Source: Candidatus Kapaibacterium sp. (GTDB lineage Bacteria > Bacteroidota > Ignavibacteria > Kapaibacteriales > UBA2268). Taken from it: a stretch of DNA of 64,000 nucleotides. Where the stretch lies: contig OY762428.1 in NCBI GenBank assembly GCA_963665665.1, forward strand, positions 2,048,001 to 2,112,000. The letters run 5' to 3'. Under the pieces are notes generated by a model. The model was not told the DNA's origin. It worked only from the letters and a program-made list of their open reading frames with translations, and made no database searches. Position numbers and translations under genes: made by a program. Position 1 is the stretch's first letter. Each line of letters starts with the position of its first letter. Positions 1 to 64,000 of this stretch are shown here, one piece after another.

Positions 1-418
1 CGGCTCCCACGGGTTTTCCTATTAATATATCCATAACAATCCGGCTTCCCTGCCAAACTTTCAGCTTTATTGCCGAAGAATCATCAAGATTGAATGCGTT
101 CTGTTTATCAGGGTTATCCGAGAGGATATTCTTTATTTTACTTTCGGAAATATGTTTCAACGCATTTTCAACTTTGGAAACTGCTGCCGGGTATCTGATC
201 GGGAATGAAACAAACCATTCCCCGGTATGTTTTTCAAGAGTAATTTTGCCCTGGAAATTTTCAAATTCAATCCTGCTGATTGCAGCGCTGTCAATTTTAG
301 CAAGTTGTTTTCTTTTACTCAAATCTTTGTTTTTTTCCCCCGGCTTTTGCATTATATAATAAGCTGCAAATAACAGGGCTGCAAAAACTGATAGCAATAC
401 AATTGTTTTCCTGCTCAT
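1..418 (-). CDS. DUF4340-like membrane-anchored protein (partial, runs off window start)
   Basis: Manual translation from ATG at 418 is open to the window edge: MSRKTIVLLSVFAALLFAAYYIMQKPGEK...IDSAAISRIEF...LEKHTGEWFVSFPIRYPA...LIGK. It has an N-terminal TM helix and DUF4340-like motifs. Confidence 0.7.
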   Translation of the reverse strand, partial: MSRKTIVLLSVFAALLFAAYYIMQKPGEKNKDLSKRKQLAKIDSAAISRIEFENFQGKITLEKHTGEWFVSFPIRYPAAVSKVENALKHISESKIKNILSDNPDKQNAFNLDDSSAIKLKVWQGSRIVMDILIGKPVGA

Positions 419-729
419 TTAATAATCCCGATGATAGTTGCTTCAAAATCATTACTCATAAATTACGCAATGATTTCCAGGATATGAAACATATTCTGAT
501 ATTATAATTGGTGATGGAAATTACTGCTACCTAAATTCGAAGCCATCATTTATTTATTCTATCCAACAATAACGTTTCTCTTAGTACAGCCTGAGGGTGA
601 ATTTATTGAACGTTTGGCATTTCAAAGCAATTTACTATTAAACCGCTACATTGTTAATTAAATGTTTTGAAGTATAATTTTTGCAAATTTCCCACAATAC
701 ATTTTTATATTCTTATGATAAGTTAAGTT

Positions 730-1095
730 CTATTTATATAACCAATCTATTGCTGCTTTGTAATCTGAAGTAAAAAACATGAATAAGCCTTGATTATTCG
801 TTACTGTTTCATAAAAATCTAAATTGTCAAGTTCATTTATATCAACTAAAATCGCAACTTGAGCAACTTTTGGTGCTGCTTTTCTTGTTTCTGTTGCAAA
901 CAATACCGTATCAACAACTCCAAGTTCGTGTCTTAAGTGTTGTTCATCACATAGTATTTTTTTGCTTTTATATTTAAGAGCCGCTTCGATAATTGCTTTA
1001 GCATAATCTAAAGTTTCTTCCATATCATCTGCAATACCAAATGCAAAAACTTTTAATAGCTCTTTTTCAGTTTCAAATTTGTATTTGATTGACAT
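730..1095 (-). CDS. small hypothetical protein, SpoIIAA/STAS-like fold suspected
   Basis: ORF 730..1158; likely ATG at 1095 (MSIKYKF). The C-terminal 'FTSDYKAAIDWL' resembles SpoIIAA-like proteins. AT-rich. Confidence 0.55.
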   Translation of the reverse strand: MSIKYKFETEKELLKVFAFGIADDMEETLDYAKAIIEAALKYKSKKILCDEQHLRHELGVVDTVLFATETRKAAPKVAQVAILVDINELDNLDFYETVTNNQGLFMFFTSDYKAAIDWLYK

Positions 1096-1616
1096 TTTAT
1101 TATTCCTTTTATTAGTTTGAGAATTTTGTACTACACTAAAAATAAAACCAATATACAAAATATAGTTGAAAATATCGGTTTATCATGGCAGTTACAGCAA
1201 TACGAATTCAAGCTGCAAGCCTTGAATTTACTACTGCCCCGGCTATTGTGTTTATACACTGTTAGCTACAGGCATTAATTCTTTTCATTTATTTTCTGAA
1301 AAGTCAAATTTCAAGAAGTGTAATATTCTCTTTCAACTACGCAGTCTCTTGTTAAGGAATATGTAAATAAATTTTTTCCATCTGAGTATTATATTATTTT
1401 GCACAATGAATGATAAATAACAGAATACAATCATGAAGGTTAGAATGCCGAAAAGTTCCTTTTCTGAAAAAAGCAGATTAAAAATATATTGAAACTATAT
1501 ACTGAATTTAAAGAATAGACAATAGGCCGGGAATTTATTTATTTATTGAATAACGCTAAAGACGCTCCTATTTCGTATTTTTGTACAGTATATAAAAGAA
1601 CATAGAAAATTTAGTT

Positions 1617-2510
1617 ATGGATGATTACCGAAAATACCTGCAGCCGGACACAATAGCAAGGCTGAAAAATATTGAATTGAAAGCAAGAATGGTTGTTGAA
1701 GGATTTATTACCGGGCTGCACAAATCGCCTTATCACGGATTCAGCGTTGAATTTGCCGAACACAGGCCGTATAATCCGGGCGACCCGATAAGATATCTGG
1801 ACTGGAAGGTTTATGGCCGCTCAGATAAATTTTATATAAAGCAGTTCGAGGAGGAAACCAACCTTCGTTCTGTTATTGCGCTTGATTCCAGCGCTTCAAT
1901 GAAATACGCGTCAAAAGGTAATATCAGCAAGTACGAATACTCTTCCTACCTTGCTGCTGCCATATCCTACCTTTTAATAAAACAAAGAGATGCCGCCGGC
2001 CTGGCTTTATATGATACTGATATTAAAAGATACCTGCCCCCGAATTCCAGGCAGAGTTTTATCAGCGAAATATTGAAAGCTATAGCTGGCAATGAACCGG
2101 AAAATGAAACCGGGACTGCAAAAGCCCTTGACCTGCTGGCAGAAAGAATTAACCGCAGAGGGCTGGTTGTGATTATCAGTGACTTCTTCGACGAAACCGA
2201 TTCAATAATGCAGGCTTTAAAACATTTCAGGCATAAAAAGCACGAGGTTATTGTATTCCAGGTACTTGATCCGAGAGAAGTTGATTTCAAACTTGGTAGC
2301 GGTGCTAATTTCAGGGATATGGAAACAGGCGAGGAAATGATCACTCAGCCACATCAGCTGCGAAAAGTGTATCACGAAACAATGCAGGATTTTATCGAGA
2401 CGATTAAATCAGCCTGCTATGCGAACCATATAGACTATCACCTGATTGATACTTCAATGCCTTTCGACAGGGCAATGAAAGAATTTATTATCAAAAGAAG
2501 CAGGGTATAA
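1617..2510 (+). CDS. DUF58 domain protein (vWA-like, MoxR-associated family)
   Basis: Signature G.H.S...G.S.EF.EHR.Y.PGD..R.LDWK.YGR; also LDSSASM and IISDF. Confidence 0.92.
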   Translation: MDDYRKYLQPDTIARLKNIELKARMVVEGFITGLHKSPYHGFSVEFAEHRPYNPGDPIRYLDWKVYGRSDKFYIKQFEEETNLRSVIALDSSASMKYASKGNISKYEYSSYLAAAISYLLIKQRDAAGLALYDTDIKRYLPPNSRQSFISEILKAIAGNEPENETGTAKALDLLAERINRRGLVVIISDFFDETDSIMQALKHFRHKKHEVIVFQVLDPREVDFKLGSGANFRDMETGEEMITQPHQLRKVYHETMQDFIETIKSACYANHIDYHLIDTSMPFDRAMKEFIIKRSRV

Positions 2511-2555
2511 TAAATACAAAAGCTATTCAAATTTATAATGACAATTACAAGCAAT

Positions 2556-2580
2556 AAAAGCCCCGCTAAAAAGCGAGGCT
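2556..2580 (-). terminator. intrinsic terminator after rpmA (possibly bidirectional)
   Basis: On the minus strand AGCCTCGC-TTTTTA-GCGGGGCT is followed by TTTA; lies between convergent genes. Confidence 0.6.
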
Positions 2581-2618
2581 CTGCAAGTGGAATTTATCGT
2601 AAAAAAAAGTAAATACTT

Positions 2619-2876
2619 TTAATTAGACGGATAAACCGATATTCTGGTTTTTTCTCTTCCGTCATGCTCAAATTTTACCTGTCCATCTATCAGGCTGAAG
2701 ATTGTATAATCTTTGCCCAGGCCGACATTTTTGCCGGGATGGAATTTAGTGCCGCACTGGCGTACAATTATGTTCCCGGCTTTTACAATTTCGCCGCCGA
2801 ATCTTTTAACGCCGCGTCTCTGCGAGTTGGAATCGCGTCCGTTTTTTGACGAACCGCCACCCTTTTTATGAGCCAT
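2619..2876 (-). CDS. rpmA: 50S ribosomal protein L27
   Basis: [16 protein letters not shown]...[15 protein letters not shown] signature. Confidence 0.99.
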
Positions 2877-2888
2877 AATTAAACCTCT

Positions 2889-3200
2889 CTATGAAATTGT
2901 AATATCTGTAATTTCAATTGTTGTGAAGTGCTGTTTATGGCCGTTAAGTTTTCTATAACCTTTGCGGCGTTTTTTGTGGAAAACAAGCACTTTATCACCC
3001 CTGCCATGCTCAATTATCTTTGCCTGCACGTTACCTTCAAGGTAGGGTGTGCCAATAACGGTATCTTCACCGTTTTTAGTCAGAAGTATGTTGTCGAATG
3101 CAACAGTATCGCCCGGCTCGCCCTGCAATGCCGGCACTGTTAATACATCATTTTTGCTTACTTCGAACTGTGTTCCTGCTATTTCTACTATTGCTAACAT
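2889..3200 (-). CDS. rplU: 50S ribosomal protein L21
   Basis: KVLVFHKKRRKGYRKLNGHKQ motif; adjacent to rpmA. Confidence 0.98.
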   Translation of the reverse strand: MLAIVEIAGTQFEVSKNDVLTVPALQGEPGDTVAFDNILLTKNGEDTVIGTPYLEGNVQAKIIEHGRGDKVLVFHKKRRKGYRKLNGHKQHFTTIEITDITIS

Positions 3201-3333
3201 TCGTGTTACCTTTTTTATAGCTATTTCAAGTTATCAATCATAAGAGCATTCAAATTAGCAAAACTTTTCCACATTTCCAAACAATAATTGATAGATATCT
3301 GAAAATATTGAAAGATTCACTACCTCGGTTTTC

Positions 3334-4602
3334 TTATGCTGATTTCGTTTTCAATTCAAAATCTGTTAAAACCAAAGGTTCAACGCCGTCCCTGATAGAT
3401 TCTGCCGTCACAACACAGCTTTTAACATCCGGCATATCCGGCAGGCTGAACATAATGGGAAGCATATTTTCTTCCATTATCGAACGCAAAGCCCTGGCGC
3501 CGGTTTTCCTTACCTGTGCCTTTTTCACGATTTCCTTCATGGCTTCTTCTTCAACTTGCAGTTCTACGCCTTCCATCAGGAAAAGTTTACGGTACTGCTT
3601 GATAAGAGCATTCTTCGGATCGACCAGGATACTCATCATTGCTTCATCGCTAAGCTGATCAAGCGGGGCAAATACCGGCATTCTTCCGATAAGCTCCGGA
3701 ATGAAACCGAATTTTAAAAGGTCTTCGGGTTCGGATTTTTTAAGAAGCTCGTAGCTTTCCTCAATATTTTCCTCTGCCTCGGCAGCAAATCCAATTGTTG
3801 AAGAACGCAGCCTTTGCTTTATAATTTTCTCAAGGCCGTCAAATGCACCGCCAAGAATAAACAGTATGTTTTTTGTATCGATATGGATAAGCGGCTGTTC
3901 CGGATGCTTTCTTCCTCCTTTCGGGGGTACGCCCGCAACTGTTCCTTCCAGAATTTTCAGCAATGCCTGCTGAACGCCTTCTCCTGAAACATCACGTGTA
4001 ATGCTTGTGGATTCGCTCTTGCGTCCTATTTTGTCAATCTCGTCGACGTAGATTATACCGCGCTCGGCCTGTTTCACGTTGTAGTTGGCATTCTGAAGCA
4101 GCTGCACAAGAATTGTTTCCACGTCGTCGCCCACATAACCGGCTTCAGTTATTGTAGTGGCGTCCGCGATAGCAAAAGGTACTTTCAGTATCTTGGCAAG
4201 AGTCCTTGCAAGAAGTGTTTTGCCGGTACCAGTTGGGCCAGCAAGCAGAATGTTTGATTTCTCGATCTCAACTTCTGCAAGATCGCCTTCCATTTCGCCG
4301 TGTTTAATCCTTTTATAATGGTTATAAACAGCTACGGAAAGAACTTTTTTCGCATAGTCCTGTCCGATAACATGCTCACTGAGCTTTTCCATTATTTCGG
4401 ATGGCTTTGGCAGCCTGCCGTCAAAATCCTTGTAAAGCTCCCTGTTCTCATTTTTCTTTATTATTTCCAGGGAACTATTCACGCATATATCACATATAAA
4501 CACATTGTTAGCTCCCTCGATAATGGTTGAAACTTCATTGGAAGTCCTTCCGCAAAAAGAGCATTTTATCTGGTCCCTGGTAAATTGGTTTCGCTTTGCC
4601 AT
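3334..4602 (-). CDS. clpX: ATP-dependent Clp protease ATP-binding subunit ClpX
   Basis: CSFCG zinc finger, GPTGTGKT Walker [23 protein letters not shown] loop. Confidence 0.99.
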
Positions 4603-4632
4603 TATATTTTATCAAGTATTAAAATCACAATA

Positions 4633-5241
4633 TTATTTTTCTTCACTCATCTGCTGGGCGGTATCAATAACTTTATCAATTATACCGTATTCCATAGCAT
4701 CAGTCGGTGTCATGTAGTTGTCCCTGTCAGCATCTTTTTTGATCTTTTTCAGGTCCTTGCCGGTATGTTTGGCAATAATCTCAAAAAGCTGTTCCCTTGT
4801 TTTCAGCATCTGGCGCGTGTAAATTTCAATATCACTTGCCTGGCCCTGGGTGCCACCCAAAGGCTGATGCATCAGTATATTGGAATTCGGAAGTGAAAAA
4901 CGTTTACCGTTTGCTCCGGCACAAAGAAGTACCTGAGCCATTGATGCAGCCATGCCGATAGCTATTGTAGATACATCAGGTTTGATAAACTGCATGGTAT
5001 CGTATATAGCCAGCCCTGCAGATACAGAACCGCCCGGAGAATTAATATACAGGTGAATATCTTTGTTCGGATCCTCGCTTGTAAGGAAAAGAAGCTGCGC
5101 AATTACAAGGCTCGAAAGCTGATCGTCAATCGGCGATCCGATAATAATGATCCTGTCTTTCAAAAGTCGGGAGTAAATATCATAAGAGCGTTCGCCCCTG
5201 CTTGTCTGTTCAACTACTATCGGTACCAGGTGATTATTCAT
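4633..5241 (-). CDS. clpP: Clp protease proteolytic subunit
   Basis: [30 protein letters not shown]. Confidence 0.99.
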
Positions 5242-5406
5242 GTTTTTATCCTTATTCTTTTTAATATTAAAACAATCAAATCAATTAACGAATCATTTAA
5301 TTGTATCTTTTATCGAAGTTCGTTCTACTTCCTATTAATAAATCAACCCCGCTAATGCGAGGTTGAGTGTTTAATTTTTTTGATGTCTGCCCGGGAAGAG
5401 AAAATG

Positions 5407-6789
5407 TTATTCTTTTTCCTCTTTTTCTTCACCCTCGTCAACATCATTTTCTTGCACATCTTCAACCTCGACATCCTCATGATCGTGATCTTCATCATGG
5501 TCATGGTCGTGACCCTTGTGTTCAAGTTCTTCAAATGTGATTTCGTTTGTTTCAACAAAGTCCATCAAAAAGTCCATGAGTTTTTTATTAAGAATATTCA
5601 TAACAAAGTTCTCATTCTGCATAAGCCTTTGTTTGAATGTATCCTTATCTGTTTTATATTTTTCAGCTTCAGTTGCAACTATCGGGTCGATATCATGATC
5701 CTCGACTTTTATCTCTTCTTTTTTAACGATTGCAGTGCGGATCATTTCCCATTTAACCTGTTTTTCTGCCATCGGAACAAGGTCGTGTCCCATCATTTCA
5801 TAGGTTATCTGATCCATTCCCGGCTGGTTTGAATATTTTTTCTTGATATCTTCGAACATAGCTTTACCAACCTGGTCAACGATTGACTTGGGAAGCGGGA
5901 AGTCATGTGCATCAACAAATTTATCCACAAGGTCATCTTCCATTGCACGGCGGGCTTTTTCGTCCCATTGTTCCTGGATCTGGAAGGAAATTTCTTCTCT
6001 TAGTTCTTCAGTAGTTGTAAATTTACCTTTTGTATATTTCTCAGCAAATTCATTTGACCATTCTGCCGGAACCAATTCCCTGATACCAAATACTTCAACT
6101 TCAAATTCCTGGTCTGGAGCATGAGTATCGTCTTTGCTCGGGTTAATCCTGAATTTATCGCCTGTGTGTTTGTTCAGAAGATTTTCTTTAAGAACCGGAA
6201 GGACTGTTTCATTGGCAAGATAAACAGTTGTTTCTTCTTCTTTTGCGTCGCCAATAAGAATCATACCAGATTCGGGATCAATTTTTCTGATCTTGATATC
6301 AACAAGGTACTGATCGTTTTTAACTTCAGTATCTTCTTTCATTTCTCCGTTGTTCCGGCAAACATTTTCAACTTCTTTATCGATTTCTTCTTCGTCAACA
6401 ACGTGAACCGGTTCGTCAACTACTATAGATGAATAATCTACAAGATCAATTTCCGGGAACTGGTCGTAACGGACATGATAATCTACGCCGTCATCAGTTT
6501 TATTAATATCCATCAGTCTTGGTTCGCCGATCATGTGAATCTGGTCTTCCTGGAGAATTTTATTAAATTCTTCGGTTACGATATCCTGGTCAGCTTCAAG
6601 CCTGATCTGTTTTCCGAAAAGCTTTTTAACTGTGTTCAGCGGAACTTTTCCTTTTCTGAAGCCCTGTAGGTCGATATGAGGCCTGGCTTTTTTATAGGCT
6701 TTTTCGTAATGAGGTTCCAGTTCTTCATTGCCGAGTTTCAATATCATTTCGTACTCGCAACCCTCAACTAATTTAATTTCCTTTTCCAC
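5407..6789 (-). CDS. tig: trigger factor
   Basis: GFRKGKVP ribosome-binding motif; tig-clpP-clpX synteny; GTG start; His/acidic tail. Confidence 0.95.
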   Translation of the reverse strand: MEKEIKLVEGCEYEMILKLGNEELEPHYEKAYKKARPHIDLQGFRKGKVPLNTVKKLFGKQIRLEADQDIVTEEFNKILQEDQIHMIGEPRLMDINKTDDGVDYHVRYDQFPEIDLVDYSSIVVDEPVHVVDEEEIDKEVENVCRNNGEMKEDTEVKNDQYLVDIKIRKIDPESGMILIGDAKEEETTVYLANETVLPVLKENLLNKHTGDKFRINPSKDDTHAPDQEFEVEVFGIRELVPAEWSNEFAEKYTKGKFTTTEELREEISFQIQEQWDEKARRAMEDDLVDKFVDAHDFPLPKSIVDQVGKAMFEDIKKKYSNQPGMDQITYEMMGHDLVPMAEKQVKWEMIRTAIVKKEEIKVEDHDIDPIVATEAEKYKTDKDTFKQRLMQNENFVMNILNKKLMDFLMDFVETNEITFEELEHKGHDHDHDEDHDHEDVEVEDVQENDVDEGEEKEEKE

Positions 6790-6828
6790 AGCTAAATCCC
6801 TTGTAAATTATAAGTGTTAAAAATATTG

Positions 6829-6911
6829 TGCGGACGGGGAGAGTCGAACTCCCACGTCCTAAGGACACTAGATCCTAAGTCTAGCGCGTCTGCCAATTCC
6901 GCCACGTCCGC
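6829..6911 (-). tRNA. tRNA-Leu (anticodon TAG)
   Basis: Reverse complement GCGGACGTGGCGGAATTGGCAGACGCG-CTAGA-CTTAGGA-TCTAG-(variable arm)-GGGAGTTCGACTCTCCCCGTCCGCA folds as a cloverleaf; CCA not encoded; usual position upstream of tig. Confidence 0.97.
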
Positions 6912-7421
6912 AAAGTACAGAATACAAATATACGGGTATTTTTCAAATTAACAAACATAATTTTCAAGTGATTAGAAATATTTCCACAAAATACTAATGC
7001 TTATAAATAAATACCCTGCCGAAGAGGTCTTGTTCTTTCGGCCAACTTCAGCTATCAGTTCAGATAATTGCAGGAAGCTCTTTTTAAATCAGGTTATCAG
7101 GCGGATCACACTCCGGTATTACTGCCATTTATTATCCGGAAGTTTTATTAAAAATATTTTCATTAGCCCGGAATTTTGAAGTTAAGCATTGCTCCAAAAT
7201 TGTTTTCCGGATCTATCTTATTGTATAATATATGCAGCCCAAAATCAGGTTTTTGAATATATTAACATTCAATCTAAAAAACATGGTTTTTAATTATTAA
7301 CATTTTTATATATATTGTATCGTTGATTTAGGATTCAAAACGTTCGGAATATTATCATAGTTTGCATTCAATAAAGCCGGCCCGGGATGATGTTGATTTT
7401 TAATAATCATCAGGTAGCAAA

Positions 7422-9374
7422 ATGAAGATGAAAAATTTCCTGAAACTCTTAACGAAATCTGATAAAGAATCTATGCTTAAAGTGATTCTGATTCTTGTAG
7501 CTGTAAGTTTATCCGGATGCTACATGAAAACCACGCTGCCTAAGACAATCGATTGTCCTCCGCCCGAGCAGGATTGCAGGCCCGGAGACTGGAGCGGTAT
7601 GCCATTCGATACTTCGAAGACAAGCGCTGACATAAAGGGGTGGTACTGGGCAATTGAAAACGTGAAGCAGATAAATTCTCCTGATGACGAATGGGGCTTT
7701 TCGTTCATAGATAATAAGCTGGCAGCCATGACTTATTCTGATTTCGACAGGCAGAATATGCTTATTGCAAGAATGATCAGGCCCGATAAATTCGGAATGG
7801 AATCAGGTATGTATATTCCTAAAGCAGGGCATATCGGGGCAATAAGCCTGAGAGGTAATAAAGCTGTGCTTGCTTCCGTCAGGACCGAGGAAGATTATCT
7901 TGACGATGCCAGCGAGGAGGAACTTGAGGAATTTTACAGCCGGAAAGCACAGGAAAATTCGGAGAATGAATTGCTCCAGGTTGTTCCTTATGATTATCTG
8001 GTAGGGAACTCGGATCTATATTCAGCAAATTTCGAAGGGAACCAGTTAAAGAATATTGTTTCGCTCGGAGATAAAATCCATTATGATTACCAGACATGGG
8101 AATCACACCCGGCTTTATCACCAGACGGAAATGTTATATTATTTTCATCGGACAGGCCGGGAGGATATGGCGGAACTGACATCTGGATGCTGTTCAGGGG
8201 AAAAAACGGCGACTGGAGCGAACCAGTTAATGCCGGTGCTTCGATAAACACAAAATGTGACGAAATTACACCATTTATTACTTCCGACGGAAAACGCCTG
8301 TTGTATTCCTCTTCCGGCGGTGAAACTGTTGGCGGTTATGATATTTATGAAGCAAAAATCGTAAATGAATTATGGGCCGATGCCGGAGCAGGATTAAAAG
8401 ATAAAACTTCGAATATTGATTATTTTACTTCAATACGGAATATTGGCGCGCCACTTAATACTGAGGCTGATGAATTATTTCCTTCATCACCTGCTGATCC
8501 CGATTCGATACTTTATTACAGTTCGAACCAGAATCAGGGCCGTACTTCAATTATATTAATGCGTGGAGGTTTCGACATATTTGTCCGTTACCGCAAATAT
8601 CCACCTGAATATCTTGCAAAGCAGAAAAGGAAAGAAAGTGAAGTCGGTATTGATCTCGGACTGGCCGACCTTCCCGAAGAGCAGTTAGAAGATCCTGATA
8701 TTGACTATATTCCTTTCTTTGAGCTTAAAGGTACGGTAGTTAATGCCGAGACAAAACAGCCGGTTGAAAATGCCTCGGTTATTATTGCCGAACTGCCTTC
8801 AAAAGAAGTGAAGGAAGAAAAGGTTACTGATGAAGCCGGAGCTTATTCCGTTAAGCTGGAAAAGGGCCGCGAATTTGAAGTTACCGCCCAGGGCAAGGAT
8901 CTTTTCTACGATTCCTTCAAATTGAACGTGGCAAAAGAAGATACCGTAACCGAGATAGTAAGGGATGTTATCCTGCCGCTGAAGATGGAACTCAGGGTAA
9001 ATTTCCCACTGGATAACCATACAGATCCATACAAGTACGTTCTGGACAGCAATGGTGTGGAAACTAACCGCACCTGGCAGCAGGAACTTGATAAACTGGC
9101 AGATAATATAAAATTGTCAATGAAAAACCTTGAAAAAATTATTCTGGTAGGTAATACTGATTATCTTGCCAGTGTCAGCTATAATAATAAGCTCGGCCAA
9201 AGGCGAGTTGATTTTGTAATCAGGGAACTGATAAAAAGGGGAGTTCCGGAAGACATCCTTGAAGGACGTTCCGCAGGTGAACTGGAACCATTGCCTAAAC
9301 GACCAGGTGAAAACGAGAAAATGTATCGCAAGCGTTTAAGAAGAGTGACTTTGGAAAAGGTGCTGAAGAGTTAG
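7422..9374 (+). CDS. lipoprotein with PD40 (TolB-like) repeats, carboxypeptidase-regulatory-like domain and C-terminal OmpA-like domain (PorE-like architecture)
   Basis: Lipobox LSGC; HPALSPDG..LFSSDRPGGYGGTDIW; G.TD...YN..LG.RR OmpA motif. True start may be ~7473. Confidence 0.85.
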   Translation: MKMKNFLKLLTKSDKESMLKVILILVAVSLSGCYMKTTLPKTIDCPPPEQDCRPGDWSGMPFDTSKTSADIKGWYWAIENVKQINSPDDEWGFSFIDNKLAAMTYSDFDRQNMLIARMIRPDKFGMESGMYIPKAGHIGAISLRGNKAVLASVRTEEDYLDDASEEELEEFYSRKAQENSENELLQVVPYDYLVGNSDLYSANFEGNQLKNIVSLGDKIHYDYQTWESHPALSPDGNVILFSSDRPGGYGGTDIWMLFRGKNGDWSEPVNAGASINTKCDEITPFITSDGKRLLYSSSGGETVGGYDIYEAKIVNELWADAGAGLKDKTSNIDYFTSIRNIGAPLNTEADELFPSSPADPDSILYYSSNQNQGRTSIILMRGGFDIFVRYRKYPPEYLAKQKRKESEVGIDLGLADLPEEQLEDPDIDYIPFFELKGTVVNAETKQPVENASVIIAELPSKEVKEEKVTDEAGAYSVKLEKGREFEVTAQGKDLFYDSFKLNVAKEDTVTEIVRDVILPLKMELRVNFPLDNHTDPYKYVLDSNGVETNRTWQQELDKLADNIKLSMKNLEKIILVGNTDYLASVSYNNKLGQRRVDFVIRELIKRGVPEDILEGRSAGELEPLPKRPGENEKMYRKRLRRVTLEKVLKS

Positions 9375-9438
9375 CGATTTTTTTTAATAAACGAAACCAT
9401 AAACTTAGGAAAAGTGATAAAAAAGGGATTATAAGAAA

Positions 9439-11622
9439 ATGACGCCATTAAGATTTCTATCCATATTATTAATATTATTTCTCGTGGGTTGCGGGAGTGT
9501 TGCCCTGTATGTGAACAGTGTAGTATCAACAGGTCTGCCTTCGCTTGAACAACTTGAAAACCCCAAGCAGAACCTTGCTACCCAGGTTATCAGTGCTGAC
9601 GGTAAAGTACTTGACCTGTTTGCTAAAGACAGAAGGGTAAGGCTGCCACTTGATAGTATTCCAAAAAACTTCATTAATGCCCTGATTGCAACAGAGGATA
9701 AAGACTTTCGTGATCATTGGGGCGTATCTGCCGAAAGGGTAATTAAAGCTGCTGTAAAAACCATTTTATACAAAGTTCTGGGTTATGGCAGGCAGGAAGG
9801 TGCTTCAACTATTACTATGCAGCTGGCCAGAAATCTTTTTTTAAACCATGATAATCGAATGGAAAGAAAAATACGTGAAGCTTTTGTGGCTGTCCAAATC
9901 GAGAAAACATATACTAAGGAAGAAATTCTTGAGATGTATATAAATACGGTTCCCATGGGGCGTGGTGCTTACGGGCTTAATGTTGCTTCCCGAGTTTACT
10001 TTGATAAGTCTCCTCAGGAACTAACTTTGGCCGAATGCGCACTATTGGTAGCCATTATTAAAACTCCCGAGAGATATAATGACAGAAATGTTGACCTGGG
10101 GCTGGCAAGAAGAAACCTGGTTTTACGCCTTATGCATGACCAGGGATATATTGGCTCTGAATACGGAAAAGCATTGAAAGAACAGATTAATTTCAAAACA
10201 GGAAAGTGGACTTCGCGCGATATAAGCATAGCGCCTCATTTTGTTGAAATGATCAGGCAGAAACTTCATCGCGGAGGCCTGTTGGCAGGCAAGGGAATCA
10301 ATCTTTATGAAGACGGGCTGACTATCTATACTACTATTGATACCAGAATTCAGCAGTATGCCAATGAAGCCGTTGAAGAACATCTGCTTGAATTTCAGAA
10401 ATTATTCGAGAGGAACTGGCGCTGGAAATACAACCGTGAACTGCTGAACGATTTTGTCAGCAAAGCTATCAAAGCCAGGGCTGATTATAAAGAAGCCTCA
10501 AAAGACATGAAAAAACGCATAGCTGCTTCACTCAGGAAAGACAAGAAATTCCTTGATTCTCTTAAAAATATTCTGACAACTATACAGACAGGATTGGTCG
10601 TTATTGATCCTGCAAGCGGAGCTATCAGGGCAATGGTAGGTGCTTCTCCGAAATTCATGAAAGAGCACAACGATGCAAAATACTCGCTGAACCATGCTAC
10701 CCAGATACGAAGGCAGCCGGGTTCATCCTTCAAACCATTTGTTTATTCTCTTGTTGTTCAGCAGGGCGTCCCTACCGACACCCTGATCGAATGCGGGCCT
10801 TTTTCTTTTGAAACCGTTACGGGTGAAATATGGAGCCCAAGGGGTACAGGCGGATGTGAGGAAGGTGGTAAAATTTCCTTGCGCGATGGCCTTAGGCGTT
10901 CTATAAATACTGTGGCAGCAAGGCTTATTACGGAAGTAACCAGCCCTGCTAAAGTTGTTTCCCTTCTACGCAGAGCAGGAATAAAGTCGAATATTCAGGC
11001 TGTTCCGGCAATTGCCCTCGGTGCCGGTGGTGAAGTTACTCCTCTTGAGTTGACATCGGCATACAGCATTTTTGTATTCAATGGCTATCATGTTGAGCCA
11101 TGGTATATTGACAGGATTGAAGATAATAATGGGAACATTATATATCAGAAAAAAGACAGCAAACAGGTTCGTGATGCTTTGGAAACAAAAACAACACATA
11201 CTATGACCGGACTGCTCAGCAATGTTATTCAGCATGGTACCGGCTGGCGCGTAAAACAATTCTTCACCGGGGTTGACTGTGCAGGTAAAACCGGAACAAC
11301 CAATGACAACACCGATACCTGGTTCGTGGGTTATACCCCCGAACTTGTTGCAGGATGCTGGGTAGGATTTGATGATATGAGAGTCTCATTTGGTGAATAC
11401 GGCGAGGGTGGAAAAGCTGCAGCGCCGATCTGGGGCAGGCTTATGGGGAAAATTTATGACGATAAAACCCTGCCATATAAAAAGAAAAAATTCGATTTCA
11501 TGCTGAAAGATACCTCGGAAATTGTTAATCAGACTTTCTTCAATGATTCAACAATTAATACCGAGGCAAGCAACAGCAATAATGCAAGGAAATTTCCGCG
11601 CTTAAGGCCGGAAAACAATTGA
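9439..11622 (+). CDS. penicillin-binding protein 1A family (transglycosylase/transpeptidase)
   Basis: EDKDF..H.G, GASTITMQLARN, RKIRE; SxxK (GSSFK), SIN, KTGT. Confidence 0.96.
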   Translation: MTPLRFLSILLILFLVGCGSVALYVNSVVSTGLPSLEQLENPKQNLATQVISADGKVLDLFAKDRRVRLPLDSIPKNFINALIATEDKDFRDHWGVSAERVIKAAVKTILYKVLGYGRQEGASTITMQLARNLFLNHDNRMERKIREAFVAVQIEKTYTKEEILEMYINTVPMGRGAYGLNVASRVYFDKSPQELTLAECALLVAIIKTPERYNDRNVDLGLARRNLVLRLMHDQGYIGSEYGKALKEQINFKTGKWTSRDISIAPHFVEMIRQKLHRGGLLAGKGINLYEDGLTIYTTIDTRIQQYANEAVEEHLLEFQKLFERNWRWKYNRELLNDFVSKAIKARADYKEASKDMKKRIAASLRKDKKFLDSLKNILTTIQTGLVVIDPASGAIRAMVGASPKFMKEHNDAKYSLNHATQIRRQPGSSFKPFVYSLVVQQGVPTDTLIECGPFSFETVTGEIWSPRGTGGCEEGGKISLRDGLRRSINTVAARLITEVTSPAKVVSLLRRAGIKSNIQAVPAIALGAGGEVTPLELTSAYSIFVFNGYHVEPWYIDRIEDNNGNIIYQKKDSKQVRDALETKTTHTMTGLLSNVIQHGTGWRVKQFFTGVDCAGKTGTTNDNTDTWFVGYTPELVAGCWVGFDDMRVSFGEYGEGGKAAAPIWGRLMGKIYDDKTLPYKKKKFDFMLKDTSEIVNQTFFNDSTINTEASNSNNARKFPRLRPENN

Positions 11623-11648
11623 TAAACAGTATTTAGCCGGAGAGGGAT

Positions 11649-12308
11649 ATGAATAAAAACTATGATTTTACTGACGGAAGGGAAATGCAGATTGGCACTA
11701 TGTTCTGCATTGGAAAAAATTATGAAGCTCATGTCAGGGAAATGGGCTCTAAAGTTCCCGAATATCCTTTTATATTTATTAAACCTCCGCAGGCTTATGT
11801 TCCTGATGGTTCGGCAGTAGAACTTCCTGAGTTTTCCGATATGATACACCATGAGGTCGAACTTGTTATTGTTATAGGTAAAGACGGGCAGGATATCAGC
11901 GAAGAAAATGCTTATAACCATATTGCCGGCTTCGGTATCGGGCTTGATCTGACACTGAGGGATCTTCAGACAGTGGCAAAGAAAAACTGCTTTCCCTGGG
12001 CAATTGCAAAAGGATTTAAAAATTCTGCTCCTTTGTCCCGTATAACTCCCTATAATAATGATAAGCATGGCAAACTTATTCTTGACCTTGAATTATCTGT
12101 AAACGGGGAAAAACGTCAGGAATCTAATACATCCATGATGATAAACAGTATACCCAGGATAATATCTTTTCTTTCAAAAGTTTTTTCCCTAAGGGAAGGC
12201 GATTGCATTTTCACCGGTACACCCGAGGGAGTAGGGCCTGTGAATAGCGGTGATAAACTGCATGCCAGACTGAAAGGTGTTGCTGATTTGAATATTGAAA
12301 TAAAATAG
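11649..12308 (+). CDS. fumarylacetoacetate hydrolase family protein
   Basis: CIGKNY..H, HHEVEL, DLTLRDLQ, GDCIFTGTPEGVG. Confidence 0.95.
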   Translation: MNKNYDFTDGREMQIGTMFCIGKNYEAHVREMGSKVPEYPFIFIKPPQAYVPDGSAVELPEFSDMIHHEVELVIVIGKDGQDISEENAYNHIAGFGIGLDLTLRDLQTVAKKNCFPWAIAKGFKNSAPLSRITPYNNDKHGKLILDLELSVNGEKRQESNTSMMINSIPRIISFLSKVFSLREGDCIFTGTPEGVGPVNSGDKLHARLKGVADLNIEIK

Positions 12309-12332
12309 TATATCATAATAAATGGCATTACT

Positions 12333-13721
12333 ATGAAAAAATTACTCTTAGCGCCGGTTATTGCTTCTCTGATATTTTCAACCTGGGGTTGCGGCATAGG
12401 CCTTAACAGGATTGAAAAAGACACATATACAATATCCCACAGGGATACAACCACGGAATATCATGTGCAGAATGCTCCGGGCAATCGTGATAACGGGGTG
12501 ATATTTCCTTCATCCCGGACATTTAAATCCGAACGTTACCTGCTTCAGCAGGATAGTGTTGTGGAAAGGGAATACCCGGATTTCATCAGGATGGGAGCTT
12601 TCGAAAGTGTGGGTTTCCTGCTCGGCGGTGATAAAGATTACGCCCTTGGTTCGGGATTATTCGGTATATTTCATGATTTTGACAAAGATTATACTAATTA
12701 CCGTGGCGATCCGGACAAAGTATTTGTAGGCGGGCTTTACAGAATCGGAATCGGAGAGTGGCGCCTGCGCTGGTTCAGGGATGCCAAAAACTGGACTATT
12801 GGCAGTTCGGCTTTCGAGGCTATAGTTCCTGATGCCCGTTTGGAGAAGACCCTTTTGAGTATAGCCCCGATATACGTCAGGAAAAGGTGGTTCCTGAGTG
12901 AGGATATTCCTTATCTCTGCCTTACCGGAGCTGTTGGAATCGGGTATTATCCGTCACAATATATTAATACTTCCCTGTCACTCGACCTTGGTTCATTATC
13001 CGGCCTTAATTTCAGAGCTTACGCCGGATTTGCCGCCGGGCAGCATTCGGCATCCGCCCCGCAGGTAAAAGAAAGCAATTTTTCCAATGAAGCTCAAAAA
13101 ACTTATATACCTTACGCCGGTATTGGAGTTTCATTGCTGGATTTCTTCAATTTGGTTGAGGAAACAGAAACCGAATGGAAAGACTACAAACATAGCGGCT
13201 GGGATATCGGGCTTATGCAGATAGGTTTCCTTTCCACCGGTTCTGATTATTCATCCTTTGCAGAAGATAACGAGGAAGGAATGCTTAACGGCTTGATGCT
13301 GCGTTTCCTGAATGCATCAACGGCTATACCAGTGCTGAACAATCAATTTTATGCCGGTACATCCCTGTTCAGTATGATTGCTCTTGGAAAATACGAATGG
13401 GGCGTAGGAGTTTTGCCAATAAGAGTAGGCTACTGGCAAACAATACTTGCAGATGAACTAACCACAGAACCATTCATGGAATTCAATTATTATCCTTCAT
13501 CATTTGTAAATATCGGAAACAGGGTAAACCTGAGGATAAGCGAGCAGATTAACGTCAGCTTTATTATTGGCTATGCTTCCGGCAGTACAAGTGAAGTGCT
13601 TGGTAATAATCTGGTTGACAACTTTGGCGCTCCGGGGGATTTTTCCGGAACATATATCGGCCTTACGATAGGCTTCATGGATAAAATTTTCTTCCCTGAA
13701 GAAATCAGATATAATAAATAG
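12333..13721 (+). CDS. hypothetical lipoprotein / outer-membrane protein
   Basis: 462-aa ORF with signal peptide and Cys (WGC); Gly/aromatic-rich beta-strand character. Confidence 0.7.
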   Translation: MKKLLLAPVIASLIFSTWGCGIGLNRIEKDTYTISHRDTTTEYHVQNAPGNRDNGVIFPSSRTFKSERYLLQQDSVVEREYPDFIRMGAFESVGFLLGGDKDYALGSGLFGIFHDFDKDYTNYRGDPDKVFVGGLYRIGIGEWRLRWFRDAKNWTIGSSAFEAIVPDARLEKTLLSIAPIYVRKRWFLSEDIPYLCLTGAVGIGYYPSQYINTSLSLDLGSLSGLNFRAYAGFAAGQHSASAPQVKESNFSNEAQKTYIPYAGIGVSLLDFFNLVEETETEWKDYKHSGWDIGLMQIGFLSTGSDYSSFAEDNEEGMLNGLMLRFLNASTAIPVLNNQFYAGTSLFSMIALGKYEWGVGVLPIRVGYWQTILADELTTEPFMEFNYYPSSFVNIGNRVNLRISEQINVSFIIGYASGSTSEVLGNNLVDNFGAPGDFSGTYIGLTIGFMDKIFFPEEIRYNK

Positions 13722-13747
13722 CAAACTTTATTATTAAACTTACTATT

Positions 13748-14260
13748 ATGAAAAATATCCTGATAATTCTGATATTGATTTTCGGCATAATTTCCTGCAA
13801 TAAGGAAAAAGATGATTCCCAGTGGGAAAAGGTAATTGGATTCAATGAGGTGAAAGAAACATCCGGTATAAATCAGCTTCCCAAAGGAATTGCTTATTTA
13901 CCGTTATATTCACATATCTATCATATACATGAAACTAATCCATATATGCTGACAGTAACTGTAAGCATTAGAAATGTTTCACTTCTTGATACGGCTTATA
14001 TCCTGAAATGCGATTATCATAATACTGAAGGAAAAAAAATCAGGGAATACGTTCATAAACCTGTTTTCTTAAAACCATTGGAAACAATAGAAATTGTGAT
14101 TTCCGAAGCCGACAAAGACGGAGGCTCAGGAGCAAATTTCATATTTGAATGGGCCATGAAAAATAAAAAATATCCTCCGCTGTTCGAAGCTGTTATGATA
14201 TCAACTCAAAGCCAGCAAGGCTTATCATTTGTAACAAGAGGAATAGATATCAGCAATTGA
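13748..14260 (+). CDS. DUF3124 domain lipoprotein
   Basis: YLPLYSHIY, SIRN, DGGSGANFIFEW, EAVMI...GLSF.TRG motifs. Confidence 0.9.
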   Translation: MKNILIILILIFGIISCNKEKDDSQWEKVIGFNEVKETSGINQLPKGIAYLPLYSHIYHIHETNPYMLTVTVSIRNVSLLDTAYILKCDYHNTEGKKIREYVHKPVFLKPLETIEIVISEADKDGGSGANFIFEWAMKNKKYPPLFEAVMISTQSQQGLSFVTRGIDISN

Positions 14261-14324
14261 AAACAGCTCCGGGATATTAATATAACTATATCTGAACAGG
14301 CGAATTGTCGCCAGAAAAATATTT

Positions 14325-14936
14325 ATGAATAATATTATCCATAAGAAAATGACTGAAATGAAAAAGATAAACATCCTGATTGCCGCTTTAGCATTGTTTT
14401 TGCTGAATTCATGTCAGCCGGATACATATTTTTTAAACCGCAAAGTAGCTGAATATATGATAAGCGGAGAAATATTATCCCACATAGACAGTGTGGAAAA
14501 ATCCGGAGAAAATGCTGTTTTAATCCACTCAGGCGGAATTACTTCACTTCGTGTGCTAAAGATTACACAACTAATTGCCGATTTTACTATAGAGGCAAGC
14601 AATGGGAAAGGAATCCGGTTTGCTTTCCGAACCAATAGTAATGATTATCCCGAGCATAACGCTATCAGGTTTGATTATACTACAGAAGGTTCGTCGGTAT
14701 TTGAAAATAATAGTCTTTTGGCACGGGTGGATTCTGTAAAGCTGACTCATTATGAACCTGTACGGCTGAAAATTTACAACGATGGTATATATTATAAAAT
14801 ACTTGTTGATTGTGATACGGTTTATAAAGGATCAACTATGCTACCGGCAACGGAGTATGTTATCATCGAATCTCTCGGAGGTACTGAAGCTCTTCTTTCT
14901 GGCATAGATTTTGCCGAAATCGTAGATGAGTTTTAG
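14325..14936 (+). CDS. hypothetical lipoprotein
   Basis: Lipobox LNSC after MKKINIL (start probably ~14358). Confidence 0.65.
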   Translation: MNNIIHKKMTEMKKINILIAALALFLLNSCQPDTYFLNRKVAEYMISGEILSHIDSVEKSGENAVLIHSGGITSLRVLKITQLIADFTIEASNGKGIRFAFRTNSNDYPEHNAIRFDYTTEGSSVFENNSLLARVDSVKLTHYEPVRLKIYNDGIYYKILVDCDTVYKGSTMLPATEYVIIESLGGTEALLSGIDFAEIVDEF

Positions 14937-15004
14937 TACTTTGACAAATTATCCGGCCCCGAAGTATTTTTTTTGGTAATTAATTTAAATATCAAAAAAA
15001 AATC

Positions 15005-15031
15005 TAAAGTCTGAAAAAAAAATGCCGAAAA
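15005..15031 (+). promoter_or_regulatory. sigma-28 (FliA) promoter
   Basis: TAAA-N15-GCCGAAAA, versus consensus TAAA-N15-GCCGATAA, 73 bp upstream of the flagellin ATG. Confidence 0.85.
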
Positions 15032-15062
15032 AGAAAACTAAGAAGGAAAAAATAATAATGTT

Positions 15063-15098
15063 GGCAGGATGCCCTTACATTTATAAACAACACGGAGG
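15063..15098 (+). promoter_or_regulatory. CsrA-type GGA sites in flagellin leader
   Basis: Hairpin GGCA-GGA-TGCC (15063-15073) plus ACGGAGG at the RBS; typical of CsrA/FliW-regulated flagellin leaders. Confidence 0.65.
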
Positions 15099-15104
15099 TA
15101 TATT

Positions 15105-16055
15105 ATGCCAACAGCTATATCGGGTGGCTCAAGAATTCGCACCAATATTCAGGCGGAAAATGCTTACAACGCACTGAATAAAGCGGGCAATAATATTGCT
15201 AAAAGCCAGTTGCGATTATCAACCGGTAAAAGGATTAACAACGCATCTGATGATGTTGCCGGTTATATCACTTCAAGGTCTTTGCAGTCAAGAAATGGCG
15301 CTTTAAAATCAGCCATGCAGTCCACTGGTGATGCTAAGAACGTTACATCCATTACTCAGGATTCCCTGGATAATATAAACGGACTACTTACAACCATTAA
15401 GGACTCGGCTGCTACAGCATCTTCAGGCTCTTTGGGAACGGATGAGAAAGTTGCATTGGCCAAGGGAGCTTACCGTTTGGCACAACAGATTCAATTTGTA
15501 GTTGATTCTACTGTATTTGGCGGCAAGCAGCTTCTTCAGGGTGATTTTCAGGGCGAATGGACTATCGGCTATTATGCTGACAACACAGTGCTGTCTATCG
15601 ACCTGAATTTGAAAACCGACAACTCAGACTTTAACGTCGATAGCCAGAACTTTAACCTGAACGCTACAGCAAGTGCAAGGGCCGGAGTTACTAGCACATT
15701 TGCCGGTGTTGAAGGGCTGAATCTTGAAGCATTGAACAGTGTTTCTGCAGATGAATTGGGCATCTTCTCTAATGACCAGATAAATACTACACTTACAAGC
15801 CTTGCAACGGCTTTGAACAATGTGAACAAAGTTGCTTCATATATTGGTGGTGTTGAAATCAGGTTGAATTCACAGGAAGATTTGCTTCAGTCACAGATGA
15901 CGAATTATTCAGCTGCTATATCAAGAATTGAAGATACTGACGTTGCTAAAGAACAGCTTGACCTTATTAAGAGCCAGTTCCTGCAACAGGCATCAGTGAT
16001 TTCCCTGGCACAGGCAAATCAGAACCCGCAGACATTCCTGCAGTTAATGGGTTAA
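15105..16055 (+). CDS. fliC: flagellin
   Basis: RIRTN, RLSTGKRINNASDDVAG, AAISRIEDTDVAKE, LAQANQNPQ conserved D0/D1 segments. Confidence 0.97.
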   Translation: MPTAISGGSRIRTNIQAENAYNALNKAGNNIAKSQLRLSTGKRINNASDDVAGYITSRSLQSRNGALKSAMQSTGDAKNVTSITQDSLDNINGLLTTIKDSAATASSGSLGTDEKVALAKGAYRLAQQIQFVVDSTVFGGKQLLQGDFQGEWTIGYYADNTVLSIDLNLKTDNSDFNVDSQNFNLNATASARAGVTSTFAGVEGLNLEALNSVSADELGIFSNDQINTTLTSLATALNNVNKVASYIGGVEIRLNSQEDLLQSQMTNYSAAISRIEDTDVAKEQLDLIKSQFLQQASVISLAQANQNPQTFLQLMG

Positions 16056-16171
16056 TGACTAATTAAACTTCGGAGGCAGCGGGTAATAAATTCGAACAAT
16101 ATTTTCCGGCAAGAGGCGGAGCGACAGCTTTCGCCTTTTCCGGGCTAAAATAGAATAGGAGTTGATCAAGT

Positions 16172-16525
16172 ATGGCATCAGCAGCACAACAACTCGCGGC
16201 CAGCAAGCTGTATGGAACAAAAGGCAAGGGGCAGGTTCCCTCTTACCTTGAGCAGGAAGTTTATTCCTGGAGCAAAGAAAAAATCATACTTAAAATGTAT
16301 GATCTTTTCATAGTTAGCTGTAAAAGGCAGGATGTTCAGAAAATGAGCCGTGTTCTGATAGAATTAATGGGATCGCTGAATTTTGACTACGAAGAAACTT
16401 CTACCAGGCTTTATCGTCTTTATGAATATTGCCAGAGATGTATTTTTCAGAAGAAATTCGACGAAGCTCTTCATATTATTACAGACCTCAGGAATACCTG
16501 GGCAAAAGCATTTAATCTTGATTAG
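16172..16525 (+). CDS. fliS: flagellin chaperone FliS
   Basis: LIELMGSLNFD...LYRLYEYC...LRNTW pattern; adjacent to fliC. Confidence 0.85.
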   Translation: MASAAQQLAASKLYGTKGKGQVPSYLEQEVYSWSKEKIILKMYDLFIVSCKRQDVQKMSRVLIELMGSLNFDYEETSTRLYRLYEYCQRCIFQKKFDEALHIITDLRNTWAKAFNLD

Positions 16526-16535
16526 GAGTTGAAAT

Positions 16536-17969
16536 ATGGCTGATTATTCTTTATCAGGCGTTTCATCAGGCGGTTACGAATCGCAAACTGATCAAATTGT
16601 TGCTGCTTATAAACAAACACAGCAATACCGGATTGATGCGCTCAATACAAAAAAATATGATTACCAGGAAAAGCAGGCCTTTTTCAATACGCTTAATTCG
16701 AAGCTTAGCACATTAATTTCCAGGCTTGACACATTTACGGCTGATGATGCTGCCGACAAGTTTGTTACACGGTCGATAACATCGTCAAATACCTCGGTTA
16801 TGACTGCTTCTGCCGACAGTGACGCAATTGTCGGTATTAGTCAGATTAATGTACAGCAGCTTGCAACAAATGACATTCTAATCTCTGATCAGATGAACCT
16901 GGATGATGACTTTAAACTTAAAGCCGGAACCCAGGAATTTGTATTAAATATCGGAGAGAACGAATATACGATCAATATGGAACTCGATGGTGATGAAACC
17001 AACGAAGAAGCAATGAAAAAAATTGCAAAGGCTATAAACAGCTTTACCGATGATGATGACGAAGAAATAGCAGTTACCGCTGCTTTTATTAAGGATACTT
17101 CAACAACCGGAAGGCTTACACTCACTTCCACCGAAACAGGTTCTGAAAATGAAATATCCTTTACACAAACTAAGCTTTCAAAGGAACTCGGGTGGTCAAA
17201 CAATCTGAAAAGTTCAGGCGATAGCCGTACTGAAGCAAACGATACTTCGGCCGGCTACAGATACGCCGACAGAAATGAGCTTGACGCAAATCTGACAGTA
17301 AACGGAATTGACATCACAAGATCGTCAAACAGTATTGATGATCTTCTCCCGGGAGTAACCCTTAACCTGAAAAAACCTCAGGAAGAAGATGAACTCCCCG
17401 TAACATTGACAACTGAAATTGATGTTCAGGCAGTGGTTGATCTTCTGGAACCATTGCTTAATTCGTATAATGATACTTTGGAATATCTTAATTATGATAA
17501 AGATATCAGAAGATCCGAAAGCTCGGTAAGCGGGTTATATTCAAGGCTTAGGGGAACATTATCAGAAAAAGTTACCGGCCTTGGTGATGGCGACCCGAAT
17601 TATCTGGCTTCTATTGGAATAAATATTGGTTCTGACGGCACAGTAAGTATATCCGATAAGGAAAGGCTTGAAGAAGTTCTGGCCGACGATCCTCAATTGG
17701 TAGCTAATTTGTTTACAGCGGAGGACAGTTTTGTAAATAAAGTCAGCTCGGCACTTGAAAATCTGACCGGCTCCGGCGGGTTATTTCAAACAAGGGCATT
17801 GTCACTCGGAGACCAGATAGACTATACCGCTGAAAGAACTGAAGAATTACAGGCAAGAATAGATGCTCAGGCAGAAACACTTCGGAAGCAGTACGAAGAT
17901 ATGCTTGAAGTTTACCTTGAAGCTCAAAATCAATATCAGCTTCTCGGCACGTCGTCTTATTCTTATTAA
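16536..17969 (+). CDS. fliD: flagellar filament cap protein FliD
   Basis: INVQQLAT, NGIDITRSSNSIDDLLPGVTLNL, LASIGI, C-terminal coiled coil. Confidence 0.93.
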   Translation: MADYSLSGVSSGGYESQTDQIVAAYKQTQQYRIDALNTKKYDYQEKQAFFNTLNSKLSTLISRLDTFTADDAADKFVTRSITSSNTSVMTASADSDAIVGISQINVQQLATNDILISDQMNLDDDFKLKAGTQEFVLNIGENEYTINMELDGDETNEEAMKKIAKAINSFTDDDDEEIAVTAAFIKDTSTTGRLTLTSTETGSENEISFTQTKLSKELGWSNNLKSSGDSRTEANDTSAGYRYADRNELDANLTVNGIDITRSSNSIDDLLPGVTLNLKKPQEEDELPVTLTTEIDVQAVVDLLEPLLNSYNDTLEYLNYDKDIRRSESSVSGLYSRLRGTLSEKVTGLGDGDPNYLASIGINIGSDGTVSISDKERLEEVLADDPQLVANLFTAEDSFVNKVSSALENLTGSGGLFQTRALSLGDQIDYTAERTEELQARIDAQAETLRKQYEDMLEVYLEAQNQYQLLGTSSYSY

Positions 17970-18003
17970 TTAAATTTTTTAAAACCCGGCAACGGAGGTT
18001 ATT

Positions 18004-18453
18004 ATGATAAACGCAATAAAGGGAATCGCAGCCACGGACAGGGCTTATTCCGCGTATGGCAATACCTCCGGACCCTTGCATTCGGACCTTAGCTCCGGAT
18101 TGGAGGAAATATTAACCGGAAAAGAGGAAGAAAAGGTTAATAAACTTGATCTTAAGTCTGCATCTTTGATCAAAGAGAAGGACAAGGAAAAAGTAGATAA
18201 TGAAAAAAACGGGGAAGAATCTCCTGTAATTAATTATGGTGAGATTACTGATAAAATAAACAATCTTATCCAGGACCAAAACCGTTCTATAGAATTTTCG
18301 CTTGATAACGATTCTAAGCAAATGGTTATGAAAGTAATGGATAAGAAGACCAATAAAGTAGTGCAGCAAATTCCTCCGGAAACAACTCTTAAATTGGCAA
18401 AAATGGTAGCGTCAATTTTAGATAAAGGGCTAGTGGCTAATGCAACAGTCTGA
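18004..18453 (+). CDS. flaG: flagellar protein FlaG
   Basis: IEFSLD...VMKVMDKKTNKVVQQIPPE motif. Confidence 0.88.
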   Translation: MINAIKGIAATDRAYSAYGNTSGPLHSDLSSGLEEILTGKEEEKVNKLDLKSASLIKEKDKEKVDNEKNGEESPVINYGEITDKINNLIQDQNRSIEFSLDNDSKQMVMKVMDKKTNKVVQQIPPETTLKLAKMVASILDKGLVANATV

Positions 18454-18796
18454 GGTAATTGATATAAAACAGGCTTTAATCAGCCTTAGAAACCTGTCTT
18501 TAAATATTAATATTAAACTCAGGGATGAAGCTAATACAGATTTGGCTGAAACCATCGCCAGGCTTTACTCTGAGAGAATGAAACTTATTAATGAAATAAA
18601 AAATTGGCAAAATTCAGAAAAAGGAGCTAAATTTATTGAAATAAGTGCCGATACTTTTAAAAAAGGTATCGAAGAAGTGCAAAAGATTGAAGATGAAAAT
18701 ATTGCACTGATAAAAAACAGATACCAAAGTACAGGTAACAAACTTAAAAAATTGATTAAGCAAAAATCAATTTTAATCTATACCAGAGAGAAATGA
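18440..18796 (+). CDS. FliT/FlgN-like helical flagellar chaperone
   Basis: All-helical 118 aa with 'LYSERMKLI'; located inside the flagellar cluster. Confidence 0.5.
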   Translation: MQQSEVIDIKQALISLRNLSLNINIKLRDEANTDLAETIARLYSERMKLINEIKNWQNSEKGAKFIEISADTFKKGIEEVQKIEDENIALIKNRYQSTGNKLKKLIKQKSILIYTREK

Positions 18797-18797
18797 A

Positions 18798-19073
18798 ATG
18801 ACTATAGGATCAGTAAATAATCTTGGGAAAATATACCAGGCCAAAGAAAGCGAATCTGCAAAGCCGAAGTCCGGCGATGCCGCTAAAGCTGCAAAAGCCG
18901 GTGAAACATCCAGGCAGACTGCTCCTGATACTTTGGTTCTTTCGGCAGAAGCCAAAAAACTCCGCCCTATTAAAGATAAAATAGCGGAAGGATTTTATGA
19001 CAGGCCGGAAGTAGTGAAAAAAGCTGCCGCTAAAATTTCGCAGGAGCTTCCAAAGTCAGGCGCAACAAGCTAA
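18798..19073 (+). CDS. flgM: anti-sigma-28 factor FlgM
   Basis: Low-complexity N-terminus, DTLVLSAEAK, IKDKIAEGFY...AAKI. Confidence 0.75.
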   Translation: MTIGSVNNLGKIYQAKESESAKPKSGDAAKAAKAGETSRQTAPDTLVLSAEAKKLRPIKDKIAEGFYDRPEVVKKAAAKISQELPKSGATS

Positions 19074-19097
19074 ATAGTTTTCCCGTTTTAAAAAACG

Positions 19098-19132
19098 AAC
19101 AAGCCGGCATAAAGCAGGTTTGGTTGTTTTTT
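19098..19132 (+). terminator. probable intrinsic terminator of flagellar cluster
   Basis: Imperfect stem AACAAGCCGGC...GCAGGTTTGGTTGTT followed by a T-run. Confidence 0.4.
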
Positions 19133-19403
19133 TAATTACCCCGTTACTTCATAAGCCTTATTATTCCCATTAATAATGTATTATTTCTGTTTTATTAAAA
19201 TAAATGCTGTGATATATTTCACGTACATAAAAAACAACAAATTTACACAATTGTGATTTTTTTTATTGCATTTTTAATGATTTTTCATTAAAATTCGTTT
19301 GTAATGTCTCTTTTGAACTAATGCTTTTAGATTAATGAAAAAATAGATATATTATATTTACCGTTTTGTACAAGTTTTACCTTAAAGTAGGGAGAGTAAA
19401 AGT

Positions 19404-19847
19404 ATGTCGAGAACATTGAACAAAGTGATGCTGATTGGGAATGTAGGAAGAGACCCCGAATTAAAATTCACTCCAAGTGGTATTCCGGTCACATCTTTCA
19501 GACTTGCTACATCTGAAACATGGAAAGACAGGGAAGGAAGTATACAGGAACATACAGACTGGCACACAATAGTTGCCTGGCGCGGTTTGGCAGAAGTGAT
19601 TAACAAGCTGGTTTCAAAAGGTTCTCGCGTTTATATTGAAGGACGAATCCAAACACGTACTTTTGATGATAAAAGCGGAAATCGGAGGCATGTTGTTGAA
19701 GTACTGGCTGACAATATGCTGCTCCTTGACCCCAAGGGGAAAAGTAATGATGACTATGATTCTGAGGATAGTAGCGATGAATACAGCTACGACGATTATG
19801 ATTCCTCCCGTTATTCCACTAAGAAAAGCGATGATCTGATTTTTTAA
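19404..19847 (+). CDS. ssb: single-stranded DNA-binding protein
   Basis: LNKVMLIGNVGRDPE, TDWH.IVAW, KGSRVYIEGRIQTR; acidic tail ending DDLIF. Confidence 0.97.
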   Translation: MSRTLNKVMLIGNVGRDPELKFTPSGIPVTSFRLATSETWKDREGSIQEHTDWHTIVAWRGLAEVINKLVSKGSRVYIEGRIQTRTFDDKSGNRRHVVEVLADNMLLLDPKGKSNDDYDSEDSSDEYSYDDYDSSRYSTKKSDDLIF

Positions 19848-19873
19848 TTTTGTCAGGATTGGCATTTTTTCAT

Positions 19874-19894
19874 AAGCCCTGAGAGGGCTTTTTT
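19874..19894 (+). terminator. intrinsic terminator after ssb
   Basis: AAGCCCT-GAG-AGGGCTT followed by TTTT. Confidence 0.7.
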
Positions 19895-19910
19895 ATTTGG
19901 GTATAGCAGA

Positions 19911-20858
19911 ATGAGCTCTGAGAAAAATAAAGAGATTAGGGTTGGATTGGTTTCTATTGCAGGAATTCTTTTGGCAATTGCCGGAATATCACTTGGAAAG
20001 GGTTGGTTCGGCGGAGCAACCGGAACCGAGTTGTTATTAAAATTTCCACATTCCTCGGGAATTGCAATGCATGATCCCGTAACTGTTTCAGGAGTTGACC
20101 GAGGCAGGGTGGAATCAATCAATAACATAGACGGCGGTGTACAGATCGTTGCTACTATTGATGATATTTCAGATTTCAAGGAAGATGCCTCGGCAAGGAT
20201 TTTACTTCTGGAAATTACCGGAGGTAAAAAAATTGATATTAATCCGGGCAAATCCGAAATACCATTTAACCCGGAAAATATCATTGCCGGAACCACACCT
20301 GCCGACCTCCCGGAACTTATTGCCACTCTTGGCGGTGTCAGCAGCGAGGCAATTACATTGATGAGAAGGCTGGATACGATTTCTGTTGCTTTAACAGCTC
20401 TGCTTTCCGATGAGAAATTTGTTAATGATATAAAATCAACTTTTCAAAGTGCATCGGAATTAAGCTCTGATATCAATCAGATTATAAAAAATAACAGAGG
20501 TAAAATCGAGAACTCTATTGCTGATATTAGTGATATTATTGATAAGCTTCGAAACAGTATTGATAGAAATGAGCCAAAAGTAAGCTCTATTATTGATGAA
20601 TTGGATAAATCGATCACCAATCTTCAGCCTTTGATTGGCAAATCTTCCGAATCACTTGACTCCTTGGATAGATTAATAGCAAATCTTAACGATATCAGCA
20701 CACAGGTTAAAGATCCGGAAGGCAGTATCGGCAGGTTACTTTATGACAAAGAATTATCTAATCGGCTTGATTCAACTCTTACCGAATTGAGTGAGTTCAT
20801 TAAAAAGATGAATAAATACGGTATAAATGTAAATGTAGGGCTTGGACACGAACCGTAG
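19911..20858 (+). CDS. MlaD/MCE family protein
   Basis: EIRVG TM anchor, V..SGV..G.V MCE domain, helical C-terminus with GSIGRLLYD. Confidence 0.92.
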   Translation: MSSEKNKEIRVGLVSIAGILLAIAGISLGKGWFGGATGTELLLKFPHSSGIAMHDPVTVSGVDRGRVESINNIDGGVQIVATIDDISDFKEDASARILLLEITGGKKIDINPGKSEIPFNPENIIAGTTPADLPELIATLGGVSSEAITLMRRLDTISVALTALLSDEKFVNDIKSTFQSASELSSDINQIIKNNRGKIENSIADISDIIDKLRNSIDRNEPKVSSIIDELDKSITNLQPLIGKSSESLDSLDRLIANLNDISTQVKDPEGSIGRLLYDKELSNRLDSTLTELSEFIKKMNKYGINVNVGLGHEP

Positions 20859-20885
20859 AAACAAGTTCGTGCCCTGCTAATTATT

Positions 20886-22370
20886 CTATTGATGTTTTTT
20901 TAATTCCTCAACATCATCGAAATGTGTTTTTTCAGTTCCGATAACCTGGTAAGTTTCATGGCCTTTTCCGGCAACAAGGATAATATCATTTTCAAGAGAT
21001 AGAAGCACAGCCTGCTTAATGGCATCGCGCCTGTCTTCTGTTCTTATCGTATCTTCAATGTATTCATCATCAATACCGTCGAAAATATCATTAATGATTG
21101 CAACAGGATTTTCTGTCCTTGGGTTGTCACTTGTTACTATTGTCAGGTCGGAATTTTCAACAGCTATCCTGCCCATAGGGGCTCTTTTGGATTTGTCCCT
21201 GTCGCCGCCGCACCCAAAAACGGTGATAAGCCTGTTTTCAAAATTACCGGCAGCATCAAGGGTTTCACGGCAGGCATTAATGGCCTTTTCAAGAGCGTCA
21301 GGAGTGTGGGCATAATCAACGATACCAATAGCGCCATTGCCAAGTAAAACCTTCTGCATACGCCCCGGAGCGCCTTCAGCAACTTTCAACCCTGATGCAA
21401 TTAACTTTTTATCTATACCAATATTATAGCAATATGCCGCCGCCTGAGCCGCATTATAAATATTGAACATCCCCGTTAGTTTTGTGGATAGCAGCAACTC
21501 TTCGCCGTCGATATTAGTACCGAGTTTAAAATATGATGATTTCAGCCCGAATTGCTCGCTGCTGATTTTCATATCAGTATGTCCCTGCCGCCCTATCCTG
21601 ACAATTTTGTTTGCTTTGCATTCGGTAATCATTTCCTCTGAGTATTTGTCGTCTAAGTTCACCACAGCCAATCCGTCCGAGGGAAGTATATCAAACAGAA
21701 TTTTCTTAGCAGAAGCATATTTATCCATACTGCCGTGATAGTCAAGGTGCTCATGTGTAAGGTTTGTAAAAATTCCGCCATTGAAATTTATTCCTTCGGT
21801 TCTCCCCTGTTCCAGTGCATGAGAGCTTGTTTCCATAATCACGTGAGAACAGCCTGATTCTCGTATCATATTAAAATATTTGCAAAGCTCTGTTGATTCA
21901 GGTGTTGTATGAGTAGCCGGTATAAATTCACTGTCGATAATAATACCGGTTGTTCCGATAAGCGCAGTCTTTATGCCGGCAGCTTCAAGGATAGATTTCA
22001 GAAGATATGTGATCGTAGTTTTACCGTTTGTGCCCGTAACGCCGATTACATACAGATTATCAGTAGGATTATCATAGAAATTGTGTGCCATCAGGGCAAG
22101 TGTTTTCCTGGAATTATTGCATAGAATGTATGTTATATCAGGGTTTATATTTTCAGGAAGCCTTTCACAAATTATAGATGATGCTCCAAGTTCAAGAGCT
22201 TTTGAAATAAAATTATGGCCGTCGAAGGCTGCCCCGCTGATAGCGGTAAAAAGTGAACCTTTGGCACATTTCCTGGAATCATATTCAAGGCTTGAAATTT
22301 CAATATCAACAGGCCCTATAACTTCCTTAACGTCAATATTCTTTAGTAATTCTTCCAGCGTTTTCATCAT
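20886..22370 (-). CDS. murE: UDP-N-acetylmuramoyl-L-alanyl-D-glutamate--2,6-diaminopimelate ligase
   Basis: GVTGTNGKTT, HEHLDYH, DYAHTPD, GCGGDRD, DNPR (DAP-specific), AGKGHE. Confidence 0.98.
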   Translation of the reverse strand: MMKTLEELLKNIDVKEVIGPVDIEISSLEYDSRKCAKGSLFTAISGAAFDGHNFISKALELGASSIICERLPENINPDITYILCNNSRKTLALMAHNFYDNPTDNLYVIGVTGTNGKTTITYLLKSILEAAGIKTALIGTTGIIIDSEFIPATHTTPESTELCKYFNMIRESGCSHVIMETSSHALEQGRTEGINFNGGIFTNLTHEHLDYHGSMDKYASAKKILFDILPSDGLAVVNLDDKYSEEMITECKANKIVRIGRQGHTDMKISSEQFGLKSSYFKLGTNIDGEELLLSTKLTGMFNIYNAAQAAAYCYNIGIDKKLIASGLKVAEGAPGRMQKVLLGNGAIGIVDYAHTPDALEKAINACRETLDAAGNFENRLITVFGCGGDRDKSKRAPMGRIAVENSDLTIVTSDNPRTENPVAIINDIFDGIDDEYIEDTIRTEDRRDAIKQAVLLSLENDIILVAGKGHETYQVIGTEKTHFDDVEELKKHQ

Positions 22371-22536
22371 TTCTTCCGGTATTTTAATATTCAAACAGTA
22401 TTTTCAAATCACATTTTTTGTGGATCATAACTGACAATTTGTGTCGTCATACATTAAATTTTCAGTTTAAAACTGTAAAAAAGTCACACTCAGCCAAGAT
22501 GATATTATTCTGTTTTGAAAAGAATAATTGCAAAAT

Positions 22537-22628
22537 TGTCATTCTGACGGAGAGAAGCGACTGAAGAATCCACTTGTTTTTAGTATAAAAATATTAAGAA
22601 TAGACTCTTCACTTCGTTCAGAGTGACA
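22537..22628 (-). repeat. isolated REP/REPIN-like palindrome, same family as module C of the cassette spacers
   Basis: TGTCATTCTGA...GAAGAATC...GACTCTTC...TCAGAGTGACA. Its reverse complement contains TGGATTCTTCAGTCGC..CTCC.TCAGAATGAC, as in the 27.7-37.1 kb spacers. Confidence 0.8.
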
Positions 22629-22692
22629 TTTTTTTGTATTTTTTACAACATCTAACATATTTTTTCCTTTATGCCGAGTAGTCATCATAAAC

Positions 22693-23775
22693 TTATACTT
22701 CAAGCCCCTGCTTTAGAATTTCAGCTCTTTCGGCAACTTTCAGGTTGTCGATAAGATTATCCAGTTCGCCTTCGATGATTTCCCTGAGGCTGTAATTCTT
22801 TGCTTCTCCTTCCAGCCTGTGATCAGTAACACGGTTCTGAGGCCAGTTGTAAGTACGGATTTTTTCAGACCTGTCCCCCGAGCGAACCATTGATTTCCTG
22901 TTTGAAGAAATTGCACTTTGCTGCTTTTCAAGTTCTAATTCATATATTCTTGAGCGAAGTACTTTCATTGCTTTTTGTTTGTTCTTGAGCTGAGATCTTT
23001 CGTCCTGGCAGCTAACTACTATATTCGTAGGTAAATGTACAAGGCGTACCGCTGTTTCAACTTTATTCACGTTCTGTCCGCCCTTGCCGCCGGCACGGAA
23101 AATATCTACCCTCAGGTCCTCGTCGCGTATTTCCACATCAACATCTTCTGCTTCAGGGAGTACAGCCACCGTTGCCGCCGATGTATGTATTCTGCCGCTG
23201 GCCTCGGTTTCAGGAACTCTCTGCACACGGTGCACGCCACTTTCGAACTTACAGTTTCCGTATGCGTCGTCCCCGTTCATCGAGAAAACAACTTCCTTAT
23301 AGCCGCCGCGCTCGCTCTCGTTAAAACTGATCACTTCAATTTTGTAATTCTTCAGCTCGGAATATTTTTGATACATCCTGAAAAGGTCTCCTGCGAAAAT
23401 ACCGGCTTCATCTCCGCCCGTGCCGGCCCTGACTTCGAAGATACAGTTTTTCATATCATTGGGATCCTTGGGAATGAGAAGAATTCGAAGCTCTTCATCC
23501 ATTTTTTCCTTTTGTCCGTTAAGCCCGTCGATCTCCTCGTAGGCCATATCTCTTAGTTCATGGTCTGTTTCCGGGTCATCAATCATTTCCCTGTTGGACC
23601 TTATTTCGCTGCAGATACTCAGGTACTCAGCACCAGCTTCGGCAAGAAGCTGCATGTGCTTGTATTCCCTGTTCACTTTGGTAAATTTCTTTATATCAGA
23701 GGCAATTGCCGGGTCGTTCAATTTTTCTTCAAGCTGTTTATATTTCTCTAATATCGACTTTATCTTATCTTCCAT
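22693..23775 (-). CDS. prfA: peptide chain release factor 1
   Basis: [12 protein letters not shown] (PxT motif), [15 protein letters not shown]. Confidence 0.98.
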
Positions 23776-23948
23776 AATCCCAATTATTCTATTTATTAAT
23801 ACTTACTAATACAAAAATACTATAAATCAAGGAAATAACATAAAATTGAAATTCTGGGGTTGCCGGATGAATTTAATCACCTGTCTTTAACATCTTACAA
23901 ATAATTCAGCGGAAAGCATTCCTTCCGAATTACAATTAATATTTGTTT

Positions 23949-26723
23949 TTAATTCTCAATGATAATAACATAACCCCTGCTGTACTTCGATACCGGATCG
24001 AGCCATTTGCCTTCCTTCATCAGGTCGAATTCCATAAAATATTTGCCGCCAAGTTCAGGCACAACAAAGTTATATTCAACTTCCGAAACTGATAATGGCG
24101 TAAATGCCCTGGGCTGTGATTCATATATAATTTTTCTGGTGGCAAAATCCCTGAGCCTGATATTTAATGAAACATCATTTCCAAGTGATCTCATAAGGTC
24201 AAAAATATCGAAATTGAATTCAACAGTATCCCCGGGTGAGAAATTAAATTCCGGCAGCTTGAATATCGGGTCAAGGACTATGTCATAATCCTGCCAGGGG
24301 AAGAAATCAAGTGATTCTAATGACTTGGGCAGCCTTTTGCCCTGTATCTGTACGGAATCAACCTTTATTCCTATAAGTTTTTTCTTTTTATTTCTTTGCA
24401 GGTCTCCGAAGAATTCGATATTCAGCACGGGGGGAATCTTCTTCATCTTGAAATCTATTTTAAATTCCCATTCCCCCGGCCGCATATCATAGTTAAAGAC
24501 CTCTTCCTTGTTTATCTTTACTATCATATTTTGCTTGATCTTGTTGTTGTTCGTTACTTTCAGCCAGAGCGCTGTTGCCGTGTCGTTCGGGCGTAGCGGC
24601 ATGGTAATATTTGCACTGCCGTTTATCCAGCGATGTTCGTAAAAGCCCTTAGTTAGAGTTCCATAAAACGAAGTATCCAGCAGGTCGCGGTTCAGGTATG
24701 ACGGGGCAAGAGCCACCAGTCCCTGGTCTGCCCTGCTGTTCTTCAGCCACAGGTAATCATCGCTGTCAAATTCCTTTGCGATAAGGAATGCAGCATTGTT
24801 TTTTAAGTTATATTCCGGATTATTTGTGAGCAATACAGGGCTGTCAGAAGTGTCATTTTTAATCGTAATAAATTCAGCTTTTAATTCCGGGCACTGATAT
24901 TGGTAATTAAATACGTTGGGAGAATTTTTGGTAGCAAGGTCTATTGCCAAATTGTTCTCAGCTACCCCGGATACTCGTAGAGCATTTGTAATAATATTTC
25001 TTTCCAGGCGATTCTGATGGTGATATTGAATAACATAAATATATGTGACTGCCGAAAATGCAATGAACACAAGCCCCATGGCCGGAAAAGCAACATAAGG
25101 CAGCTTTTTGCCAAGAAAACCGACAAATAAATAACCCGCCAGCATGAAAGCTGTGAAAATCATTATATTTATTGTTCCGAGCGCAGAACGCAACGGGAAG
25201 AATGACATGAAGTTTCTGAAAGAAGGTTCCGCTTCGATAATATTTCCGTAAGTGGAAAGCGGCAGGATAACAGATATTGCAATAATCACAAATGCTGCCA
25301 GATGTATCTTCCAGTTAAAGAAAGCTTTTCTATCAACAATACCGTAAAGGGCAAAGGCAAATACAGGAGCCAGGAAAACCTCTGCGTAACGGCCATAGAA
25401 GAACCTGTCCGGACGGTAATCCATATCGGTAATACCGAGGTTGGTAATAATAAAAAGCATTCCGAACACATTCAGTATCAGGTACATTAGCGCAACGCTG
25501 CCGGGATCTTTCAGCAGTTCCTGCCATTTCATTTCTGATTTGGTTGCCATATAATAAACCATGTATGCAATGCCAAAGGCAAAAAAACCGAAAGTGGCGA
25601 CATTCAGGTAATAAATTTTACCACTAACGTTTATAACCCATTTCCATAGTGAATCCAGGATAAAATCAATGAAATCCGGGCCGGGAATAACAGCATAAGT
25701 CATTCCGAGAAATATAGCGAGGAATATCATCAGCTTTATCAGGTCTTTCCAGTTGAATTTGCCTTTAAAAGTCAATAATACAACAAATGCTGATTGAATA
25801 AGCAGCAAAGCAAGTCCGATCATTATTGTCGTTGAATTATAACGCAGCAGAAAGGCTGATACAATGCCGGTGATTGATAGATTTATATAATGCAGGTTGT
25901 GTTTTTTTGGAAGGAACATTCCGGAGAGAACAGCCATGATTACTATCAGAAGGTCAATCCTCCCAAAAAGCTGCTCAATTATCTGCTCAATTGAATTTTG
26001 CTCGCCGTGCATCAGGCTGCTGAGCTGCTCACCGTAGGATAAGGAAAAAATCAGAACAAAGAAATTTATTATCAGAACGGTTGAACCGAAACTGGCATCC
26101 AGAGACTTACGGCGCATCAGGAATATCAGGAATACGAAATTAAGGAATATAATAGATATACCCCTGACATGAATTGTGTAAATCAGTACGGAAACAAGTG
26201 CAAATAAAACAGTCGATACCCAGTCCTGCTTTTTATAAAAATATGCAAATGAAAAGATGAGCAATGCAAAAAATGCCGGGGTCACGGCATCAGTCCATGC
26301 CATCTTTGATTGCAGGAAAAATGCCGGGTAAAGCGAGATAACGAAGGACAGAAGCAGAGACCTGTTTGTCTTAAGTTTAAAAATATGATGCAGTAAAAGA
26401 AAAAGCCATATTACGATGGTAGCGGAAAGTATGCCGTTAATTACCAGCGCCGCTTTGTAAATCATAGCGGGATCGCTGAAAAGCATGAATGCGGGAGAGA
26501 TTATCATGGAATATCCAAAACCACTGGGCTGTCCGCCGCCGGGATAAACGGGCATGGAACCGCCCGCAATATAACGCGCTTTGCCAAGGTATCCGAATTC
26601 ATCGCCTGCTACAACAGGGGTTTCAAGGCTGAGTCCCATAATAATATGTGTTGCTGCAAGAATAATATATGCTGTAAAGATTACGATAAATGTTTTTCTG
26701 TTTTCTTTCATGCCTGATTTCAT
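23949..26723 (-). CDS. large polytopic membrane protein, GT-C (ArnT/PMT-like) glycosyltransferase suspected, with C-terminal soluble beta domains
   Basis: Many TM segments; GDEFGY acidic motif in first loop; RYAEVF. The ORF extends to 26783, so the start is uncertain. Confidence 0.6.
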   Translation of the reverse strand: MKSGMKENRKTFIVIFTAYIILAATHIIMGLSLETPVVAGDEFGYLGKARYIAGGSMPVYPGGGQPSGFGYSMIISPAFMLFSDPAMIYKAALVINGILSATIVIWLFLLLHHIFKLKTNRSLLLSFVISLYPAFFLQSKMAWTDAVTPAFFALLIFSFAYFYKKQDWVSTVLFALVSVLIYTIHVRGISIIFLNFVFLIFLMRRKSLDASFGSTVLIINFFVLIFSLSYGEQLSSLMHGEQNSIEQIIEQLFGRIDLLIVIMAVLSGMFLPKKHNLHYINLSITGIVSAFLLRYNSTTIMIGLALLLIQSAFVVLLTFKGKFNWKDLIKLMIFLAIFLGMTYAVIPGPDFIDFILDSLWKWVINVSGKIYYLNVATFGFFAFGIAYMVYYMATKSEMKWQELLKDPGSVALMYLILNVFGMLFIITNLGITDMDYRPDRFFYGRYAEVFLAPVFAFALYGIVDRKAFFNWKIHLAAFVIIAISVILPLSTYGNIIEAEPSFRNFMSFFPLRSALGTINIMIFTAFMLAGYLFVGFLGKKLPYVAFPAMGLVFIAFSAVTYIYVIQYHHQNRLERNIITNALRVSGVAENNLAIDLATKNSPNVFNYQYQCPELKAEFITIKNDTSDSPVLLTNNPEYNLKNNAAFLIAKEFDSDDYLWLKNSRADQGLVALAPSYLNRDLLDTSFYGTLTKGFYEHRWINGSANITMPLRPNDTATALWLKVTNNNKIKQNMIVKINKEEVFNYDMRPGEWEFKIDFKMKKIPPVLNIEFFGDLQRNKKKKLIGIKVDSVQIQGKRLPKSLESLDFFPWQDYDIVLDPIFKLPEFNFSPGDTVEFNFDIFDLMRSLGNDVSLNIRLRDFATRKIIYESQPRAFTPLSVSEVEYNFVVPELGGKYFMEFDLMKEGKWLDPVSKYSRGYVIIIEN

Positions 26724-26949
26724 TCTGAATAGGATTACATAATTCCAAACGCAAAGATAAGAATTTAATATATGATAATACAAATTGAATCTTGTGAATA
26801 TGCAAACAACTATATTCTGATGTTAGTAATTTTATTCTTGTATTTTCATATAAAAGCATTAAATTTGACCTTTAGGATGGAACAATTTGGACTTTGGTTT
26901 AAAATTTTTCATATTTTGTTTCACTAAACTTTGGTTTTCGTTATAGTTA

Positions 26950-27483
26950 ATGGATGAATGCTTACATACGGGGGGGCAGGCTGATACCCGTGAATTGAAC
27001 TGGTATCCGTTTTATACGCGCAGCCGCCATGAGAAAAAAGCCTATCAAAACCTTATTCGTGAAGGTTATAATGCTTATTTGCCTCTAAAGAAATCTGTAA
27101 GGCAGTGGAGCGACCGCAGGAAAATTGTGGAAACGCCGCTGATTTCTTCCTATGTATTTGCCAAAACAACGAGAGACCAACTTTACAACATAGTAAAACT
27201 CGACGGAATAGCACGTTACATCAGCTTTGCCGGCCAGCCTGCCACGATTCGGGACAAAGAAATTGATATTATCCGAAAAGCCTTGACTGAGGATACGGAA
27301 CTGGAAGTTAAGGATGGTATGCTGGGCGAGGGCCGCGAAGTGAAATTAAACGCCGGGCCTTTCATGGGATACTCCGGAAAGGTAATAAAACTAAAAGGGA
27401 AAAACAGGCTTGTGATTGAGATTGAAGCCTTGAATAAAACTTTGTTGATTACAGTTGAAAGAAATCAACTGTCGGGAAGATAA
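26950..27483 (+). CDS. upxY: UpxY-family transcription antiterminator (NusG/RfaH paralog)
   Basis: WYPFYTRSRHEKK, AYLPL....RQWSDRRKIVETPLISSYVF, KOW motif GPFMGYSG; lies upstream of a polysaccharide locus. Confidence 0.93.
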   Translation: MDECLHTGGQADTRELNWYPFYTRSRHEKKAYQNLIREGYNAYLPLKKSVRQWSDRRKIVETPLISSYVFAKTTRDQLYNIVKLDGIARYISFAGQPATIRDKEIDIIRKALTEDTELEVKDGMLGEGREVKLNAGPFMGYSGKVIKLKGKNRLVIEIEALNKTLLITVERNQLSGR

Positions 27484-27550
27484 ACCCGAATCAACCGCTT
27501 ATTATAATAAATATTGCGGTATACTTATAAAATACAATGATTTGTCCGTA

Positions 27551-27580
27551 GGCCACAGATGTGACTGAAAGGGCTGTGCC
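27551..27580 (+). promoter_or_regulatory. candidate cis-acting hairpin (ops/JUMPstart-like) downstream of upxY
   Basis: Stem-loop GG(C)CACAG-ATGTGACTGAAAGGG-CTGTGCC, unique in the window, at the head of the array/operon leader. Confidence 0.4.
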
Positions 27581-27630
27581 TTGGAAAGAGGGAAAGAAAA
27601 CACTTTGACACTTGCAAAATTGAAATCTAA

Positions 27631-27895
27631 AGTTCCCCTCTTGGGGGGTGGCGAGCGCAGCGAGACGGGGTGGATTCTTAATTGAAAATTTGAAATTGAT
27701 ATTTAATAATGCTGTATAGCTTAAAAATATTCATAGATGTCATCCTGAGCGAAAGCGAAGGATCCATTCTTCAACAATATCAGCAAAGAAAAAATGCATT
27801 CTTCAGTCCCAAGCTCAGGAAGCCTGCCCCAACCAGTCGGGAAATGACAAAAGGGTTGTTGATGGAAAATGAAGAAGAACCGGACATAAATATAT
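27631..27895 (+). repeat. composite spacer S0 (modules A-B-C-E)
   Basis: A: TTCCCCTCTTGGGGGGTGGCGAGCGCAGCGAGACGGGGTGGA. B: AATGCTGTATAGCTTAAAAATATT. C: GTCATCCTGAGCGAAAGCGAAGGATCCATTCTTCAAC...ATTCTTCAGTC...AATGACAA. E: GAAAATGAAGAAGAA. Confidence 0.9.
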
Positions 27896-28192
27896 ATGAG
27901 TAAGTCTGATAAGAATATAAAACTGATAGAATTTATTGACAGGAATAGACGGCTTTTCTGGTATATTCCTGATGATGCCATGCATGACATAAGCGACGAA
28001 CTGATACTGGAAAATACTCTTAATTATGCAGGCCTTGATTCTATTGTGGAATATTTCAATATTATCGGACTAAGTAGGGCAGCCGGTATATTCAAGTCCT
28101 TGCACGGCAGAAAAAAGCACAATATCTCTCCCGAAATTTATAATTTTTTTTCACTGGTATTTAAAAGGTATGTACCCGGATATTCTAAATAA
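27896..28192 (+). CDS. cassette 1 antitoxin-like protein (DUF6922-like)
   Basis: LFWY...IL.NTLNY pattern; overlaps the downstream AbiEii gene. Confidence 0.7.
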   Translation: MSKSDKNIKLIEFIDRNRRLFWYIPDDAMHDISDELILENTLNYAGLDSIVEYFNIIGLSRAAGIFKSLHGRKKHNISPEIYNFFSLVFKRYVPGYSK

Positions 28193-28784
28193 AAAACAAA
28201 TTGAATTACTTGAATTATGTAAAGTTTTCAAAAGGGAATTTTATCTTGCCGGAGGTACTGCTATTGCTCTTCAGATTGGACACAGATCGTCAATTGATTT
28301 CGACTTTTTTAAAAAGTCTGCAATCAATCCAAAAAAAGTTATCGACAAAATTGAAAAAGCAGGTTACGATCACTCAATTGTCCGCGCAACATCTGACCAG
28401 CTTGATGTTTTTGTTAACGATGTAAAACTTACATTCCTGCATTATCCATTTGAAGTTGAAGCAAAACAGAAAATGGATAATTATTTCAGGACGCCGGAAT
28501 TGATTTCCCTGGCAGCCCTGAAGGCTTATGCTCTTGGCAGGCGTTCGAAGTGGAAAGATTATGTCGATCTTTATATTTTGATAAACAGGCATTTTTCAAT
28601 TAATGATATATCCCTTAAAGCCGGAGAAATTTTCGGTCAGCTTTTTTCAGAAAAACTTTTTCGAAGTCAGCTATCCTATTTTGATGATATTGATTATTCC
28701 GAACCAGTGATATGGAGCGGCCATGAATTTTCGGCTGATGAGATAAAAGCTTTTTTAGAAGAAAAATCAACCGAAATATTTTAA
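28170..28784 (+). CDS. cassette 1 AbiEii/AbiGii-family nucleotidyltransferase toxin
   Basis: FYLAGGTAIALQIGHRSSIDFDFF, K..A...R...KDYVDLY. Confidence 0.9.
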   Translation: MYPDILNKKQIELLELCKVFKREFYLAGGTAIALQIGHRSSIDFDFFKKSAINPKKVIDKIEKAGYDHSIVRATSDQLDVFVNDVKLTFLHYPFEVEAKQKMDNYFRTPELISLAALKAYALGRRSKWKDYVDLYILINRHFSINDISLKAGEIFGQLFSEKLFRSQLSYFDDIDYSEPVIWSGHEFSADEIKAFLEEKSTEIF

Positions 28785-28821
28785 TTTCTAATGTATAAAA
28801 TGCCCCATAAGGGATTGACTA

Positions 28822-29045
28822 TTTAATTAGAAATTGATAATTAAAAATGCTTCATAGCTTAAATAAATCGAGAAATGGAAGTATCCTCCCCCTTAATCCC
28901 CCTCCAAAGGGGGACATCCCAGAATTCCCATCGAGAGGTGGATTGCGAAGGATCCATTCTTCAACAGTATCAGCAGGAAAAGATGGATTCTTCAGTCGCA
29001 AGCTCCTTCAGAATGACAAGAGGGTTCTTCAAATGAAAATTAAAA
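28822..29045 (+). repeat. composite spacer S1 (B-D-A'-C)
   Basis: AATGCTTCATAGCTTAAA; CCTTAATCCCCCTCCAAAGGGGG at 28891-28913; GATGGATTCTTCAGTCGCAAGCTCCTTCAGAATGACAAGAGG. Confidence 0.93.
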
Positions 29046-29078
29046 ATAATAACAACCGAAAATGAATAACCAAGACTG

Positions 29079-29402
29079 ATGGGCAGAAAAAATAAAAAGA
29101 AAAAATATTACGATGAGCCTCTGAGCAAGGAAATGATCAGTAATATTATACATGAGGCTGTAGAAAAGCAGATAAAGGAGAAGAATCCTCCGGAGGTTGC
29201 GAGAACTTATTACAGGCTGATAGTTATGGGATTGAGTTCCAAAGATGCAAAATCACAAATAATACGGGCTTTTTCAATTGAACTCAGGCAAAGTAAAAAA
29301 TCGGACTATGCCTGGGAAAAAGAATCATATATAGAAATACTTGAAATGCTCCCCATGGAAGATGAGGAATTATATGCTCTTTACCATAGTTTCGAGGACT
29401 AA
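29079..29402 (+). CDS. cassette 2 hypothetical protein
   Basis: 107-aa ORF; 'IHEAVEKQI....PPEV..TY.RL...G.S..DA' resembles small DUF1841-like helical proteins (weak). Confidence 0.6.
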   Translation: MGRKNKKKKYYDEPLSKEMISNIIHEAVEKQIKEKNPPEVARTYYRLIVMGLSSKDAKSQIIRAFSIELRQSKKSDYAWEKESYIEILEMLPMEDEELYALYHSFED

Positions 29403-29455
29403 AGAAATAATCACGATAAGAGTGCAAAGTAAATTAAGCAACTAAGCTATCAATA

Positions 29456-29764
29456 ATGGAAAACGTTGAACAAATAAAGAATATACTTGAAAAAATCTTC
29501 TGGGATATGAACCCCGGGGAGAAAAACAGAAATATCAATATTATTTTGTCGGACAAAAAATCAGTCCTGTCCGATAAACGAATACTGATAAAATTGCTTA
29601 CGGGGCTTGCATGGTACGACCTGCAAAAACTTTTCACGCAGGAAGAATTAAAATCTGCCTTAAATTATGATGTTATTGACAAATTATTCCCGGTTTCCTT
29701 AAGAAATTATTATAATGATGCCGCAAAATTACTACGAAAATATTCTTTACCCTCTGCAGGATAA
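29456..29764 (+). CDS. cassette 2 antitoxin-like protein
   Basis: IFWD motif like the cassette 1 partner; overlaps the AbiEii gene. Confidence 0.65.
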   Translation: MENVEQIKNILEKIFWDMNPGEKNRNINIILSDKKSVLSDKRILIKLLTGLAWYDLQKLFTQEELKSALNYDVIDKLFPVSLRNYYNDAAKLLRKYSLPSAG

Positions 29765-30404
29765 AATTTTAAAATTGGTAAGCTTAGCCAAAACTGATTT
29801 CTACCTGACAGGCGGAACTGCTCTTAGCAGGGTTTACCTAAATCACAGGTATTCAGACGATTTGGATTTTTTTGTTAATAACAGCCCTGATTTTAAGCCG
29901 GCCGTGGAAGCAGTTCTAAATATTTTTGATGATGGGGAAGTTATCTATAAGCCAATTTCAACAAATAACGGATTTGTCAGGTTGGTAATTAATGATAAAA
30001 ACTGCAATCTGAAAATTGACTTTGTTAACGATATTTCTTTCAGAGCGGGTGAAGTTGGTGAATGGAAGAAATACCCGAGAGTAGATAATATGCTGAATAT
30101 ATTATCTAATAAGATTACTGCACTGACGCGCTACGAAACTAAGGATATCGTGGATATTGTCCATATTGCTGTCAAAACAGAATTTAGCTGGGAAGAAATC
30201 TTCAACGATGCCCTCCAAAAAGATGTTTGGGCAAACCCGGTGGAAGCTGCAAAGATTCTTGATGCTTTCCCAACAGGAAAACTTAAAGAAATAAAATGGA
30301 TAGCTGATAGTCCGGATGAAACGATCTTTTCGGATTATATTTCCCAAATTATTCAGGATATTCTTTCAGGCAAAGACAATAGCCTTTTTGGAATTTGCAA
30401 ATAA
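29715..30404 (+). CDS. cassette 2 AbiEii-family nucleotidyltransferase toxin
   Basis: FYLTGGTALSRVYLNHRYSDDLDFF, KIDFV, NKITAL.R...KDIVDI. Confidence 0.9.
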   Translation: MMPQNYYENILYPLQDKILKLVSLAKTDFYLTGGTALSRVYLNHRYSDDLDFFVNNSPDFKPAVEAVLNIFDDGEVIYKPISTNNGFVRLVINDKNCNLKIDFVNDISFRAGEVGEWKKYPRVDNMLNILSNKITALTRYETKDIVDIVHIAVKTEFSWEEIFNDALQKDVWANPVEAAKILDAFPTGKLKEIKWIADSPDETIFSDYISQIIQDILSGKDNSLFGICK

Positions 30405-30601
30405 AAAATTCCCATCGAGGGGTGTCCGAAGGGCGGGGTGGATTCTTCAATTAAATAATTAACAATGCTTCATAGCTTAAAAAAATTGATAAATAGTAGT
30501 ATCCTTCCCCTTAATCCCCCTCCAAAGGGGGACATCCCAGAATTCCCATCGAGGGGTGGATTTATTATTGAAAATGAAGAAGAAATAAAACATAAATTCA
30601 A
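30405..30601 (+). repeat. composite spacer S2 (A-B-D-A'-E)
   Basis: AAATTCCCATCGAGGGGTGTCCGAAGGGCGGGGTGGA; AATGCTTCATAGCTTAAAA; CCTTAATCCCCCTCCAAAGGGGG at 30509-30531. Confidence 0.92.
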
Positions 30602-30796
30602 ATGATAGATAAATCAGCAATAAATATTACAAGCAAAAACAACGATACATCTGAAATTGAATATTGGAGCCGTAAAACGCCGATATTGCGGATTCTTGCT
30701 TTAGAAGAATTGAGAAAAGAATATATTAAGTGGAAACATGATTCAGAGCCGGGATTTCAAAGAGTTTATAAAATTATTAAACTCAAAGAAAGTTAA
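30602..30796 (+). CDS. cassette 3 small partner protein (putative antitoxin)
   Basis: 64 aa, 'EYW...TP..RI.ALE.LR'; overlaps the NTase gene. Confidence 0.65.
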   Translation: MIDKSAINITSKNNDTSEIEYWSRKTPILRILALEELRKEYIKWKHDSEPGFQRVYKIIKLKES

Positions 30797-31217
30797 ATAT
30801 ATGATAATTGGCGGCTATGCTGTTGCTTACCATGGATATCCCAGATATACGGGCGATATAGATTTTTGGATTGATAATAGCAGGGAAAATGCCAGAAGAA
30901 TTATTGCGGTTCTTAACGATTTTGGATTCGATTCACTTGAGATAAAACCTGATGATCTTGCTAATCCTGATAATGTAATTCAACTTGGATTCCCTCCGAA
31001 CAGGATAGATTTGATTTGCGGTATTGAGGGGATTGATTATAACAATGCTTATGATAATTCTGAAATAACCGAAATTGATGGCGAAAAGATCAGGTTTATA
31101 AATCTTGACGATTTGATAACCACCAAGAGTATTAGCGCCCGAAAACAGGATCTGGCCGATATTGATAAACTTGAAAAGATTCGCCTGATGAGGAAAAACC
31201 TTAATGGAAAGAGTTAA
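30738..31217 (+). CDS. cassette 3 nucleotidyltransferase (DUF6036-like)
   Basis: YMIIGGYAVAYHGYPRYTGDIDF, RIDL, K....R.QDLAD. Confidence 0.85.
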   Translation: MIQSRDFKEFIKLLNSKKVKYMIIGGYAVAYHGYPRYTGDIDFWIDNSRENARRIIAVLNDFGFDSLEIKPDDLANPDNVIQLGFPPNRIDLICGIEGIDYNNAYDNSEITEIDGEKIRFINLDDLITTKSISARKQDLADIDKLEKIRLMRKNLNGKS

Positions 31218-31285
31218 TTAAAATAAACACGCAAAGGCGCTGAGAACTCAAAGAAAAAAATTCACCTTGTATGTTTGTAAAGACA

Positions 31286-31467
31286 GATAATTAAAAATGC
31301 TTCATAACTTAAAAATATTCAAAAATGGAAGTATCCTCCCCCTTAATCCCCCTCCAAAGGGGGACAATCCAGAATTCCTATCAAGGGGTGAATGCGAAGG
31401 ATACATTCTTCAACACTATCAGCAGGAAAAGATGGATTCTTCAGTCGCAAGCTCCCTCTGAATGACA
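31286..31467 (+). repeat. composite spacer S3 (B-D-A'-C)
   Basis: AATGCTTCATAACTTAAAAATATT; module D at 31341-31363; GATGGATTCTTCAGTCGCAAGCTCC. Confidence 0.92.
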
Positions 31468-31518
31468 TTTACACACTTGTTCCATTAGCTTCATAGTTCT
31501 GCTAAGTACATAATAAAA

Positions 31519-32673
31519 ATGCAAGTCACAGAAAAATATATTGACAGTCTCCTTAATCAGGGCGAAAACAGCGGGGTAGAGTTTAAATCCGCTGATGTGC
31601 GGGTCGAATCCCTTGCAAAGGAAATCGTGGCTTTTGCAAATACTTCCGGCGGTACTGTTTTGTTGGGCGTGGATGATGATTCTACTATTTCAGGCCTCTT
31701 GCCAGATAAGAATTATGAAGAATGGGTTATGAATATTGCCCGCAACAATATAATCCCGGCTATTCAGCTTGATTACAGCGAACACGAGAAAAATAGAAAA
31801 ACAATTGCCATTATCAATGTTCCTAAGGGCAAGGACAAACCCTACCAGGCAAATGACAATAAATTTTATCTCAGGGTTGGATCTACAAACAGGGTTGCCA
31901 CTATAAATGAACTACTCAGGTTGTTTCAGGAGAGCGGCGCTTTTCATTATGATATTACCAGCGTGGATGGAAGCAGCCCCAAAGCTCTGAATTTCTTCAA
32001 ACTATCCGGATATTTCGGGGCCTATAAAATTGATTTCGACAATTTACCGGATACAGAAAAAATCACACTTTTGCAAAATGCAGATATTCTAAATGAAGAA
32101 AGCAGCTGCACGGTGGCAGGAATGCTAATATTTGGTATCAATCCGCAGCAATACATTCCTTTTGCAAGAATTTCCTTTGCTCATTACAAAAGTCCGGAAA
32201 TCAGCTCTGACCTTCTCAATAAGAAAAATATCGGGGGCGGCCTGTCGGAGCAAATTGATAATACAGTTGCATTGATTGCCAATTCTATACCCGAGCCGTC
32301 CGAAATAGTCGGCACAAAACGAAAAAGCAGCGTTGCAAAATATCCTGTGAAAGTATTCAGGGAATTGATAGTAAATGCCTGCTGCCACAGAAACTATTCC
32401 ATACTTGGATCGGCAATCAGAGTGTTTTTGTTTTCGGATAGGTTGGAAGTAATAAGCCCCGGCAAATTACCCAATACGGTAAGCATAGAAAAATTAAAAG
32501 CCGGGGTTTCCTACGCCGCGAACCCGGTAATAGTAAAATTCATGGAAAATCTGAACTATATAGACAAGCTCGGCAGGGGGCTGCCCATGGTTTGGCAGGA
32601 AGCCGTGAAGCTAAATAAAAAAGTAATTTTTGAAGAAATTGGCCAGGAATTTAAAGTAACTCTGCAACTATGA
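31519..32673 (+). CDS. cassette 4 AlbA_2/Schlafen domain + HATPase_c_4 (RecG C-terminal-like) protein
   Basis: GENSGVEFK, AFANTSGG..LLGVDDD, FRELIVNACCHRNY, SPGKLP, NP, KLGRG. Confidence 0.9.
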   Translation: MQVTEKYIDSLLNQGENSGVEFKSADVRVESLAKEIVAFANTSGGTVLLGVDDDSTISGLLPDKNYEEWVMNIARNNIIPAIQLDYSEHEKNRKTIAIINVPKGKDKPYQANDNKFYLRVGSTNRVATINELLRLFQESGAFHYDITSVDGSSPKALNFFKLSGYFGAYKIDFDNLPDTEKITLLQNADILNEESSCTVAGMLIFGINPQQYIPFARISFAHYKSPEISSDLLNKKNIGGGLSEQIDNTVALIANSIPEPSEIVGTKRKSSVAKYPVKVFRELIVNACCHRNYSILGSAIRVFLFSDRLEVISPGKLPNTVSIEKLKAGVSYAANPVIVKFMENLNYIDKLGRGLPMVWQEAVKLNKKVIFEEIGQEFKVTLQL

Positions 32674-32870
32674 TAAAATTCCCCTCTCTAAGGGTGGGCT
32701 TTTTTAATTGAAAATGGAAAATTAATAATTGAAAATGCTTCATAGCTTAAAAAATTGAGAAATAGTAGTATCCTCCCCCTTAATCCCCCTCCAAAGGGGG
32801 TACAATCCAAATTCCCCTCACTAAGGGTGGCAAGCGCAGCGAGACGGGGTGGACTTCTTTAAATTGAATT
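32674..32870 (+). repeat. composite spacer S4 (A-B-D-A)
   Basis: AAATTCCCCTCTCTAAGGGTGG; module B; module D at 32778-32800; AAATTCCCCTCACTAAGGGTGGCAAGCGCAGCGAGACGGGGTGGA. Confidence 0.92.
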
Positions 32871-32889
32871 CGACAAATAGAATTAGATA

Positions 32890-33429
32890 ATGGAAATAGT
32901 CAGATTCGAAAATATTGAAGATAAGATAATAATCCTGAGAGACCGGCAGGTTATCATCGATAGCGATGTAGCTGAACTCTATGGCGTGGAAACAAGGGAT
33001 ATAAATAAAGCAGTTAAGAATAATCCTGAAAAATTTCCAGAAGGATATGTTTTTGAATTGAATGAAAATGAAAAGCGTGAGCTGGTGGAAAATTTCCACC
33101 ACCTTGATAAACTCAAATATTCCAAAGCATTACCCAAGGCCTTTACTGAAAAGGGTATGTATATGCTGGCTACTATCCTGAAAAGCGCCAGGGCAACTGC
33201 CACAACTATAGCAATAATCGAAGCATTTGCAAAAATTCGCGAGCTGGGAAAGAATATCAGGGAAATGGCTGAAATGGAAAGCGAAAACGAAAAACGCTCG
33301 CTGATGAGGCGCAGCGGTGAAATTATATCAGAAATATTTGACGACGACCTGACAATTGGCGAAACGGAAACCAGTATTGAAATTAACTTCGCCGTTCTGA
33401 AACTAAAGCATACAGTTAAAAGAAAATAA
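32890..33429 (+). CDS. cassette 5 ORF6N (KilA-N-related) DNA-binding protein, copy 1
   Basis: LR..QVIIDSDVAELYGVET..IN.AV.NN..KFP..Y.FEL, PKAFTEKG.YMLATILKS. Confidence 0.92.
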   Translation: MEIVRFENIEDKIIILRDRQVIIDSDVAELYGVETRDINKAVKNNPEKFPEGYVFELNENEKRELVENFHHLDKLKYSKALPKAFTEKGMYMLATILKSARATATTIAIIEAFAKIRELGKNIREMAEMESENEKRSLMRRSGEIISEIFDDDLTIGETETSIEINFAVLKLKHTVKRK

Positions 33430-33443
33430 ATATGCTGAGAAAG

Positions 33444-33716
33444 AAAAATTCCCCTCTCTAAGGGTGGCAGCGCAGCTGACGGGGTGGACTCCTAATTGAA
33501 AATTGAAAATTAAACAATGCTACATAACTTAAAAATATTCGGAAATGGAAGTATCCTCCCCCTTAATCCCCCTCCAAAGGGGGACAATCTAAAATTCCCA
33601 TCGAGGGGTGGATCACAAAGGATCCATTCTTCAACATCATCTGCAGAGAAAGCATGGATTCTTCAGTCGCAAGCTCCTTCAGAATGACAAGAGGCTTCTT
33701 TAATTGACAATGGAAA
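33444..33716 (+). repeat. composite spacer S5 (A-B-D-A'-C)
   Basis: Modules A, B, D and C all present; D at 33561-33583; ends TAATTGACAATGGAAA. Confidence 0.93.
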
Positions 33717-33776
33717 AAATATCCTGAATTATAGAGCGTTCCTTAACTAAAACAGTTAATTACACCGGAGAAAATC

Positions 33777-33986
33777 ATGTTGGCAATAAATGGAATATAC
33801 GAAGACGGAAAGATCAATCCTTTGCAGGATATTCCTGTGAATGAGAAGTATATTGTCAGGATTACCTTCCTGAAGCCTTTGGCCAATGCAGATAAAGAAA
33901 ATGCTGAATCCTTCCTCCGGGCTGCCGAAAGCTCTCTTGATTTCTGGGATAATGAAATTGACGATGAAATCTGGAACAATGTATAA
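33777..33986 (+). CDS. cassette 6 antitoxin (AF2212/DUF104-like N-terminus)
   Basis: AINGIYEDGKI.PL N-terminus and FWDNEIDDEIW acidic C-terminus, typical of MazF partners. Confidence 0.75.
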   Translation: MLAINGIYEDGKINPLQDIPVNEKYIVRITFLKPLANADKENAESFLRAAESSLDFWDNEIDDEIWNNV

Positions 33987-34317
33987 ATCCGGCGATATAC
34001 TTCTTATACCTATCCCTTTTACTGATCTGAGCAGCGCAAAAAAAAGGCCCTGCATAGTAATTTCAGGAACTAATTACAACCGGGTTACCGAAGATATAAT
34101 TGTAATGGCAATAACTTCCAAACTCAGCGATAAAAAATATTCGGTCAGGATTACAAATGACGACCTTGCCTATGGTATGCTACCAACAACTTCGCAAATA
34201 AGAGTTGATAAAATTTATACAATATCCCAAAATATTGTGCAAAGAAAATTAGCTTCGGCAAATACTGAGATTAATGATAAAATATTTGAATTATTTGATG
34301 AGATAATTAGTAATTGA
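33979..34317 (+). CDS. cassette 6 PemK/MazF-family toxin
   Basis: GDILLIPIPFTDLSSAKKRPCIVIS, AITS, S.IRVDKI; ATG at 33979 overlaps the antitoxin stop. Confidence 0.92.
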   Translation: MYKSGDILLIPIPFTDLSSAKKRPCIVISGTNYNRVTEDIIVMAITSKLSDKKYSVRITNDDLAYGMLPTTSQIRVDKIYTISQNIVQRKLASANTEINDKIFELFDEIISN

Positions 34318-34319
34318 CA

Positions 34320-34859
34320 ATGGAAATAGTCAGATTCGAAAATATTGAAGATAAGATAATAATCCTGAGAGGCCGGCAGGTTATTATCGACAGCGATGTT
34401 GCCGATCTCTATGGCGTGGAAACCAAAAGGATCAACGAGGCTGTTTCCAATAATCCTGAAAAATTTCCCGAAGGATATGTTTTTGAGTTAGATGAAAAGG
34501 AAAAACGTAAACTGGTCGAAAATTTCGACCACCTCGATAAACTTAAATATTCCAAAGCATTACCCAAGGCCTTTACTGAAAAGGGCATGTATATGCTGGC
34601 TACCATTCTGAAAAGCGCCAGGGCAACTGCTACTACTATAGCAATAATCGAGGCGTTTGCTAAAATTCGCGAGCTGGGAAAGAATATCAGGGAAATGGGC
34701 GAAATGGAAAGCGAAAACGAAAAACGCTCCCTGATGAGGCGCAGTGGTGAAATTATCTCAGAAATATTTGACGACGACCTGACAATTGGCGAAACGGAAA
34801 CCAGTATAGAAATTAACTTCGCCGTACTGAAGCTAAAGCATACAGTTAAAAGAAAATAA
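34320..34859 (+). CDS. ORF6N protein, copy 2
   Basis: Near-identical paralog of 32890..33429; ATG at 34320. Confidence 0.92.
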   Translation: MEIVRFENIEDKIIILRGRQVIIDSDVADLYGVETKRINEAVSNNPEKFPEGYVFELDEKEKRKLVENFDHLDKLKYSKALPKAFTEKGMYMLATILKSARATATTIAIIEAFAKIRELGKNIREMGEMESENEKRSLMRRSGEIISEIFDDDLTIGETETSIEINFAVLKLKHTVKRK

Positions 34860-34873
34860 ATATGCTGAGAAAG

Positions 34874-35163
34874 AAAAATTCCCCTCTCTAAGGGTGGCAG
34901 CGCGAAGGATCCCGATAAATCGGGACGGGCTGGGGTGGACTCCTAATTGAAAATTGAAAACTAAACAATGCTTTATAGTTTAAAAATATTGAGAAATGTC
35001 ATCCTGAGCGTAGCAAAGGATCCATTCTTCAACACTATCAGCAGAAAAAGATGGATTCTTCAGTCGCAAGCTCCAGAAGCCTGCTCACTGCCTGCCCCGA
35101 TAAATCGGGGACCAGTCGGGGAATGACAAGAGGGTTCTTTAATTGAAAATTGAAAATCGATAA
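34874..35163 (+). repeat. composite spacer S6 (A-B-C) with nested micro-palindromes
   Basis: Modules A, B and C, with CCCGATAAATCGGG inserts at 34910-34925 and 35095-35110. Confidence 0.9.
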
Positions 35164-35346
35164 ATGGCAATGGAAAGAATAGTAAATATATCAGATAATC
35201 ATGAACAAGCCAGGGAATATGAAATTCTTCAGCAGTTAAAAATGACGTCGATTGAAAGACAAATGGCCGCCCGGGAATTGAAAAAGAAATTTTACGGCGA
35301 AAAAACGCCTGATGTACGTAAAAGCCGGGCCTGGAAAGTTTCATGA
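35164..35346 (+). CDS. cassette 7 small partner protein
   Basis: 60 aa, 'MT..ER..AA.ELK'; ATGA overlap with the NTase gene. Confidence 0.65.
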   Translation: MAMERIVNISDNHEQAREYEILQQLKMTSIERQMAARELKKKFYGEKTPDVRKSRAWKVS

Positions 35347-35828
35347 TATTTTCTGATGATATATTGGAATTTTTATATCTGCTGAATAAGCATAATGTAA
35401 AATATATGATCGTAGGGGGCGAGGCTGTTATTTATTATGGCTATGCAAGGCTTACCGGCGATATTGATATTTATTATGATCTTAGTAAAGAGAACTGTAC
35501 TAAATTATTTTCATGCCTTAATGAATTCTGGGATAATGATATCCCCGGATTAAATCAGACGGAAGAATTAGAAAGGGATGGCATTATTATTCAATTTGGC
35601 TTGCCACCAAACCGGATTGATTTGATCAACAATATCGACGGAGTTAATTTTAATGAGGCATGGACCAATAAAGAATCCCTGAATATCGAGGATAAATCAC
35701 TATCTTTTGTGATTAATTATATTGGAATAGATGATCTTATTAAAAACAAGAAATATTCCGGAAGAAATAAAGATATGGATGATCTGGATTATTTGACTAG
35801 AAGAACTGGTCGAAAATTTCGACCTTAA
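35343..35828 (+). CDS. cassette 7 nucleotidyltransferase (DUF6036-like), paralog of cassette 3
   Basis: YMIVGGEAVIYYGYARLTGDIDI, PPNRIDL, K...GR.KD..D. Confidence 0.85.
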   Translation: MIFSDDILEFLYLLNKHNVKYMIVGGEAVIYYGYARLTGDIDIYYDLSKENCTKLFSCLNEFWDNDIPGLNQTEELERDGIIIQFGLPPNRIDLINNIDGVNFNEAWTNKESLNIEDKSLSFVINYIGIDDLIKNKKYSGRNKDMDDLDYLTRRTGRKFRP

Positions 35829-35999
35829 TCCCCCTCCAAAGGGGGACATTCTAAAATTCTCATCGAGGGGTGGATCACGAAGTCTCCATTCTTCAACATC
35901 ATCAGCAAAAAAAGATGGATTCTTCAGTCGCGTGCTCCTTCAGAATGACAAGAGGGTTCTTTAATTGACAATGACGAGAAATCGGATATAAATTCAAAT
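35823..35999 (+). repeat. composite spacer S7 (truncated D-A'-C-E)
   Basis: Starts directly at module D (35823-35845) and lacks A and B; module C intact. Confidence 0.9.
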
Positions 36000-36033
36000 A
36001 TTCAAGCAGCTACTTAACTGAAACGTATAAACC

Positions 36034-36333
36034 ATGAATGCCGAAGAACTATATAATAAATCAATCGATTATATAAAAGAAGAACTGAAGAAAATGCTTC
36101 CGCCAGATACATGTGTTTATCTTTATGGTTCGTCGGCAAGGGGCGATCGCGGCCATAGCTCGGATATTGATATCGCGATTGAATCCAAAAATATTAACAG
36201 CAGGCTTATCGCGGAATTATGTGATAAATTTGATGATTCTTTCGTTCCATACAAAGTAGATATTGTTGATCTGGCCAAAGCCGACGACAATTTTAAGAGC
36301 ATAATCTTTCGGGATGCAGTGAAATGGATGTGA
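36034..36333 (+). CDS. cassette 8 minimal nucleotidyltransferase (MNT antitoxin)
   Basis: YLYGSSARGD....SDIDIA, KVDIV. Confidence 0.92.
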   Translation: MNAEELYNKSIDYIKEELKKMLPPDTCVYLYGSSARGDRGHSSDIDIAIESKNINSRLIAELCDKFDDSFVPYKVDIVDLAKADDNFKSIIFRDAVKWM

Positions 36334-36728
36334 AACTAAACCAGTTAACCAAAGCTGTCAGCAGCCTGAACGATCTTGCAAAAAAGATAAACAATCTGAC
36401 AACTGAAGATGAGATAATCCTTGACGGTTTGCAGAACGGCCTGGCGCAGAAATTTGAATATACAATTGAACTGTTCTGGAAAACAGTAAAAAAATACCTG
36501 CTTAAATATGAAGGAATTGACACCAAATCTCCCAAGCAGGCTATAAAAGAATTTTATAAGAGCGGCAATATCAGCGAAGATCAATATTTGCTTCTAATAC
36601 GCGCTATCGACGACCGCAACGTTTTAAGCCATGTTTATAACGAAAATGATTTCAGCAGGATAATTGATTCTATTTCCGATTATACTGCCCTCATCTTTGA
36701 AATTACTGATCTGCTGAGTAAGAAATAA
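36324..36728 (+). CDS. cassette 8 HEPN protein (HI0074 family)
   Basis: QKFEYTIELFWK, SPKQAIKE, Rx4H motif DRNVLSHVY. Confidence 0.92.
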   Translation: MDVKLNQLTKAVSSLNDLAKKINNLTTEDEIILDGLQNGLAQKFEYTIELFWKTVKKYLLKYEGIDTKSPKQAIKEFYKSGNISEDQYLLLIRAIDDRNVLSHVYNENDFSRIIDSISDYTALIFEITDLLSKK

Positions 36729-36737
36729 CCGCAAAGA

Positions 36738-37123
36738 AAAAATTCCCCTTGAGGGGTGGGATCTTTAATTAAAAATGGAAAATTGATAATTAAAAATGCT
36801 TCATAGCTTAAAAAAATTAGCGATAGTAGTCTCCCCCCCCTTAATCCCCCTCCAAAGGGGGAAATTCCAGAATTCACATCAAGTGGTTGACCGCGAAGTA
36901 TTTATTCTTCAACACTATCAGCAGGAAAAGATGGATTCTTCAGTCGCAAGCTCCTTCAGAATGACAAGAGGCTTCTTTAATTAAAAATTGAAATTGATAA
37001 TTAACTATGCTGTATTGCTTAAAAATATTGAGAAATGTCATCCCCCGACAAGCCGAGGGCAGGCTGAGCAAATGCGAAGGATCCATTCTTCAACACTATC
37101 AGCAGGGAAAGATGGATTCTTCA
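36738..37123 (+). repeat. double composite spacer S8 (A-B-D-A'-C-B-C partial)
   Basis: Module D at 36839-36861; two B and two C modules in tandem with no gene between them. Confidence 0.92.
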
Positions 37124-37197
37124 CTAACCACTAATCACTAACCACCAAACTTAATTCATGAACAACTCTCAACTTTCCACTATCAACTATAAACTAT
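37122..37197 (+). repeat. degenerate 7-mer tandem repeats
   Basis: CACTAAC-CACTAAT-CACTAAC and CAACTCT-CAACTTT-CCACTAT-CAACTAT-AAACTAT. Confidence 0.7.
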
Positions 37198-37352
37198 CTA
37201 AGGATTTCACCCTCCCCCGCTACCGCCAGTATCTGGAAGCGATAAAGGAGAAGTATGAGAACGTGGTTTTATTCAGGGAGTATATGGCTAATCCAATATC
37301 TTCATTCTGTATGATAAGGCATGATGTGGGTTTTAAACAATTTTTATTTTAG
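37158..37352 (+). pseudogene. 5' fragment of polysaccharide deacetylase-like gene
   Basis: DFTLPRYRQYL...MIRHDV matches the N-terminus of 60324..61085 (DFTLSNYKKL...WRHDVE); stops just after RHDV. Confidence 0.7.
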
Positions 37353-37360
37353 GATAAATT

Positions 37361-39304
37361 ATGTGCGGAATATTTGGAATTTCAATAAAAGAAGAATCAA
37401 AAATTGATAAGAGTCAATTTAGTAATTTATTGAAAAACCTTTTTATTTATTCAGAATCCAGAGGCAAAGAAGCTTCAGGATTTGCATTCAGTAATAATAC
37501 AGAAATTAAGGTTTTTAAAACAAAACATCCGGCATCACATTTAATTAAATCCAAAGAATTTGAAAATAATCTTGATTGGCTACTCGAATCCAACAGTTTT
37601 AAAACTGCTATTGGCCACTCCAGGTTAGTTACAAACGGTAACGAAGAATTGAATATTAATAATCAGCCTGTTATTAAAAATGGAATGGTTGGTATTCATA
37701 ATGGCATTGTGGTAAATGTTGATGAATTATGGAAAAAATATTCTGATATTAAAAGGACTTCAGAGCTGGACAGCGAAGTAATTCTTGCTCTTTTAAAGAG
37801 AAATTTAATTAATCAGGATATTTTGGAAGCCAGAAATAAAACTTTCGATGATATATATGGTATGACTAATGTTGCAGTTTTGTTCGAAAATTATCAAAAT
37901 CTATTGATAAGTACAAACAATGGGTCACTATATTATTATTCTGATAATGATATCTTTATTTTTGCTTCGGAAGCTTTTATTCTAAAAAATGTTGTAATAG
38001 AATATTCTGAAAATCCAGAAATTTTACACGTAGAACCCGGGAAAACAATTTTATTGAATCTTTTAAACCTAAGTGATAATACTCAAAATATTTCTAACGG
38101 AATAATTAAACAAATTACTGATCTGACAAATAGTAAATCAGATATTGTGTTTAAAAAAGAAACTCAAATATTTATTGTTAAAAACAGTTTTTTTGAAGAA
38201 TTTGATAAAAATGCTGCCAGAGTATCCCTGTTAAAACGTTGTGAGAAGACAATATTACCGCAAACCTTTCCTTTTATTGAATTCGATGAAAACGGTATTT
38301 CAAATTTTGCTAATAATTATAGAGAACAAAATCTTCAGGGTAAAGAACAGTTACTGGAATTTGTTGAACCATACAGAAAATCAAACGGCAAACCGGACTG
38401 CCTGGTAGCTTTTAGCGGTGGCAGGGACAGTAGTTATGGTCTACATTATATTAAAGAAGAATTAGGCCTCAACCCAATTGCTTATTCTTATGACTGGGGT
38501 ATGATAACTGATCTTGCCCGGCGAAATCAGGCAAGATTATGCGGGAAACTCGGAGTTGAACATATTCTGATTTCGGCTGATATCAGGAAGAAAAGGGAAA
38601 ATATCAGAAAAAATGTAAGCGCCTGGCTGAAAAGGCCTCATTTAGGTACAGTACCTCTTTTTATGGCTGGCGACAAGCAATATTTCTATTGGGCAAATGA
38701 ATTGATGAAGCAAAATAATATCAAACTTGCTTTCCTTTGTGAAAACATGCTTGAAACAACTAATTTTAAATCAGGTTTTTGTGGCATAAAGCCTGTTTTT
38801 GATAAAGATCATACTTATAGCTTATCAATTAAAAATAAATTTAAAATGCTGAGTTTTTACGGAAAAGAATTTCTACTAAATCCCGGATATCTGAATTCCT
38901 CAATGCTTGATACTCTTGATGCCTTTAAATCTTATTATGTAATGGACCATCAGTTTGTGAATTTATATAATTATATTCTATGGGAAGAAAATCAGGTAGA
39001 TAAAATTTTGCTTGGCCACTATGATTGGGAAATTGCTGAAGATACTGAAACAACCTGGAGAATAGGAGACGGAACAGCCCCATTTTATAACTACATATAT
39101 TATACTGTTGCCGGATTTTCAGAAAATGATACTTTCCGTTCGAATCAGATCATGGAAAATATGATAAGCCGTAAGGAAGCCCTCAGACTTGCAGAACGAG
39201 ATAATAAACCAAGGTTTGAATCAATAAAATGGTATTGTGATACAATCGGAATTGACTTCGAATCGACAATTAACAGAATTAATCAGATAAAGAAGCTGTA
39301 TTAA
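37361..39304 (+). CDS. class II glutamine amidotransferase fused to PP-loop N-acetyl-sugar amidotransferase domain
   Basis: MCGIFG, GHSRL, HNG, DSE; SGGRDSS PP-loop. Confidence 0.85.
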   Translation: MCGIFGISIKEESKIDKSQFSNLLKNLFIYSESRGKEASGFAFSNNTEIKVFKTKHPASHLIKSKEFENNLDWLLESNSFKTAIGHSRLVTNGNEELNINNQPVIKNGMVGIHNGIVVNVDELWKKYSDIKRTSELDSEVILALLKRNLINQDILEARNKTFDDIYGMTNVAVLFENYQNLLISTNNGSLYYYSDNDIFIFASEAFILKNVVIEYSENPEILHVEPGKTILLNLLNLSDNTQNISNGIIKQITDLTNSKSDIVFKKETQIFIVKNSFFEEFDKNAARVSLLKRCEKTILPQTFPFIEFDENGISNFANNYREQNLQGKEQLLEFVEPYRKSNGKPDCLVAFSGGRDSSYGLHYIKEELGLNPIAYSYDWGMITDLARRNQARLCGKLGVEHILISADIRKKRENIRKNVSAWLKRPHLGTVPLFMAGDKQYFYWANELMKQNNIKLAFLCENMLETTNFKSGFCGIKPVFDKDHTYSLSIKNKFKMLSFYGKEFLLNPGYLNSSMLDTLDAFKSYYVMDHQFVNLYNYILWEENQVDKILLGHYDWEIAEDTETTWRIGDGTAPFYNYIYYTVAGFSENDTFRSNQIMENMISRKEALRLAERDNKPRFESIKWYCDTIGIDFESTINRINQIKKLY

Positions 39305-40362
39305 TGAGATTACTTTTCTTTATTGTTCATCCATCAAAATACCACTTGTTTAAGCATACCATTCGTAGATTAAAAAACGAGGGGCATCAGGTTGATTTAG
39401 TTATTGTGACAAAAGATGTATTAGAGGAATTAATTATCAACGAAGGATGGGAATATACCAATATTATTCCTGAAGGCAGAAGAAGTAAAAAATTGCCTAA
39501 AAAACTTTCTACGATATACTTTGCAGCAAAAACTCTGTTTAAACTATGGAATTATACACGAGGGAAAAAATACGATTTATTTATAACAGATGATCTGTTG
39601 GTTCTGATTGGTAAAATTCGAAAAGTAAAATCGTACTTTTTTGTTGATGATGATATTTCAATTGTTCCAGAATTAAGAATTCTTTTTAAAAATGCTGTTA
39701 AAATTGTAGCTCCTATATGCACCAATATAAATGAATTTGAAAATAAAAAGATTGGCTTTAATAGTTATAAAGAGTTGGCTTACCTTACGCCGGAAATTTT
39801 CCAGCCAGATATTGATATTATTAATCAATACTTTGATTTCAAAAGTAAATTTTTTCTGATAAGATTAGTGGATCTGACAGCTACTCATGACATAAACAAT
39901 AATGTTGGGGGTTTATCAAAATCAAATGTAGAAAAATTGATCAATTATTTATCAAAATTTGGCGAAATAGTAATTTCTTCTGAAAAACCTTTGTTACCCG
40001 AGTTTGAAAACTACAGATTGAAAATCCATCCTAAAGATATTCATCATTTTTTATATTATTCGGATTTGTTAATTACTGACAGTCAGACAATGACATCTGA
40101 GGCGGCTGTTTTAGGAACACCTTCTGTAAGAATCAATGATTTTGTTGGCAAAATTTCAGTAATGGAAGAGAAGGAAAATATATATGGTCTTTCTTATGGC
40201 TTCAAACCATCTGAGTTTTATCTGGCATTTCAGAAAATCAAAGAAATTATTGAAAATAATGAAATGGATGAATGGAATTTAAAACGAAAAAAACTTTTAG
40301 ATGAAAAAGTTGATATGAATGAATTTTTATATGAGAAGATAATCAATAAATATGAAAATTAG
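39304..40362 (+). CDS. DUF354 family GT-B-like protein
   Basis: HPSKYHLFK, YKELAYL, DSQTMTSEAAVLGTP. Confidence 0.85.
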   Translation: MRLLFFIVHPSKYHLFKHTIRRLKNEGHQVDLVIVTKDVLEELIINEGWEYTNIIPEGRRSKKLPKKLSTIYFAAKTLFKLWNYTRGKKYDLFITDDLLVLIGKIRKVKSYFFVDDDISIVPELRILFKNAVKIVAPICTNINEFENKKIGFNSYKELAYLTPEIFQPDIDIINQYFDFKSKFFLIRLVDLTATHDINNNVGGLSKSNVEKLINYLSKFGEIVISSEKPLLPEFENYRLKIHPKDIHHFLYYSDLLITDSQTMTSEAAVLGTPSVRINDFVGKISVMEEKENIYGLSYGFKPSEFYLAFQKIKEIIENNEMDEWNLKRKKLLDEKVDMNEFLYEKIINKYEN

Positions 40363-41410
40363 TAGTATAATTGGTACCAGACCAAATTTTATAAAACTTG
40401 CGCCACTGATTGATGAGTTGAAATACAATGATAATATTGATCATAAGATTATTCACACCGGGCAGCATTATGATTTGAATATGTCAGATGTTTTTTTTAA
40501 TCAGTTAAATATACCTAGGCCGGACTATAATCTTAAAGTTGGATCTAGTACTCTCACATCACAAACAGCCGATATTATGAAAGGCCTGGAAGATATATTA
40601 AGTGAAGATATGCCAGACTTAATTTTTTTAATTGGCGATGTTAATTCTACACTTGCTGCGGCTGTAACTGCTGCACAGATGAATATTAAAACAGCACATA
40701 TTGAAAGTGGACTCAGAAGCTATAATAAAACTATGCCTGAAGAGATCAATAGAATAGTCACTGATCATTTGTCGGATATTCTCTATGCTCCAACTGAAAC
40801 AGCTATGAAAAATCTTGCAAATGAGGGTTTAACAGAAAAGTCAATTTTTTCTGGTGATATTATGTATGATGCAATTTTGAGAAATTTGCCAATAGCTGAA
40901 AAAAATTCAAATATTATTGAAAAGCTCGGAATTATGCCAAAAGATTATTATCTGGTAACTCTTCATAGGCCGTATAATGTAGATAACAAGGATATTCTGA
41001 ATAATATATTTTATGCTCTTAAAGAGATAAATAAACCTTTTGTTTTTCCTGTTCATCCAAGAACAATGAAAAATATAAAAAAATTCGGGTTAGATATACC
41101 CAAAAACCTAATATTAACTGAACCTATTGGCTACTTAGATATGCTAATGCTTGAGAAAAATGCTAAAAAGATAATAACTGATTCAGGTGGAATACAAAAA
41201 GAAGCTTATTTTCAGAAAATTCCGTGTATTACTCTTCGTCCTGAAACAGAATGGGTTGAGACATTAATAAGTAATTGTAATATTCTGGTAAAAAACCGAG
41301 ATAGAATTGACATCCTTGAAGCTTTGAATTATGATCAGACTAATTGTCACTATGGAGATTATTTTGGTGATGGAAAAGCAAGTGAAACGATAATAAAAAA
41401 AATATCATGA
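40352..41410 (+). CDS. wecB: UDP-N-acetylglucosamine 2-epimerase (non-hydrolysing)
   Basis: GTRPNFIK, HTGQHYD, HIESGLRS, PEEINR, TDSGGIQKEA. Confidence 0.95.
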   Translation: MKISSIIGTRPNFIKLAPLIDELKYNDNIDHKIIHTGQHYDLNMSDVFFNQLNIPRPDYNLKVGSSTLTSQTADIMKGLEDILSEDMPDLIFLIGDVNSTLAAAVTAAQMNIKTAHIESGLRSYNKTMPEEINRIVTDHLSDILYAPTETAMKNLANEGLTEKSIFSGDIMYDAILRNLPIAEKNSNIIEKLGIMPKDYYLVTLHRPYNVDNKDILNNIFYALKEINKPFVFPVHPRTMKNIKKFGLDIPKNLILTEPIGYLDMLMLEKNAKKIITDSGGIQKEAYFQKIPCITLRPETEWVETLISNCNILVKNRDRIDILEALNYDQTNCHYGDYFGDGKASETIIKKIS

Positions 41411-42909
41411 ATGGTTCAAAAATAAAAGAAATCCTAAAACTAATTTTAGATTATAATATTTCAAATAATTTTGAAGGGTATGATAAATTTGATGGTGCTA
41501 ATAATATCTTTTCAGAAAAGATATTTAAAAAGTCAAAATTGATTAGATTTTTATTTCAGCAAATTATTAAAGAATCTCCTGTTAATTTGAGAAACTTACT
41601 ATTAATTGAAAAGAAGCAAAATATTAAAGGTAATGGATTGTTCGTAAATGCACTTGTTAAGTATTTCAATATTACTAAAGATGAATATTATCTAAATGAA
41701 GCTAAAAGATTACTCAAAAAGCAAATAACACTAGCTTCAAAAAATTTTGATACTTTAGCATGGGGTCATAATTTTACATGGCAAGGTTTAAATTTCACAC
41801 TTCCAAAATATTATCCTAATATCACAAATACTATTATAACAGCCGAAGCAATTTTAGAGTTATATAAAACAACAAAAGAAGGGGAATTTCTTGAGTATCT
41901 TGAATCGGTAAAGGATTCAATTTTTAATGTTTTTCCCCAAGTTTTTGAAGAAGAAGATAAATTAGCAATATCATATTTTCCGTTCAAAAGTTACCCAATA
42001 TGCATAAACATCCAGGCTTTTACGTCGGCTTTTTTAATAAAGTATCACTTGATTGATAATGATAAAAAAACAAAGGAATTTTCTGATAAATTAATGAATT
42101 TTGTAATTTATTCAATGAATGAAGAATTTTCCTGGTATTACAGTTGTCCCAAGAGTGACCATCCTTTAAAAAAAGATTTACCGGATAATTATCATACGGC
42201 CTTTATACTTGATAGTTTATTAGATTATTATAAAATTACAAAAAATGAAAAAATTTTAAAAATTTATACTAAATCTTTAGAGTTTTATCAAAACAATTTA
42301 TTTACAATTGAAAATGCTCCTAAATGGACAACAGAATCCAAGTATCCATATGACATTCACGGAGCTGCTAATTCAATAATTACTTTTTCCAAGGCTTCGG
42401 AAATTGATAAAAAGTATAGAGATAATGCAAAAACTTGTCACTATAAAAATACTTTATCAATGATGAAAATTTTAAAAGATAATCTAAATAATATTTTATT
42501 AAGACAATTCAAACCTCAAAAACAGATGGCCATCCAGCCTAGTTATTATCCCAAAAGGACTGCTGAAGATGGCTTAATATTTTGGAATAGAAGTACAAAA
42601 GAAATTTATAATTTAATTAGAGCTGTGACCAAACCTTTTCCCGGGGCATTTACTTTTTTAAATGACAAAAAAATTGAAATATGGGAAGCTCAACCATTTG
42701 ATACTCGTCTCTTCGATCCTTATATATTTCCTGGTACAATTTTACATGTTTTTGACAATGGAGATTTTATCGTAAAAACTGGAACTGATTCCTTGTTGGT
42801 TACAAATTATGAAGGTATTAAGAAGGATGACTTATTAAAATATAATATCTTAACACAAAATAATTGTTTTGAATATACAAATCCCTTTAACTATCCTGCA
42901 AATCTTTAA
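41407..42909 (+). CDS. chimeric ORF: (alpha/alpha)-barrel-like polysaccharide-locus protein fused to formyltransferase C-terminal domain
   Basis: N-terminal part has GYDKFDG, DNYHTAFILD, YPYDIHGAA; C-terminal part has YYPKRTAEDGLI.W...IYNLIRAVTKPFPGAFT (Formyl_trans_C). Confidence 0.7.
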   Translation: MNGSKIKEILKLILDYNISNNFEGYDKFDGANNIFSEKIFKKSKLIRFLFQQIIKESPVNLRNLLLIEKKQNIKGNGLFVNALVKYFNITKDEYYLNEAKRLLKKQITLASKNFDTLAWGHNFTWQGLNFTLPKYYPNITNTIITAEAILELYKTTKEGEFLEYLESVKDSIFNVFPQVFEEEDKLAISYFPFKSYPICINIQAFTSAFLIKYHLIDNDKKTKEFSDKLMNFVIYSMNEEFSWYYSCPKSDHPLKKDLPDNYHTAFILDSLLDYYKITKNEKILKIYTKSLEFYQNNLFTIENAPKWTTESKYPYDIHGAANSIITFSKASEIDKKYRDNAKTCHYKNTLSMMKILKDNLNNILLRQFKPQKQMAIQPSYYPKRTAEDGLIFWNRSTKEIYNLIRAVTKPFPGAFTFLNDKKIEIWEAQPFDTRLFDPYIFPGTILHVFDNGDFIVKTGTDSLLVTNYEGIKKDDLLKYNILTQNNCFEYTNPFNYPANL

Positions 42910-42962
42910 TTTTTATCTTTCGATTATATTAAAATTGGAATTATTTTCAAAACAATTCCAGC

Positions 42963-43095
42963 AAGATAATTTCTGATTCTGGAGGATTTTATAAGGAAGC
43001 CTAATTTCAAAAAGTAATCTGTATTACTTGTATCAATGAGGCTGAATGGATTATAACTTTAAGAAATGATTTCAATCTATTGAAAAAGAAACTTC
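42963..43095 (+). pseudogene. degenerate wecB 3' fragment
   Basis: Translates KIISDSGGFYKEA*FQKVICITCINEAEWIITL versus WecB KIITDSGGIQKEAYFQKIPCITLRPETEWVETL; internal stop. Confidence 0.8.
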
Positions 43096-43183
43096 ATAAA
43101 TTTGATAGAATAAAAGATTTAAAAATTCTTATTGAATTTTTTTTGTGATGTAAAAGTTAGTTAAAGGGTAGTGGAAGGAATAA

Positions 43184-44521
43184 ATGGGATTTAGGAAGAA
43201 TATTTTTATTATTACTCATAATCTTTATGATAAAAGATTTAACAAACTTTATGATTATTTTTTGGATAATCAGTGGCAATCTTATGAAGTATTGATGCAG
43301 CAACAAGAGGAACAATTAAATATAATTGCCCGATATGCATTTAATAATGTTGAATATTATCATAATCTATTTATCGATTATGGTATAAATGAAAAACATT
43401 TTGGATTTATAGACCTAAAAAAATTGCCCGTTTTAACAAAAGATATAATTAATAATAATTATGATAAGTTCATTCCGAAAAACTTAGATCAAATAAGACA
43501 TATTAATGGATCTACAGGTGGTACAACTGGAACTCCAATGAGATACAGAATATCAAAAGAGCATCGATTAAGAGCCGGAGTATTATTATATTGTGGCTGG
43601 AATATAGGAGGTTATGAATTATCTGATAGTATGGTAATGATGGGAGGTGCATCTATTGCTTCAAAGTCGAAAATTAAATTTGTTAATTTTTTAAATGAAA
43701 TTTCGAGAAACATAAAAAAGATATCTTCTTTTGATATGTCGGATTTAGAAATGGAAGAATATTTGAATGTAATTAATGATTTTAAACCAAAATTTATTAG
43801 AGGTTATCCTTCATCTATTTTCTTTTTTGCAAAATGGATAAGAAATAATAATAGAAAACATTGGAATCCAAAAGCTATTTTAACTACTTCTGAGAAACTA
43901 CATCCTGAAATGAGAAAAGTAATTTCGGAAGTATTTAATTGCTGTGTTTTCGATGGATATGGATTGAATGATGGAGGTGTTCAGGCTTTTGAATGTAATA
44001 ATCATAATGGTATGCATATAACAACAGAAAATGCAATAACGGAATTAAAAGGAGATAATGGAGAGTACCTTATTGAAGGTGAAGGCCAAATAATTGCAAC
44101 ATCTCTCTTCAATTATGCATTTCCTTTCTTCAGATATGACACAGGTGACAGAGCAATAATTTCAAATAAAAGATGTGCCTGTGGAAGGCAAACTAAATTA
44201 ATTGAAGAAATGGTTGGTAGATCTGTTGATGTATTTAAAACGCCTGCGGGAAAATATATTCATGGGTGGTTTTTTCTATACATTTTTTGGAAATATGATA
44301 ATGGTATAAACAAATATCAGGTAATTCAGAAATCATTAGATTTAATTCAGATAAAATTAGTAATCGGTAATTCTTTTAAACAAGAATTAATTAATGACAT
44401 AAAAAGAGTTGTATATGAACGAGCACCAGAATGGAAATTGCAGTTTGAATTTGTAAATGATATTGAACCCACAAAAAATGGAAAATTTAAATTTATTATC
44501 AATGAATGTGAAAATGGATAA
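43184..44521 (+). CDS. phenylacetate-CoA ligase family (CapK-like) adenylate-forming enzyme
   Basis: STGGTTGTP, GYPSS, YG.NDGG, RYDTGD, GRS.D. Confidence 0.9.
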   Translation: MGFRKNIFIITHNLYDKRFNKLYDYFLDNQWQSYEVLMQQQEEQLNIIARYAFNNVEYYHNLFIDYGINEKHFGFIDLKKLPVLTKDIINNNYDKFIPKNLDQIRHINGSTGGTTGTPMRYRISKEHRLRAGVLLYCGWNIGGYELSDSMVMMGGASIASKSKIKFVNFLNEISRNIKKISSFDMSDLEMEEYLNVINDFKPKFIRGYPSSIFFFAKWIRNNNRKHWNPKAILTTSEKLHPEMRKVISEVFNCCVFDGYGLNDGGVQAFECNNHNGMHITTENAITELKGDNGEYLIEGEGQIIATSLFNYAFPFFRYDTGDRAIISNKRCACGRQTKLIEEMVGRSVDVFKTPAGKYIHGWFFLYIFWKYDNGINKYQVIQKSLDLIQIKLVIGNSFKQELINDIKRVVYERAPEWKLQFEFVNDIEPTKNGKFKFIINECENG

Positions 44522-45587
44522 TAGAAAAATAAATTTTACTGCTGTTGGTGATATAATGTTCGGTGAAATGCCAGAGAATATTGGTTATGGTGTTAAATCA
44601 TATTTATCAAGAAAGGGATTTAATTCTGCTTTTAATGCAGTGAAGAAATATTTTATTGAATCTGATATAGTTCATGGAAATATTGAAGCTGTCCTTTCAG
44701 AAGTACCCAATTCTAAAAATATTGAAGAAATATCATTAATTGCCGACAAAAAGTCAATTGCTTCTTTAGAAGAGATAAAACTAACAATAGCTAATGTTGC
44801 AAATAATCATAGTTTAGATCATGGAGTTAGAAAATATTCTGAAAGTGTTGATAGATTAATTGAAAGTAATATCAATGTTATTGGAAGTCAATATAAAAAT
44901 TTGATATTTCAATTTATTAAAAAAGGCGGAATTAAATTTTTATTTATTGGTTTCTCATTAGCTGAAGATAAAAATCATAAAAAGGATTATTATTATAAAC
45001 CTGAAAATATTGATGAAATACTTGAAATTATTGCTAAATATAAAAATGATGTTAACCATATAATTGTTTCAGTCCATTGGGGCAAAGAACATGTTTCTTT
45101 ACCCTCGCCTGAACAAATAAATATTGGACATAAGTTAATTGATTCAGGTGCAAGTCTGATATTAGGGCATCATCCTCATTGTTATCAGGGAATTGAGGAA
45201 TATAAAAACGGAATTATCGTTTATAGCTTAGGGAATTTTGTTTTCGATATGTCATTTCCTAAAAGTAGAGAGTCAATAGTTTTTAAATGTGAATTTGATA
45301 GATATGGAATTATCAGCAAGACTATTATTCCGATAAAAATTGATAAAAATGGAATACCCCAAAAGCCTGATAATGATATGTTGCAACAAAAATTTAAAAT
45401 AATTGATACCGAAATATCAAATATTTTCGATTTAAGAGTATTGGAGAGTACTTTTAAAAAAGAATATAAAAAATCATATAATAATTTTAAATTACATGTT
45501 AAATTGAATTTTATAAGAAATATTTTTAGAATGAATCCAAGATTTTCATATCAGCTTTTTAAGAAATATTTATATAAATTGAAATGA
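44514..45587 (+). CDS. CapA family (metallophosphatase fold) protein
   Basis: GDIMFG, GNIE, ANNHSLDHG, HWG.E, GHHPH..QGIE, YSLGNFVFD; ATG at 44514. Confidence 0.9.
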   Translation: MDNRKINFTAVGDIMFGEMPENIGYGVKSYLSRKGFNSAFNAVKKYFIESDIVHGNIEAVLSEVPNSKNIEEISLIADKKSIASLEEIKLTIANVANNHSLDHGVRKYSESVDRLIESNINVIGSQYKNLIFQFIKKGGIKFLFIGFSLAEDKNHKKDYYYKPENIDEILEIIAKYKNDVNHIIVSVHWGKEHVSLPSPEQINIGHKLIDSGASLILGHHPHCYQGIEEYKNGIIVYSLGNFVFDMSFPKSRESIVFKCEFDRYGIISKTIIPIKIDKNGIPQKPDNDMLQQKFKIIDTEISNIFDLRVLESTFKKEYKKSYNNFKLHVKLNFIRNIFRMNPRFSYQLFKKYLYKLK

Positions 45588-46660
45588 ATATATTAATTTT
45601 TGCAGGTCTTTCAGAAAAAAAATTATTATCAAAATTATCACCGATTATAAATAATAATCAAATTAATAAAATTTATATTATTCGTAAGTCGGCTTTATTT
45701 AACGAAAAGATAAATTGTATATCGCCGGGTTTAAAAATATTCAGGAATTCTTATCTTTTTGAAATTTATAGGATATTTGTTGCAATTTCCCTGATTCTAT
45801 TTAAAGATATAAATATTATAATGTCTATTCAAATGATGTATCATGGTATTATTGGCTTTTTATTGTCCAAGATATTTAATAAATATTTTATTTTCAATTT
45901 AGTTGAATCCTTTGATAAACTGAAAATGTCAAAATTTAAAAGTAATATTATTAAAAATTCAAATTTTTTAATTACCAGAGGTAGTACTGTTCAAAAAGAT
46001 TTGAATGATTTTTTTAACACAGAAATATGTTCCAAATATGTTCCAAATCATTATACTTTTTTTGATGATAACTATAATTTATTTAAAGATCAGTCAATAA
46101 TTTATTGTGGTACATTTACAGAATCTAAAAGACTTGATATTTTAACAGAGGCATTATTTCAATTAAAAACAAATTATAAAGTAAAATATTTTATTGTTAA
46201 AATGTATGGTGATGGTCCGTTAAAAAATAAGATCATTGATAAAATTGACAAGTTGGGATTAAATGATAATATCAAAATATTTGGCTTTACGAATAATATT
46301 GAAAAAATTATTTCGGAATCAAGAATTGCGATTATGACCTCAGAATTTGAAGGCCAACCAATGTTTGCTATTGAAAGTTTAGGTTTAGGAATCCCATGTA
46401 TTATGCCAAATATATCGAACATACCTGAAGTTGCCATACATAATTATAATTCTTTGCTTGTAGAGCCACTTGATGTAGAAGGTTTTGCAGATGCAATTTA
46501 TCAATTGATGACTGATGATGAATTATATAAAAGATTAAAAAAAGGCGCTGAGAATTTCAGAAAAGAACATGAATATGAGTACTCGATGGAAAATATTACG
46601 AATATATGGAATGAAATATTAATAAAAATTGAAACTGATAAAAGAGTAAAACAATTATGA
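45584..46660 (+). CDS. glycosyltransferase family 4
   Basis: GDGP, SEFEGQP..AIES...GIP. Confidence 0.88.
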   Translation: MNILIFAGLSEKKLLSKLSPIINNNQINKIYIIRKSALFNEKINCISPGLKIFRNSYLFEIYRIFVAISLILFKDINIIMSIQMMYHGIIGFLLSKIFNKYFIFNLVESFDKLKMSKFKSNIIKNSNFLITRGSTVQKDLNDFFNTEICSKYVPNHYTFFDDNYNLFKDQSIIYCGTFTESKRLDILTEALFQLKTNYKVKYFIVKMYGDGPLKNKIIDKIDKLGLNDNIKIFGFTNNIEKIISESRIAIMTSEFEGQPMFAIESLGLGIPCIMPNISNIPEVAIHNYNSLLVEPLDVEGFADAIYQLMTDDELYKRLKKGAENFRKEHEYEYSMENITNIWNEILIKIETDKRVKQL

Positions 46661-47598
46661 TAAGCAGCTCAACCTTTTTAGTAACCGGTGGTGCCGGTTT
46701 TATAGGTTCCAATATTGTAAAAAGATTATTGGATGAAGGTAATGAAGTCAGGGTACTGGATAATTTTGCAACCGGTAAAAGGGAGAATCTCGAACCTTTC
46801 AGGAATAATCCGAAATTCACATTATATGAAGGTGATTTCAGAAGTTTTCATATTGTTCGGGATGCTGTTAAAGGTGTGGAATTTGTTCTGCATCAGGGGG
46901 CTCTCCCGTCTGTTCCTCGTTCAATAAATGATCCGATAACATCTAACGATGTAAATATTCTCGGAACTTTGAATATTCTTGAAGCTGCAAAGGAATTTGG
47001 AGTTAAGAGAGTTATTTATGCATCCTCATCCTCAATTTATGGGAATTCCGAAACATTGCCAAAGATAGAGAATATGCCGGTCAATCCTTTATCTCCGTAT
47101 GCAGTAACAAAATATACATCCGAAAGATATTGCCAGACTTATTTCTGGCTTTACGGCCTTGAAACGGTTGCTTTAAGATATTTTAATGTATTCGGCCCCA
47201 ATCAGGATCCAACATCACAGTATAGCGCTGTAATTCCGAAATTCATTAAAGCTATTTTAAATGATAAGCAGCCTGTTATTTATGGAGACGGCCTGCAATC
47301 CCGTGATTTTACTTATGTAGAGAACAATATTAATGCAAACCTTCTTGCCTGTTTATCAGAAAAAGCTCCCGGGAATGTTTATAATGTAGGGTGTGGTGAA
47401 AGATTTACTTTGATAGACCTGGTAAAATCTCTAAATCAGATTATTGGGAAAAACATTGAGCCGATATATGAAAAAGACAGAGCCGGAGATGTAAAACATT
47501 CCCTTGCAAGTATTGAAAAGATCAAAACTGATATTGATTATAAGGTATTAGTTGATTTCAAAGATGGATTAGAAAAAACAATTGAGTTCTATAAATAG
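46657..47598 (+). CDS. NAD-dependent UDP-sugar 4-epimerase (WbpP/TviC-like)
   Basis: TGGAGFIG, ALPSVPRS, SPYAVTK, RYFNVFGP.QDP.S.Y.AVIPKF. Confidence 0.92.
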   Translation: MISSSTFLVTGGAGFIGSNIVKRLLDEGNEVRVLDNFATGKRENLEPFRNNPKFTLYEGDFRSFHIVRDAVKGVEFVLHQGALPSVPRSINDPITSNDVNILGTLNILEAAKEFGVKRVIYASSSSIYGNSETLPKIENMPVNPLSPYAVTKYTSERYCQTYFWLYGLETVALRYFNVFGPNQDPTSQYSAVIPKFIKAILNDKQPVIYGDGLQSRDFTYVENNINANLLACLSEKAPGNVYNVGCGERFTLIDLVKSLNQIIGKNIEPIYEKDRAGDVKHSLASIEKIKTDIDYKVLVDFKDGLEKTIEFYK

Positions 47599-49044
47599 AT
47601 GCTATTTAATTCAATAGAATTTGCAATATTTTTACCAATAGTGTTTTTTCTATATTGGTTTGTTTTTAATAAAAATTTAAAAACACAAAATGCTTTTGTT
47701 CTGATTGCAAGTTATTTTTTCTATGGTTGGTGGGACTGGCGTTTTCTTTCTCTTATTGCTATTAGTTCTTTTGTTGATTATTTTGTTGGAATTTATTTAT
47801 CGAAATCAGAAAATCCGAAACAAAGAAAATTACTTTTATTAACCAGTATTTTTTTTAATCTCGGTTTTCTAGGATTTTTTAAATATTTCAATTTTTTTGC
47901 ACAGAGTTTTGCCGATGCTTTTACATTGCTTGGAAATCCAATTCAAGCAAGTAGTTTGAATATTGTTTTGCCGGTTGGTATAAGTTTTTATACTTTTCAA
48001 ACACTTAGCTATTCAATAGATGTGTATAGAAAAAAATTAGAACCAACAAAAGATTTTATCGCTTTTTCTGCATTTGTGGGCTTTTTTCCACAACTTGTTG
48101 CAGGTCCAATCGAAAGAGCTAAGAATTTACTACCGCAGTTTTATCAAAAGAGAACTTTTAAATATGAAGAGGCCTCCGATGGTATGCGGCAAATTCTTTG
48201 GGGACTTTTCAAAAAAATTGTTATAGCCGATAATTGTGCTGTATATGCTAATGATATTTTTACAAACTATCAGGATTATTCCGGCAGCACTTTGGTTATT
48301 GGTGCTTTATTTTTTGCATTTCAGATATATGGAGATTTTTCAGGATATTCTGATATTGCAATCGGTACGGCAAAACTCTTTGGATTCAATTTGATGCGTA
48401 ACTTTGCTTATCCATATTTTTCAAGAGATATTGCAGAATTCTGGAGACGCTGGCATATTTCATTATCTACATGGTTTAGAGATTATGTTTATATACCTCT
48501 TGGTGGGAGCAAAGTTGGTACTTGGATGAAAATCAGAAATACATTTATTATATTTATTGTAAGTGGTTTCTGGCATGGGGCAAACTGGACATTCATAATC
48601 TGGGGAGTATTGAATGCGATTTATTTCTTGCCTTTATTGCTTATGAAACAGAATAGAAAAAACCTTGATATTGTCGCACAAAATAAAATATTACCTAGCA
48701 TTAAAGAGTTTTTACTTATATCAACTACTTTTTCTTTAACAACTTTTGCATGGATTTTCTTTAGGGCAGAATCCGTTTCAATGGCTATTGATTATATTGA
48801 TAATATATTTTCTGTTTCAATATTTTCAACTCCTTATTATGATAATTTTTTAATGAGTTTAATTGTTATTTTTCTTTTATTACTATTTATATTGGTTGAA
48901 TGGTTAAACAGAAAACATACATACGGATTAAAAATTGATTATATCAAAAATAAAAAAATTAGATGGTCATTATATTTTTTTGTGATTCTTTCAATAGCAA
49001 TATTTAGAGGTTCCCAGCAACAATTCATTTATTTCCAGTTTTGA
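47599..49044 (+). CDS. MBOAT O-acyltransferase (AlgI/DltB-like)
   Basis: PVGISFYTFQ, FFPQLVAGPIER, DFSGYSDIA, FWRRWHISLS.WFRDY, SGFWHGA. Confidence 0.95.
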   Translation: MLFNSIEFAIFLPIVFFLYWFVFNKNLKTQNAFVLIASYFFYGWWDWRFLSLIAISSFVDYFVGIYLSKSENPKQRKLLLLTSIFFNLGFLGFFKYFNFFAQSFADAFTLLGNPIQASSLNIVLPVGISFYTFQTLSYSIDVYRKKLEPTKDFIAFSAFVGFFPQLVAGPIERAKNLLPQFYQKRTFKYEEASDGMRQILWGLFKKIVIADNCAVYANDIFTNYQDYSGSTLVIGALFFAFQIYGDFSGYSDIAIGTAKLFGFNLMRNFAYPYFSRDIAEFWRRWHISLSTWFRDYVYIPLGGSKVGTWMKIRNTFIIFIVSGFWHGANWTFIIWGVLNAIYFLPLLLMKQNRKNLDIVAQNKILPSIKEFLLISTTFSLTTFAWIFFRAESVSMAIDYIDNIFSVSIFSTPYYDNFLMSLIVIFLLLLFILVEWLNRKHTYGLKIDYIKNKKIRWSLYFFVILSIAIFRGSQQQFIYFQF

Positions 49045-49045
49045 A

Positions 49046-49942
49046 ATGAAAAAGTTTTTGAGTAATATATTACAATTTTCAATTTTATCAATATTTGTTA
49101 CAATATTGTTAGTTTTAATATCAGTTTTCCTCAATAAGAAAACATTTAATTATAAAATTCAAAATTCTAAAAATATTTTAATTGTTGGTGACTCTCATTC
49201 AGAATGTGCAATTAATGATCAAATATTTGAGAAAGCTTTTAATTTTGCATCAAGTGGAACATCTCAGTTCTATAATTACATAAAAATCAAGAATATGATT
49301 AATTACAATAAGCAAATTGACACGATTATACTTGGTTTTTCATATAATGATATACTTAAAAATAGGGACTCATGGTTTTACGGGGCTGAAAAAATTAAAT
49401 TTAAATTGAGAGAGTATATCTTTCTAATGAGTTTTGGAGATTATCTGGAAATTTTGAAAGCTAATCCATATGATGTTATCATTAACACTCCAAGTGCAAT
49501 AATATTTAATACAATTGGTAATTTAAGAGGTCAAAGCAATTATGGAAAATATAGATATTTAAATAAAATTATAAAAAAAAATAAAAATGAAATAAAACCA
49601 TTAAAGTTTTTAAAAGATAATATTTCAATATATAATCTCTTTTATGTAAAAAAAATATATGATTTTTGTTTAAACAATGAAATAGAATTGTTTCTACTAA
49701 ATATTCCTATTAATGAATCAAAACAGACCATTTATAAGAATTACGTTAATAAATATGAGTATATTGCAAAAGATATTTTTTCAAAGGCCACATTATTAAA
49801 TCATAGTAATTTCAAATTAGCTGATTCATGTTTTGCAGATACTGAACATTTAAATTATAAAGGTGCTGAGATTTATAGCTTGTTTTTAAAAAATGGTGGA
49901 TTGAAAATTGAACGGCTTCCTTTAAAAAAAACAGCGATTTAA
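49046..49942 (+). CDS. SGNH-like partner of MBOAT; last ~10 codons supplied by the IS end
   Basis: GDSH and D..HLN motifs; the 3' end overlaps the IS left inverted repeat. Confidence 0.75.
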   Translation: MKKFLSNILQFSILSIFVTILLVLISVFLNKKTFNYKIQNSKNILIVGDSHSECAINDQIFEKAFNFASSGTSQFYNYIKIKNMINYNKQIDTIILGFSYNDILKNRDSWFYGAEKIKFKLREYIFLMSFGDYLEILKANPYDVIINTPSAIIFNTIGNLRGQSNYGKYRYLNKIIKKNKNEIKPLKFLKDNISIYNLFYVKKIYDFCLNNEIELFLLNIPINESKQTIYKNYVNKYEYIAKDIFSKATLLNHSNFKLADSCFADTEHLNYKGAEIYSLFLKNGGLKIERLPLKKTAI

Positions 49943-49985
49943 GGTGAAATAATCTTAACTTGCAAAAAATCAAAAGGAGCATCAA

Positions 49986-50273
49986 ATGGCAAACAAACGA
50001 AGAAATTACAGTTCAAAATTCAAAATGCAGGTAGCCCTGGAGGCAGTCCAAGAGAGAAAAACAATAACCGAGCTGGCATCGGAGTACGGGGTTCATCCAA
50101 ACCAGATAAGCATGTGGAAAAAGCATTTAAAAGAAAGTGAAAAGGAAGTATTTGAAAACAAGCGTGGGCCAGGGAAGAATAAAAAAGAAAAAGACGAATC
50201 AGTATTATATGAAGAAATAGGCCGGCTAAAAATTGAATTAGACTGGTTAAAAAAAAAATTGGGCCGTGAGTAA
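49986..50273 (+). CDS. IS3 transposase OrfA (HTH)
   Basis: FK.QVALEA...TITELASEYGVHPNQIS.WK, LYEEIGRLK.ELDWLKKK; A10 slippery run at 50249-50258. Confidence 0.93.
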   Translation: MANKRRNYSSKFKMQVALEAVQERKTITELASEYGVHPNQISMWKKHLKESEKEVFENKRGPGKNKKEKDESVLYEEIGRLKIELDWLKKKLGRE

Positions 50274-51111
50274 AGAAGAACGCAGGAAGATGGTAGATGC
50301 TGATAATAAAGAAATTAGCATAAGCCGGCAGTGCGAGCTTTTGGGTATTAGCAGGAGCTGTTATTATTACAAACCCAAGGGTGAAAGTGAAGCAAATATT
50401 CTATATATGAAGCTGATCAAAGAACAATTCGCGATTACTCCATTTTATGGAGCCAGAAAAATGACAGCACACTTACGTTCTTTGGGATACCATGTTAACT
50501 ATAAACGAATCAGGCGATTAATGAAATTATTGGGACTTCGGGCAATATATCCCCAACCGGACACGAGCAAACCGAACAAGGAGCACAAAATTTATCCATA
50601 CCTGTTGAGGGATATGAAAATAAGTCGTCCGGATCAGGTTTGGAGCCTGGATATAACATATATTCCGATGCGTAAAGGATTTATGTATCTTATAGCAATT
50701 ATAGATGTTTATAGCAGGTATATCGTCGACTGGGAATTATCGAATAACCTTGAGAAGGAGTTCTGCATAGATACAATAAAAAGGTCTTTGAAAACCAGGA
50801 AACCGGAAATAACAAACACGGATCAGGGCAGTCAGTTCACGAGCAATGATTTTGTGAAAACGATTCTGGATGCTGATGTTAAGGTAAGCATGGACGGCAA
50901 GGGCCGCGCCTTGGACAATGTTTACATAGAACGCTTCTGGCGGAGCTTTAAATACGAAGACCTGTATCTGAAGTCTTACGAAGACGGAAAAGAGCTCTAT
51001 GGCGGTATAAAGGCTTATGTCGATTGGTATAACAACACGAGGCCGCACGCAGGAATTGAATACCAGATTCCGGCTGAAAAATATATGAACGAACAGCGGT
51101 TCGTTAATTGA
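50266..51111 (+). CDS. IS3 transposase OrfB (DDE integrase core)
   Basis: WSLDITYI, NTDQGSQFTS, DNVYIERFWRS.KYE. Confidence 0.95.
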   Translation: MSKEERRKMVDADNKEISISRQCELLGISRSCYYYKPKGESEANILYMKLIKEQFAITPFYGARKMTAHLRSLGYHVNYKRIRRLMKLLGLRAIYPQPDTSKPNKEHKIYPYLLRDMKISRPDQVWSLDITYIPMRKGFMYLIAIIDVYSRYIVDWELSNNLEKEFCIDTIKRSLKTRKPEITNTDQGSQFTSNDFVKTILDADVKVSMDGKGRALDNVYIERFWRSFKYEDLYLKSYEDGKELYGGIKAYVDWYNNTRPHAGIEYQIPAEKYMNEQRFVN

Positions 51112-51621
51112 AAACTTTGTTGGAAAAGTGAAAAAATGCAATCCGGTAAGCAATTGATAAAAAAAGAAATAGAAAGGAGAGTGAAAGTTATCCACAATTT
51201 CCAGGTTGTTAACAAAAAGAAAAAAAAGTAGCAAAAAAAAGAAAAATTAATATTATTACATATTTTTTTCTTATTTTATTAGAGAAGAAGTATAGATTAA
51301 TAAACACCATAAACTATACTTTTATTTGTCTAAGCAATAGGGAGCATTTCATTTGACAATTTGTAATATTTTCAATGTTGAAAATAATGTTTCGTTAACA
51401 ATTTACAAACAAAAGGTGATTTATTCCATTAAAGATAAAAACCTCTTAACTTGGTGTAAATATAACTGGGGGTACTCCAGTTTTTCACCTGAACAAAACC
51501 AAAAAATTTAAAAATTCTTATTATCAGATAACTAATTATAAATTGAATGAAAAATTATCAACTTGAAAGTCTCAATATAAGATGAAGCAATTGGAAATAC
51601 TTTTATAATACAACAATAATT

Positions 51622-54402
51622 ATGATAAAATTAAATACAGCACTAAAAAAAATAGAACCGTACTATCCATTCTTTGTTATAGGTTTTGCAGTGATATATG
51701 GTATTATTTATGGTTTATTTTTGTATTTCCCTTCACCAGATGAATGGCAATATTTACATGAAACAATTGTTATCTCTGAATATCTAAAAAATTGGGAATG
51801 GTTTGGAAATGCACAAGTAGGTACACATGGTTCATTATTCAAAATTCCACCTGCAATAATAATGATATTTACCAAGCCAACTATTTATATACCTTATTTT
51901 TATCATGTTTTACTAATATGTTTCAATGTAATTGTTTTCTATAAGGTCGCATTGATATTATTCAATTCAAAAGGCTGGAGTTTTGTTGCTACTTTTTACT
52001 TCATTGCCTCTAGCTTGATGTTACAAGGTTCTTTCAGATATCTAAGAGAAACACCCTCAATCTTGATACTCACAGTATTATTTTATACGATTTTAACAAA
52101 AAAACACAGTTTAATTATTGGTATTGTTTTATTAATATTGCTCGAAGCAAAAGAATACATAGGAATTATGGGAATTGGCGGGGTATTACTTTATTATTCT
52201 TATAATTATTTGAAGGAAATGAAAACAATATTTTCATTAAAATCTATTGGAGTTTATTTAATAAGGTCTGCTGCTACAGTAATTCCATCATTTATTTTTC
52301 TTTTTTTGATGTATTATACAGGATTTATTCCTGAGAATAAACATATTAGTTTAATTTTTGGATTAAATTTCAATCATCTTAATCAGAATATAATCATAAA
52401 CCCAAGCTCTTCTGCTTATTCACTTGATAAAAGATTTAGAAAATATGCCAATCCAGTCAGAAGTAAGAATAATTTTAAATCCACTAAAAGATTTGTTGAT
52501 ATTGTTGATTATATTCATTTTAAAAATAACACAGATAATGATATTGATTATTCAAAATTAAAATATGATTTTTCTAAATATGAGGAAGATATAAATTCAA
52601 ATGTTGATAATGCTTTTATTTTTGATAATGATAAAGAAAATAATATTCAAATAAAGAAAGGAAAAAATAATTTAATTAGTAAAAAAAGGAATTTAATTTC
52701 AATTATTAAAGTAAATCAAAAACTTGAACTGGCATATAATTATACACCTCCTCCAAAACCAACAAGCAATAAGGAAGAATCCCAGGCATCTGCCACCCCC
52801 CCAACAAGCAATAAGGAAGAATCCCAGGCATCTGCCGCCCCCCCAACAAGCAATAAGGAAGAATCCCAGGCATCTGCCGCCCCCCCAACAAGCAATAAGG
52901 AAGAATCCCAGGCATCTGCCGCCCCCCCAACAAGCAATAAGGAAGAATCCCAGGCATCTGCCGCCCCCCCAACAAGCAATAAGGAAGAATCCCAGGCATC
53001 TGCCACCCCCCCAACAAGCAATAAGGAAGAATCCAAAGCATTACCAATCAAAGAAACATTTGTAGTAGATTACATAGATGATGAAAAGAAAACAAAAAAA
53101 ATTGAGAATAATAAAAATAATAAGGAAATTAAAAAGAATTCTAAAATAGTGAATAATGATGGGTATATTACAAAAACTATCAAATATAAAGGTATTAAAG
53201 AAAATACGAAAGACAAAGTTAAAATTAATAGAGATTATGGAACTGACAATAATATTAATAGAATGGATTATCTCGGGTTAATACAGGATATTACCTTACA
53301 AGTTTCATATATTATTGTATTAATAGTTAACAGAGTATTTACTGAATCTACATTTAATTATGCTTCAGTTCCAATTTATATAATTATTATTTCTTTAATT
53401 TCTATTATGAATATCATTATTTCAGGTAGATCTAATTGGAGTTTAATTTTAATATTTTTCTTTGTTTTTCTTGCATTTTTTTTACTTAGAACTCATCAAT
53501 CAAGATATTTACATCCAAATATTTTACCTATAGCACTTTTGTTTATTTATTTTGCAAAAAATGTAATTTATAAAAAGAAACATCTCTTGTTATTCATAAT
53601 AATTTCTATTCCTGCTTCAATTTTTCAATTAATTTATGCCGGTTTCGCTTTTACTTTCTTGCCTTCATTATTTGTTCAATTTGTTTTGATTGTATTATTT
53701 CTTGTTAAGCGACCTGAAATTAAAAAAATTGTTATAGGAGTTTTTATATTTTTTACTATATCTTTTAGTATTATTTACGTGGTTAGATCTTGGATGAATG
53801 TTGAAAATGAAATCGGTATTGACAATTATGAAGAAAAGATGAGAAAATATTCTTCATATTTCGACCTCAATAATAATGTTTACTTTTTACATTCTTTAAC
53901 TAATCCTAGATTTTATTTTGAAGGTATAAAATTTTATAATAGAGATATTAATACCGGAGCTTTATTCTATAGAGCACATTATGACTACTTAGATCCAAAA
54001 TTTCCAAAATTTTATTACATTGATTATTATAAACCAAACATTTTTGATTTTCAGTATTATGGGTTGAAATCTCAATTCTCATGGTATGGTATATTATTAC
54101 GTCCTTTTAACGATAAATGGAAAATGAATATTAATAAAGTTGCCTTTGTAGTAAGTAAAAATTTTGAATATTTAAAGTTTGAATTTAAATATTCTAATAA
54201 TAATCAATCAATATTATTAGATCAATTTGATTCGGATATTAGTAGTAAAATTAGATATTGGGAGAGGGCAACATATTATAAAGATATATTATACAAAACA
54301 AAACCGGATTGGCTTATACTTGAAGAAGTTCATGAATTATGGGATAATCAGGAGTTAAGAATTTATGGAATAGATAATAAATACAGAAAAATTGAAAATT
54401 GA
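51622..54402 (+). CDS. large polytopic membrane protein (GT-C-like) with internal repeat-containing loop
   Basis: PDEWQY first-loop motif, multiple TM blocks, SRYLHP; long hydrophilic insert. Confidence 0.65.
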   Translation: MIKLNTALKKIEPYYPFFVIGFAVIYGIIYGLFLYFPSPDEWQYLHETIVISEYLKNWEWFGNAQVGTHGSLFKIPPAIIMIFTKPTIYIPYFYHVLLICFNVIVFYKVALILFNSKGWSFVATFYFIASSLMLQGSFRYLRETPSILILTVLFYTILTKKHSLIIGIVLLILLEAKEYIGIMGIGGVLLYYSYNYLKEMKTIFSLKSIGVYLIRSAATVIPSFIFLFLMYYTGFIPENKHISLIFGLNFNHLNQNIIINPSSSAYSLDKRFRKYANPVRSKNNFKSTKRFVDIVDYIHFKNNTDNDIDYSKLKYDFSKYEEDINSNVDNAFIFDNDKENNIQIKKGKNNLISKKRNLISIIKVNQKLELAYNYTPPPKPTSNKEESQASATPPTSNKEESQASAAPPTSNKEESQASAAPPTSNKEESQASAAPPTSNKEESQASAAPPTSNKEESQASATPPTSNKEESKALPIKETFVVDYIDDEKKTKKIENNKNNKEIKKNSKIVNNDGYITKTIKYKGIKENTKDKVKINRDYGTDNNINRMDYLGLIQDITLQVSYIIVLIVNRVFTESTFNYASVPIYIIIISLISIMNIIISGRSNWSLILIFFFVFLAFFLLRTHQSRYLHPNILPIALLFIYFAKNVIYKKKHLLLFIIISIPASIFQLIYAGFAFTFLPSLFVQFVLIVLFLVKRPEIKKIVIGVFIFFTISFSIIYVVRSWMNVENEIGIDNYEEKMRKYSSYFDLNNNVYFLHSLTNPRFYFEGIKFYNRDINTGALFYRAHYDYLDPKFPKFYYIDYYKPNIFDFQYYGLKSQFSWYGILLRPFNDKWKMNINKVAFVVSKNFEYLKFEFKYSNNNQSILLDQFDSDISSKIRYWERATYYKDILYKTKPDWLILEEVHELWDNQELRIYGIDNKYRKIEN
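52759..53034 (+). repeat. 42-bp in-frame tandem repeat, 6 full copies plus a partial
   Basis: CCAACAAGCAATAAGGAAGAATCCCAGGCATCTGCC(A/G)CCCCC at 52759, 52801, 52843, 52885, 52927, 52969 and partial at 53011; encodes PTSNKEESQASA(A/T)P. Confidence 0.97.
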
Positions 54403-54444
54403 AATTGTTTAAGTATATTCAAAATATAATAATAAGGTTAAGGT

Positions 54445-55986
54445 TTGGACGCTGCTGAAAAGGTCGTATTTAACACTGCAATATTATATATTCGCTTATT
54501 AATTGTGATGATATTGGGTCTGTTAATTACAAGAATTGTTTTAGATTCATTAGGAGAAATTAATTATGGAATTTACACTTTAGTAGCGGGTGTAATTGGA
54601 GTTTTAGGTGTGTTACAGTCAGCTATGTCAAATACCTCAATGCGGTTTATTTCTCATAGTTTAGGTTCAGGCGATAAAGATTTGTTGAGATCAACATTTA
54701 GTACTACTCTTAAAATTCATTTACTTTTTGGGGTACTAATTTTCGTTTTTATTGAAATTGGAGGTTTATTTTTTTTTAAGTATTTTCTTGATATTCCAGC
54801 TGATAAGATTTTTGATGCAAAAATATTATTCCATTTTATGGCAATTACAGTATTTATTAGTGTCATAGCTGTTCCGTATGATGCCGTGATATATGCACAT
54901 GAAAATATTTTATTTCTATCAATTGTTGATTTAATTGGCATCATACTCCATCTATTACTTGCAATATCTTTAATATATTTAAGTGATTTTCTGTTGATTA
55001 TCTATGGTGGTGGTATCTTATTAATTGAAACAATTAAAAGGATAATTAAGCAAAGATACAGCTATAGAAAATATCCTGAGTGTAAATATGATCCACATAA
55101 ATCAAAGGATAAAGTTTTAATTAGAAGTATTCTTTCATTTTCGGGATGGAACTTTTTCGGTTCGATTGCTGCTATCAGCATTTCTCAGTTTAGGAGTGTT
55201 TTACTAAATATATTTTTTGGTGTACGTATTAATGCATCAGAAGGTATTGCAAAAACTGTTACAAATAATATTAATACAGTTTCAGCAAATTTAACTCAAG
55301 CAATAAATCCACAATTAGTAAAAAGTGAAGGTGGTGGTGATAGAGAAAGAATGCTGAGGATGACATCAATTTCAACTAAATTATCAGTATTTTTATATTC
55401 AATTTTTGCAATACCTGTTTTTATAGAATTACCCTATTTATTTATTTTGTGGCTAAAAGAAGTGCCTGATTTTGCAGTAATATTTGCAAGATTATCATTA
55501 ATTGCAATTTTTATTGAAAAATTTTCATTCCAATTAACAAATGCAATAAGAGCTGTGGGCGATATTCGAAATCTAACAGTAACAGAATCATTTATTATAT
55601 TTCTTAATTTACCTGTTACTTATTTTTTATTTAAAATGGATTTCCCAGAACATACTATATATACGATTGGTATATTTATAACAGCAATAATTTATTTTGA
55701 AAGGCTTTATTTTGCCAAAAATATTCTAAAAATTAAACTGATTAAATTCGTCAAAGAGACCTTATTGGTATCTGCTGTACCATTATTTCTTTCTATTATA
55801 TTAGTATATTTGGTGAATGTATCATTTGATAAAGGTTTGTTCAGGGCTTTTTTTTCATTTATTCTTTTTGCTATTTCTTATAGTTTTTTATTTATAAATT
55901 TTAGTTTAACAAGAAATGAATATAAAAAATTTAAAAGCATTTTAAAAAAAATATTTATAAGGAAAAATAATGATAAATTTAATTAA
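54445..55986 (+). CDS. polysaccharide flippase (Wzx/MOP family)
   Basis: NT..LY.R..I.M...L...R..L..LG...YG.Y pattern, ~12-14 TM, FSGWNFFG; TTG start. Confidence 0.88.
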   Translation: MDAAEKVVFNTAILYIRLLIVMILGLLITRIVLDSLGEINYGIYTLVAGVIGVLGVLQSAMSNTSMRFISHSLGSGDKDLLRSTFSTTLKIHLLFGVLIFVFIEIGGLFFFKYFLDIPADKIFDAKILFHFMAITVFISVIAVPYDAVIYAHENILFLSIVDLIGIILHLLLAISLIYLSDFLLIIYGGGILLIETIKRIIKQRYSYRKYPECKYDPHKSKDKVLIRSILSFSGWNFFGSIAAISISQFRSVLLNIFFGVRINASEGIAKTVTNNINTVSANLTQAINPQLVKSEGGGDRERMLRMTSISTKLSVFLYSIFAIPVFIELPYLFILWLKEVPDFAVIFARLSLIAIFIEKFSFQLTNAIRAVGDIRNLTVTESFIIFLNLPVTYFLFKMDFPEHTIYTIGIFITAIIYFERLYFAKNILKIKLIKFVKETLLVSAVPLFLSIILVYLVNVSFDKGLFRAFFSFILFAISYSFLFINFSLTRNEYKKFKSILKKIFIRKNNDKFN

Positions 55987-56656
55987 AACAAGATTAAATT
56001 TATATAGTAAGAGATATTACTCTCAATTTGGAGAAGACATTATTATTAATACCATCTTTAATTCTAAGGAACCTGGTTTTTATATTGACGTTGGGGCTTA
56101 TCATCCGATTATATTTTCAAATACATATTTACTATATAAAAAAGGCTGGTGTGGGATTAATGTTGATGCTATGCCCGGAAGTATGAAAATATTCAATAAA
56201 AAAAGAAAATTTGACATTAATATTGAAAATCCTGTATTTGATATAGATACTGATATCACATATTATTCTTTTAAAGAACAGGCATATAATACTATTGATA
56301 TAAATGTTGTAGATTATCTTAATAAAATTGGAATTAATTTTGTTAATAAATACGAATTAAAAACAATGAAACTTGAAAATATTATTAAAAATCATAAACC
56401 TGAATTGTCTGAAATTGATTTTCTTAATATTGATGCAGAAGGAGTTGATTTTAATGTTTTAAAATCACTAAACTTTGATGTATATCAACCCAAATTAATA
56501 TTAATTGAAATTTGGCATAAAGACATTGAAGAGTTGTTTTCGACTGACATATTTAAATTTTTAAAAAATTATAATTATTTTTTATATTCAAAAATATTAA
56601 ACTCTGTATTTTTTATAAGAGAAGATTTCTATAAAAGAAGGTTTAAAAATGATTAA
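55970..56656 (+). CDS. FkbM family methyltransferase
   Basis: YSQFGED, YIDVGAYHP, GW.GINVD, IDFLNIDAEG. Confidence 0.92.
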   Translation: MINLIKTRLNLYSKRYYSQFGEDIIINTIFNSKEPGFYIDVGAYHPIIFSNTYLLYKKGWCGINVDAMPGSMKIFNKKRKFDINIENPVFDIDTDITYYSFKEQAYNTIDINVVDYLNKIGINFVNKYELKTMKLENIIKNHKPELSEIDFLNIDAEGVDFNVLKSLNFDVYQPKLILIEIWHKDIEELFSTDIFKFLKNYNYFLYSKILNSVFFIREDFYKRRFKND

Positions 56657-57620
56657 TGACTATAAAATTTCGGCTCCCATCCTTTTTATAGCTTTCAATC
56701 GTCCTGATATTACCAAAATAACTTTTGATTATATCAGAAAAGCGAAACCTTCTAAGCTTTATGTTGCTGTTGATGGAGCAAGGCAGGATAAGGAAAATGA
56801 AGATAAATTGATTGATCAAGTAAAACGTATTGTTGAAAATGTTAATTGGAAATGTGATGTCAATTACAAGTATAATGAAGCAAATCAGGGAGCTGAAATC
56901 ACAGTTTCTTCTGCTGTATCATGGGTATTAGACAAGGAAGAATTTGTTATTGTACTTGAAGATGATATAGTAGCACCGTTAGCATTTTTAAAATTTGCTC
57001 AGGAAATGCTAATAAAATATAGAAACAATGAACAGGTATGGATGGTTGCCGGCCCCAATTCTACCCCTTATCCACATCCAGATAAATACGATTATTTCTA
57101 CTCAAGATATGGACATACATGGGGTTGGGCAACCTGGAAGAGAGTTTGGGATAAATTCGATTTGAATACAGAAATTGAAAATGAGTATATAGATTTAAAT
57201 TATTTAAAAAATAAAACAAATTCTATTCAGGAAGCAGAATACTATAAAAATCTATTTTCAATTTTGAAGGAAAATGGCAAAGGTAATAACACTTGGGATT
57301 ACATTTTTGCATATTTAAGATTTATTAATAATGCAATGTCAATTGTTCCAAGAGTTAATTTGACATCAAACATTGGTGTATATGGTTTACACGCAAGAGG
57401 AGCAAGGTATAATCATTTTCGTCCAATTGATTATCATTTCAAAATACAAAAACATCCTGAAAAAATCGAATGCTATACAGATTATGACTTATATCATTTC
57501 AAAAAACATATTAAGCAAAAAAATATATTTTTAAGAAAAATAAAAAATTTGGAAAGTAGAATTGTTGGTTATAAAAGATTAAAAAAATTCGAGAGAACTT
57601 TAACAATTGACCAATTATAG
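56649..57620 (+). CDS. GT-A nucleotide-diphospho-sugar transferase
   Basis: PILFIAFNRPD, VLEDD, WGWATWKR, TWDY, N..SNIG. Confidence 0.85.
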   Translation: MINDYKISAPILFIAFNRPDITKITFDYIRKAKPSKLYVAVDGARQDKENEDKLIDQVKRIVENVNWKCDVNYKYNEANQGAEITVSSAVSWVLDKEEFVIVLEDDIVAPLAFLKFAQEMLIKYRNNEQVWMVAGPNSTPYPHPDKYDYFYSRYGHTWGWATWKRVWDKFDLNTEIENEYIDLNYLKNKTNSIQEAEYYKNLFSILKENGKGNNTWDYIFAYLRFINNAMSIVPRVNLTSNIGVYGLHARGARYNHFRPIDYHFKIQKHPEKIECYTDYDLYHFKKHIKQKNIFLRKIKNLESRIVGYKRLKKFERTLTIDQL

Positions 57621-57628
57621 TAAATATC

Positions 57629-58606
57629 ATGGATAAAAAAATACTTGTAACCGGGGCCGGAGGTTTTATTGGATCGCATCTGACGGAATTGTTAGTAAAA
57701 AAGGGATATGCTGTTAAGGCATTTACACACTACAATTCAAAAAATTCCTGGGGGTGGCTGGATTATAATAAAGTAACTAATAATATTGAAGTTGTTTCCG
57801 GCGATATAAGGGATTTTGATTCTGTAAGAAAGGCAGCTTCGGGATGTAGCCAGGTTTTTCATCTTGCAGCGCTTATTGGTATTCCTTATTCTTATGAATC
57901 TCCGCTGGCATATATCAAAACCAATATCGAAGGAACATATAATGTTCTCCAGGCTGCCAGGGAATTGGAATATGAAAATATTATGCTTACTTCTACAAGC
58001 GAAACTTACGGAACCGCTCAATATATTCCAATTGACGAAGACCACCCGATGGTAGGGCAGTCCCCTTATTCAGCTACAAAAATTTCGGCCGATCATATCG
58101 GTTTAAGTTTTTACCGCTCCTTTGATATGCCGGTTAAAGTTGTCAGGCCTTTCAATACTTATGGTCCCAGGCAATCAGCAAGGGCTATTATACCAACAAT
58201 AATATCGCAAATCCTGTCAGGAAAAAAGAAAATTAAACTTGGCAACCTTCATCCTACCCGCGACCTGACCTTTGTTAAGGATACAGCAAAAGGATTTTAT
58301 GAAATATCACTGAATGATGAACTTAACGGGGAAATAACCAATATCGGTATGAATAATGAGATCAGTATGAAAGATCTTGTTGACAAAATAGTAGAGTTAA
58401 TGAAAAGCGATATTGAAATAGAATCTGATTCTGACAGGATCAGGCCCGAAAAAAGCGAAGTTGAAAGACTGTATTGCGATAATAGTAAAATAAAAAAATA
58501 TACTAACTGGAAGCCTGATTATAATTTGACTTCCGGGCTTGAAGAGACTATAATCTGGATAAAAGAAAATTTAAAATTATATAAGGCAAATATATATAAT
58601 GTATAA
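57629..58606 (+). CDS. NDP-GlcNAc 4,6-dehydratase (LegB-like)
   Basis: TGAGGFIGSHL, HLAALIGIPYSY, STSETYG, GQSPYSATK, RPFNTYGPRQSARA, RPEKSEV.RL. Confidence 0.88.
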   Translation: MDKKILVTGAGGFIGSHLTELLVKKGYAVKAFTHYNSKNSWGWLDYNKVTNNIEVVSGDIRDFDSVRKAASGCSQVFHLAALIGIPYSYESPLAYIKTNIEGTYNVLQAARELEYENIMLTSTSETYGTAQYIPIDEDHPMVGQSPYSATKISADHIGLSFYRSFDMPVKVVRPFNTYGPRQSARAIIPTIISQILSGKKKIKLGNLHPTRDLTFVKDTAKGFYEISLNDELNGEITNIGMNNEISMKDLVDKIVELMKSDIEIESDSDRIRPEKSEVERLYCDNSKIKKYTNWKPDYNLTSGLEETIIWIKENLKLYKANIYNV

Positions 58607-59729
58607 TATACCTTTATTTGACCTGAATTTCAATGATGATGAAATAAATGCAGTAGTTGAAACTATTAAATCAAAATGGATTTCTACAGGTCCAAGATGT
58701 GAAGAGTTTGAAAATAAGTTTTCGGAGATGTTGGGAAGTAAATATGCTTTATCATCTACAAATTGTACTGTAAGCTTGCATCTTGCATTAAAAGTAGCCG
58801 GTATTGTGGAAAATGATGAAGTCATTTGCCCATCACTTACTTTTGTAGCAACAGTAAATGCCATTAGATACTTGAATGCAATTCCAGTTTTTGCTGACAT
58901 CAAAAGTTATAATGATTTAACAATTGATCCTATTGATATTGAAAAGAAAATCACTTCAAAAACAAAAGCAATTGTTGTAATGCATTATGGTGGATTTGCC
59001 TGTGATATGGATGCTATTATGAAAATTGCAAAAAAAAATAATTTGAAAGTGATTGAAGATGCATGCCATGGACCTTTGAGTGAATATAAAGGCAATAAAT
59101 TGGGCACAATCGGTGATATTGGATGTTTTAGTTTTTTTAGTAATAAAAATATCAGCACCGGAGAAGGTGGTATGATGATTACTAATAAAGAAGAGTATTT
59201 TAATAATGCAAAATTATTGCGTTCACACGGAATGACTACAATGTCTTACGAAAGAGCTAAAGGTCATTCCACAGGGTATGATGTAGTGAAATTAGGGTAT
59301 AACTATAGAATGGATGATATTAGAGCTTCTATTGGTATTGTTCAACTTGATAAATTGAAAGAGGATTTATTAAAAAGGAAATATGTTAGGAAATGGTACA
59401 TTTCTAATCTAAAAGAAAATAATAATATTATCATACCATTTGAACAAAATTCTGATTTTCCTTCAAATTACATTTTCTCAATAACATTAAAAAATTCTGA
59501 TTATAAAAAAAGAGACATAATAAGAGAGAAACTATCTGAGGCAGGTATTCAAACAAGTATTCATTATCCGGCAGTACATCGTTTTTCAATTTATGAAGAA
59601 TACTATTCGGATTTACCTGTTACAGATTATGTTACAGATAATCTTATAACGTTACCGATGTTTGGTAATTTGAAGAAAGAAGAAGTAGAGTATATTTGTG
59701 AGAGAATAAGGATTATGCAATATGAATAA
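58599..59729 (+). CDS. DegT/DnrJ/EryC1/StrS aminotransferase
   Basis: IEDACH, FSFFSNKNISTGEGG, GYNYRM. Confidence 0.93.
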   Translation: MYNIPLFDLNFNDDEINAVVETIKSKWISTGPRCEEFENKFSEMLGSKYALSSTNCTVSLHLALKVAGIVENDEVICPSLTFVATVNAIRYLNAIPVFADIKSYNDLTIDPIDIEKKITSKTKAIVVMHYGGFACDMDAIMKIAKKNNLKVIEDACHGPLSEYKGNKLGTIGDIGCFSFFSNKNISTGEGGMMITNKEEYFNNAKLLRSHGMTTMSYERAKGHSTGYDVVKLGYNYRMDDIRASIGIVQLDKLKEDLLKRKYVRKWYISNLKENNNIIIPFEQNSDFPSNYIFSITLKNSDYKKRDIIREKLSEAGIQTSIHYPAVHRFSIYEEYYSDLPVTDYVTDNLITLPMFGNLKKEEVEYICERIRIMQYE

Positions 59730-60327
59730 TATTGTTATAATTGTTGGAGCTTTTCATGAAATAATTGAATTAATTGAAGATGAAAACTTAGATATTTATG
59801 GATTAATTGATAATTATAAAGAAGGTAATTATCGGGGATATAAAATTTTAGGTAAGGATTGTGATGCATACAAAATAGAAAAAAATTATCCGCTGATAAT
59901 CACACCTGATAAACCTGATTTACGATTGAAACTATCCACTTACTATAAGAGTCTTGGTTTTGATTTTTTTTCTTTGATTTCAAGCAAATCAAAAATTTCA
60001 TTATCTGCCAAAATTGGTGCTGGCACAATAATTCAATTTGATGTAAATATTTCTTCTGATAGTTTAATAGGAGATTTTGTAAAATTAAACACAAAATGCA
60101 ATATTATGCATAACGCTACAATAGGCGATTATACCACTATTGCACCAAATGCAGTGATACTCGGGAATGTTGCCATTGGGAAATGTTGTTATATTGGTTC
60201 AAATTCTACTGTTTTGCCAAATATTTCAATTTGTGACAATGTAATAATTGGTGCAGGTGGAGTAGTTACAAAAAACATTTCCGAAGCGGGCACATATGTA
60301 GGAAATCCTGTGAGCGGAATTAAATGA
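59722..60327 (+). CDS. NeuD/PglD-like hexapeptide acetyltransferase
   Basis: Hexapeptide repeats; GAGGVVTKN...GTYVGNP. Confidence 0.88.
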   Translation: MNNIVIIVGAFHEIIELIEDENLDIYGLIDNYKEGNYRGYKILGKDCDAYKIEKNYPLIITPDKPDLRLKLSTYYKSLGFDFFSLISSKSKISLSAKIGAGTIIQFDVNISSDSLIGDFVKLNTKCNIMHNATIGDYTTIAPNAVILGNVAIGKCCYIGSNSTVLPNISICDNVIIGAGGVVTKNISEAGTYVGNPVSGIK

Positions 60328-61085
60328 AAATTAATGAAATATATCGGTTTGCTGATTTTACTTTGAGTAATTATAAAAAGTTAATACAGTTAGCAAAAGA
60401 AAAATTTTCTTTAAAAAAATATACAAATTTCTCAAATAAATCAAATGAAATTATCTGGCGACATGATGTTGAATTTTCTGCCACCATTTCTTTAGAAATG
60501 GCTAAGATGGAAGCTAAACTTGGAATAGAAGCTATTTATTTTGTAAATATCCATAGCGAATTTTATAGTTTTTTTGAGAAAAGTACATTTAATGAGATTA
60601 AAAATATTTTAGATTTAGGTCATCATATTGGTCTTCATTTTGATTGTCATTTCTATGATATTCAAACATTAGAAGAACTTGAAAATAATATTAATTTCGA
60701 AAGAGAATTATTAGAAAATGTATTGGGAATTACTATAGACTCGTTTTCTTACCATAATACAACTCCTGAAATATTAAATTGGAATGATGAAAAGATTGCC
60801 GGATTGATAAATGTGTATTCTAAGTATTTTAGAGAAGAAGTTGATTATTGTACTGATTCAACCGGAATATGGAGATATGATAGATTAGAAGATAAATTGC
60901 TCGAAAAAAGGAATTGTGGATTGCAGGTATTAACTCATGATGGTATGTGGCAAGATAAACCGTTGTCTCCAAGAAAAAGGGTTTTTCAATGTATTGATGA
61001 TAGAGCTATTCAAACAAAAGAATATTATGACATGATATTAAAGAAACATAATCAAAAAAATGTAGATGATGATGTGGTATTATAA
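60324..61085 (+). CDS. polysaccharide deacetylase-like protein
   Basis: RHDVE, GHHIGLHFD, SYHN, DS.G.W. Confidence 0.75.
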   Translation: MKINEIYRFADFTLSNYKKLIQLAKEKFSLKKYTNFSNKSNEIIWRHDVEFSATISLEMAKMEAKLGIEAIYFVNIHSEFYSFFEKSTFNEIKNILDLGHHIGLHFDCHFYDIQTLEELENNINFERELLENVLGITIDSFSYHNTTPEILNWNDEKIAGLINVYSKYFREEVDYCTDSTGIWRYDRLEDKLLEKRNCGLQVLTHDGMWQDKPLSPRKRVFQCIDDRAIQTKEYYDMILKKHNQKNVDDDVVL

Positions 61086-62405
61086 ATGAAAAAAAGAATT
61101 AAAGTTGTTTGGATTTGCCATTTTTCTAATGAAGAAATCAGGAATCATTTGCCACTATCAAATTTAATAATCTTTAATAAAATTAAATCATTATTGTGTT
61201 TTTCTAAAACCAACTATAAAGATTTTGCACCTTGGATTACAAGTCAAATTAAGGAATTTGAAAAGTTAGAGAATGTTGAATTGCATATTATTGCACCTCA
61301 TAAAGGATTAAAAAAAAATATTTTTGAATTTGAATTAAGAAACATCAAATATCATTTTTTTAATCCAGATGTATTTTTATATTTTAAAAGTATTTTGGAT
61401 ATATTATTTAAGAATAGAAAAAGAAAATATCTCATTAATCGCTATCTTGTAAATAAAATTATCAAAAAAATTAAACCTGATATTGTAAATTTAATTGGTT
61501 CTGAAAATCCCTACTATTCAATTACGGCTTTGGATATAAAAAATGTTCCGATTTATCTTTCATTACAGACAGTTTATTCAAATCCAATTAGAAAATTACA
61601 CGACAAGAACTTTGATATTCAGCGATGGAATTTGGAACTAAAATTGCATAAAAAAATCCAATATTTTGGCTGTAGTGGAAGAATGTACAGAGATTTGGTA
61701 ATAAAGAATAATCCCAATGCAATTATTTTTAAGCACCATTTTCCAATACAAATACCTTCAAAAGTTAAAAAACTCACAAAGAAATATGATTTTGTTTTTT
61801 TTGCTGCACAATTAACTAATAAAAAAGGAGTTGAAGATGCAATTAGAGCAATGGGTATATTGAAATCAAAGTATGGATATGAGGCTACACTTAATATTTG
61901 TGGTCTAAAGTCTAACAAGTATCTTGAACAATTAGAAGATATAATTAATAAGAATGAGATTAAAGAAAATGTAATCTTCAATGATTATTTTCCAAATCAT
62001 TCTGATTTACATCAGCATTTAAAATATTCAAGATTTGCAATCTTACCATATAAGATGGATGTCATTTCATCTTCAATAATTGAATCAATTTTATTAAGAA
62101 TTCCAGTTGTAGCATATAAAACATCTGGTACTCCTTTTTTAAATTCTAAAAGAGAATCAATTTTACTATCTGAAATTGGAGATATTGACGGTTTGGCTGA
62201 GAATATGTATAAATATCTTGCGGAACCGGAAAATGCAAAGAAATTATCTGAAAATGCATATGAAATTGTAAAAGATGAGTTTGATAATAATAAATCTGCA
62301 AAAAGATTATTAGGCAATTATTTTTCTGTTATTGAGCATTTTCATAATAAAAAACAGATACCAAAAGAACAGTTGTTTGATTTAGAAGAATTCCCCATTT
62401 ATTAA
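61086..62405 (+). CDS. glycosyltransferase family 4-like
   Basis: KKG.EDAI, IIES...IPVV GT-B C-terminal motifs. Confidence 0.8.
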
Positions 62406-62418
62406 AAGGAATTATGTA

Positions 62419-63321
62419 ATGATAAAACTTGAAGAAATAATTGAATTTATTAAAGATGATATAATTGAGATTTATAATTATAGAAATAATATTGGAATAA
62501 AATATTTAAAAGCACCCGATGATGTAGATGACATTACTTTAGATTGGATTGGAAACAATAATTCAAATAAACAGAAAATGGCAGAAAAATCTAATGCCAA
62601 TGTCATAATTGTAAACAAAGATTTTAAAAATTGTCAAGTATTAACAGAAAAAGTTTTTATAATAGTTGAGAACCCAAAACTAACAATTGCAAAAATTGGT
62701 AATCATTTTCTTGTAAAAAGACCATCAGCTGGCATACACGAAACCGCAATTATTCATCCGGAGGCATTAATAGGTAAAAATGTTTATATTGGACCATATG
62801 CTACCATTGGGAATTCCATTATAGGCGATAATGTACATATCTTTGAAAATATTATCATTTCAGATGAAGTAAAAATAAGTAGTAATGTTATTATTAATTC
62901 TAATGCAATTATTGGTACTGATGGTCTTGGCTGTGAAAGAGAAGATAATAATGAATTAATTACATTTCCTCACTTTGGGTCGGTAATTATTGAGGAAAAC
63001 GTTAATATTGGGGCTTCAACAATTATTGCAAGAGGAGTTTTCAAAAATACAATAATTTGCAAAGGCTCTAAAATAAATGCTGGATGCTTTATTGCACATA
63101 ATGTAAGAATTGGGGAAAATACATGGATTTCTCCTAAAGTTAATATTGCTGGTTCTGTTAATATTAATAAAAATTCAACAATTTTTAGTGGAGCTATAAT
63201 TAGAGAACATATAAAAATTGGAGAAGAAGCAACAATTGGTATGGGTGCTGTTGTTACAAAAAATGTACCTGATGGCGAAACTTGGGTTGGAAATCCTGCA
63301 CGAAAATTGGATAGTTTATGA
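62419..63321 (+). CDS. LpxD-like hexapeptide N-acyltransferase
   Basis: [20 protein letters not shown]...V.IGA, IAHNV.IG, VGNPAR. Confidence 0.85.
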
Positions 63322-64000
63322 AAAAAGAAATTTTAGAAATATGTATTAATAATAAAGCAACTATTTCAGATGCTCTTAAGCAAATGGATTTTGTCAAACG
63401 TAAGTTATTAATTGTAGTTAATAAAGATAATTCATTTTATAGTGTGTTAAGCATAGGTGATATTCAACGAGCAATCATTAAAAACATTCCATTAAATATG
63501 AATATATCACACATTTTGAGAACTGAAATATCAGTTGCAACTATTAATGATAATATTGAAATTGTAAAGAATAAAATGAAGAAACGGCGTAATGAATTAA
63601 TGCCGATATTAGATAATAATGAAATTGAAGATGTAATATTTTGGGAAGATATTTTTGATAATCAGAATGATAAACCCATTACAAAAATTGATTCTCCTGT
63701 AGTAATAATGGCTGGAGGAAGGGGAACAAGATTAAGACCATTAACAAATGTATTACCCAAACCATTAATTCCGATAAAAGATAAAACATTTATAGAGGAA
63801 ATATTTGATAGTTTTAATAGACAAGGCTGTAATGATTTTTATATTTCTGTTAATTTCAAATCAGATCTAATTGAATATTATCTTAATAAACAAAACTTAG
63901 CATATAACTTGTTCTTTTTTAAAGAAGATAAACCTTTAGGAACTGCCGGTAGTCTATCATTATTGAAAGATAAAATAAAAGAAACCTTTTTTGTAAGTAA
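63318..64000 (+). CDS. CBS-domain sugar-phosphate nucleotidyltransferase (PtmE/LegF-like), partial at window end
   Basis: Manual translation from ATG 63318: [24 protein letters not shown]...SIGDIQRAI...[25 protein letters not shown]. Confidence 0.88.

Follow-up and report, generated by a model that had tools for sequence, protein, structure and literature searches.

The 5' leader of the only UpxY-type locus in the genome holds an array of eight co-directional cassettes (27896-36728), which are interleaved with nine spacers of 197-632 bp and bounded by the gene of an UpxY-family antiterminator on the 5' side and an AsnB-like glycan gene on the 3' side. With about even confidence, we regard this array as a variable toxin-antitoxin (TA)/defense island in an UpxY-antiterminated leader, rearranged by repeat-mediated recombination. 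It looks like a cassette-swapping hotspot without an integrase, a reading based on joints at repeat-module borders in a relative (run X4), on the recurrence of such cargo after upxY in other genera, and on a leader duplication in genome G148. A sequence-only reading of the window, i.e. the whole 64-kb stretch of DNA that was analysed, had described eight cassettes and nine spacers in the UpxY leader, and this layout was confirmed by gene assignments with Pfam and NCBIfam.

Genes and Leader of the UpxY Locus

All genes from upxY through the cassettes to the AsnB-like gene are encoded on the + strand. The first gene of the locus, upxY (26950..27483), codes for a NusG paralog of 177 aa with the Pfam domains NusG and KOW, which scored 144.2 bits with the UpxY family model NF033644 (cut-off 100). 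It is the sole paralog of its kind besides nusG, and the genome has a single UpxY-type locus. The motif GATGTGACTGAAAGGGCTGTGCCTTGG (27558..27587, + strand) lies 5' of the first repeat module and has one copy in the genome. At a tolerance of up to five substitutions per 20 positions, it was also found directly after upxY in 6 of 17 UpxY loci from other genomes of the family, and it may function as a cis-element for UpxY. Rfam searches at E<=1 matched neither JUMPstart nor another known leader, and no upxZ-like partner was identified here.

Cassette 1 (27896..28784) consists of a 98-aa ORF and an AbiEii-family nucleotidyltransferase (204 aa; Pfam AbiEii 1.2e-12, weak PADLOC AbiEii match), and cassette 2 (29079..30404) of two ORFs of 107 and 102 aa and an AbiEii-family protein (229 aa; Pfam AbiEii 2.1e-11). 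Relatives of the 102-aa ORF occur at UpxY loci in G148 (36% identity) and G006 (24%). In cassettes 3 (30602..31217) and 7 (35164..35828), ORFs of 64 and 60 aa are followed by a DUF2204/DUF6036 nucleotidyltransferase (159 aa; Pfam) and a DUF6036 nucleotidyltransferase (161 aa), respectively. Cassette 4 (31519..32673) encodes one protein of 384 aa with the domains AlbA_2 and HATPase_c_4 (Pfam 3.9e-24 and 1.6e-18), and cassette 5 (32890..33429) an ORF6N protein (179 aa; Pfam ORF6N 5.3e-29). A second ORF6N protein (181 aa) is found in cassette 6 (33777..34859) together with a 69-aa ORF and a PemK/MazF-like protein (143 aa). The two ORF6N proteins are 94% identical, and the duplication spans about 27 nt before the start codon to about 44 nt beyond the stop codon. 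Cassette 8 (36034..36728) combines MNT (NTP_transf_2, 99 aa) with a HEPN-type NTase_sub_bind protein (HI0074 family, 134 aa). Glycan biosynthesis begins with a GATase/AsnB-like gene (37361..39304, 647 aa), which opens a glycan locus of low GC content (0.28) that extends to the end of the window. AbiEii, MazF, and MNT-HEPN are established TA families. The proposed TA or defense association of the cargo held true at the level of families, with ORF6N as candidate PDC-S05 in PADLOC (1.6e-81) and weaker matches to AbiEii and PDC-S09.

Spacers and Their Repeat Modules

The spacers S0-S8 (412, 294, 197, 301, 216, 347, 304, 205, and 632 bp) are assembled from modules designated P (palindromic), H (hairpin), A, and W. 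That they share such modules had been noted before and is borne out by 41 direct-repeat families at 26500-38500, one being a 62-nt unit that occurs seven times, with five copies at 85-100% identity. All spacers are described on the + strand. S0 (27484..27895) starts with the unique leader, followed by H, A, a full palindrome P, and a purine-rich tail. S1 (28785..29078) consists of an H-like hairpin, A, W, P, and a tail, S2 (30405..30601) of H, a short A, W, and a tail, and S3 (31218..31518) of 39 unique nt, a split H start (AAAATTC), a short A, W, P, and a unique tail. In S4 (32674..32889), H and A precede W with a long H and a tail; S5 (33430..33776) shows the order H, A, W, P, tail; and S6 (34860..35163) contains H and a full P, each with an insertion, on either side of A, and a tail. 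S7 (35829..36033) lacks A and is composed of W, whose 5' part overlaps the preceding gene, P, and a tail. S8 (36729..37360) carries H, A, W, P, A, a left-arm variant, a truncated P, and about 230 nt of unique sequence with a 64-aa ORF that has no family match. S8 contains A and P twice each and lacks a credible gene; it is indeed the gene-less double spacer that had been suspected. The reported abutment of spacers on stop codons was likewise found: H begins 0-15 nt past the stops at 30404, 32673, 33429, 34859, and 36728, and W covers the last codons and the stop (35828) of cassette 7. A terminator consensus scan detected a single sense-strand terminator-like site inside a spacer (30546), and the H hairpins are terminator-like on the antisense strand only. 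Whole spacers folded no better than shuffled sequences (z -0.90 and -0.77).

Searches of this genome with nhmmer (E<=0.01) yielded 187 copies of P (9 of them in the array), 86 of H (6), 9 of A (9), and 9 of W (7). P and H are ordinary intergenic repeats of the REP/BIME type with a genome-wide distribution, as the earlier description of the spacers as REP-like implied. The description does not extend to A and W, which are confined to the array; the next-best genome match of A beyond its nine array copies had an E-value of 0.6. A is present in eight and W in seven of the nine spacers, in constant order and orientation. A full composite spacer with A and W was looked for between ordinary genes in other parts of the genome and was not found, although H-linker-P composites with different linkers do occur. 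A degenerate A pattern has eight matches in this genome, and 6 of 253 further genomes from the order have one match each. With the exact A core, all matches were single ones, at 10 public metagenome-contig and 11 public genome-contig loci, and at none of these was P, W, or H found beside it. Judged from these searches, module A appears private to this genome.

The array is the densest 10-kb window of the genome for P and H sites, with nine P sites in 9.9 kb where the density outside the array predicts 0.32 (Poisson, 8e-11) and six H sites where it predicts 0.15 (1e-8). Throughout the genome, P is placed between tandem (99), convergent (49), or divergent genes (21) or within genes (9), and tandem-placed copies have the direction of the flanking genes in 55 cases and the opposite direction in 44. 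All nine array copies share the + orientation (two-sided binomial, 0.004). However, these copies form no separate clade, and they resemble their closest counterparts outside the array (0.89-0.95) as much as those inside. The case for local amplification therefore rests on A, W, and orientation, not on P. Identity among module copies is 85-97%. The likeness of the cargo is far lower, with 28% identity for the AbiEii pair and 43% for the nucleotidyltransferases of cassettes 3 and 7, and no similarity could be detected among the small partner ORFs.

Variation among Strains and Genera

Cassette content differs in a relative represented by run X4, the data of another study, with contigs about 98% identical to the flank of the array. 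One contig aligns to 24000-28875, from which it differs by 88 substitutions and 10 gaps. In a second, 31256 within S3 is joined to 32675, so that 1418 nt comprising S3 modules and the AlbA_2 cassette are omitted; the two sides of this joint have 7 nt in common (AAAATTC, the start of module H), and the shorter side measures 127 nt. A third contig connects 34765 to 36972 through 58 other letters. Cassettes 7 and 8 are thus not at the array position in this relative, and the module make-up of its spacers also differs from the array at corresponding positions. The sequence-only reading would have been contradicted by identical cassette content and order in relatives; the opposite was found, with breakpoints at spacer modules. 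In a further contig of X4, with a depth of 2 and about 96% identity, the 3' end of the AlbA_2 gene is retained and joined to S4, which indicates that both forms coexist in the sample or that a second strain is present. Since only 7 nt are common at the AlbA_2 breakpoint, plain homologous recombination between long repeats does not account for this event, which fits a site-specific or a transposition event equally well; both strain differences could also be simple deletions. Every spacer interrupts the short-read contigs of the source sample, so the order of the cassettes depends on the deposited assembly.

Among 17 UpxY loci in 16 other genomes of the family, at least five carry cargo families of the array type, or similar ones, co-directionally downstream (tally covering 25 of 48 families). 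In G117, whose UpxY is 54% identical, upxY is followed by ORF6N, MNT, and a HEPN-type gene. The ORF6N protein of G117 shares 74-76% identity with those of the array (74% with that of cassette 5). G015 has MNT followed by the beginning of a HEPN-like ORF, G148 an AlbA_2-HATPase_c_4 gene, G006 PIN and others, and G124 DUF559. The other 12 loci have no TA family among the matches listed, and five of these contigs are too short to judge. Between the three genera, MNT-HEPN pairs have no detectable likeness, a point in favor of their having been acquired repeatedly. The AlbA_2 gene of G148 is flanked on each side by a copy of a 58-nt leader element (56/58 identity).

Origin and Maintenance of the Array

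In the reading that we prefer, a hypervariable island of TA/defense genes would occupy the 5' leader of a single UpxY-antiterminated glycan operon, past the conserved motif. The cassettes are parted by BIME-like mosaics of the genome-wide modules P and H and the locus-private modules A and W, and one composite spacer variant may have multiplied locally in constant orientation. Gain, loss, and duplication of cassettes would then proceed through recombination at the repeats, either homologous or microhomology-mediated at module borders, with no need for a dedicated integrase. UpxY-loaded transcription would read through any leader content and might thereby favor this position, as foreign small genes could be expressed and tolerated owing to the read-through. 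The cargo might also be co-expressed with the glycan genes or stabilize them, and the cell or the glycan locus might benefit. The broader proposal of a platform for cassette capture and shuffling agrees with the variation at module borders in X4. It is weakened by the ordinary nature of P and H and by other arrays of genes and hairpin spacers in this genome that arose through plain tandem duplication. In one of these, tandem hairpin modules lie between three identical copies of a DUF559 gene, with P and H on the flanks. Two identical 160-aa ORFs elsewhere show the same pattern. Both cases represent repeat-driven amplification outside the array.

Alternatively, the genome's REP/BIME-like repeats might have invaded an ordinary TA island, with passive spacers homogenized by local gene conversion, which have no role in cassette movement, and strain differences that are ordinary deletions. 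We consider this possible but rather unlikely. It would explain why the P copies of the array are no separate clade and why P, H, and H-linker-P composites recur between genes elsewhere; the TA genes after upxY in relatives lack large composite spacers, and a part of the literature on E. coli describes TA variability beside REPs in the folA-apaH ccdO157 region (PMC3184786). It does not readily explain the fixed arrangement of A and W in most spacers and nowhere else, the repeats that reach right to the stop and start codons of several cassettes, the module-border breakpoint of each bridged strain difference, or the cassette flanked by a leader duplication in another genus (G148). The conservation of ORF6N across genera, which exceeds that of UpxY, could point to a fixed function at the locus instead of a mobile cassette. 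ORF6N, MNT-HEPN, and AlbA_2-HATPase_c_4(-HTH) directly follow upxY in three other genera, and ORF6N and the AlbA_2 protein of G148 have DNA-binding-type domains. The small genes might then be regular parts of the family's UpxY glycan loci, e.g. regulators in the position of UpxZ in Bacteroides, and no selfish or defense cargo. We find this highly improbable in view of the different cassette content of close relatives, the unrelated MNT-HEPN pairs, the established TA families in the cargo, and the lack of such genes at most UpxY loci of the family.

An integron proper was ruled out, in agreement with the earlier failure to see an integrase or attC ends. No integron integrase was found (best match 90.5 bits, cut-off 265), the 64-kb window contains no tyrosine recombinase (the closest one lies at a distance of about 536 kb), and none of the nine spacers has a RYYYAAC...GTTRRRY pair (0.43 expected in shuffles). 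An unlinked, unrecognised recombinase acting on a spacer core, such as AAAATTC at the start of H or module A, appears improbable. The integron-like layout, with co-oriented cassettes, many TA genes, and a repeat abutting each stop, would suit such an enzyme, as would the locus-private modules conserved at 80-95%, the 7-mer at both ends of the AlbA_2 difference, one copy of which opens module H, and the integron-like rAID-1 arrays described from the wider group (bioRxiv 10.1101/471110). However, this 7-mer marks one breakpoint only, module content varies among spacers, with S7 lacking A, the spacers do not fold as a single stable hairpin, and the tyrosine recombinases are all more than about 500 kb away. 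Movement of single-stranded cassettes by an IS200/IS605-like Y1/HUH transposase, with the hairpin modules as subterminal ends, is very unlikely. The modules are hairpins, a short specific sequence 5' of the insertion also ends the inserted segment, REPs have been described as similar to IS200/605 ends (PMC3333891), and the genome encodes a RAYT-like Y1_Tnp protein (155 aa). Its gene is located about 250 kb from the array, neither in nor beside it; when its flanks were checked for the array modules, as had been suggested, quite different repeats were found. Moreover, one breakpoint is thin evidence for this mechanism.

Comparison with Known Systems

Several known systems come close to the array. 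CALINs are clusters of attC sites without an integrase, each attC being one folded site of 60-140 nt. As in sedentary chromosomal integrons and CALINs, cassettes of one to three small genes, many of them TA genes, are co-oriented, a stop-abutting repeat separates every cassette pair, and the repeats are far more alike than the cargo. Unlike these systems, the array has neither IntI nor the RYYYAAC/GTTRRRY pair, and its spacers are multi-module mosaics of 197-632 bp without a significant overall fold, each partly an ordinary genome-wide repeat. The rAID-1 clusters of Bacteroidales, as far as described in bioRxiv 10.1101/471110, are co-oriented small-gene arrays with repetitive intergenic sequences, reminiscent of integrons, that carry immunity genes and a XerD-family recombinase gene at one end. 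The array shares the long co-oriented series of small genes, the repetitive spacers, and the broad bacterial group, but has no recombinase in the 64-kb window, TA/defense-like cargo, and a site in a glycan operon leader. RfaH/UpxY-type operons have a leader recruitment element, and TA systems are listed among rfaH neighbors (PMC7593976). Here, too, a NusG paralog gene heads a polysaccharide operon and a conserved motif follows upxY, whereas a cassette array between the antiterminator and its targets was not found in the portion of this literature that was available. REP/BIME elements are portrayed in the part of PMC3333891 that was available as short, GC-rich intergenic palindromes of high copy number, which form mosaics with variable linkers. 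Modules P and H match this portrait; the restriction of A and W to a single locus, the other repeats beside the RAYT-like gene, and mosaics that part unrelated cassettes do not. For the E. coli folA-apaH region, which contains either ccdO157 or a REP, the corresponding part of PMC3184786 proposes REPs as the cause of plasticity. Although this is a single TA locus outside antiterminated operon leaders, it has in common with the array that the presence or absence of TA genes is polymorphic at a REP-bearing site.

Locus Layout and Cargo of the Array

The array is part of a complete genome (5.46 Mb, one contig) and belongs to a stretch (26950–39304) in which every gene is located on the plus strand. 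The first gene of the locus (upxY; 26950–27483) codes for a UpxY-family NusG paralog (NF033644, 144.2 bits versus a cut-off of 100; Pfam NusG and KOW domains), the single UpxY-type paralog of this genome apart from nusG. A long glycan locus starts at an AsnB-like gene (37361–39304), contains genes for an epimerase, glycosyltransferases, and DegT, MBOAT, and PGA_cap proteins, and has a GC content of 0.28, compared to 0.375 in the array and 0.386 in the genome. With a NusG paralog of the UpxY subfamily at the head of a polysaccharide locus, the region is, as judged from its sequence, a predicted UpxY-family antiterminator locus. A 944-aa ORF without Pfam match (23949–26783, minus strand) is divergent from upxY, and the glycan locus harbors an IS3-type transposase (rve, HTH_21; 50266–51111) at a GC spike of 0.40 versus approximately 0.27 around it. 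Flagellin and FliD genes (15105–17969) indicate a flagellated organism, an uncommon trait in the bacterial group from which UpxY was originally defined.

The eight cassettes between upxY and the AsnB-like gene (27896–36728) are all encoded on the plus strand. Cassette 1 codes for a 98-aa protein and AbiEii, cassette 2 for proteins of 107 and 102 aa and a second AbiEii, cassette 3 for a 64-aa protein and a DUF2204/DUF6036 nucleotidyltransferase, and cassette 4 for AlbA_2 and HATPase_c_4. They are followed by an ORF6N gene (cassette 5), a 69-aa ORF with PemK/MazF and a further ORF6N (cassette 6), a 60-aa ORF with a DUF6036 nucleotidyltransferase (cassette 7), and a pair consisting of NTP_transf_2 and NTase_sub_bind of the HI0074 family, hereafter MNT-HEPN (cassette 8). 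Toxin-type families are thus represented by both AbiEii proteins, PemK, the MNT-HEPN pair, and the DUF6036-type nucleotidyltransferases with their small upstream ORFs. PADLOC assigned ORF6N to the defence candidate PDC-S05 (1.6e-81), MNT to PDC-S09, and, weakly, the AbiEii proteins to AbiEii. Family matches to toxin partners next to small adjacent genes identify the cargo as candidate type II/IV toxin-antitoxin (TA) systems, accompanied by defence-candidate genes. The two ORF6N genes (94% identity) are the sole close pair, whereas the AbiEii proteins share 28% and the nucleotidyltransferases 43% identity, and the small partner ORFs of the cassettes show no detectable likeness to one another. 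Outside the array, the genome contains nearly no members of the cargo families.

Spacers and Their Repeat Modules

The nine spacers (S0–S8; 197–632 bp) resemble one another in sequence, with 41 direct-repeat families, and were split by alignment into four modules. Module H is a small hairpin starting with AAAATTCCCC, with a GC-rich extension in many copies; module A is AT-rich and contains TGAAAAT heptamers and a conserved core; module W combines a CCCCCTCC...GGGGG hairpin with a downstream H-like part; and module P is palindromic and approximately 100 nt long. H and A usually come first, then W or P's left arm, then P, and finally a purine-rich tail. At five stop codons H begins 0–15 nt downstream, a sixth stop is overlapped by W, and in S0 and S2 the repeat sequence reaches the start codon. 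S8 contains modules A and P twice each, uninterrupted by a gene, and its unique part, directly before the AsnB-like gene, carries a 64-aa ORF without family match that may be a gene remnant (37158–37352). ORFs of 52–72 aa that start at an ATG in module A were not counted as genes, because they lie wholly within repeats; the two that were scanned matched no family. Module W gave seven minus-strand matches (18.8–32.4 bits) to the whalefall-1 RNA (RF01762), a motif known, according to the available part of its description, from whale-fall metagenomes. All of them were below the Rfam gathering threshold of 37 and on the opposite strand, and this assignment was rejected.

Profile searches (E ≤ 0.01) mapped the modules genome-wide. 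P has 187 sites, nine of them in the array where 0.32 are expected (8e-11), and H has 86 sites, six of them in the array versus 0.15 expected (1e-8); in P/H density the array is the top 10-kb window of the genome. All nine sites of A fall into the array (next-best match E = 0.6), as do seven of the nine W sites, the other two having E-values of about 0.005. P and H, and only these two modules, are REP/BIME-like elements: high-copy, intergenic, GC-rich palindromes that form mosaics with variable linkers. Outside the array, P sites occur in both orientations and, in 169 of 178 cases, between genes; P and H are enriched between convergent genes, copies in tandem contexts run along (55) or against (44) the genes, and H-linker-P composites with other linkers occur. 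Within the array, all P copies point in the same direction (0.004), and the private module A serves as linker. In a tree of the P copies, the smallest split that held all seven usable array copies comprised 123 of the 159 tips, so that they do not form a clade of their own. The local multiplication of one composite variant rests therefore on A, W, module order, and orientation.

A pattern for module A found eight sites in this genome and one site each in six of 253 other genomes of the order, which is the chance level. Searches of metagenome_contigs and genome_contigs with the exact A core retrieved isolated matches with no other module alongside. No other arrays with module A were detected in these 253 genomes or in the two collections, which may omit the records of the window's own genome. 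The content of the other 39 P/H repeat pairs of the genome (a repetitive ~200-aa family, large proteins, DUF559, and others) rules out that TA cargo is tied to P and H genome-wide. At genome positions 1775582–1777481, two identical 160-aa ORFs, each between H/P composites, represent another repeat-bounded duplication.

Cassette Differences Between Related Strains

The genomes compared contained none of the same genus, and a search of 30 relatives showed no conservation of the array DNA. Contigs from public sequencing runs were compared against positions 24000–43000. Of the array's words, 94–96% are present in three runs of one sample, probably the source, and 28–34% in two runs from a different study ("organism B"). 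The source contigs tile the array with even depth and end in every spacer; the deposited assembly is thus the basis for the cassette order. In run X1 of the source, joints had only 20–43 letters on the shorter side, lay in repeats, and were discounted as repeat cross-matches.

Run X4, from another study, contains a close relative. One of its contigs matches 24000–28875 with 88 substitutions and 10 gaps (~98% identity); at 27686, within the A heptamer repeats of S0, the relative lacks 7 nt, consistent with slippage of a 7-nt unit. In a second contig, position 31256 is joined straight to 32675, and the skipped 1418 nt comprise the A-W-P modules of S3 and the AlbA_2 gene. The two sides of this joint have just the 7-mer AAAATTC in common, so that an assembler cannot have produced it by collapsing a long repeat. 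An intact H module starts with this 7-mer in the relative, whereas the window's left copy runs into unrelated sequence. In a third contig, position 34765 (in the second ORF6N gene) is joined to 36972 (in the latter half of S8) through 58 letters of different sequence, and thus the nucleotidyltransferase and MNT-HEPN cassettes are not at that place in the relative. Other X4 contigs differ in module make-up at matching spacers, as after cassette 1, where P's left arm occupies the position of the window's W. In a further contig of lower depth (~96% identity), the 3' end of AlbA_2 is present and continues into S4. The X4 sample hence has two forms or two strains, which speaks against simple presence or absence. 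Depth in X4 was low in bins over the first ORF6N gene (0.69) and MNT-HEPN (0.28), and in the small run X6 (same organism label) only 28804–29497 and 33899–34122 of the array were covered and in X9 nothing; missing cover was not taken as evidence. The sequence-only reading had regarded the array as a platform on which cassettes are captured and shuffled, and the difference in content expected between relatives is borne out: X4 departs from the window by entire cassettes, and the breakpoints fall on the borders of modules.

UpxY Loci in Other Genera

Of 130 genomes of the family, 17, among them that of the window, encode a UpxY protein scoring above the curated cut-off. All 17 UpxY loci of the 16 other genomes were compared, five of them on contigs that stop less than 1.5 kb past upxY. 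TA or defence-type families are co-directional downstream of upxY in five of these loci. In genome G117, the leader is followed immediately by ORF6N, MNT, and a HEPN-type subunit; G015 has MNT and, at the contig end, the beginning of a HEPN-like ORF; in G148, an AlbA_2-HATPase_c_4-HTH gene comes immediately after the leader, with a relative of the array's 102-aa ORF further on; G006 has a weak HepT-like ORF, a further ORF related to that of 102 aa, and, among its glycan genes, a PIN pair; and G124 has DUF559. Three other loci have neighbors on the opposite strand, and in the remaining loci the scanned ORFs match glycan or transport families (in the last tally, 25 of 48 families were listed). 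The ORF6N of G117 shares 74–76% identity with the array copies, compared to 54% for UpxY, and the MNT-HEPN pairs of three genera show no detectable likeness. In G117, hairpin modules of similar style lie between the TA and glycan genes (L053, oriented 2284–3147), together with an ATTTTCT heptamer run that broke the assembly (N run) and is reminiscent of the TGAAAAT repeats of module A on the other strand.

Directly after upxY, a leader motif (GATGTGACYGAAAGGGCTGTGCC; 27558–27587) that is single-copy in the genome may be a UpxY recruitment element, and Rfam reported no known leader at this position. It also follows upxY, with at most five substitutions, in six of the 17 other loci (L040:1795–1822, and L053, L045, L041, L054, and L049; oriented), which represent several genera of the family. 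In G148 (L049), a 58-nt leader stretch containing the motif is present twice (oriented 732–789 and 2268–2326; 56 of 58 positions identical) and flanks the AlbA_2-HATPase_c_4-HTH gene. Here, the cassette is embedded in the leader, with one copy of leader sequence on either side.

Recombinases and Other Candidate Systems

Cassettes of integrons are co-oriented, mostly promoterless, and each followed by a site; in the array, the cassettes are co-oriented and a repeat comes after each of them. An attC site is an imperfect palindrome that has R''(RYYYAAC) and R'(GTTRRRY) cores and adopts a single-hairpin fold, and CALIN lack IntI by definition. The core pair RYYYAAC...GTTRRRY does not occur on either strand of the nine spacers (shuffle mean 0.43), and whole spacers fold no better than shuffled sequences (z −0.90 and −0.77). 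The best match to the integron integrase profile TIGR02249 in the genome reached 90.5 bits versus a cut-off of 265, and the best matches look like Xer-type genes far from the array. Given the missing IntI, the missing core pair, and the fold results, an integron was rejected. Of ten tyrosine recombinases (PF00589) in the genome, none lies from 1.54 to 4.02 Mb, with the array at 2.075–2.085 Mb; accordingly, the 64-kb window holds no match that could represent the recombinase required of a rAID-1 cluster. A sigma-70 promoter scan, which is not applicable to this group and thus uninformative, gave 45 sites versus 36.6 ± 5.1 in shuffles.

A RAYT would be the expected partner of REP-like repeats, and the genome does encode a RAYT-like Y1_Tnp protein (155 aa; genome 1821817–1822161). 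This gene carries different repeats, its own GCTCCGTAGGAGC-type and CCGCCCCTACGGGGC-type families (genome 1821117–1822400), which are unrelated to the array modules, and a REPtron was rejected. DUF559 and GIY-YIG proteins were considered as repeat-linked nucleases of the array; each gave five matches, none near it. Three 100% identical DUF559 genes form a tandem array with a period of 835–848 nt (genome 1354482–1356566; L060:3683–5767), with tandem 132-nt hairpin modules between them and P/H composites flanking, and were read as a duplication and not as the nuclease of the cassette array. They adjoin an ORF of 21-nt tandem repeats. A CRISPR array, in which identical repeats and unique spacers are both short, was also rejected, because the repeats would be mosaics of 200–600 bp and the "spacers" genes; the sole CRISPR-type Rfam match (22 bits, E 0.56) is inside a gene.

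Proposed Working of the Array

Several observations bear on how the array arose. A locus-private composite repeat has been multiplied, in one orientation, between unrelated cassettes; the same kinds of genes have repeatedly been recruited to the site after upxY, and in G148 one such gene is flanked by a leader duplication. The genome also amplifies other small genes between hairpin mosaics, namely the DUF559 genes and the 160-aa ORFs. Spacer repeats that are 85–97% alike over 200–300 bp would allow unequal crossing-over and deletion without an integrase. Excised or imported units of a cassette plus one repeat might re-insert in a Campbell-type manner, again without integrase, and microhomology events such as the AAAATTC case may supply further changes. 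The leader site would be favored because UpxY-modified RNA polymerase would read through it. This fits the activation of foreign genes by such NusG paralogs, as described in the available part of PMC7593976, which also names TA systems among the neighbors of rfaH. Consensus terminator scanning is in line with read-through: this crude scan, which is no proof on function, found a single sense-strand terminator-like site in a spacer, and the H hairpins were terminator-like on the antisense strand only.

A broader reading, which we consider tentative and rather unlikely, is that the leaders of UpxY glycan operons are integrase-free "safe harbors" that collect TA and defence cassettes, which are exchanged at leader or spacer copies. 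DNA placed past the UpxY recruitment motif would be transcribed processively, and for this reason TA and defence cassettes would accumulate there. A leader or spacer copy would flank each cassette, and strains would swap cassettes by recombination at these copies. Such a system would be integron-like in function, with an antiterminator and repeats replacing the integrase and attC. Module A, which is private to the locus and carries the TGAAAAT heptamers, could serve as a recombination site or bind a regulator. If this reading holds true, it joins processive antitermination by NusG paralogs with the mobility of defence and addiction genes, two usually separate fields, and integron-like arrays can arise from repeats and insertion-tolerant transcription with no dedicated recombinase. 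The reading also concerns surface-glycan (phage receptor) loci, which are exchange hot spots; addiction modules placed in front of them could influence the choice of the glycan locus that a lineage retains. Because such arrays break short-read assemblies, they may be under-reported in metagenome-assembled genomes.

Comparison with Known Systems

No description of a cassette array of this kind was found in a search of open-access full text. Sedentary integrons and CALIN have a similar layout, but the array has neither recombinase nor attC. The layout also resembles that of the rAID-1 clusters of Bacteroidales, which, as stated in the available part of the report (bioRxiv 10.1101/471110), have a conserved XerD-family recombinase at the array head and carry orphan immunity genes. 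The array lacks the former, and its cargo matches TA and defence families instead. Compared to REP/BIME, the spacers are partly ordinary material of this kind, but no cognate RAYT with the same repeats accompanies them. A TA locus that varies beside REP is already known from E. coli, according to the accessible portion of PMC3184786. Three features appear to be new in combination, namely a site in an antiterminator leader, joints made of mosaic repeats private to the locus, and recurrence across genera.

Follow-up and report, generated by a model that had tools for sequence, protein, structure and literature searches.

The single-gene defence protein BstA has a cognate DNA immunity element, aba, which overlaps its own gene (PMC8585504). 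According to that report, aba is a 63 bp element composed of 29 bp upstream of the gene and the first 34 bp of the gene itself, and it needs terminal direct CCCGCC repeats (PMC8585504). A second point of reference is the PDC-S05 family, of which a RhuM-type member lowered the plating of T7 and T5 approximately 1000-fold, as stated in a preprint (bioRxiv 10.1101/2024.09.26.614923).

Here, we analysed two ORF6N paralogues, ORF6N-A and ORF6N-B, in a 64,000-nt stretch of Candidatus Kapaibacterium sp. DNA (OY762428.1, GCA_963665665.1, positions 2,048,001–2,112,000, forward strand), hereafter referred to as the window. The candidate ORF6N system would by analogy resemble BstA and aba, in that a defence protein encoded by a single gene is paired with a short element which acts as DNA and overlaps that gene. 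A literature search of titles and the opening parts of abstracts, with subscription journals outside its scope, found no description of an intragenic palindrome in ORF6N, KilA-N or RhuM genes.

Results

Two ORF6N paralogues in an island of defence-like genes

The initial annotation had described two nearly identical 179-codon genes, with their differences clustered towards the N terminus and with a perfect 9-bp inverted repeat at the same codons of each. All three observations were confirmed: the repeats are exact, and 10 of the 11 amino-acid changes between A and B fall within residues 18–70 (Table 1). The two proteins are 94% identical, and each matches PF10543 ORF6N over profile positions 2–86 of 86 (E = 5.3e-29, 100.8 bits, against a gathering score of 27.8 bits). 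In the same Pfam search, both also gave a weak Rha match and no KilA-N match. In addition, the PADLOC PDC-S05 model PDLC04849 covered residues 3–179 of both proteins (E = 1.6e-81 for A and 3.6e-81 for B).

Table 1. Features of the ORF6N locus, in window coordinates.
Feature	Coordinates	Strand	Description
Island of toxin–antitoxin and defence-like genes	27630..37135	+	Pfam matches; encloses the ORF6N pair
ORF6N-A	32890..33429	+	179 codons from ATG; the single gene between two dispersed intergenic repeat copies
Predicted recognition helix of A, codons 35–44 TRDINKAVKN	32992..33021	+	AF2 helix-turn-helix; densest patch of A/B differences
A-type palindrome TGGTGGAAAATTTCCACCA = TGGTGGAAA-A-TTTCCACCA	33083..33101	.	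Codes L65–H71; arm bases p5p4p3 = GGA; exact
AF2212-like/MazF-like toxin–antitoxin pair	33777..34317	+	Directly upstream of ORF6N-B; PF01954 E 9.4e-04 (below cut-off), PF02452 E 2.4e-15
ORF6N-B	34320..34859	+	179 codons from ATG; start 2 nt past the MazF-like stop
Predicted recognition helix of B, codons 35–44 TKRINEAVSN	34422..34451	+	K36, R37 and E40 are the CG-associated residues in the family
B-type palindrome TGGTCGAAAATTTCGACCA = TGGTCGAAA-A-TTTCGACCA	34513..34531	.	Arm bases p5p4p3 = CGA; exact
DUF6036/DUF2204 nucleotidyltransferase (NTase) gene	35343..35828	+	PF19502 E 8.1e-07; orphan palindrome in 3' end
Orphan B-type site TGGTCGAAAATTTCGACCt	35807..35825	.	Perfect 17-bp core GGTCGAAAATTTCGACC at 35808–35824

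A composite dispersed repeat (families D1–D9) separates each gene of the island from the next, and a 62-nt unit of this repeat gave 132 blastn hits across the genome. The island is flanked by NusG-like, RF-1, Mur ligase and glutamine amidotransferase genes, and no integrase was found among the flanking genes. Because an integrase is lacking and the repeats belong to a genome-wide dispersed family, an integron gene-cassette array was ruled out. Contigs from four sequencing runs were fragments broken at the repeats, with many repeat-driven joints. Within the island, the NTase gene shows 43% identity to a paralogue at 30738–31217. A sigma-70 promoter scan returned consensus-level matches only.

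The A and B palindromes differ by one compensated base pair

Nucleotide differences between the paralogues (48 of 540) are unevenly distributed, with 0 in nt 1–51, 31 in nt 52–216 (18.8% divergence) and 17 in nt 217–540 (5.2%). The densest patch, nt 100–129, holds 14 differences and encodes the predicted recognition helix; none of 200 permutations was equally clustered. Within the palindrome, whose centre lies 203 nt into the ORF, the two genes differ at one compensated pair, consisting of a synonymous change at V66 (GTG to GTC) and a replacement of H70 (CAC) by D70 (GAC). This is the pair of compensatory substitutions, one of them altering the protein, that the initial annotation had pointed out. 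When 31 random substitutions were placed in nt 52–216 in 200,000 trials, the palindrome was still perfect in 2.3%, and it was perfect after a change in 0.4%. A slippery-sequence frameshift at A-AAT-TTC was also considered and was dropped, the heptamer not being conserved in relatives.

A third copy, which the initial annotation overlooked, is located 1.29 kb downstream of the B site, in the 3' end of the NTase gene. There it is read in the third frame as TGRKFRP followed by the stop codon, and it directly abuts the dispersed repeat. The NTase tail that holds this orphan site was missing in the five closest homologues inspected, where the alignment ends at about residue 153. Searches of the window with the palindrome pattern, allowing up to 3 mismatches, gave 6 matches against 0.07 expected, a number reached in 0 of 100 shuffles. 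With any base allowed at the variable pair, the A, B and orphan sites were the sole matches in the whole 5.46-Mb genome, which contained no hybrid A/B site. Apart from the three full sites, the window showed no enrichment of the half-sites GGTGGAAA and GGTCGAAA.

The palindrome is conserved as double-stranded DNA across the ORF6N family

The A-type palindrome occupies a position that is conserved in the family. The family set comprised 152 non-redundant ORF6N domains, recruited via conserved peptide patterns (best 80 per collection) and spanning at least 15 bacterial phyla and many viral contigs. At least 9 of 10 arm pairs were complementary in 121 of these domains, of which 48 were perfect, and the remaining 31 scored under 9/10. 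The same level of pairing was seen in 1 of 384 other windows of the same genes and in 0.8% of 7,600 synonymous resamplings, which bears out the claim of the initial annotation that selection acts on DNA symmetry. Complementarity was 0.78–0.99 at arm positions 1–12, 0.67 at position 13 and approximately 0.33 from position 14, so that the symmetry reaches 27 bp across the family. Moreover, arm pairing held in 92.3% of cells, compared with 62.6% after shuffling and at most 47.7% in slid controls, and the arm covariation score was 0.704, compared with 0.190; neither value was reached in 500 shuffles. Both sides vary in 12 of the 13 arm pairs.

By codon phase, 77 genes have the palindrome centre in phase 0 and 69 have it in phase 1, and the cores TCACAA, TCGAAA, TCGCAA and TCAAAA were found in both frames. 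The peptides over the site differ completely by frame (RSKIST vs. VENFD/VANCD), and the DNA core is kept. Furthermore, arm mismatches comprised 36 of the G·T type, 30 of the A·C type and 59 others, and the symmetry continues to a single central base. The identical cores in two frames and the lack of a G·T mismatch bias point to a double-stranded DNA site, not an RNA hairpin. Selection acts here on the symmetry of the DNA and not on the peptide.

The element may extend to RhuM-type genes. In the same genome, a perfect 27-bp palindrome is found at the corresponding position of a RhuM-type member (PDLC04868, E = 1.3e-150), and the best palindrome lies at one fixed offset in 30 of 36 RhuM genes, a count made without control windows.

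Residues of the predicted recognition helix covary with site bases

The AF2 model of ORF6N-A (pLDDT 79 over the full length and 89 for the N-domain) contains helices at residues 24–31 and 35–44 with a turn between them, and places residues 36, 40 and 44 of the second helix at i, i+4 and i+8. A profile sequence search of the PDB returned no solved relative at E values up to 1, and Foldseek gave no match at E ≤ 0.001 for either the full model or the N-domain. The best VIA-align scores, all below the level that the tool calls meaningful, were for a helical flagellar protein (Z 5.9), Dachshund/Ski (Z 5.8, TM 0.45–0.56), the BAF base module (5.7), the baculovirus Orf22 N-domain (5.5) and the pSK1 Par DNA-binding domain (4.3).

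Comparison of palindrome and helix across ORF6N genes, which the initial annotation had proposed, was strongly positive: helix residues covary with site bases, with the site-predicting signal held in columns 36, 37, 40 and 44. Residue 40 goes with arm bases p5p4, as E with CG (55/56), Q with CA (52/54) and K with GG (18/23); K40 is an imperfect predictor, 4 of the 23 pairing with TC. Residue 44 goes with position 3, as N with A (73/73) and R with C (74/74). Columns 37 and 40, at which A and B differ, were the top predictors of p4/p5 by mutual information among columns not coded by the palindrome, both in the whole set and in each deep subfamily, and column 36 was the best predictor of p7 and p8 in the R44 subfamily. 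The residue-40 rule held separately in the two frames (E-CG 32/32 and 23/23; Q-CA 27/27 and 25/27), and since these frames encode unrelated peptides, it is not a peptide effect. The observed pairings agree with textbook amino-acid/base preferences, namely Asn or Gln with A, Lys or Arg with G, and Glu with C.

Both paralogues obey the family rule, A with R36, D37, K40 and GG, and B with K36, R37, E40 and CG, and the swap from K/GG to E/CG recurs on further near-identical backbones. Of 110 pairs with at least 80% identity outside the helix and site, 46 agreed in both residue and site and 52 agreed in neither; in a further 4 the site alone differed, and in 8 the residue alone. Such raw associations are inflated by co-transfer through recombination, since only some 90 nt separate the helix from the site. 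Independent pairs were also counted on supported branches of a FastTree tree of domain columns from which the helix and site columns had been removed. For E/CG, 6 pairs gave a mean of 5.9 in the same direction and 0 in the opposite direction (p = 0.03), and for Q/CA, 8 pairs gave a mean of 7.9 in the same direction (p = 0.008); K/GG had 3 such pairs and was not significant. The residue 44 rule involves only 4 changes on the tree and may be a clade marker. Co-resident paralogues differed in site class in 11 of 13 pairs from 8 loci, which equals the 84% expected for random pairs and thus adds no evidence for selected orthogonality.

Discussion

The comparative evidence indicates that the ORF6N protein probably recognises, as its cognate double-stranded DNA site, the palindrome within its own gene. 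Extra copies of a gene's own core close to some loci (10 of 147) favour this reading too. The comparison supports, at the level of sequence, the proposal of the initial annotation that each protein binds within its own gene and that the duplicates have orthogonal specificities; physical binding, dimer stoichiometry and the effect of binding are inferred. In a presumed dimer, each subunit would use its recognition helix (residues 35–44) to read one half-site. Contacts are predicted to run outward from the centre, with residue 44 reading arm position 3, residue 40 together with residue 37 reading positions 4–5, and residue 36 reading positions 7–8. ORF6N-A (..TGGAAA) and ORF6N-B (..TCGAAA) would then be alleles that share one backbone but differ in specificity, and each is predicted to ignore the other's site. 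Because the site lies just downstream of the helix codons in the same small gene, the two would be passed on and exchanged as a unit. One feature counts against strict orthogonality: residues 73–179 of A and B differ at one position, and if dimerisation resides in these near-identical C-terminal halves, A/B heterodimers could blur it.

As to function, we tentatively suggest, by analogy with aba, which switches off BstA, that the site may mark 'self' DNA for a single-gene defence protein. Against self-immunity, nothing in the island marks it as a replicating element. Autorepression through an intragenic roadblock is nearly as likely. A broader and still more tentative model takes the N-module of ORF6N/RhuM (PDC-S05) proteins as a programmable reader of self and non-self DNA. 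It would use a transplantable code (residue 44 for base 3, residues 40 and 37 for bases 4–5, residue 36 for bases 7–8), and a 27-bp cognate tag inside each gene would serve as an immunity or identity mark. Helix-plus-site cassettes of about 170 bp would be exchanged, A and B would be an orthogonal pair of natural origin, and orphan tags like the one in the NTase gene would extend protection or control to neighbouring DNA.

Among the alternatives, the likeliest is that the ORF6N protein binds the site simply to repress its own gene, through an intragenic roadblock operator, and that telling self from non-self plays no part; we regard this as only a little less likely than the self-marking role. 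In its favour, regulators with a site in or next to their own gene most often use it for feedback, and 7 of 147 loci carry a copy of their own core in an operator-like place, 2–144 bp upstream of the domain start. These 7 are among only 10 loci with any extra copy within 1.5 kb, so that about 93% have no second copy in that range. For a classical operator over the gene's own promoter, a further difficulty is that searches of the window and the genome revealed no upstream copy for A or B, all three genome copies being intragenic. Autoregulation also leaves unexplained the repeated switching of specificity on near-identical backbones and the presence of the orphan site, which is 1.3 kb off and in a different gene.

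Alternatively, the palindrome might be a recombination or cruciform/hairpin site of other machinery, much as the initial annotation had suggested as its own alternative, either a module-swap breakpoint or the target of a hairpin-binding transposase or nuclease, with the helix hitch-hiking. The mosaic appearance of A and B, with high divergence confined to nt 52–216, fits this explanation, as do the different helix-plus-site modules on near-identical backbones, the position of the orphan copy exactly at the junction of the gene end and a truncated dispersed repeat, and the single-strand folding of the three copies (−6.5 to −7.3 kcal/mol, z −3.3 to −3.7). Linkage, however, explains neither the recurrence of one rule in both deep subfamilies and both frames nor the known amino-acid/base preferences in the pairings, and no recombinase or transposase gene was found next to the island. 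We consider this explanation improbable as a replacement for ORF6N binding, although a recombination role could coexist with it.

An RNA hairpin in the mRNA or an antisense transcript, acting in stability, processing or termination, is far less plausible still. The stems are stable, and a consensus scan flagged both B-type copies as terminator-like on the minus strand, but the A-type copy was not flagged. The mismatches lack a wobble bias, the pairing runs down to a single central base, which is unusable for a hairpin loop, and covariation with a protein helix is not expected of an RNA structure. Finally, it is scarcely credible that a conserved peptide motif combined with codon usage, or chance, produced the symmetry. 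In favour of this view, GAAAATTTC (E-N-F) has a symmetry of its own, and a helix is confidently predicted for the segment. Against it, synonymous resampling yields such pairing in 0.8% of cases against 80% observed, the two frames give wholly different peptides over a retained DNA core, the compensated pair between A and B joins a silent third-position substitution to an amino-acid replacement, and a perfect palindrome is rarely retained in the neutral simulation.

If binding by the encoded protein, with a role in self-recognition, is the correct reading, it would explain how a single-gene defence candidate from a very widespread family tells its own DNA from foreign DNA, namely by a cognate site written into the codons of the gene itself. 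It would also provide a compact natural protein–DNA recognition code with dozens of ready-made orthogonal pairs, and a striking instance of dual coding, in which the pressure to keep a DNA signal at one position is strong enough for the overlapping peptide to be rewritten in another frame. Since A and B differ at just 11 residues and 2 site bases, they offer an unusually clean start for binding and swap experiments.

Comparison with described systems places these features in context. PDC-S05 is defined by sequence models only, and an intragenic site is not part of the family description; the one experimental test found was made on a RhuM-domain protein and not on the 180-aa ORF6N type. BstA is a longer, two-domain prophage protein of Proteobacteria with a KilA-N-like N-terminal DNA-binding domain. 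For ORF6N-A and ORF6N-B, the Pfam match is ORF6N with a weak Rha match, and fold comparisons reach only Z 5.8. The elements differ: aba is a 63 bp promoter/start element with direct repeats, whereas the ORF6N element is a 19–27-bp palindrome about 200 nt into the gene. The contact between BstA and aba is itself putative. The likeness lies in variant-specific cognate elements, with protein and element diversifying together; for ORF6N the evidence is comparative only.

Co-diversification of a protein and its sites is also seen in heteroimmune lambdoid phages, in which dimers of helix-turn-helix repressors bind palindromic half-sites and repressors and operators have diversified together to orthogonal specificities. 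Their operators lie in promoters, not inside the repressor coding sequence, and to our knowledge ORF6N is outside the cI/Cro family. A cis site inside the gene of its own binding protein is found in parS within spo0J/parB and in the lambda ori iterons within gene O, which serve segregation or replication and for which we know of no diversification with the protein. As with the ORF6N palindrome, site and protein travel together; unlike parS and the iterons, the ORF6N site has a fixed position throughout the family and covaries with a residue of the putative reading helix.

ORF6N-A and ORF6N-B carry symmetric sites at the same codons

The exact sequence match confirmed the two 179-codon ORF6N genes, ORF6N-A and ORF6N-B, and the perfect 9+1+9 palindromes at shared codons that had been reported in the initial annotation (table). 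Both proteins belong to Pfam ORF6N and matched PDC-S05, a PADLOC candidate defence family, over their full length. The A-type and B-type palindromes occupy the same codons and differ at two bases, which form one compensated pair; as described earlier, one of these bases alters the protein (V66 GTG>GTC is silent, H70 CAC>GAC replaces H with D). The concentration of differences in the N-terminal part was also reproduced: of the 48 differences in 540 nt, nt 52-216 account for 31 and nt 217-540 for the remaining 17, with none in nt 1-51, and 10 of the 11 amino-acid changes fell within residues 18-70. The densest patch, nt 100-129, holds 14 differences (equal clustering in 0/200 permutations) and encodes ETRDINKAVK in A and ETKRINEAVS in B. 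In a neutral simulation with 31 random substitutions in nt 52-216 (200,000 trials), the palindrome was still perfect in 2.3% of trials and perfect after a change in 0.4%. The palindrome observation is thus correct and, taken alone, suggestive rather than decisive.

Coordinates of the ORF6N genes, palindromes and related features
Feature	Position	Strand	Description
ORF6N-A	32890-33429	+	179 codons; Pfam ORF6N, E 5.3e-29
ORF6N-B	34320-34859	+	179 codons; Pfam ORF6N, E 5.3e-29
A-type palindrome TGGTGGAAAATTTCCACCA	33083-33101		perfect 9+1+9, within ORF6N-A
B-type palindrome TGGTCGAAAATTTCGACCA	34513-34531		perfect 9+1+9, within ORF6N-B
Orphan B-type site TGGTCGAAAATTTCGACCt	35807-35825		mismatch-tolerant search
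Island of toxin-antitoxin and defence-like genes	27630-37135 (~9.5 kb)	all +	ORF6N pair inside
Virulence_RhuM protein, 353 aa (same genome)	G000:C1:4450232, locus L198, gene 1282-2343	+	PF13310, E 2.8e-107; PDC-S05 PDLC04868, E 1.3e-150

The island also contains two AbiEii genes, two DUF6036 nucleotidyltransferases, a Schlafen AlbA_2 protein, a MazF pair and an MNT/HEPN-like pair. A composite repeat 200-350 nt long (families D1-D9) separates each of them, and its 62-nt unit gave 132 blastn hits genome-wide. On one side of the island lies a NusG-like gene (26950-27483), on the other a polysaccharide-type cluster (from 37361); no integrase is adjacent to the island, and an assignment to integron cassettes was rejected. 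ORF6N-B starts 2 nt past a MazF-like stop codon, ORF6N-A stands alone, and the duplicated unit comprises the ORF and the repeat downstream. Small ORFs at 31297-31461, 33517-33687, 34968-35126 and 36796-36984, which begin MLHNLKIF or MLHSLKKL and contain ILPLNPPPKGD, are repeat sequence and probably not genes. A 944-aa ORF (23949-26783, minus strand) matched no Pfam family at E ≤0.001.

The palindrome is conserved across the ORF6N family

Loci were collected via conserved peptide patterns (best 80 per collection) from same-family genomes, one-genome-per-species contigs and viral contigs. A search profile from 27 homologues yielded 206 domains, of which 201 had both anchor residues, 192 had adequate coverage and 152 remained at <90% mutual identity; the sample included Bacteroidota (41), viral contigs (46) and the window's own family (26), plus 14 other phyla. 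Each domain was scored by the complementary arm pairs out of 10 at the best single-base centre between the conserved L57 and P82. At least 9 pairs were complementary in 121/152 domains (48 of them perfect), compared with 1/384 other same-length windows of those genes and 0.8% when synonymous codons were resampled for these peptides (7,600 resamplings). Among the 147 domains with a score of 8 or more (5 left out), arm complementarity was 0.78-0.99 at positions 1-12, 0.67 at position 13 and ~0.33 from position 14, indicating an element of ~27 bp. Moreover, 92.3% of cells were paired in a gap-free 31-column alignment (62.6% in shuffles), and the arm covariation score was 0.704 (0.190 shuffled), each value being reached by 0/500 shuffles. 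Both-sided change occurred in 12/13 arm pairs, and slid controls were at most 47.7% paired. These comparisons bear out the selection on DNA symmetry proposed from the pair. In the open-access literature searched, no account of a palindrome within ORF6N or RhuM coding sequences was found.

RhuM genes (29 loci and 7 from this genome) were assessed by raw palindrome scores. The best palindrome lay +14 nt from the Pfam start in 30/36 genes, +31 in 2 and elsewhere in 4, with scores of 10/10 in 6 genes, 9 in 15, 8 in 11 and 7 in 4. Within the coding sequence of the RhuM gene at L198, just past an HTH-like segment, a perfect 27-bp palindrome, CAGTTATTCGAAATTTTCGAATAACTG, is centred near 1533. A third ORF6N-like locus of this genome (L199, G000:C1:3374539-3374872, minus strand) is broken by a TAA stop, has a best motif-window palindrome with arms of only 4 bp, and adjoins a RhuM gene at 3371657-3372415.

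The palindrome centre falls on the first codon base in 77 genes and on the second in 69, and the six-base cores TCACAA, TCGAAA, TCGCAA and TCAAAA are each present in both frames. The B core, GGTCGAAAATTTCGACC, codes VENFD in B and RSKIST in 57-75%-identical relatives. One DNA core thus yields different peptides across frames, and therefore the overlapping peptide was rewritten while the DNA was kept. Arm mismatches (36 G·T-type, 30 A·C-type, 59 other) revealed no wobble bias, and the symmetry persists up to the one base at the centre, closer in than a hairpin loop could exploit. Together with the cores shared between frames, these features argue for a dyad-symmetric site in duplex DNA.

Helix residues track the palindrome bases

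AlphaFold2 (pLDDT 79 full length, 89 N-domain) predicted a β-hairpin, helix 24-31, a turn and helix 35-44, forming a predicted helix-turn-helix; the palindrome-coded residues form helices 59-68 and 70-77, followed by long C-terminal helices. The joint change of palindrome and putative recognition helix, proposed from the two paralogs, was evaluated across the family by computing, for each arm base (p, counted outward from the centre), its mutual information with all protein columns, and the result was positive. For p4 and p5, the best columns outside the palindrome-coded ones were 40 and 37 (1.08 and 1.00 bit; 0.79 and 0.71 bit), with the remaining non-palindrome columns at ≤0.31 bit. E40 occurred with p5p4 = CG in 55/56 domains, Q40 with CA in 52/54 and K40 with GG in 18/23, while N44 accompanied A at p3 in 73/73 and R44 accompanied C in 74/74. 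With just 4 changes along the tree, the residue-44 rule may mark a clade. Within each residue-44 subfamily alone, p4 and p5 were again best predicted by columns 40 and 37, and p7 and p8 in the R44 subfamily by column 36. Furthermore, the residue-40 rule held in both reading frames (E-CG 32/32 and 23/23; Q-CA 27/27 and 25/27), which excludes coevolution of the helix with the palindrome-encoded peptide.

Independent pairs were counted over supported branches of a FastTree tree built with helix and palindrome columns removed. A mean of 5.9/6 pairs for E/CG (p 0.03) and 7.9/8 for Q/CA (p 0.008) changed in the same direction, with 0 opposite; K/GG provided 3 pairs only. The helix residue and the site were also compared in 110 pairs sharing at least 80% identity elsewhere: both differed in 52 pairs, neither in 46, the site alone in 4 and the residue alone in 8. 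The window's K/GG to E/CG swap recurred on two or more other backbones and in viral contigs that share 99% identity when helix and site are excluded. Both window genes obey the rule: A combines R36, D37, K40 and N44 with TGGAAA, and B combines K36, R37, E40 and N44 with TCGAAA. Pairing of Asn/Gln with A, Lys/Arg with G and Glu with C, at spacing i, i+4, i+8, is expected of a major-groove recognition helix.

In a Spirochaetales MAG (L095), one 492-aa ORF contains two ORF6N domains, each with its own palindrome of a different class (GGTCGAAAATTTCGACC inside a 35-nt perfect palindrome, and GGTCGCATTTTGCGACC). An Omnitrophota MAG (L117, 864-3221) carries four tandem ORF6N genes of ~180-190 aa with sites of two classes, TCGCA. 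and TGCCAA, and helices that agree with the site class.

An orphan B-type site lies outside the ORF6N genes

The orphan site has a 17-bp core identical to that of B. Its position is the extreme 3' end of a gene unrelated to ORF6N (DUF6036 nucleotidyltransferase, 35343-35828), where it is read in a third frame (TGRKFRP and the stop codon); the island's dispersed repeat, in truncated form, lies directly next to it. None of the 5 closest inspected homologues of this gene has a palindrome at its end; their alignment ends at ~residue 153. With any base allowed at the variable pair, the core occurs at only 3 places in the whole 5.46-Mb genome, which contains no hybrid A/B sites. A consensus scan flagged both B-type palindromes (34513-34531 and 35808-35824), but not the A-type, as terminator-like on the minus strand (stem, then T-rich run). 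In a genome of another genus (G047, contig C191; L018, L232), a B-type site occurs in an ORF6N gene ~4 kb from a 59%-identical DUF6036 nucleotidyltransferase homologue, and similar islands may be vehicles for both kinds of gene.

Discussion

The comparison best supports the reading in which each ORF6N protein has its own site and A and B differ in specificity. It is likely that the palindrome is the binding site of the ORF6N protein encoded there, which would read it as a dimer; A and B would then be two specificity alleles on one backbone. The window contributes a natural near-isogenic pair of such putative alleles side by side and an orphan site in a third frame, and the residue-to-base rule is demonstrated in both reading frames.

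If the protein binds, a tentative role is self-recognition resembling that of the abortive-infection protein BstA and its anti-BstA element, aba. Roadblock autorepression, in which binding would limit the gene's own expression, is only slightly less probable as the purpose of such binding. An extra copy of a gene's own core was present within 1.5 kb in 10/147 loci, in 7 of them between 2 and 144 bp ahead of the domain start, as autoregulation would have it; however, A and B both lack the upstream copy of a classical operator, with only 3 core matches in the genome. In addition, specificity switching recurs on near-identical backbones, which immunity-type selection would be expected to give and simple feedback would not. 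A recombination or cruciform site used by other machinery would fit the mosaic A/B differences and the orphan copy at a junction, but leaves the residue-to-base rule unexplained. A coding by-product or chance is contradicted by the resampling, frame and covariation controls. The mismatch spectrum and geometry contradict an RNA hairpin, and the element does not belong to that class.

A self-marking role would be in keeping with the full-length match of A and B to PDC-S05 and with known defence systems. A preprint reported that a RhuM-type PDC-S05 lowered plating of T7 and T5 ~1000-fold (bioRxiv 10.1101/2024.09.26.614923). BstA, a KilA-N-like defence protein, is switched off by a cognate DNA element that overlaps the BstA gene (PMC8585504). 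BstA/aba is the closest known system, and the common logic would be a cognate DNA element, putative here, that overlaps the gene of a DNA-binding defence protein. In contrast to aba, which is 63 bp long, has direct repeats and lies at the gene start, the ORF6N element is a mid-gene palindrome, and we would place it outside BstA/aba.
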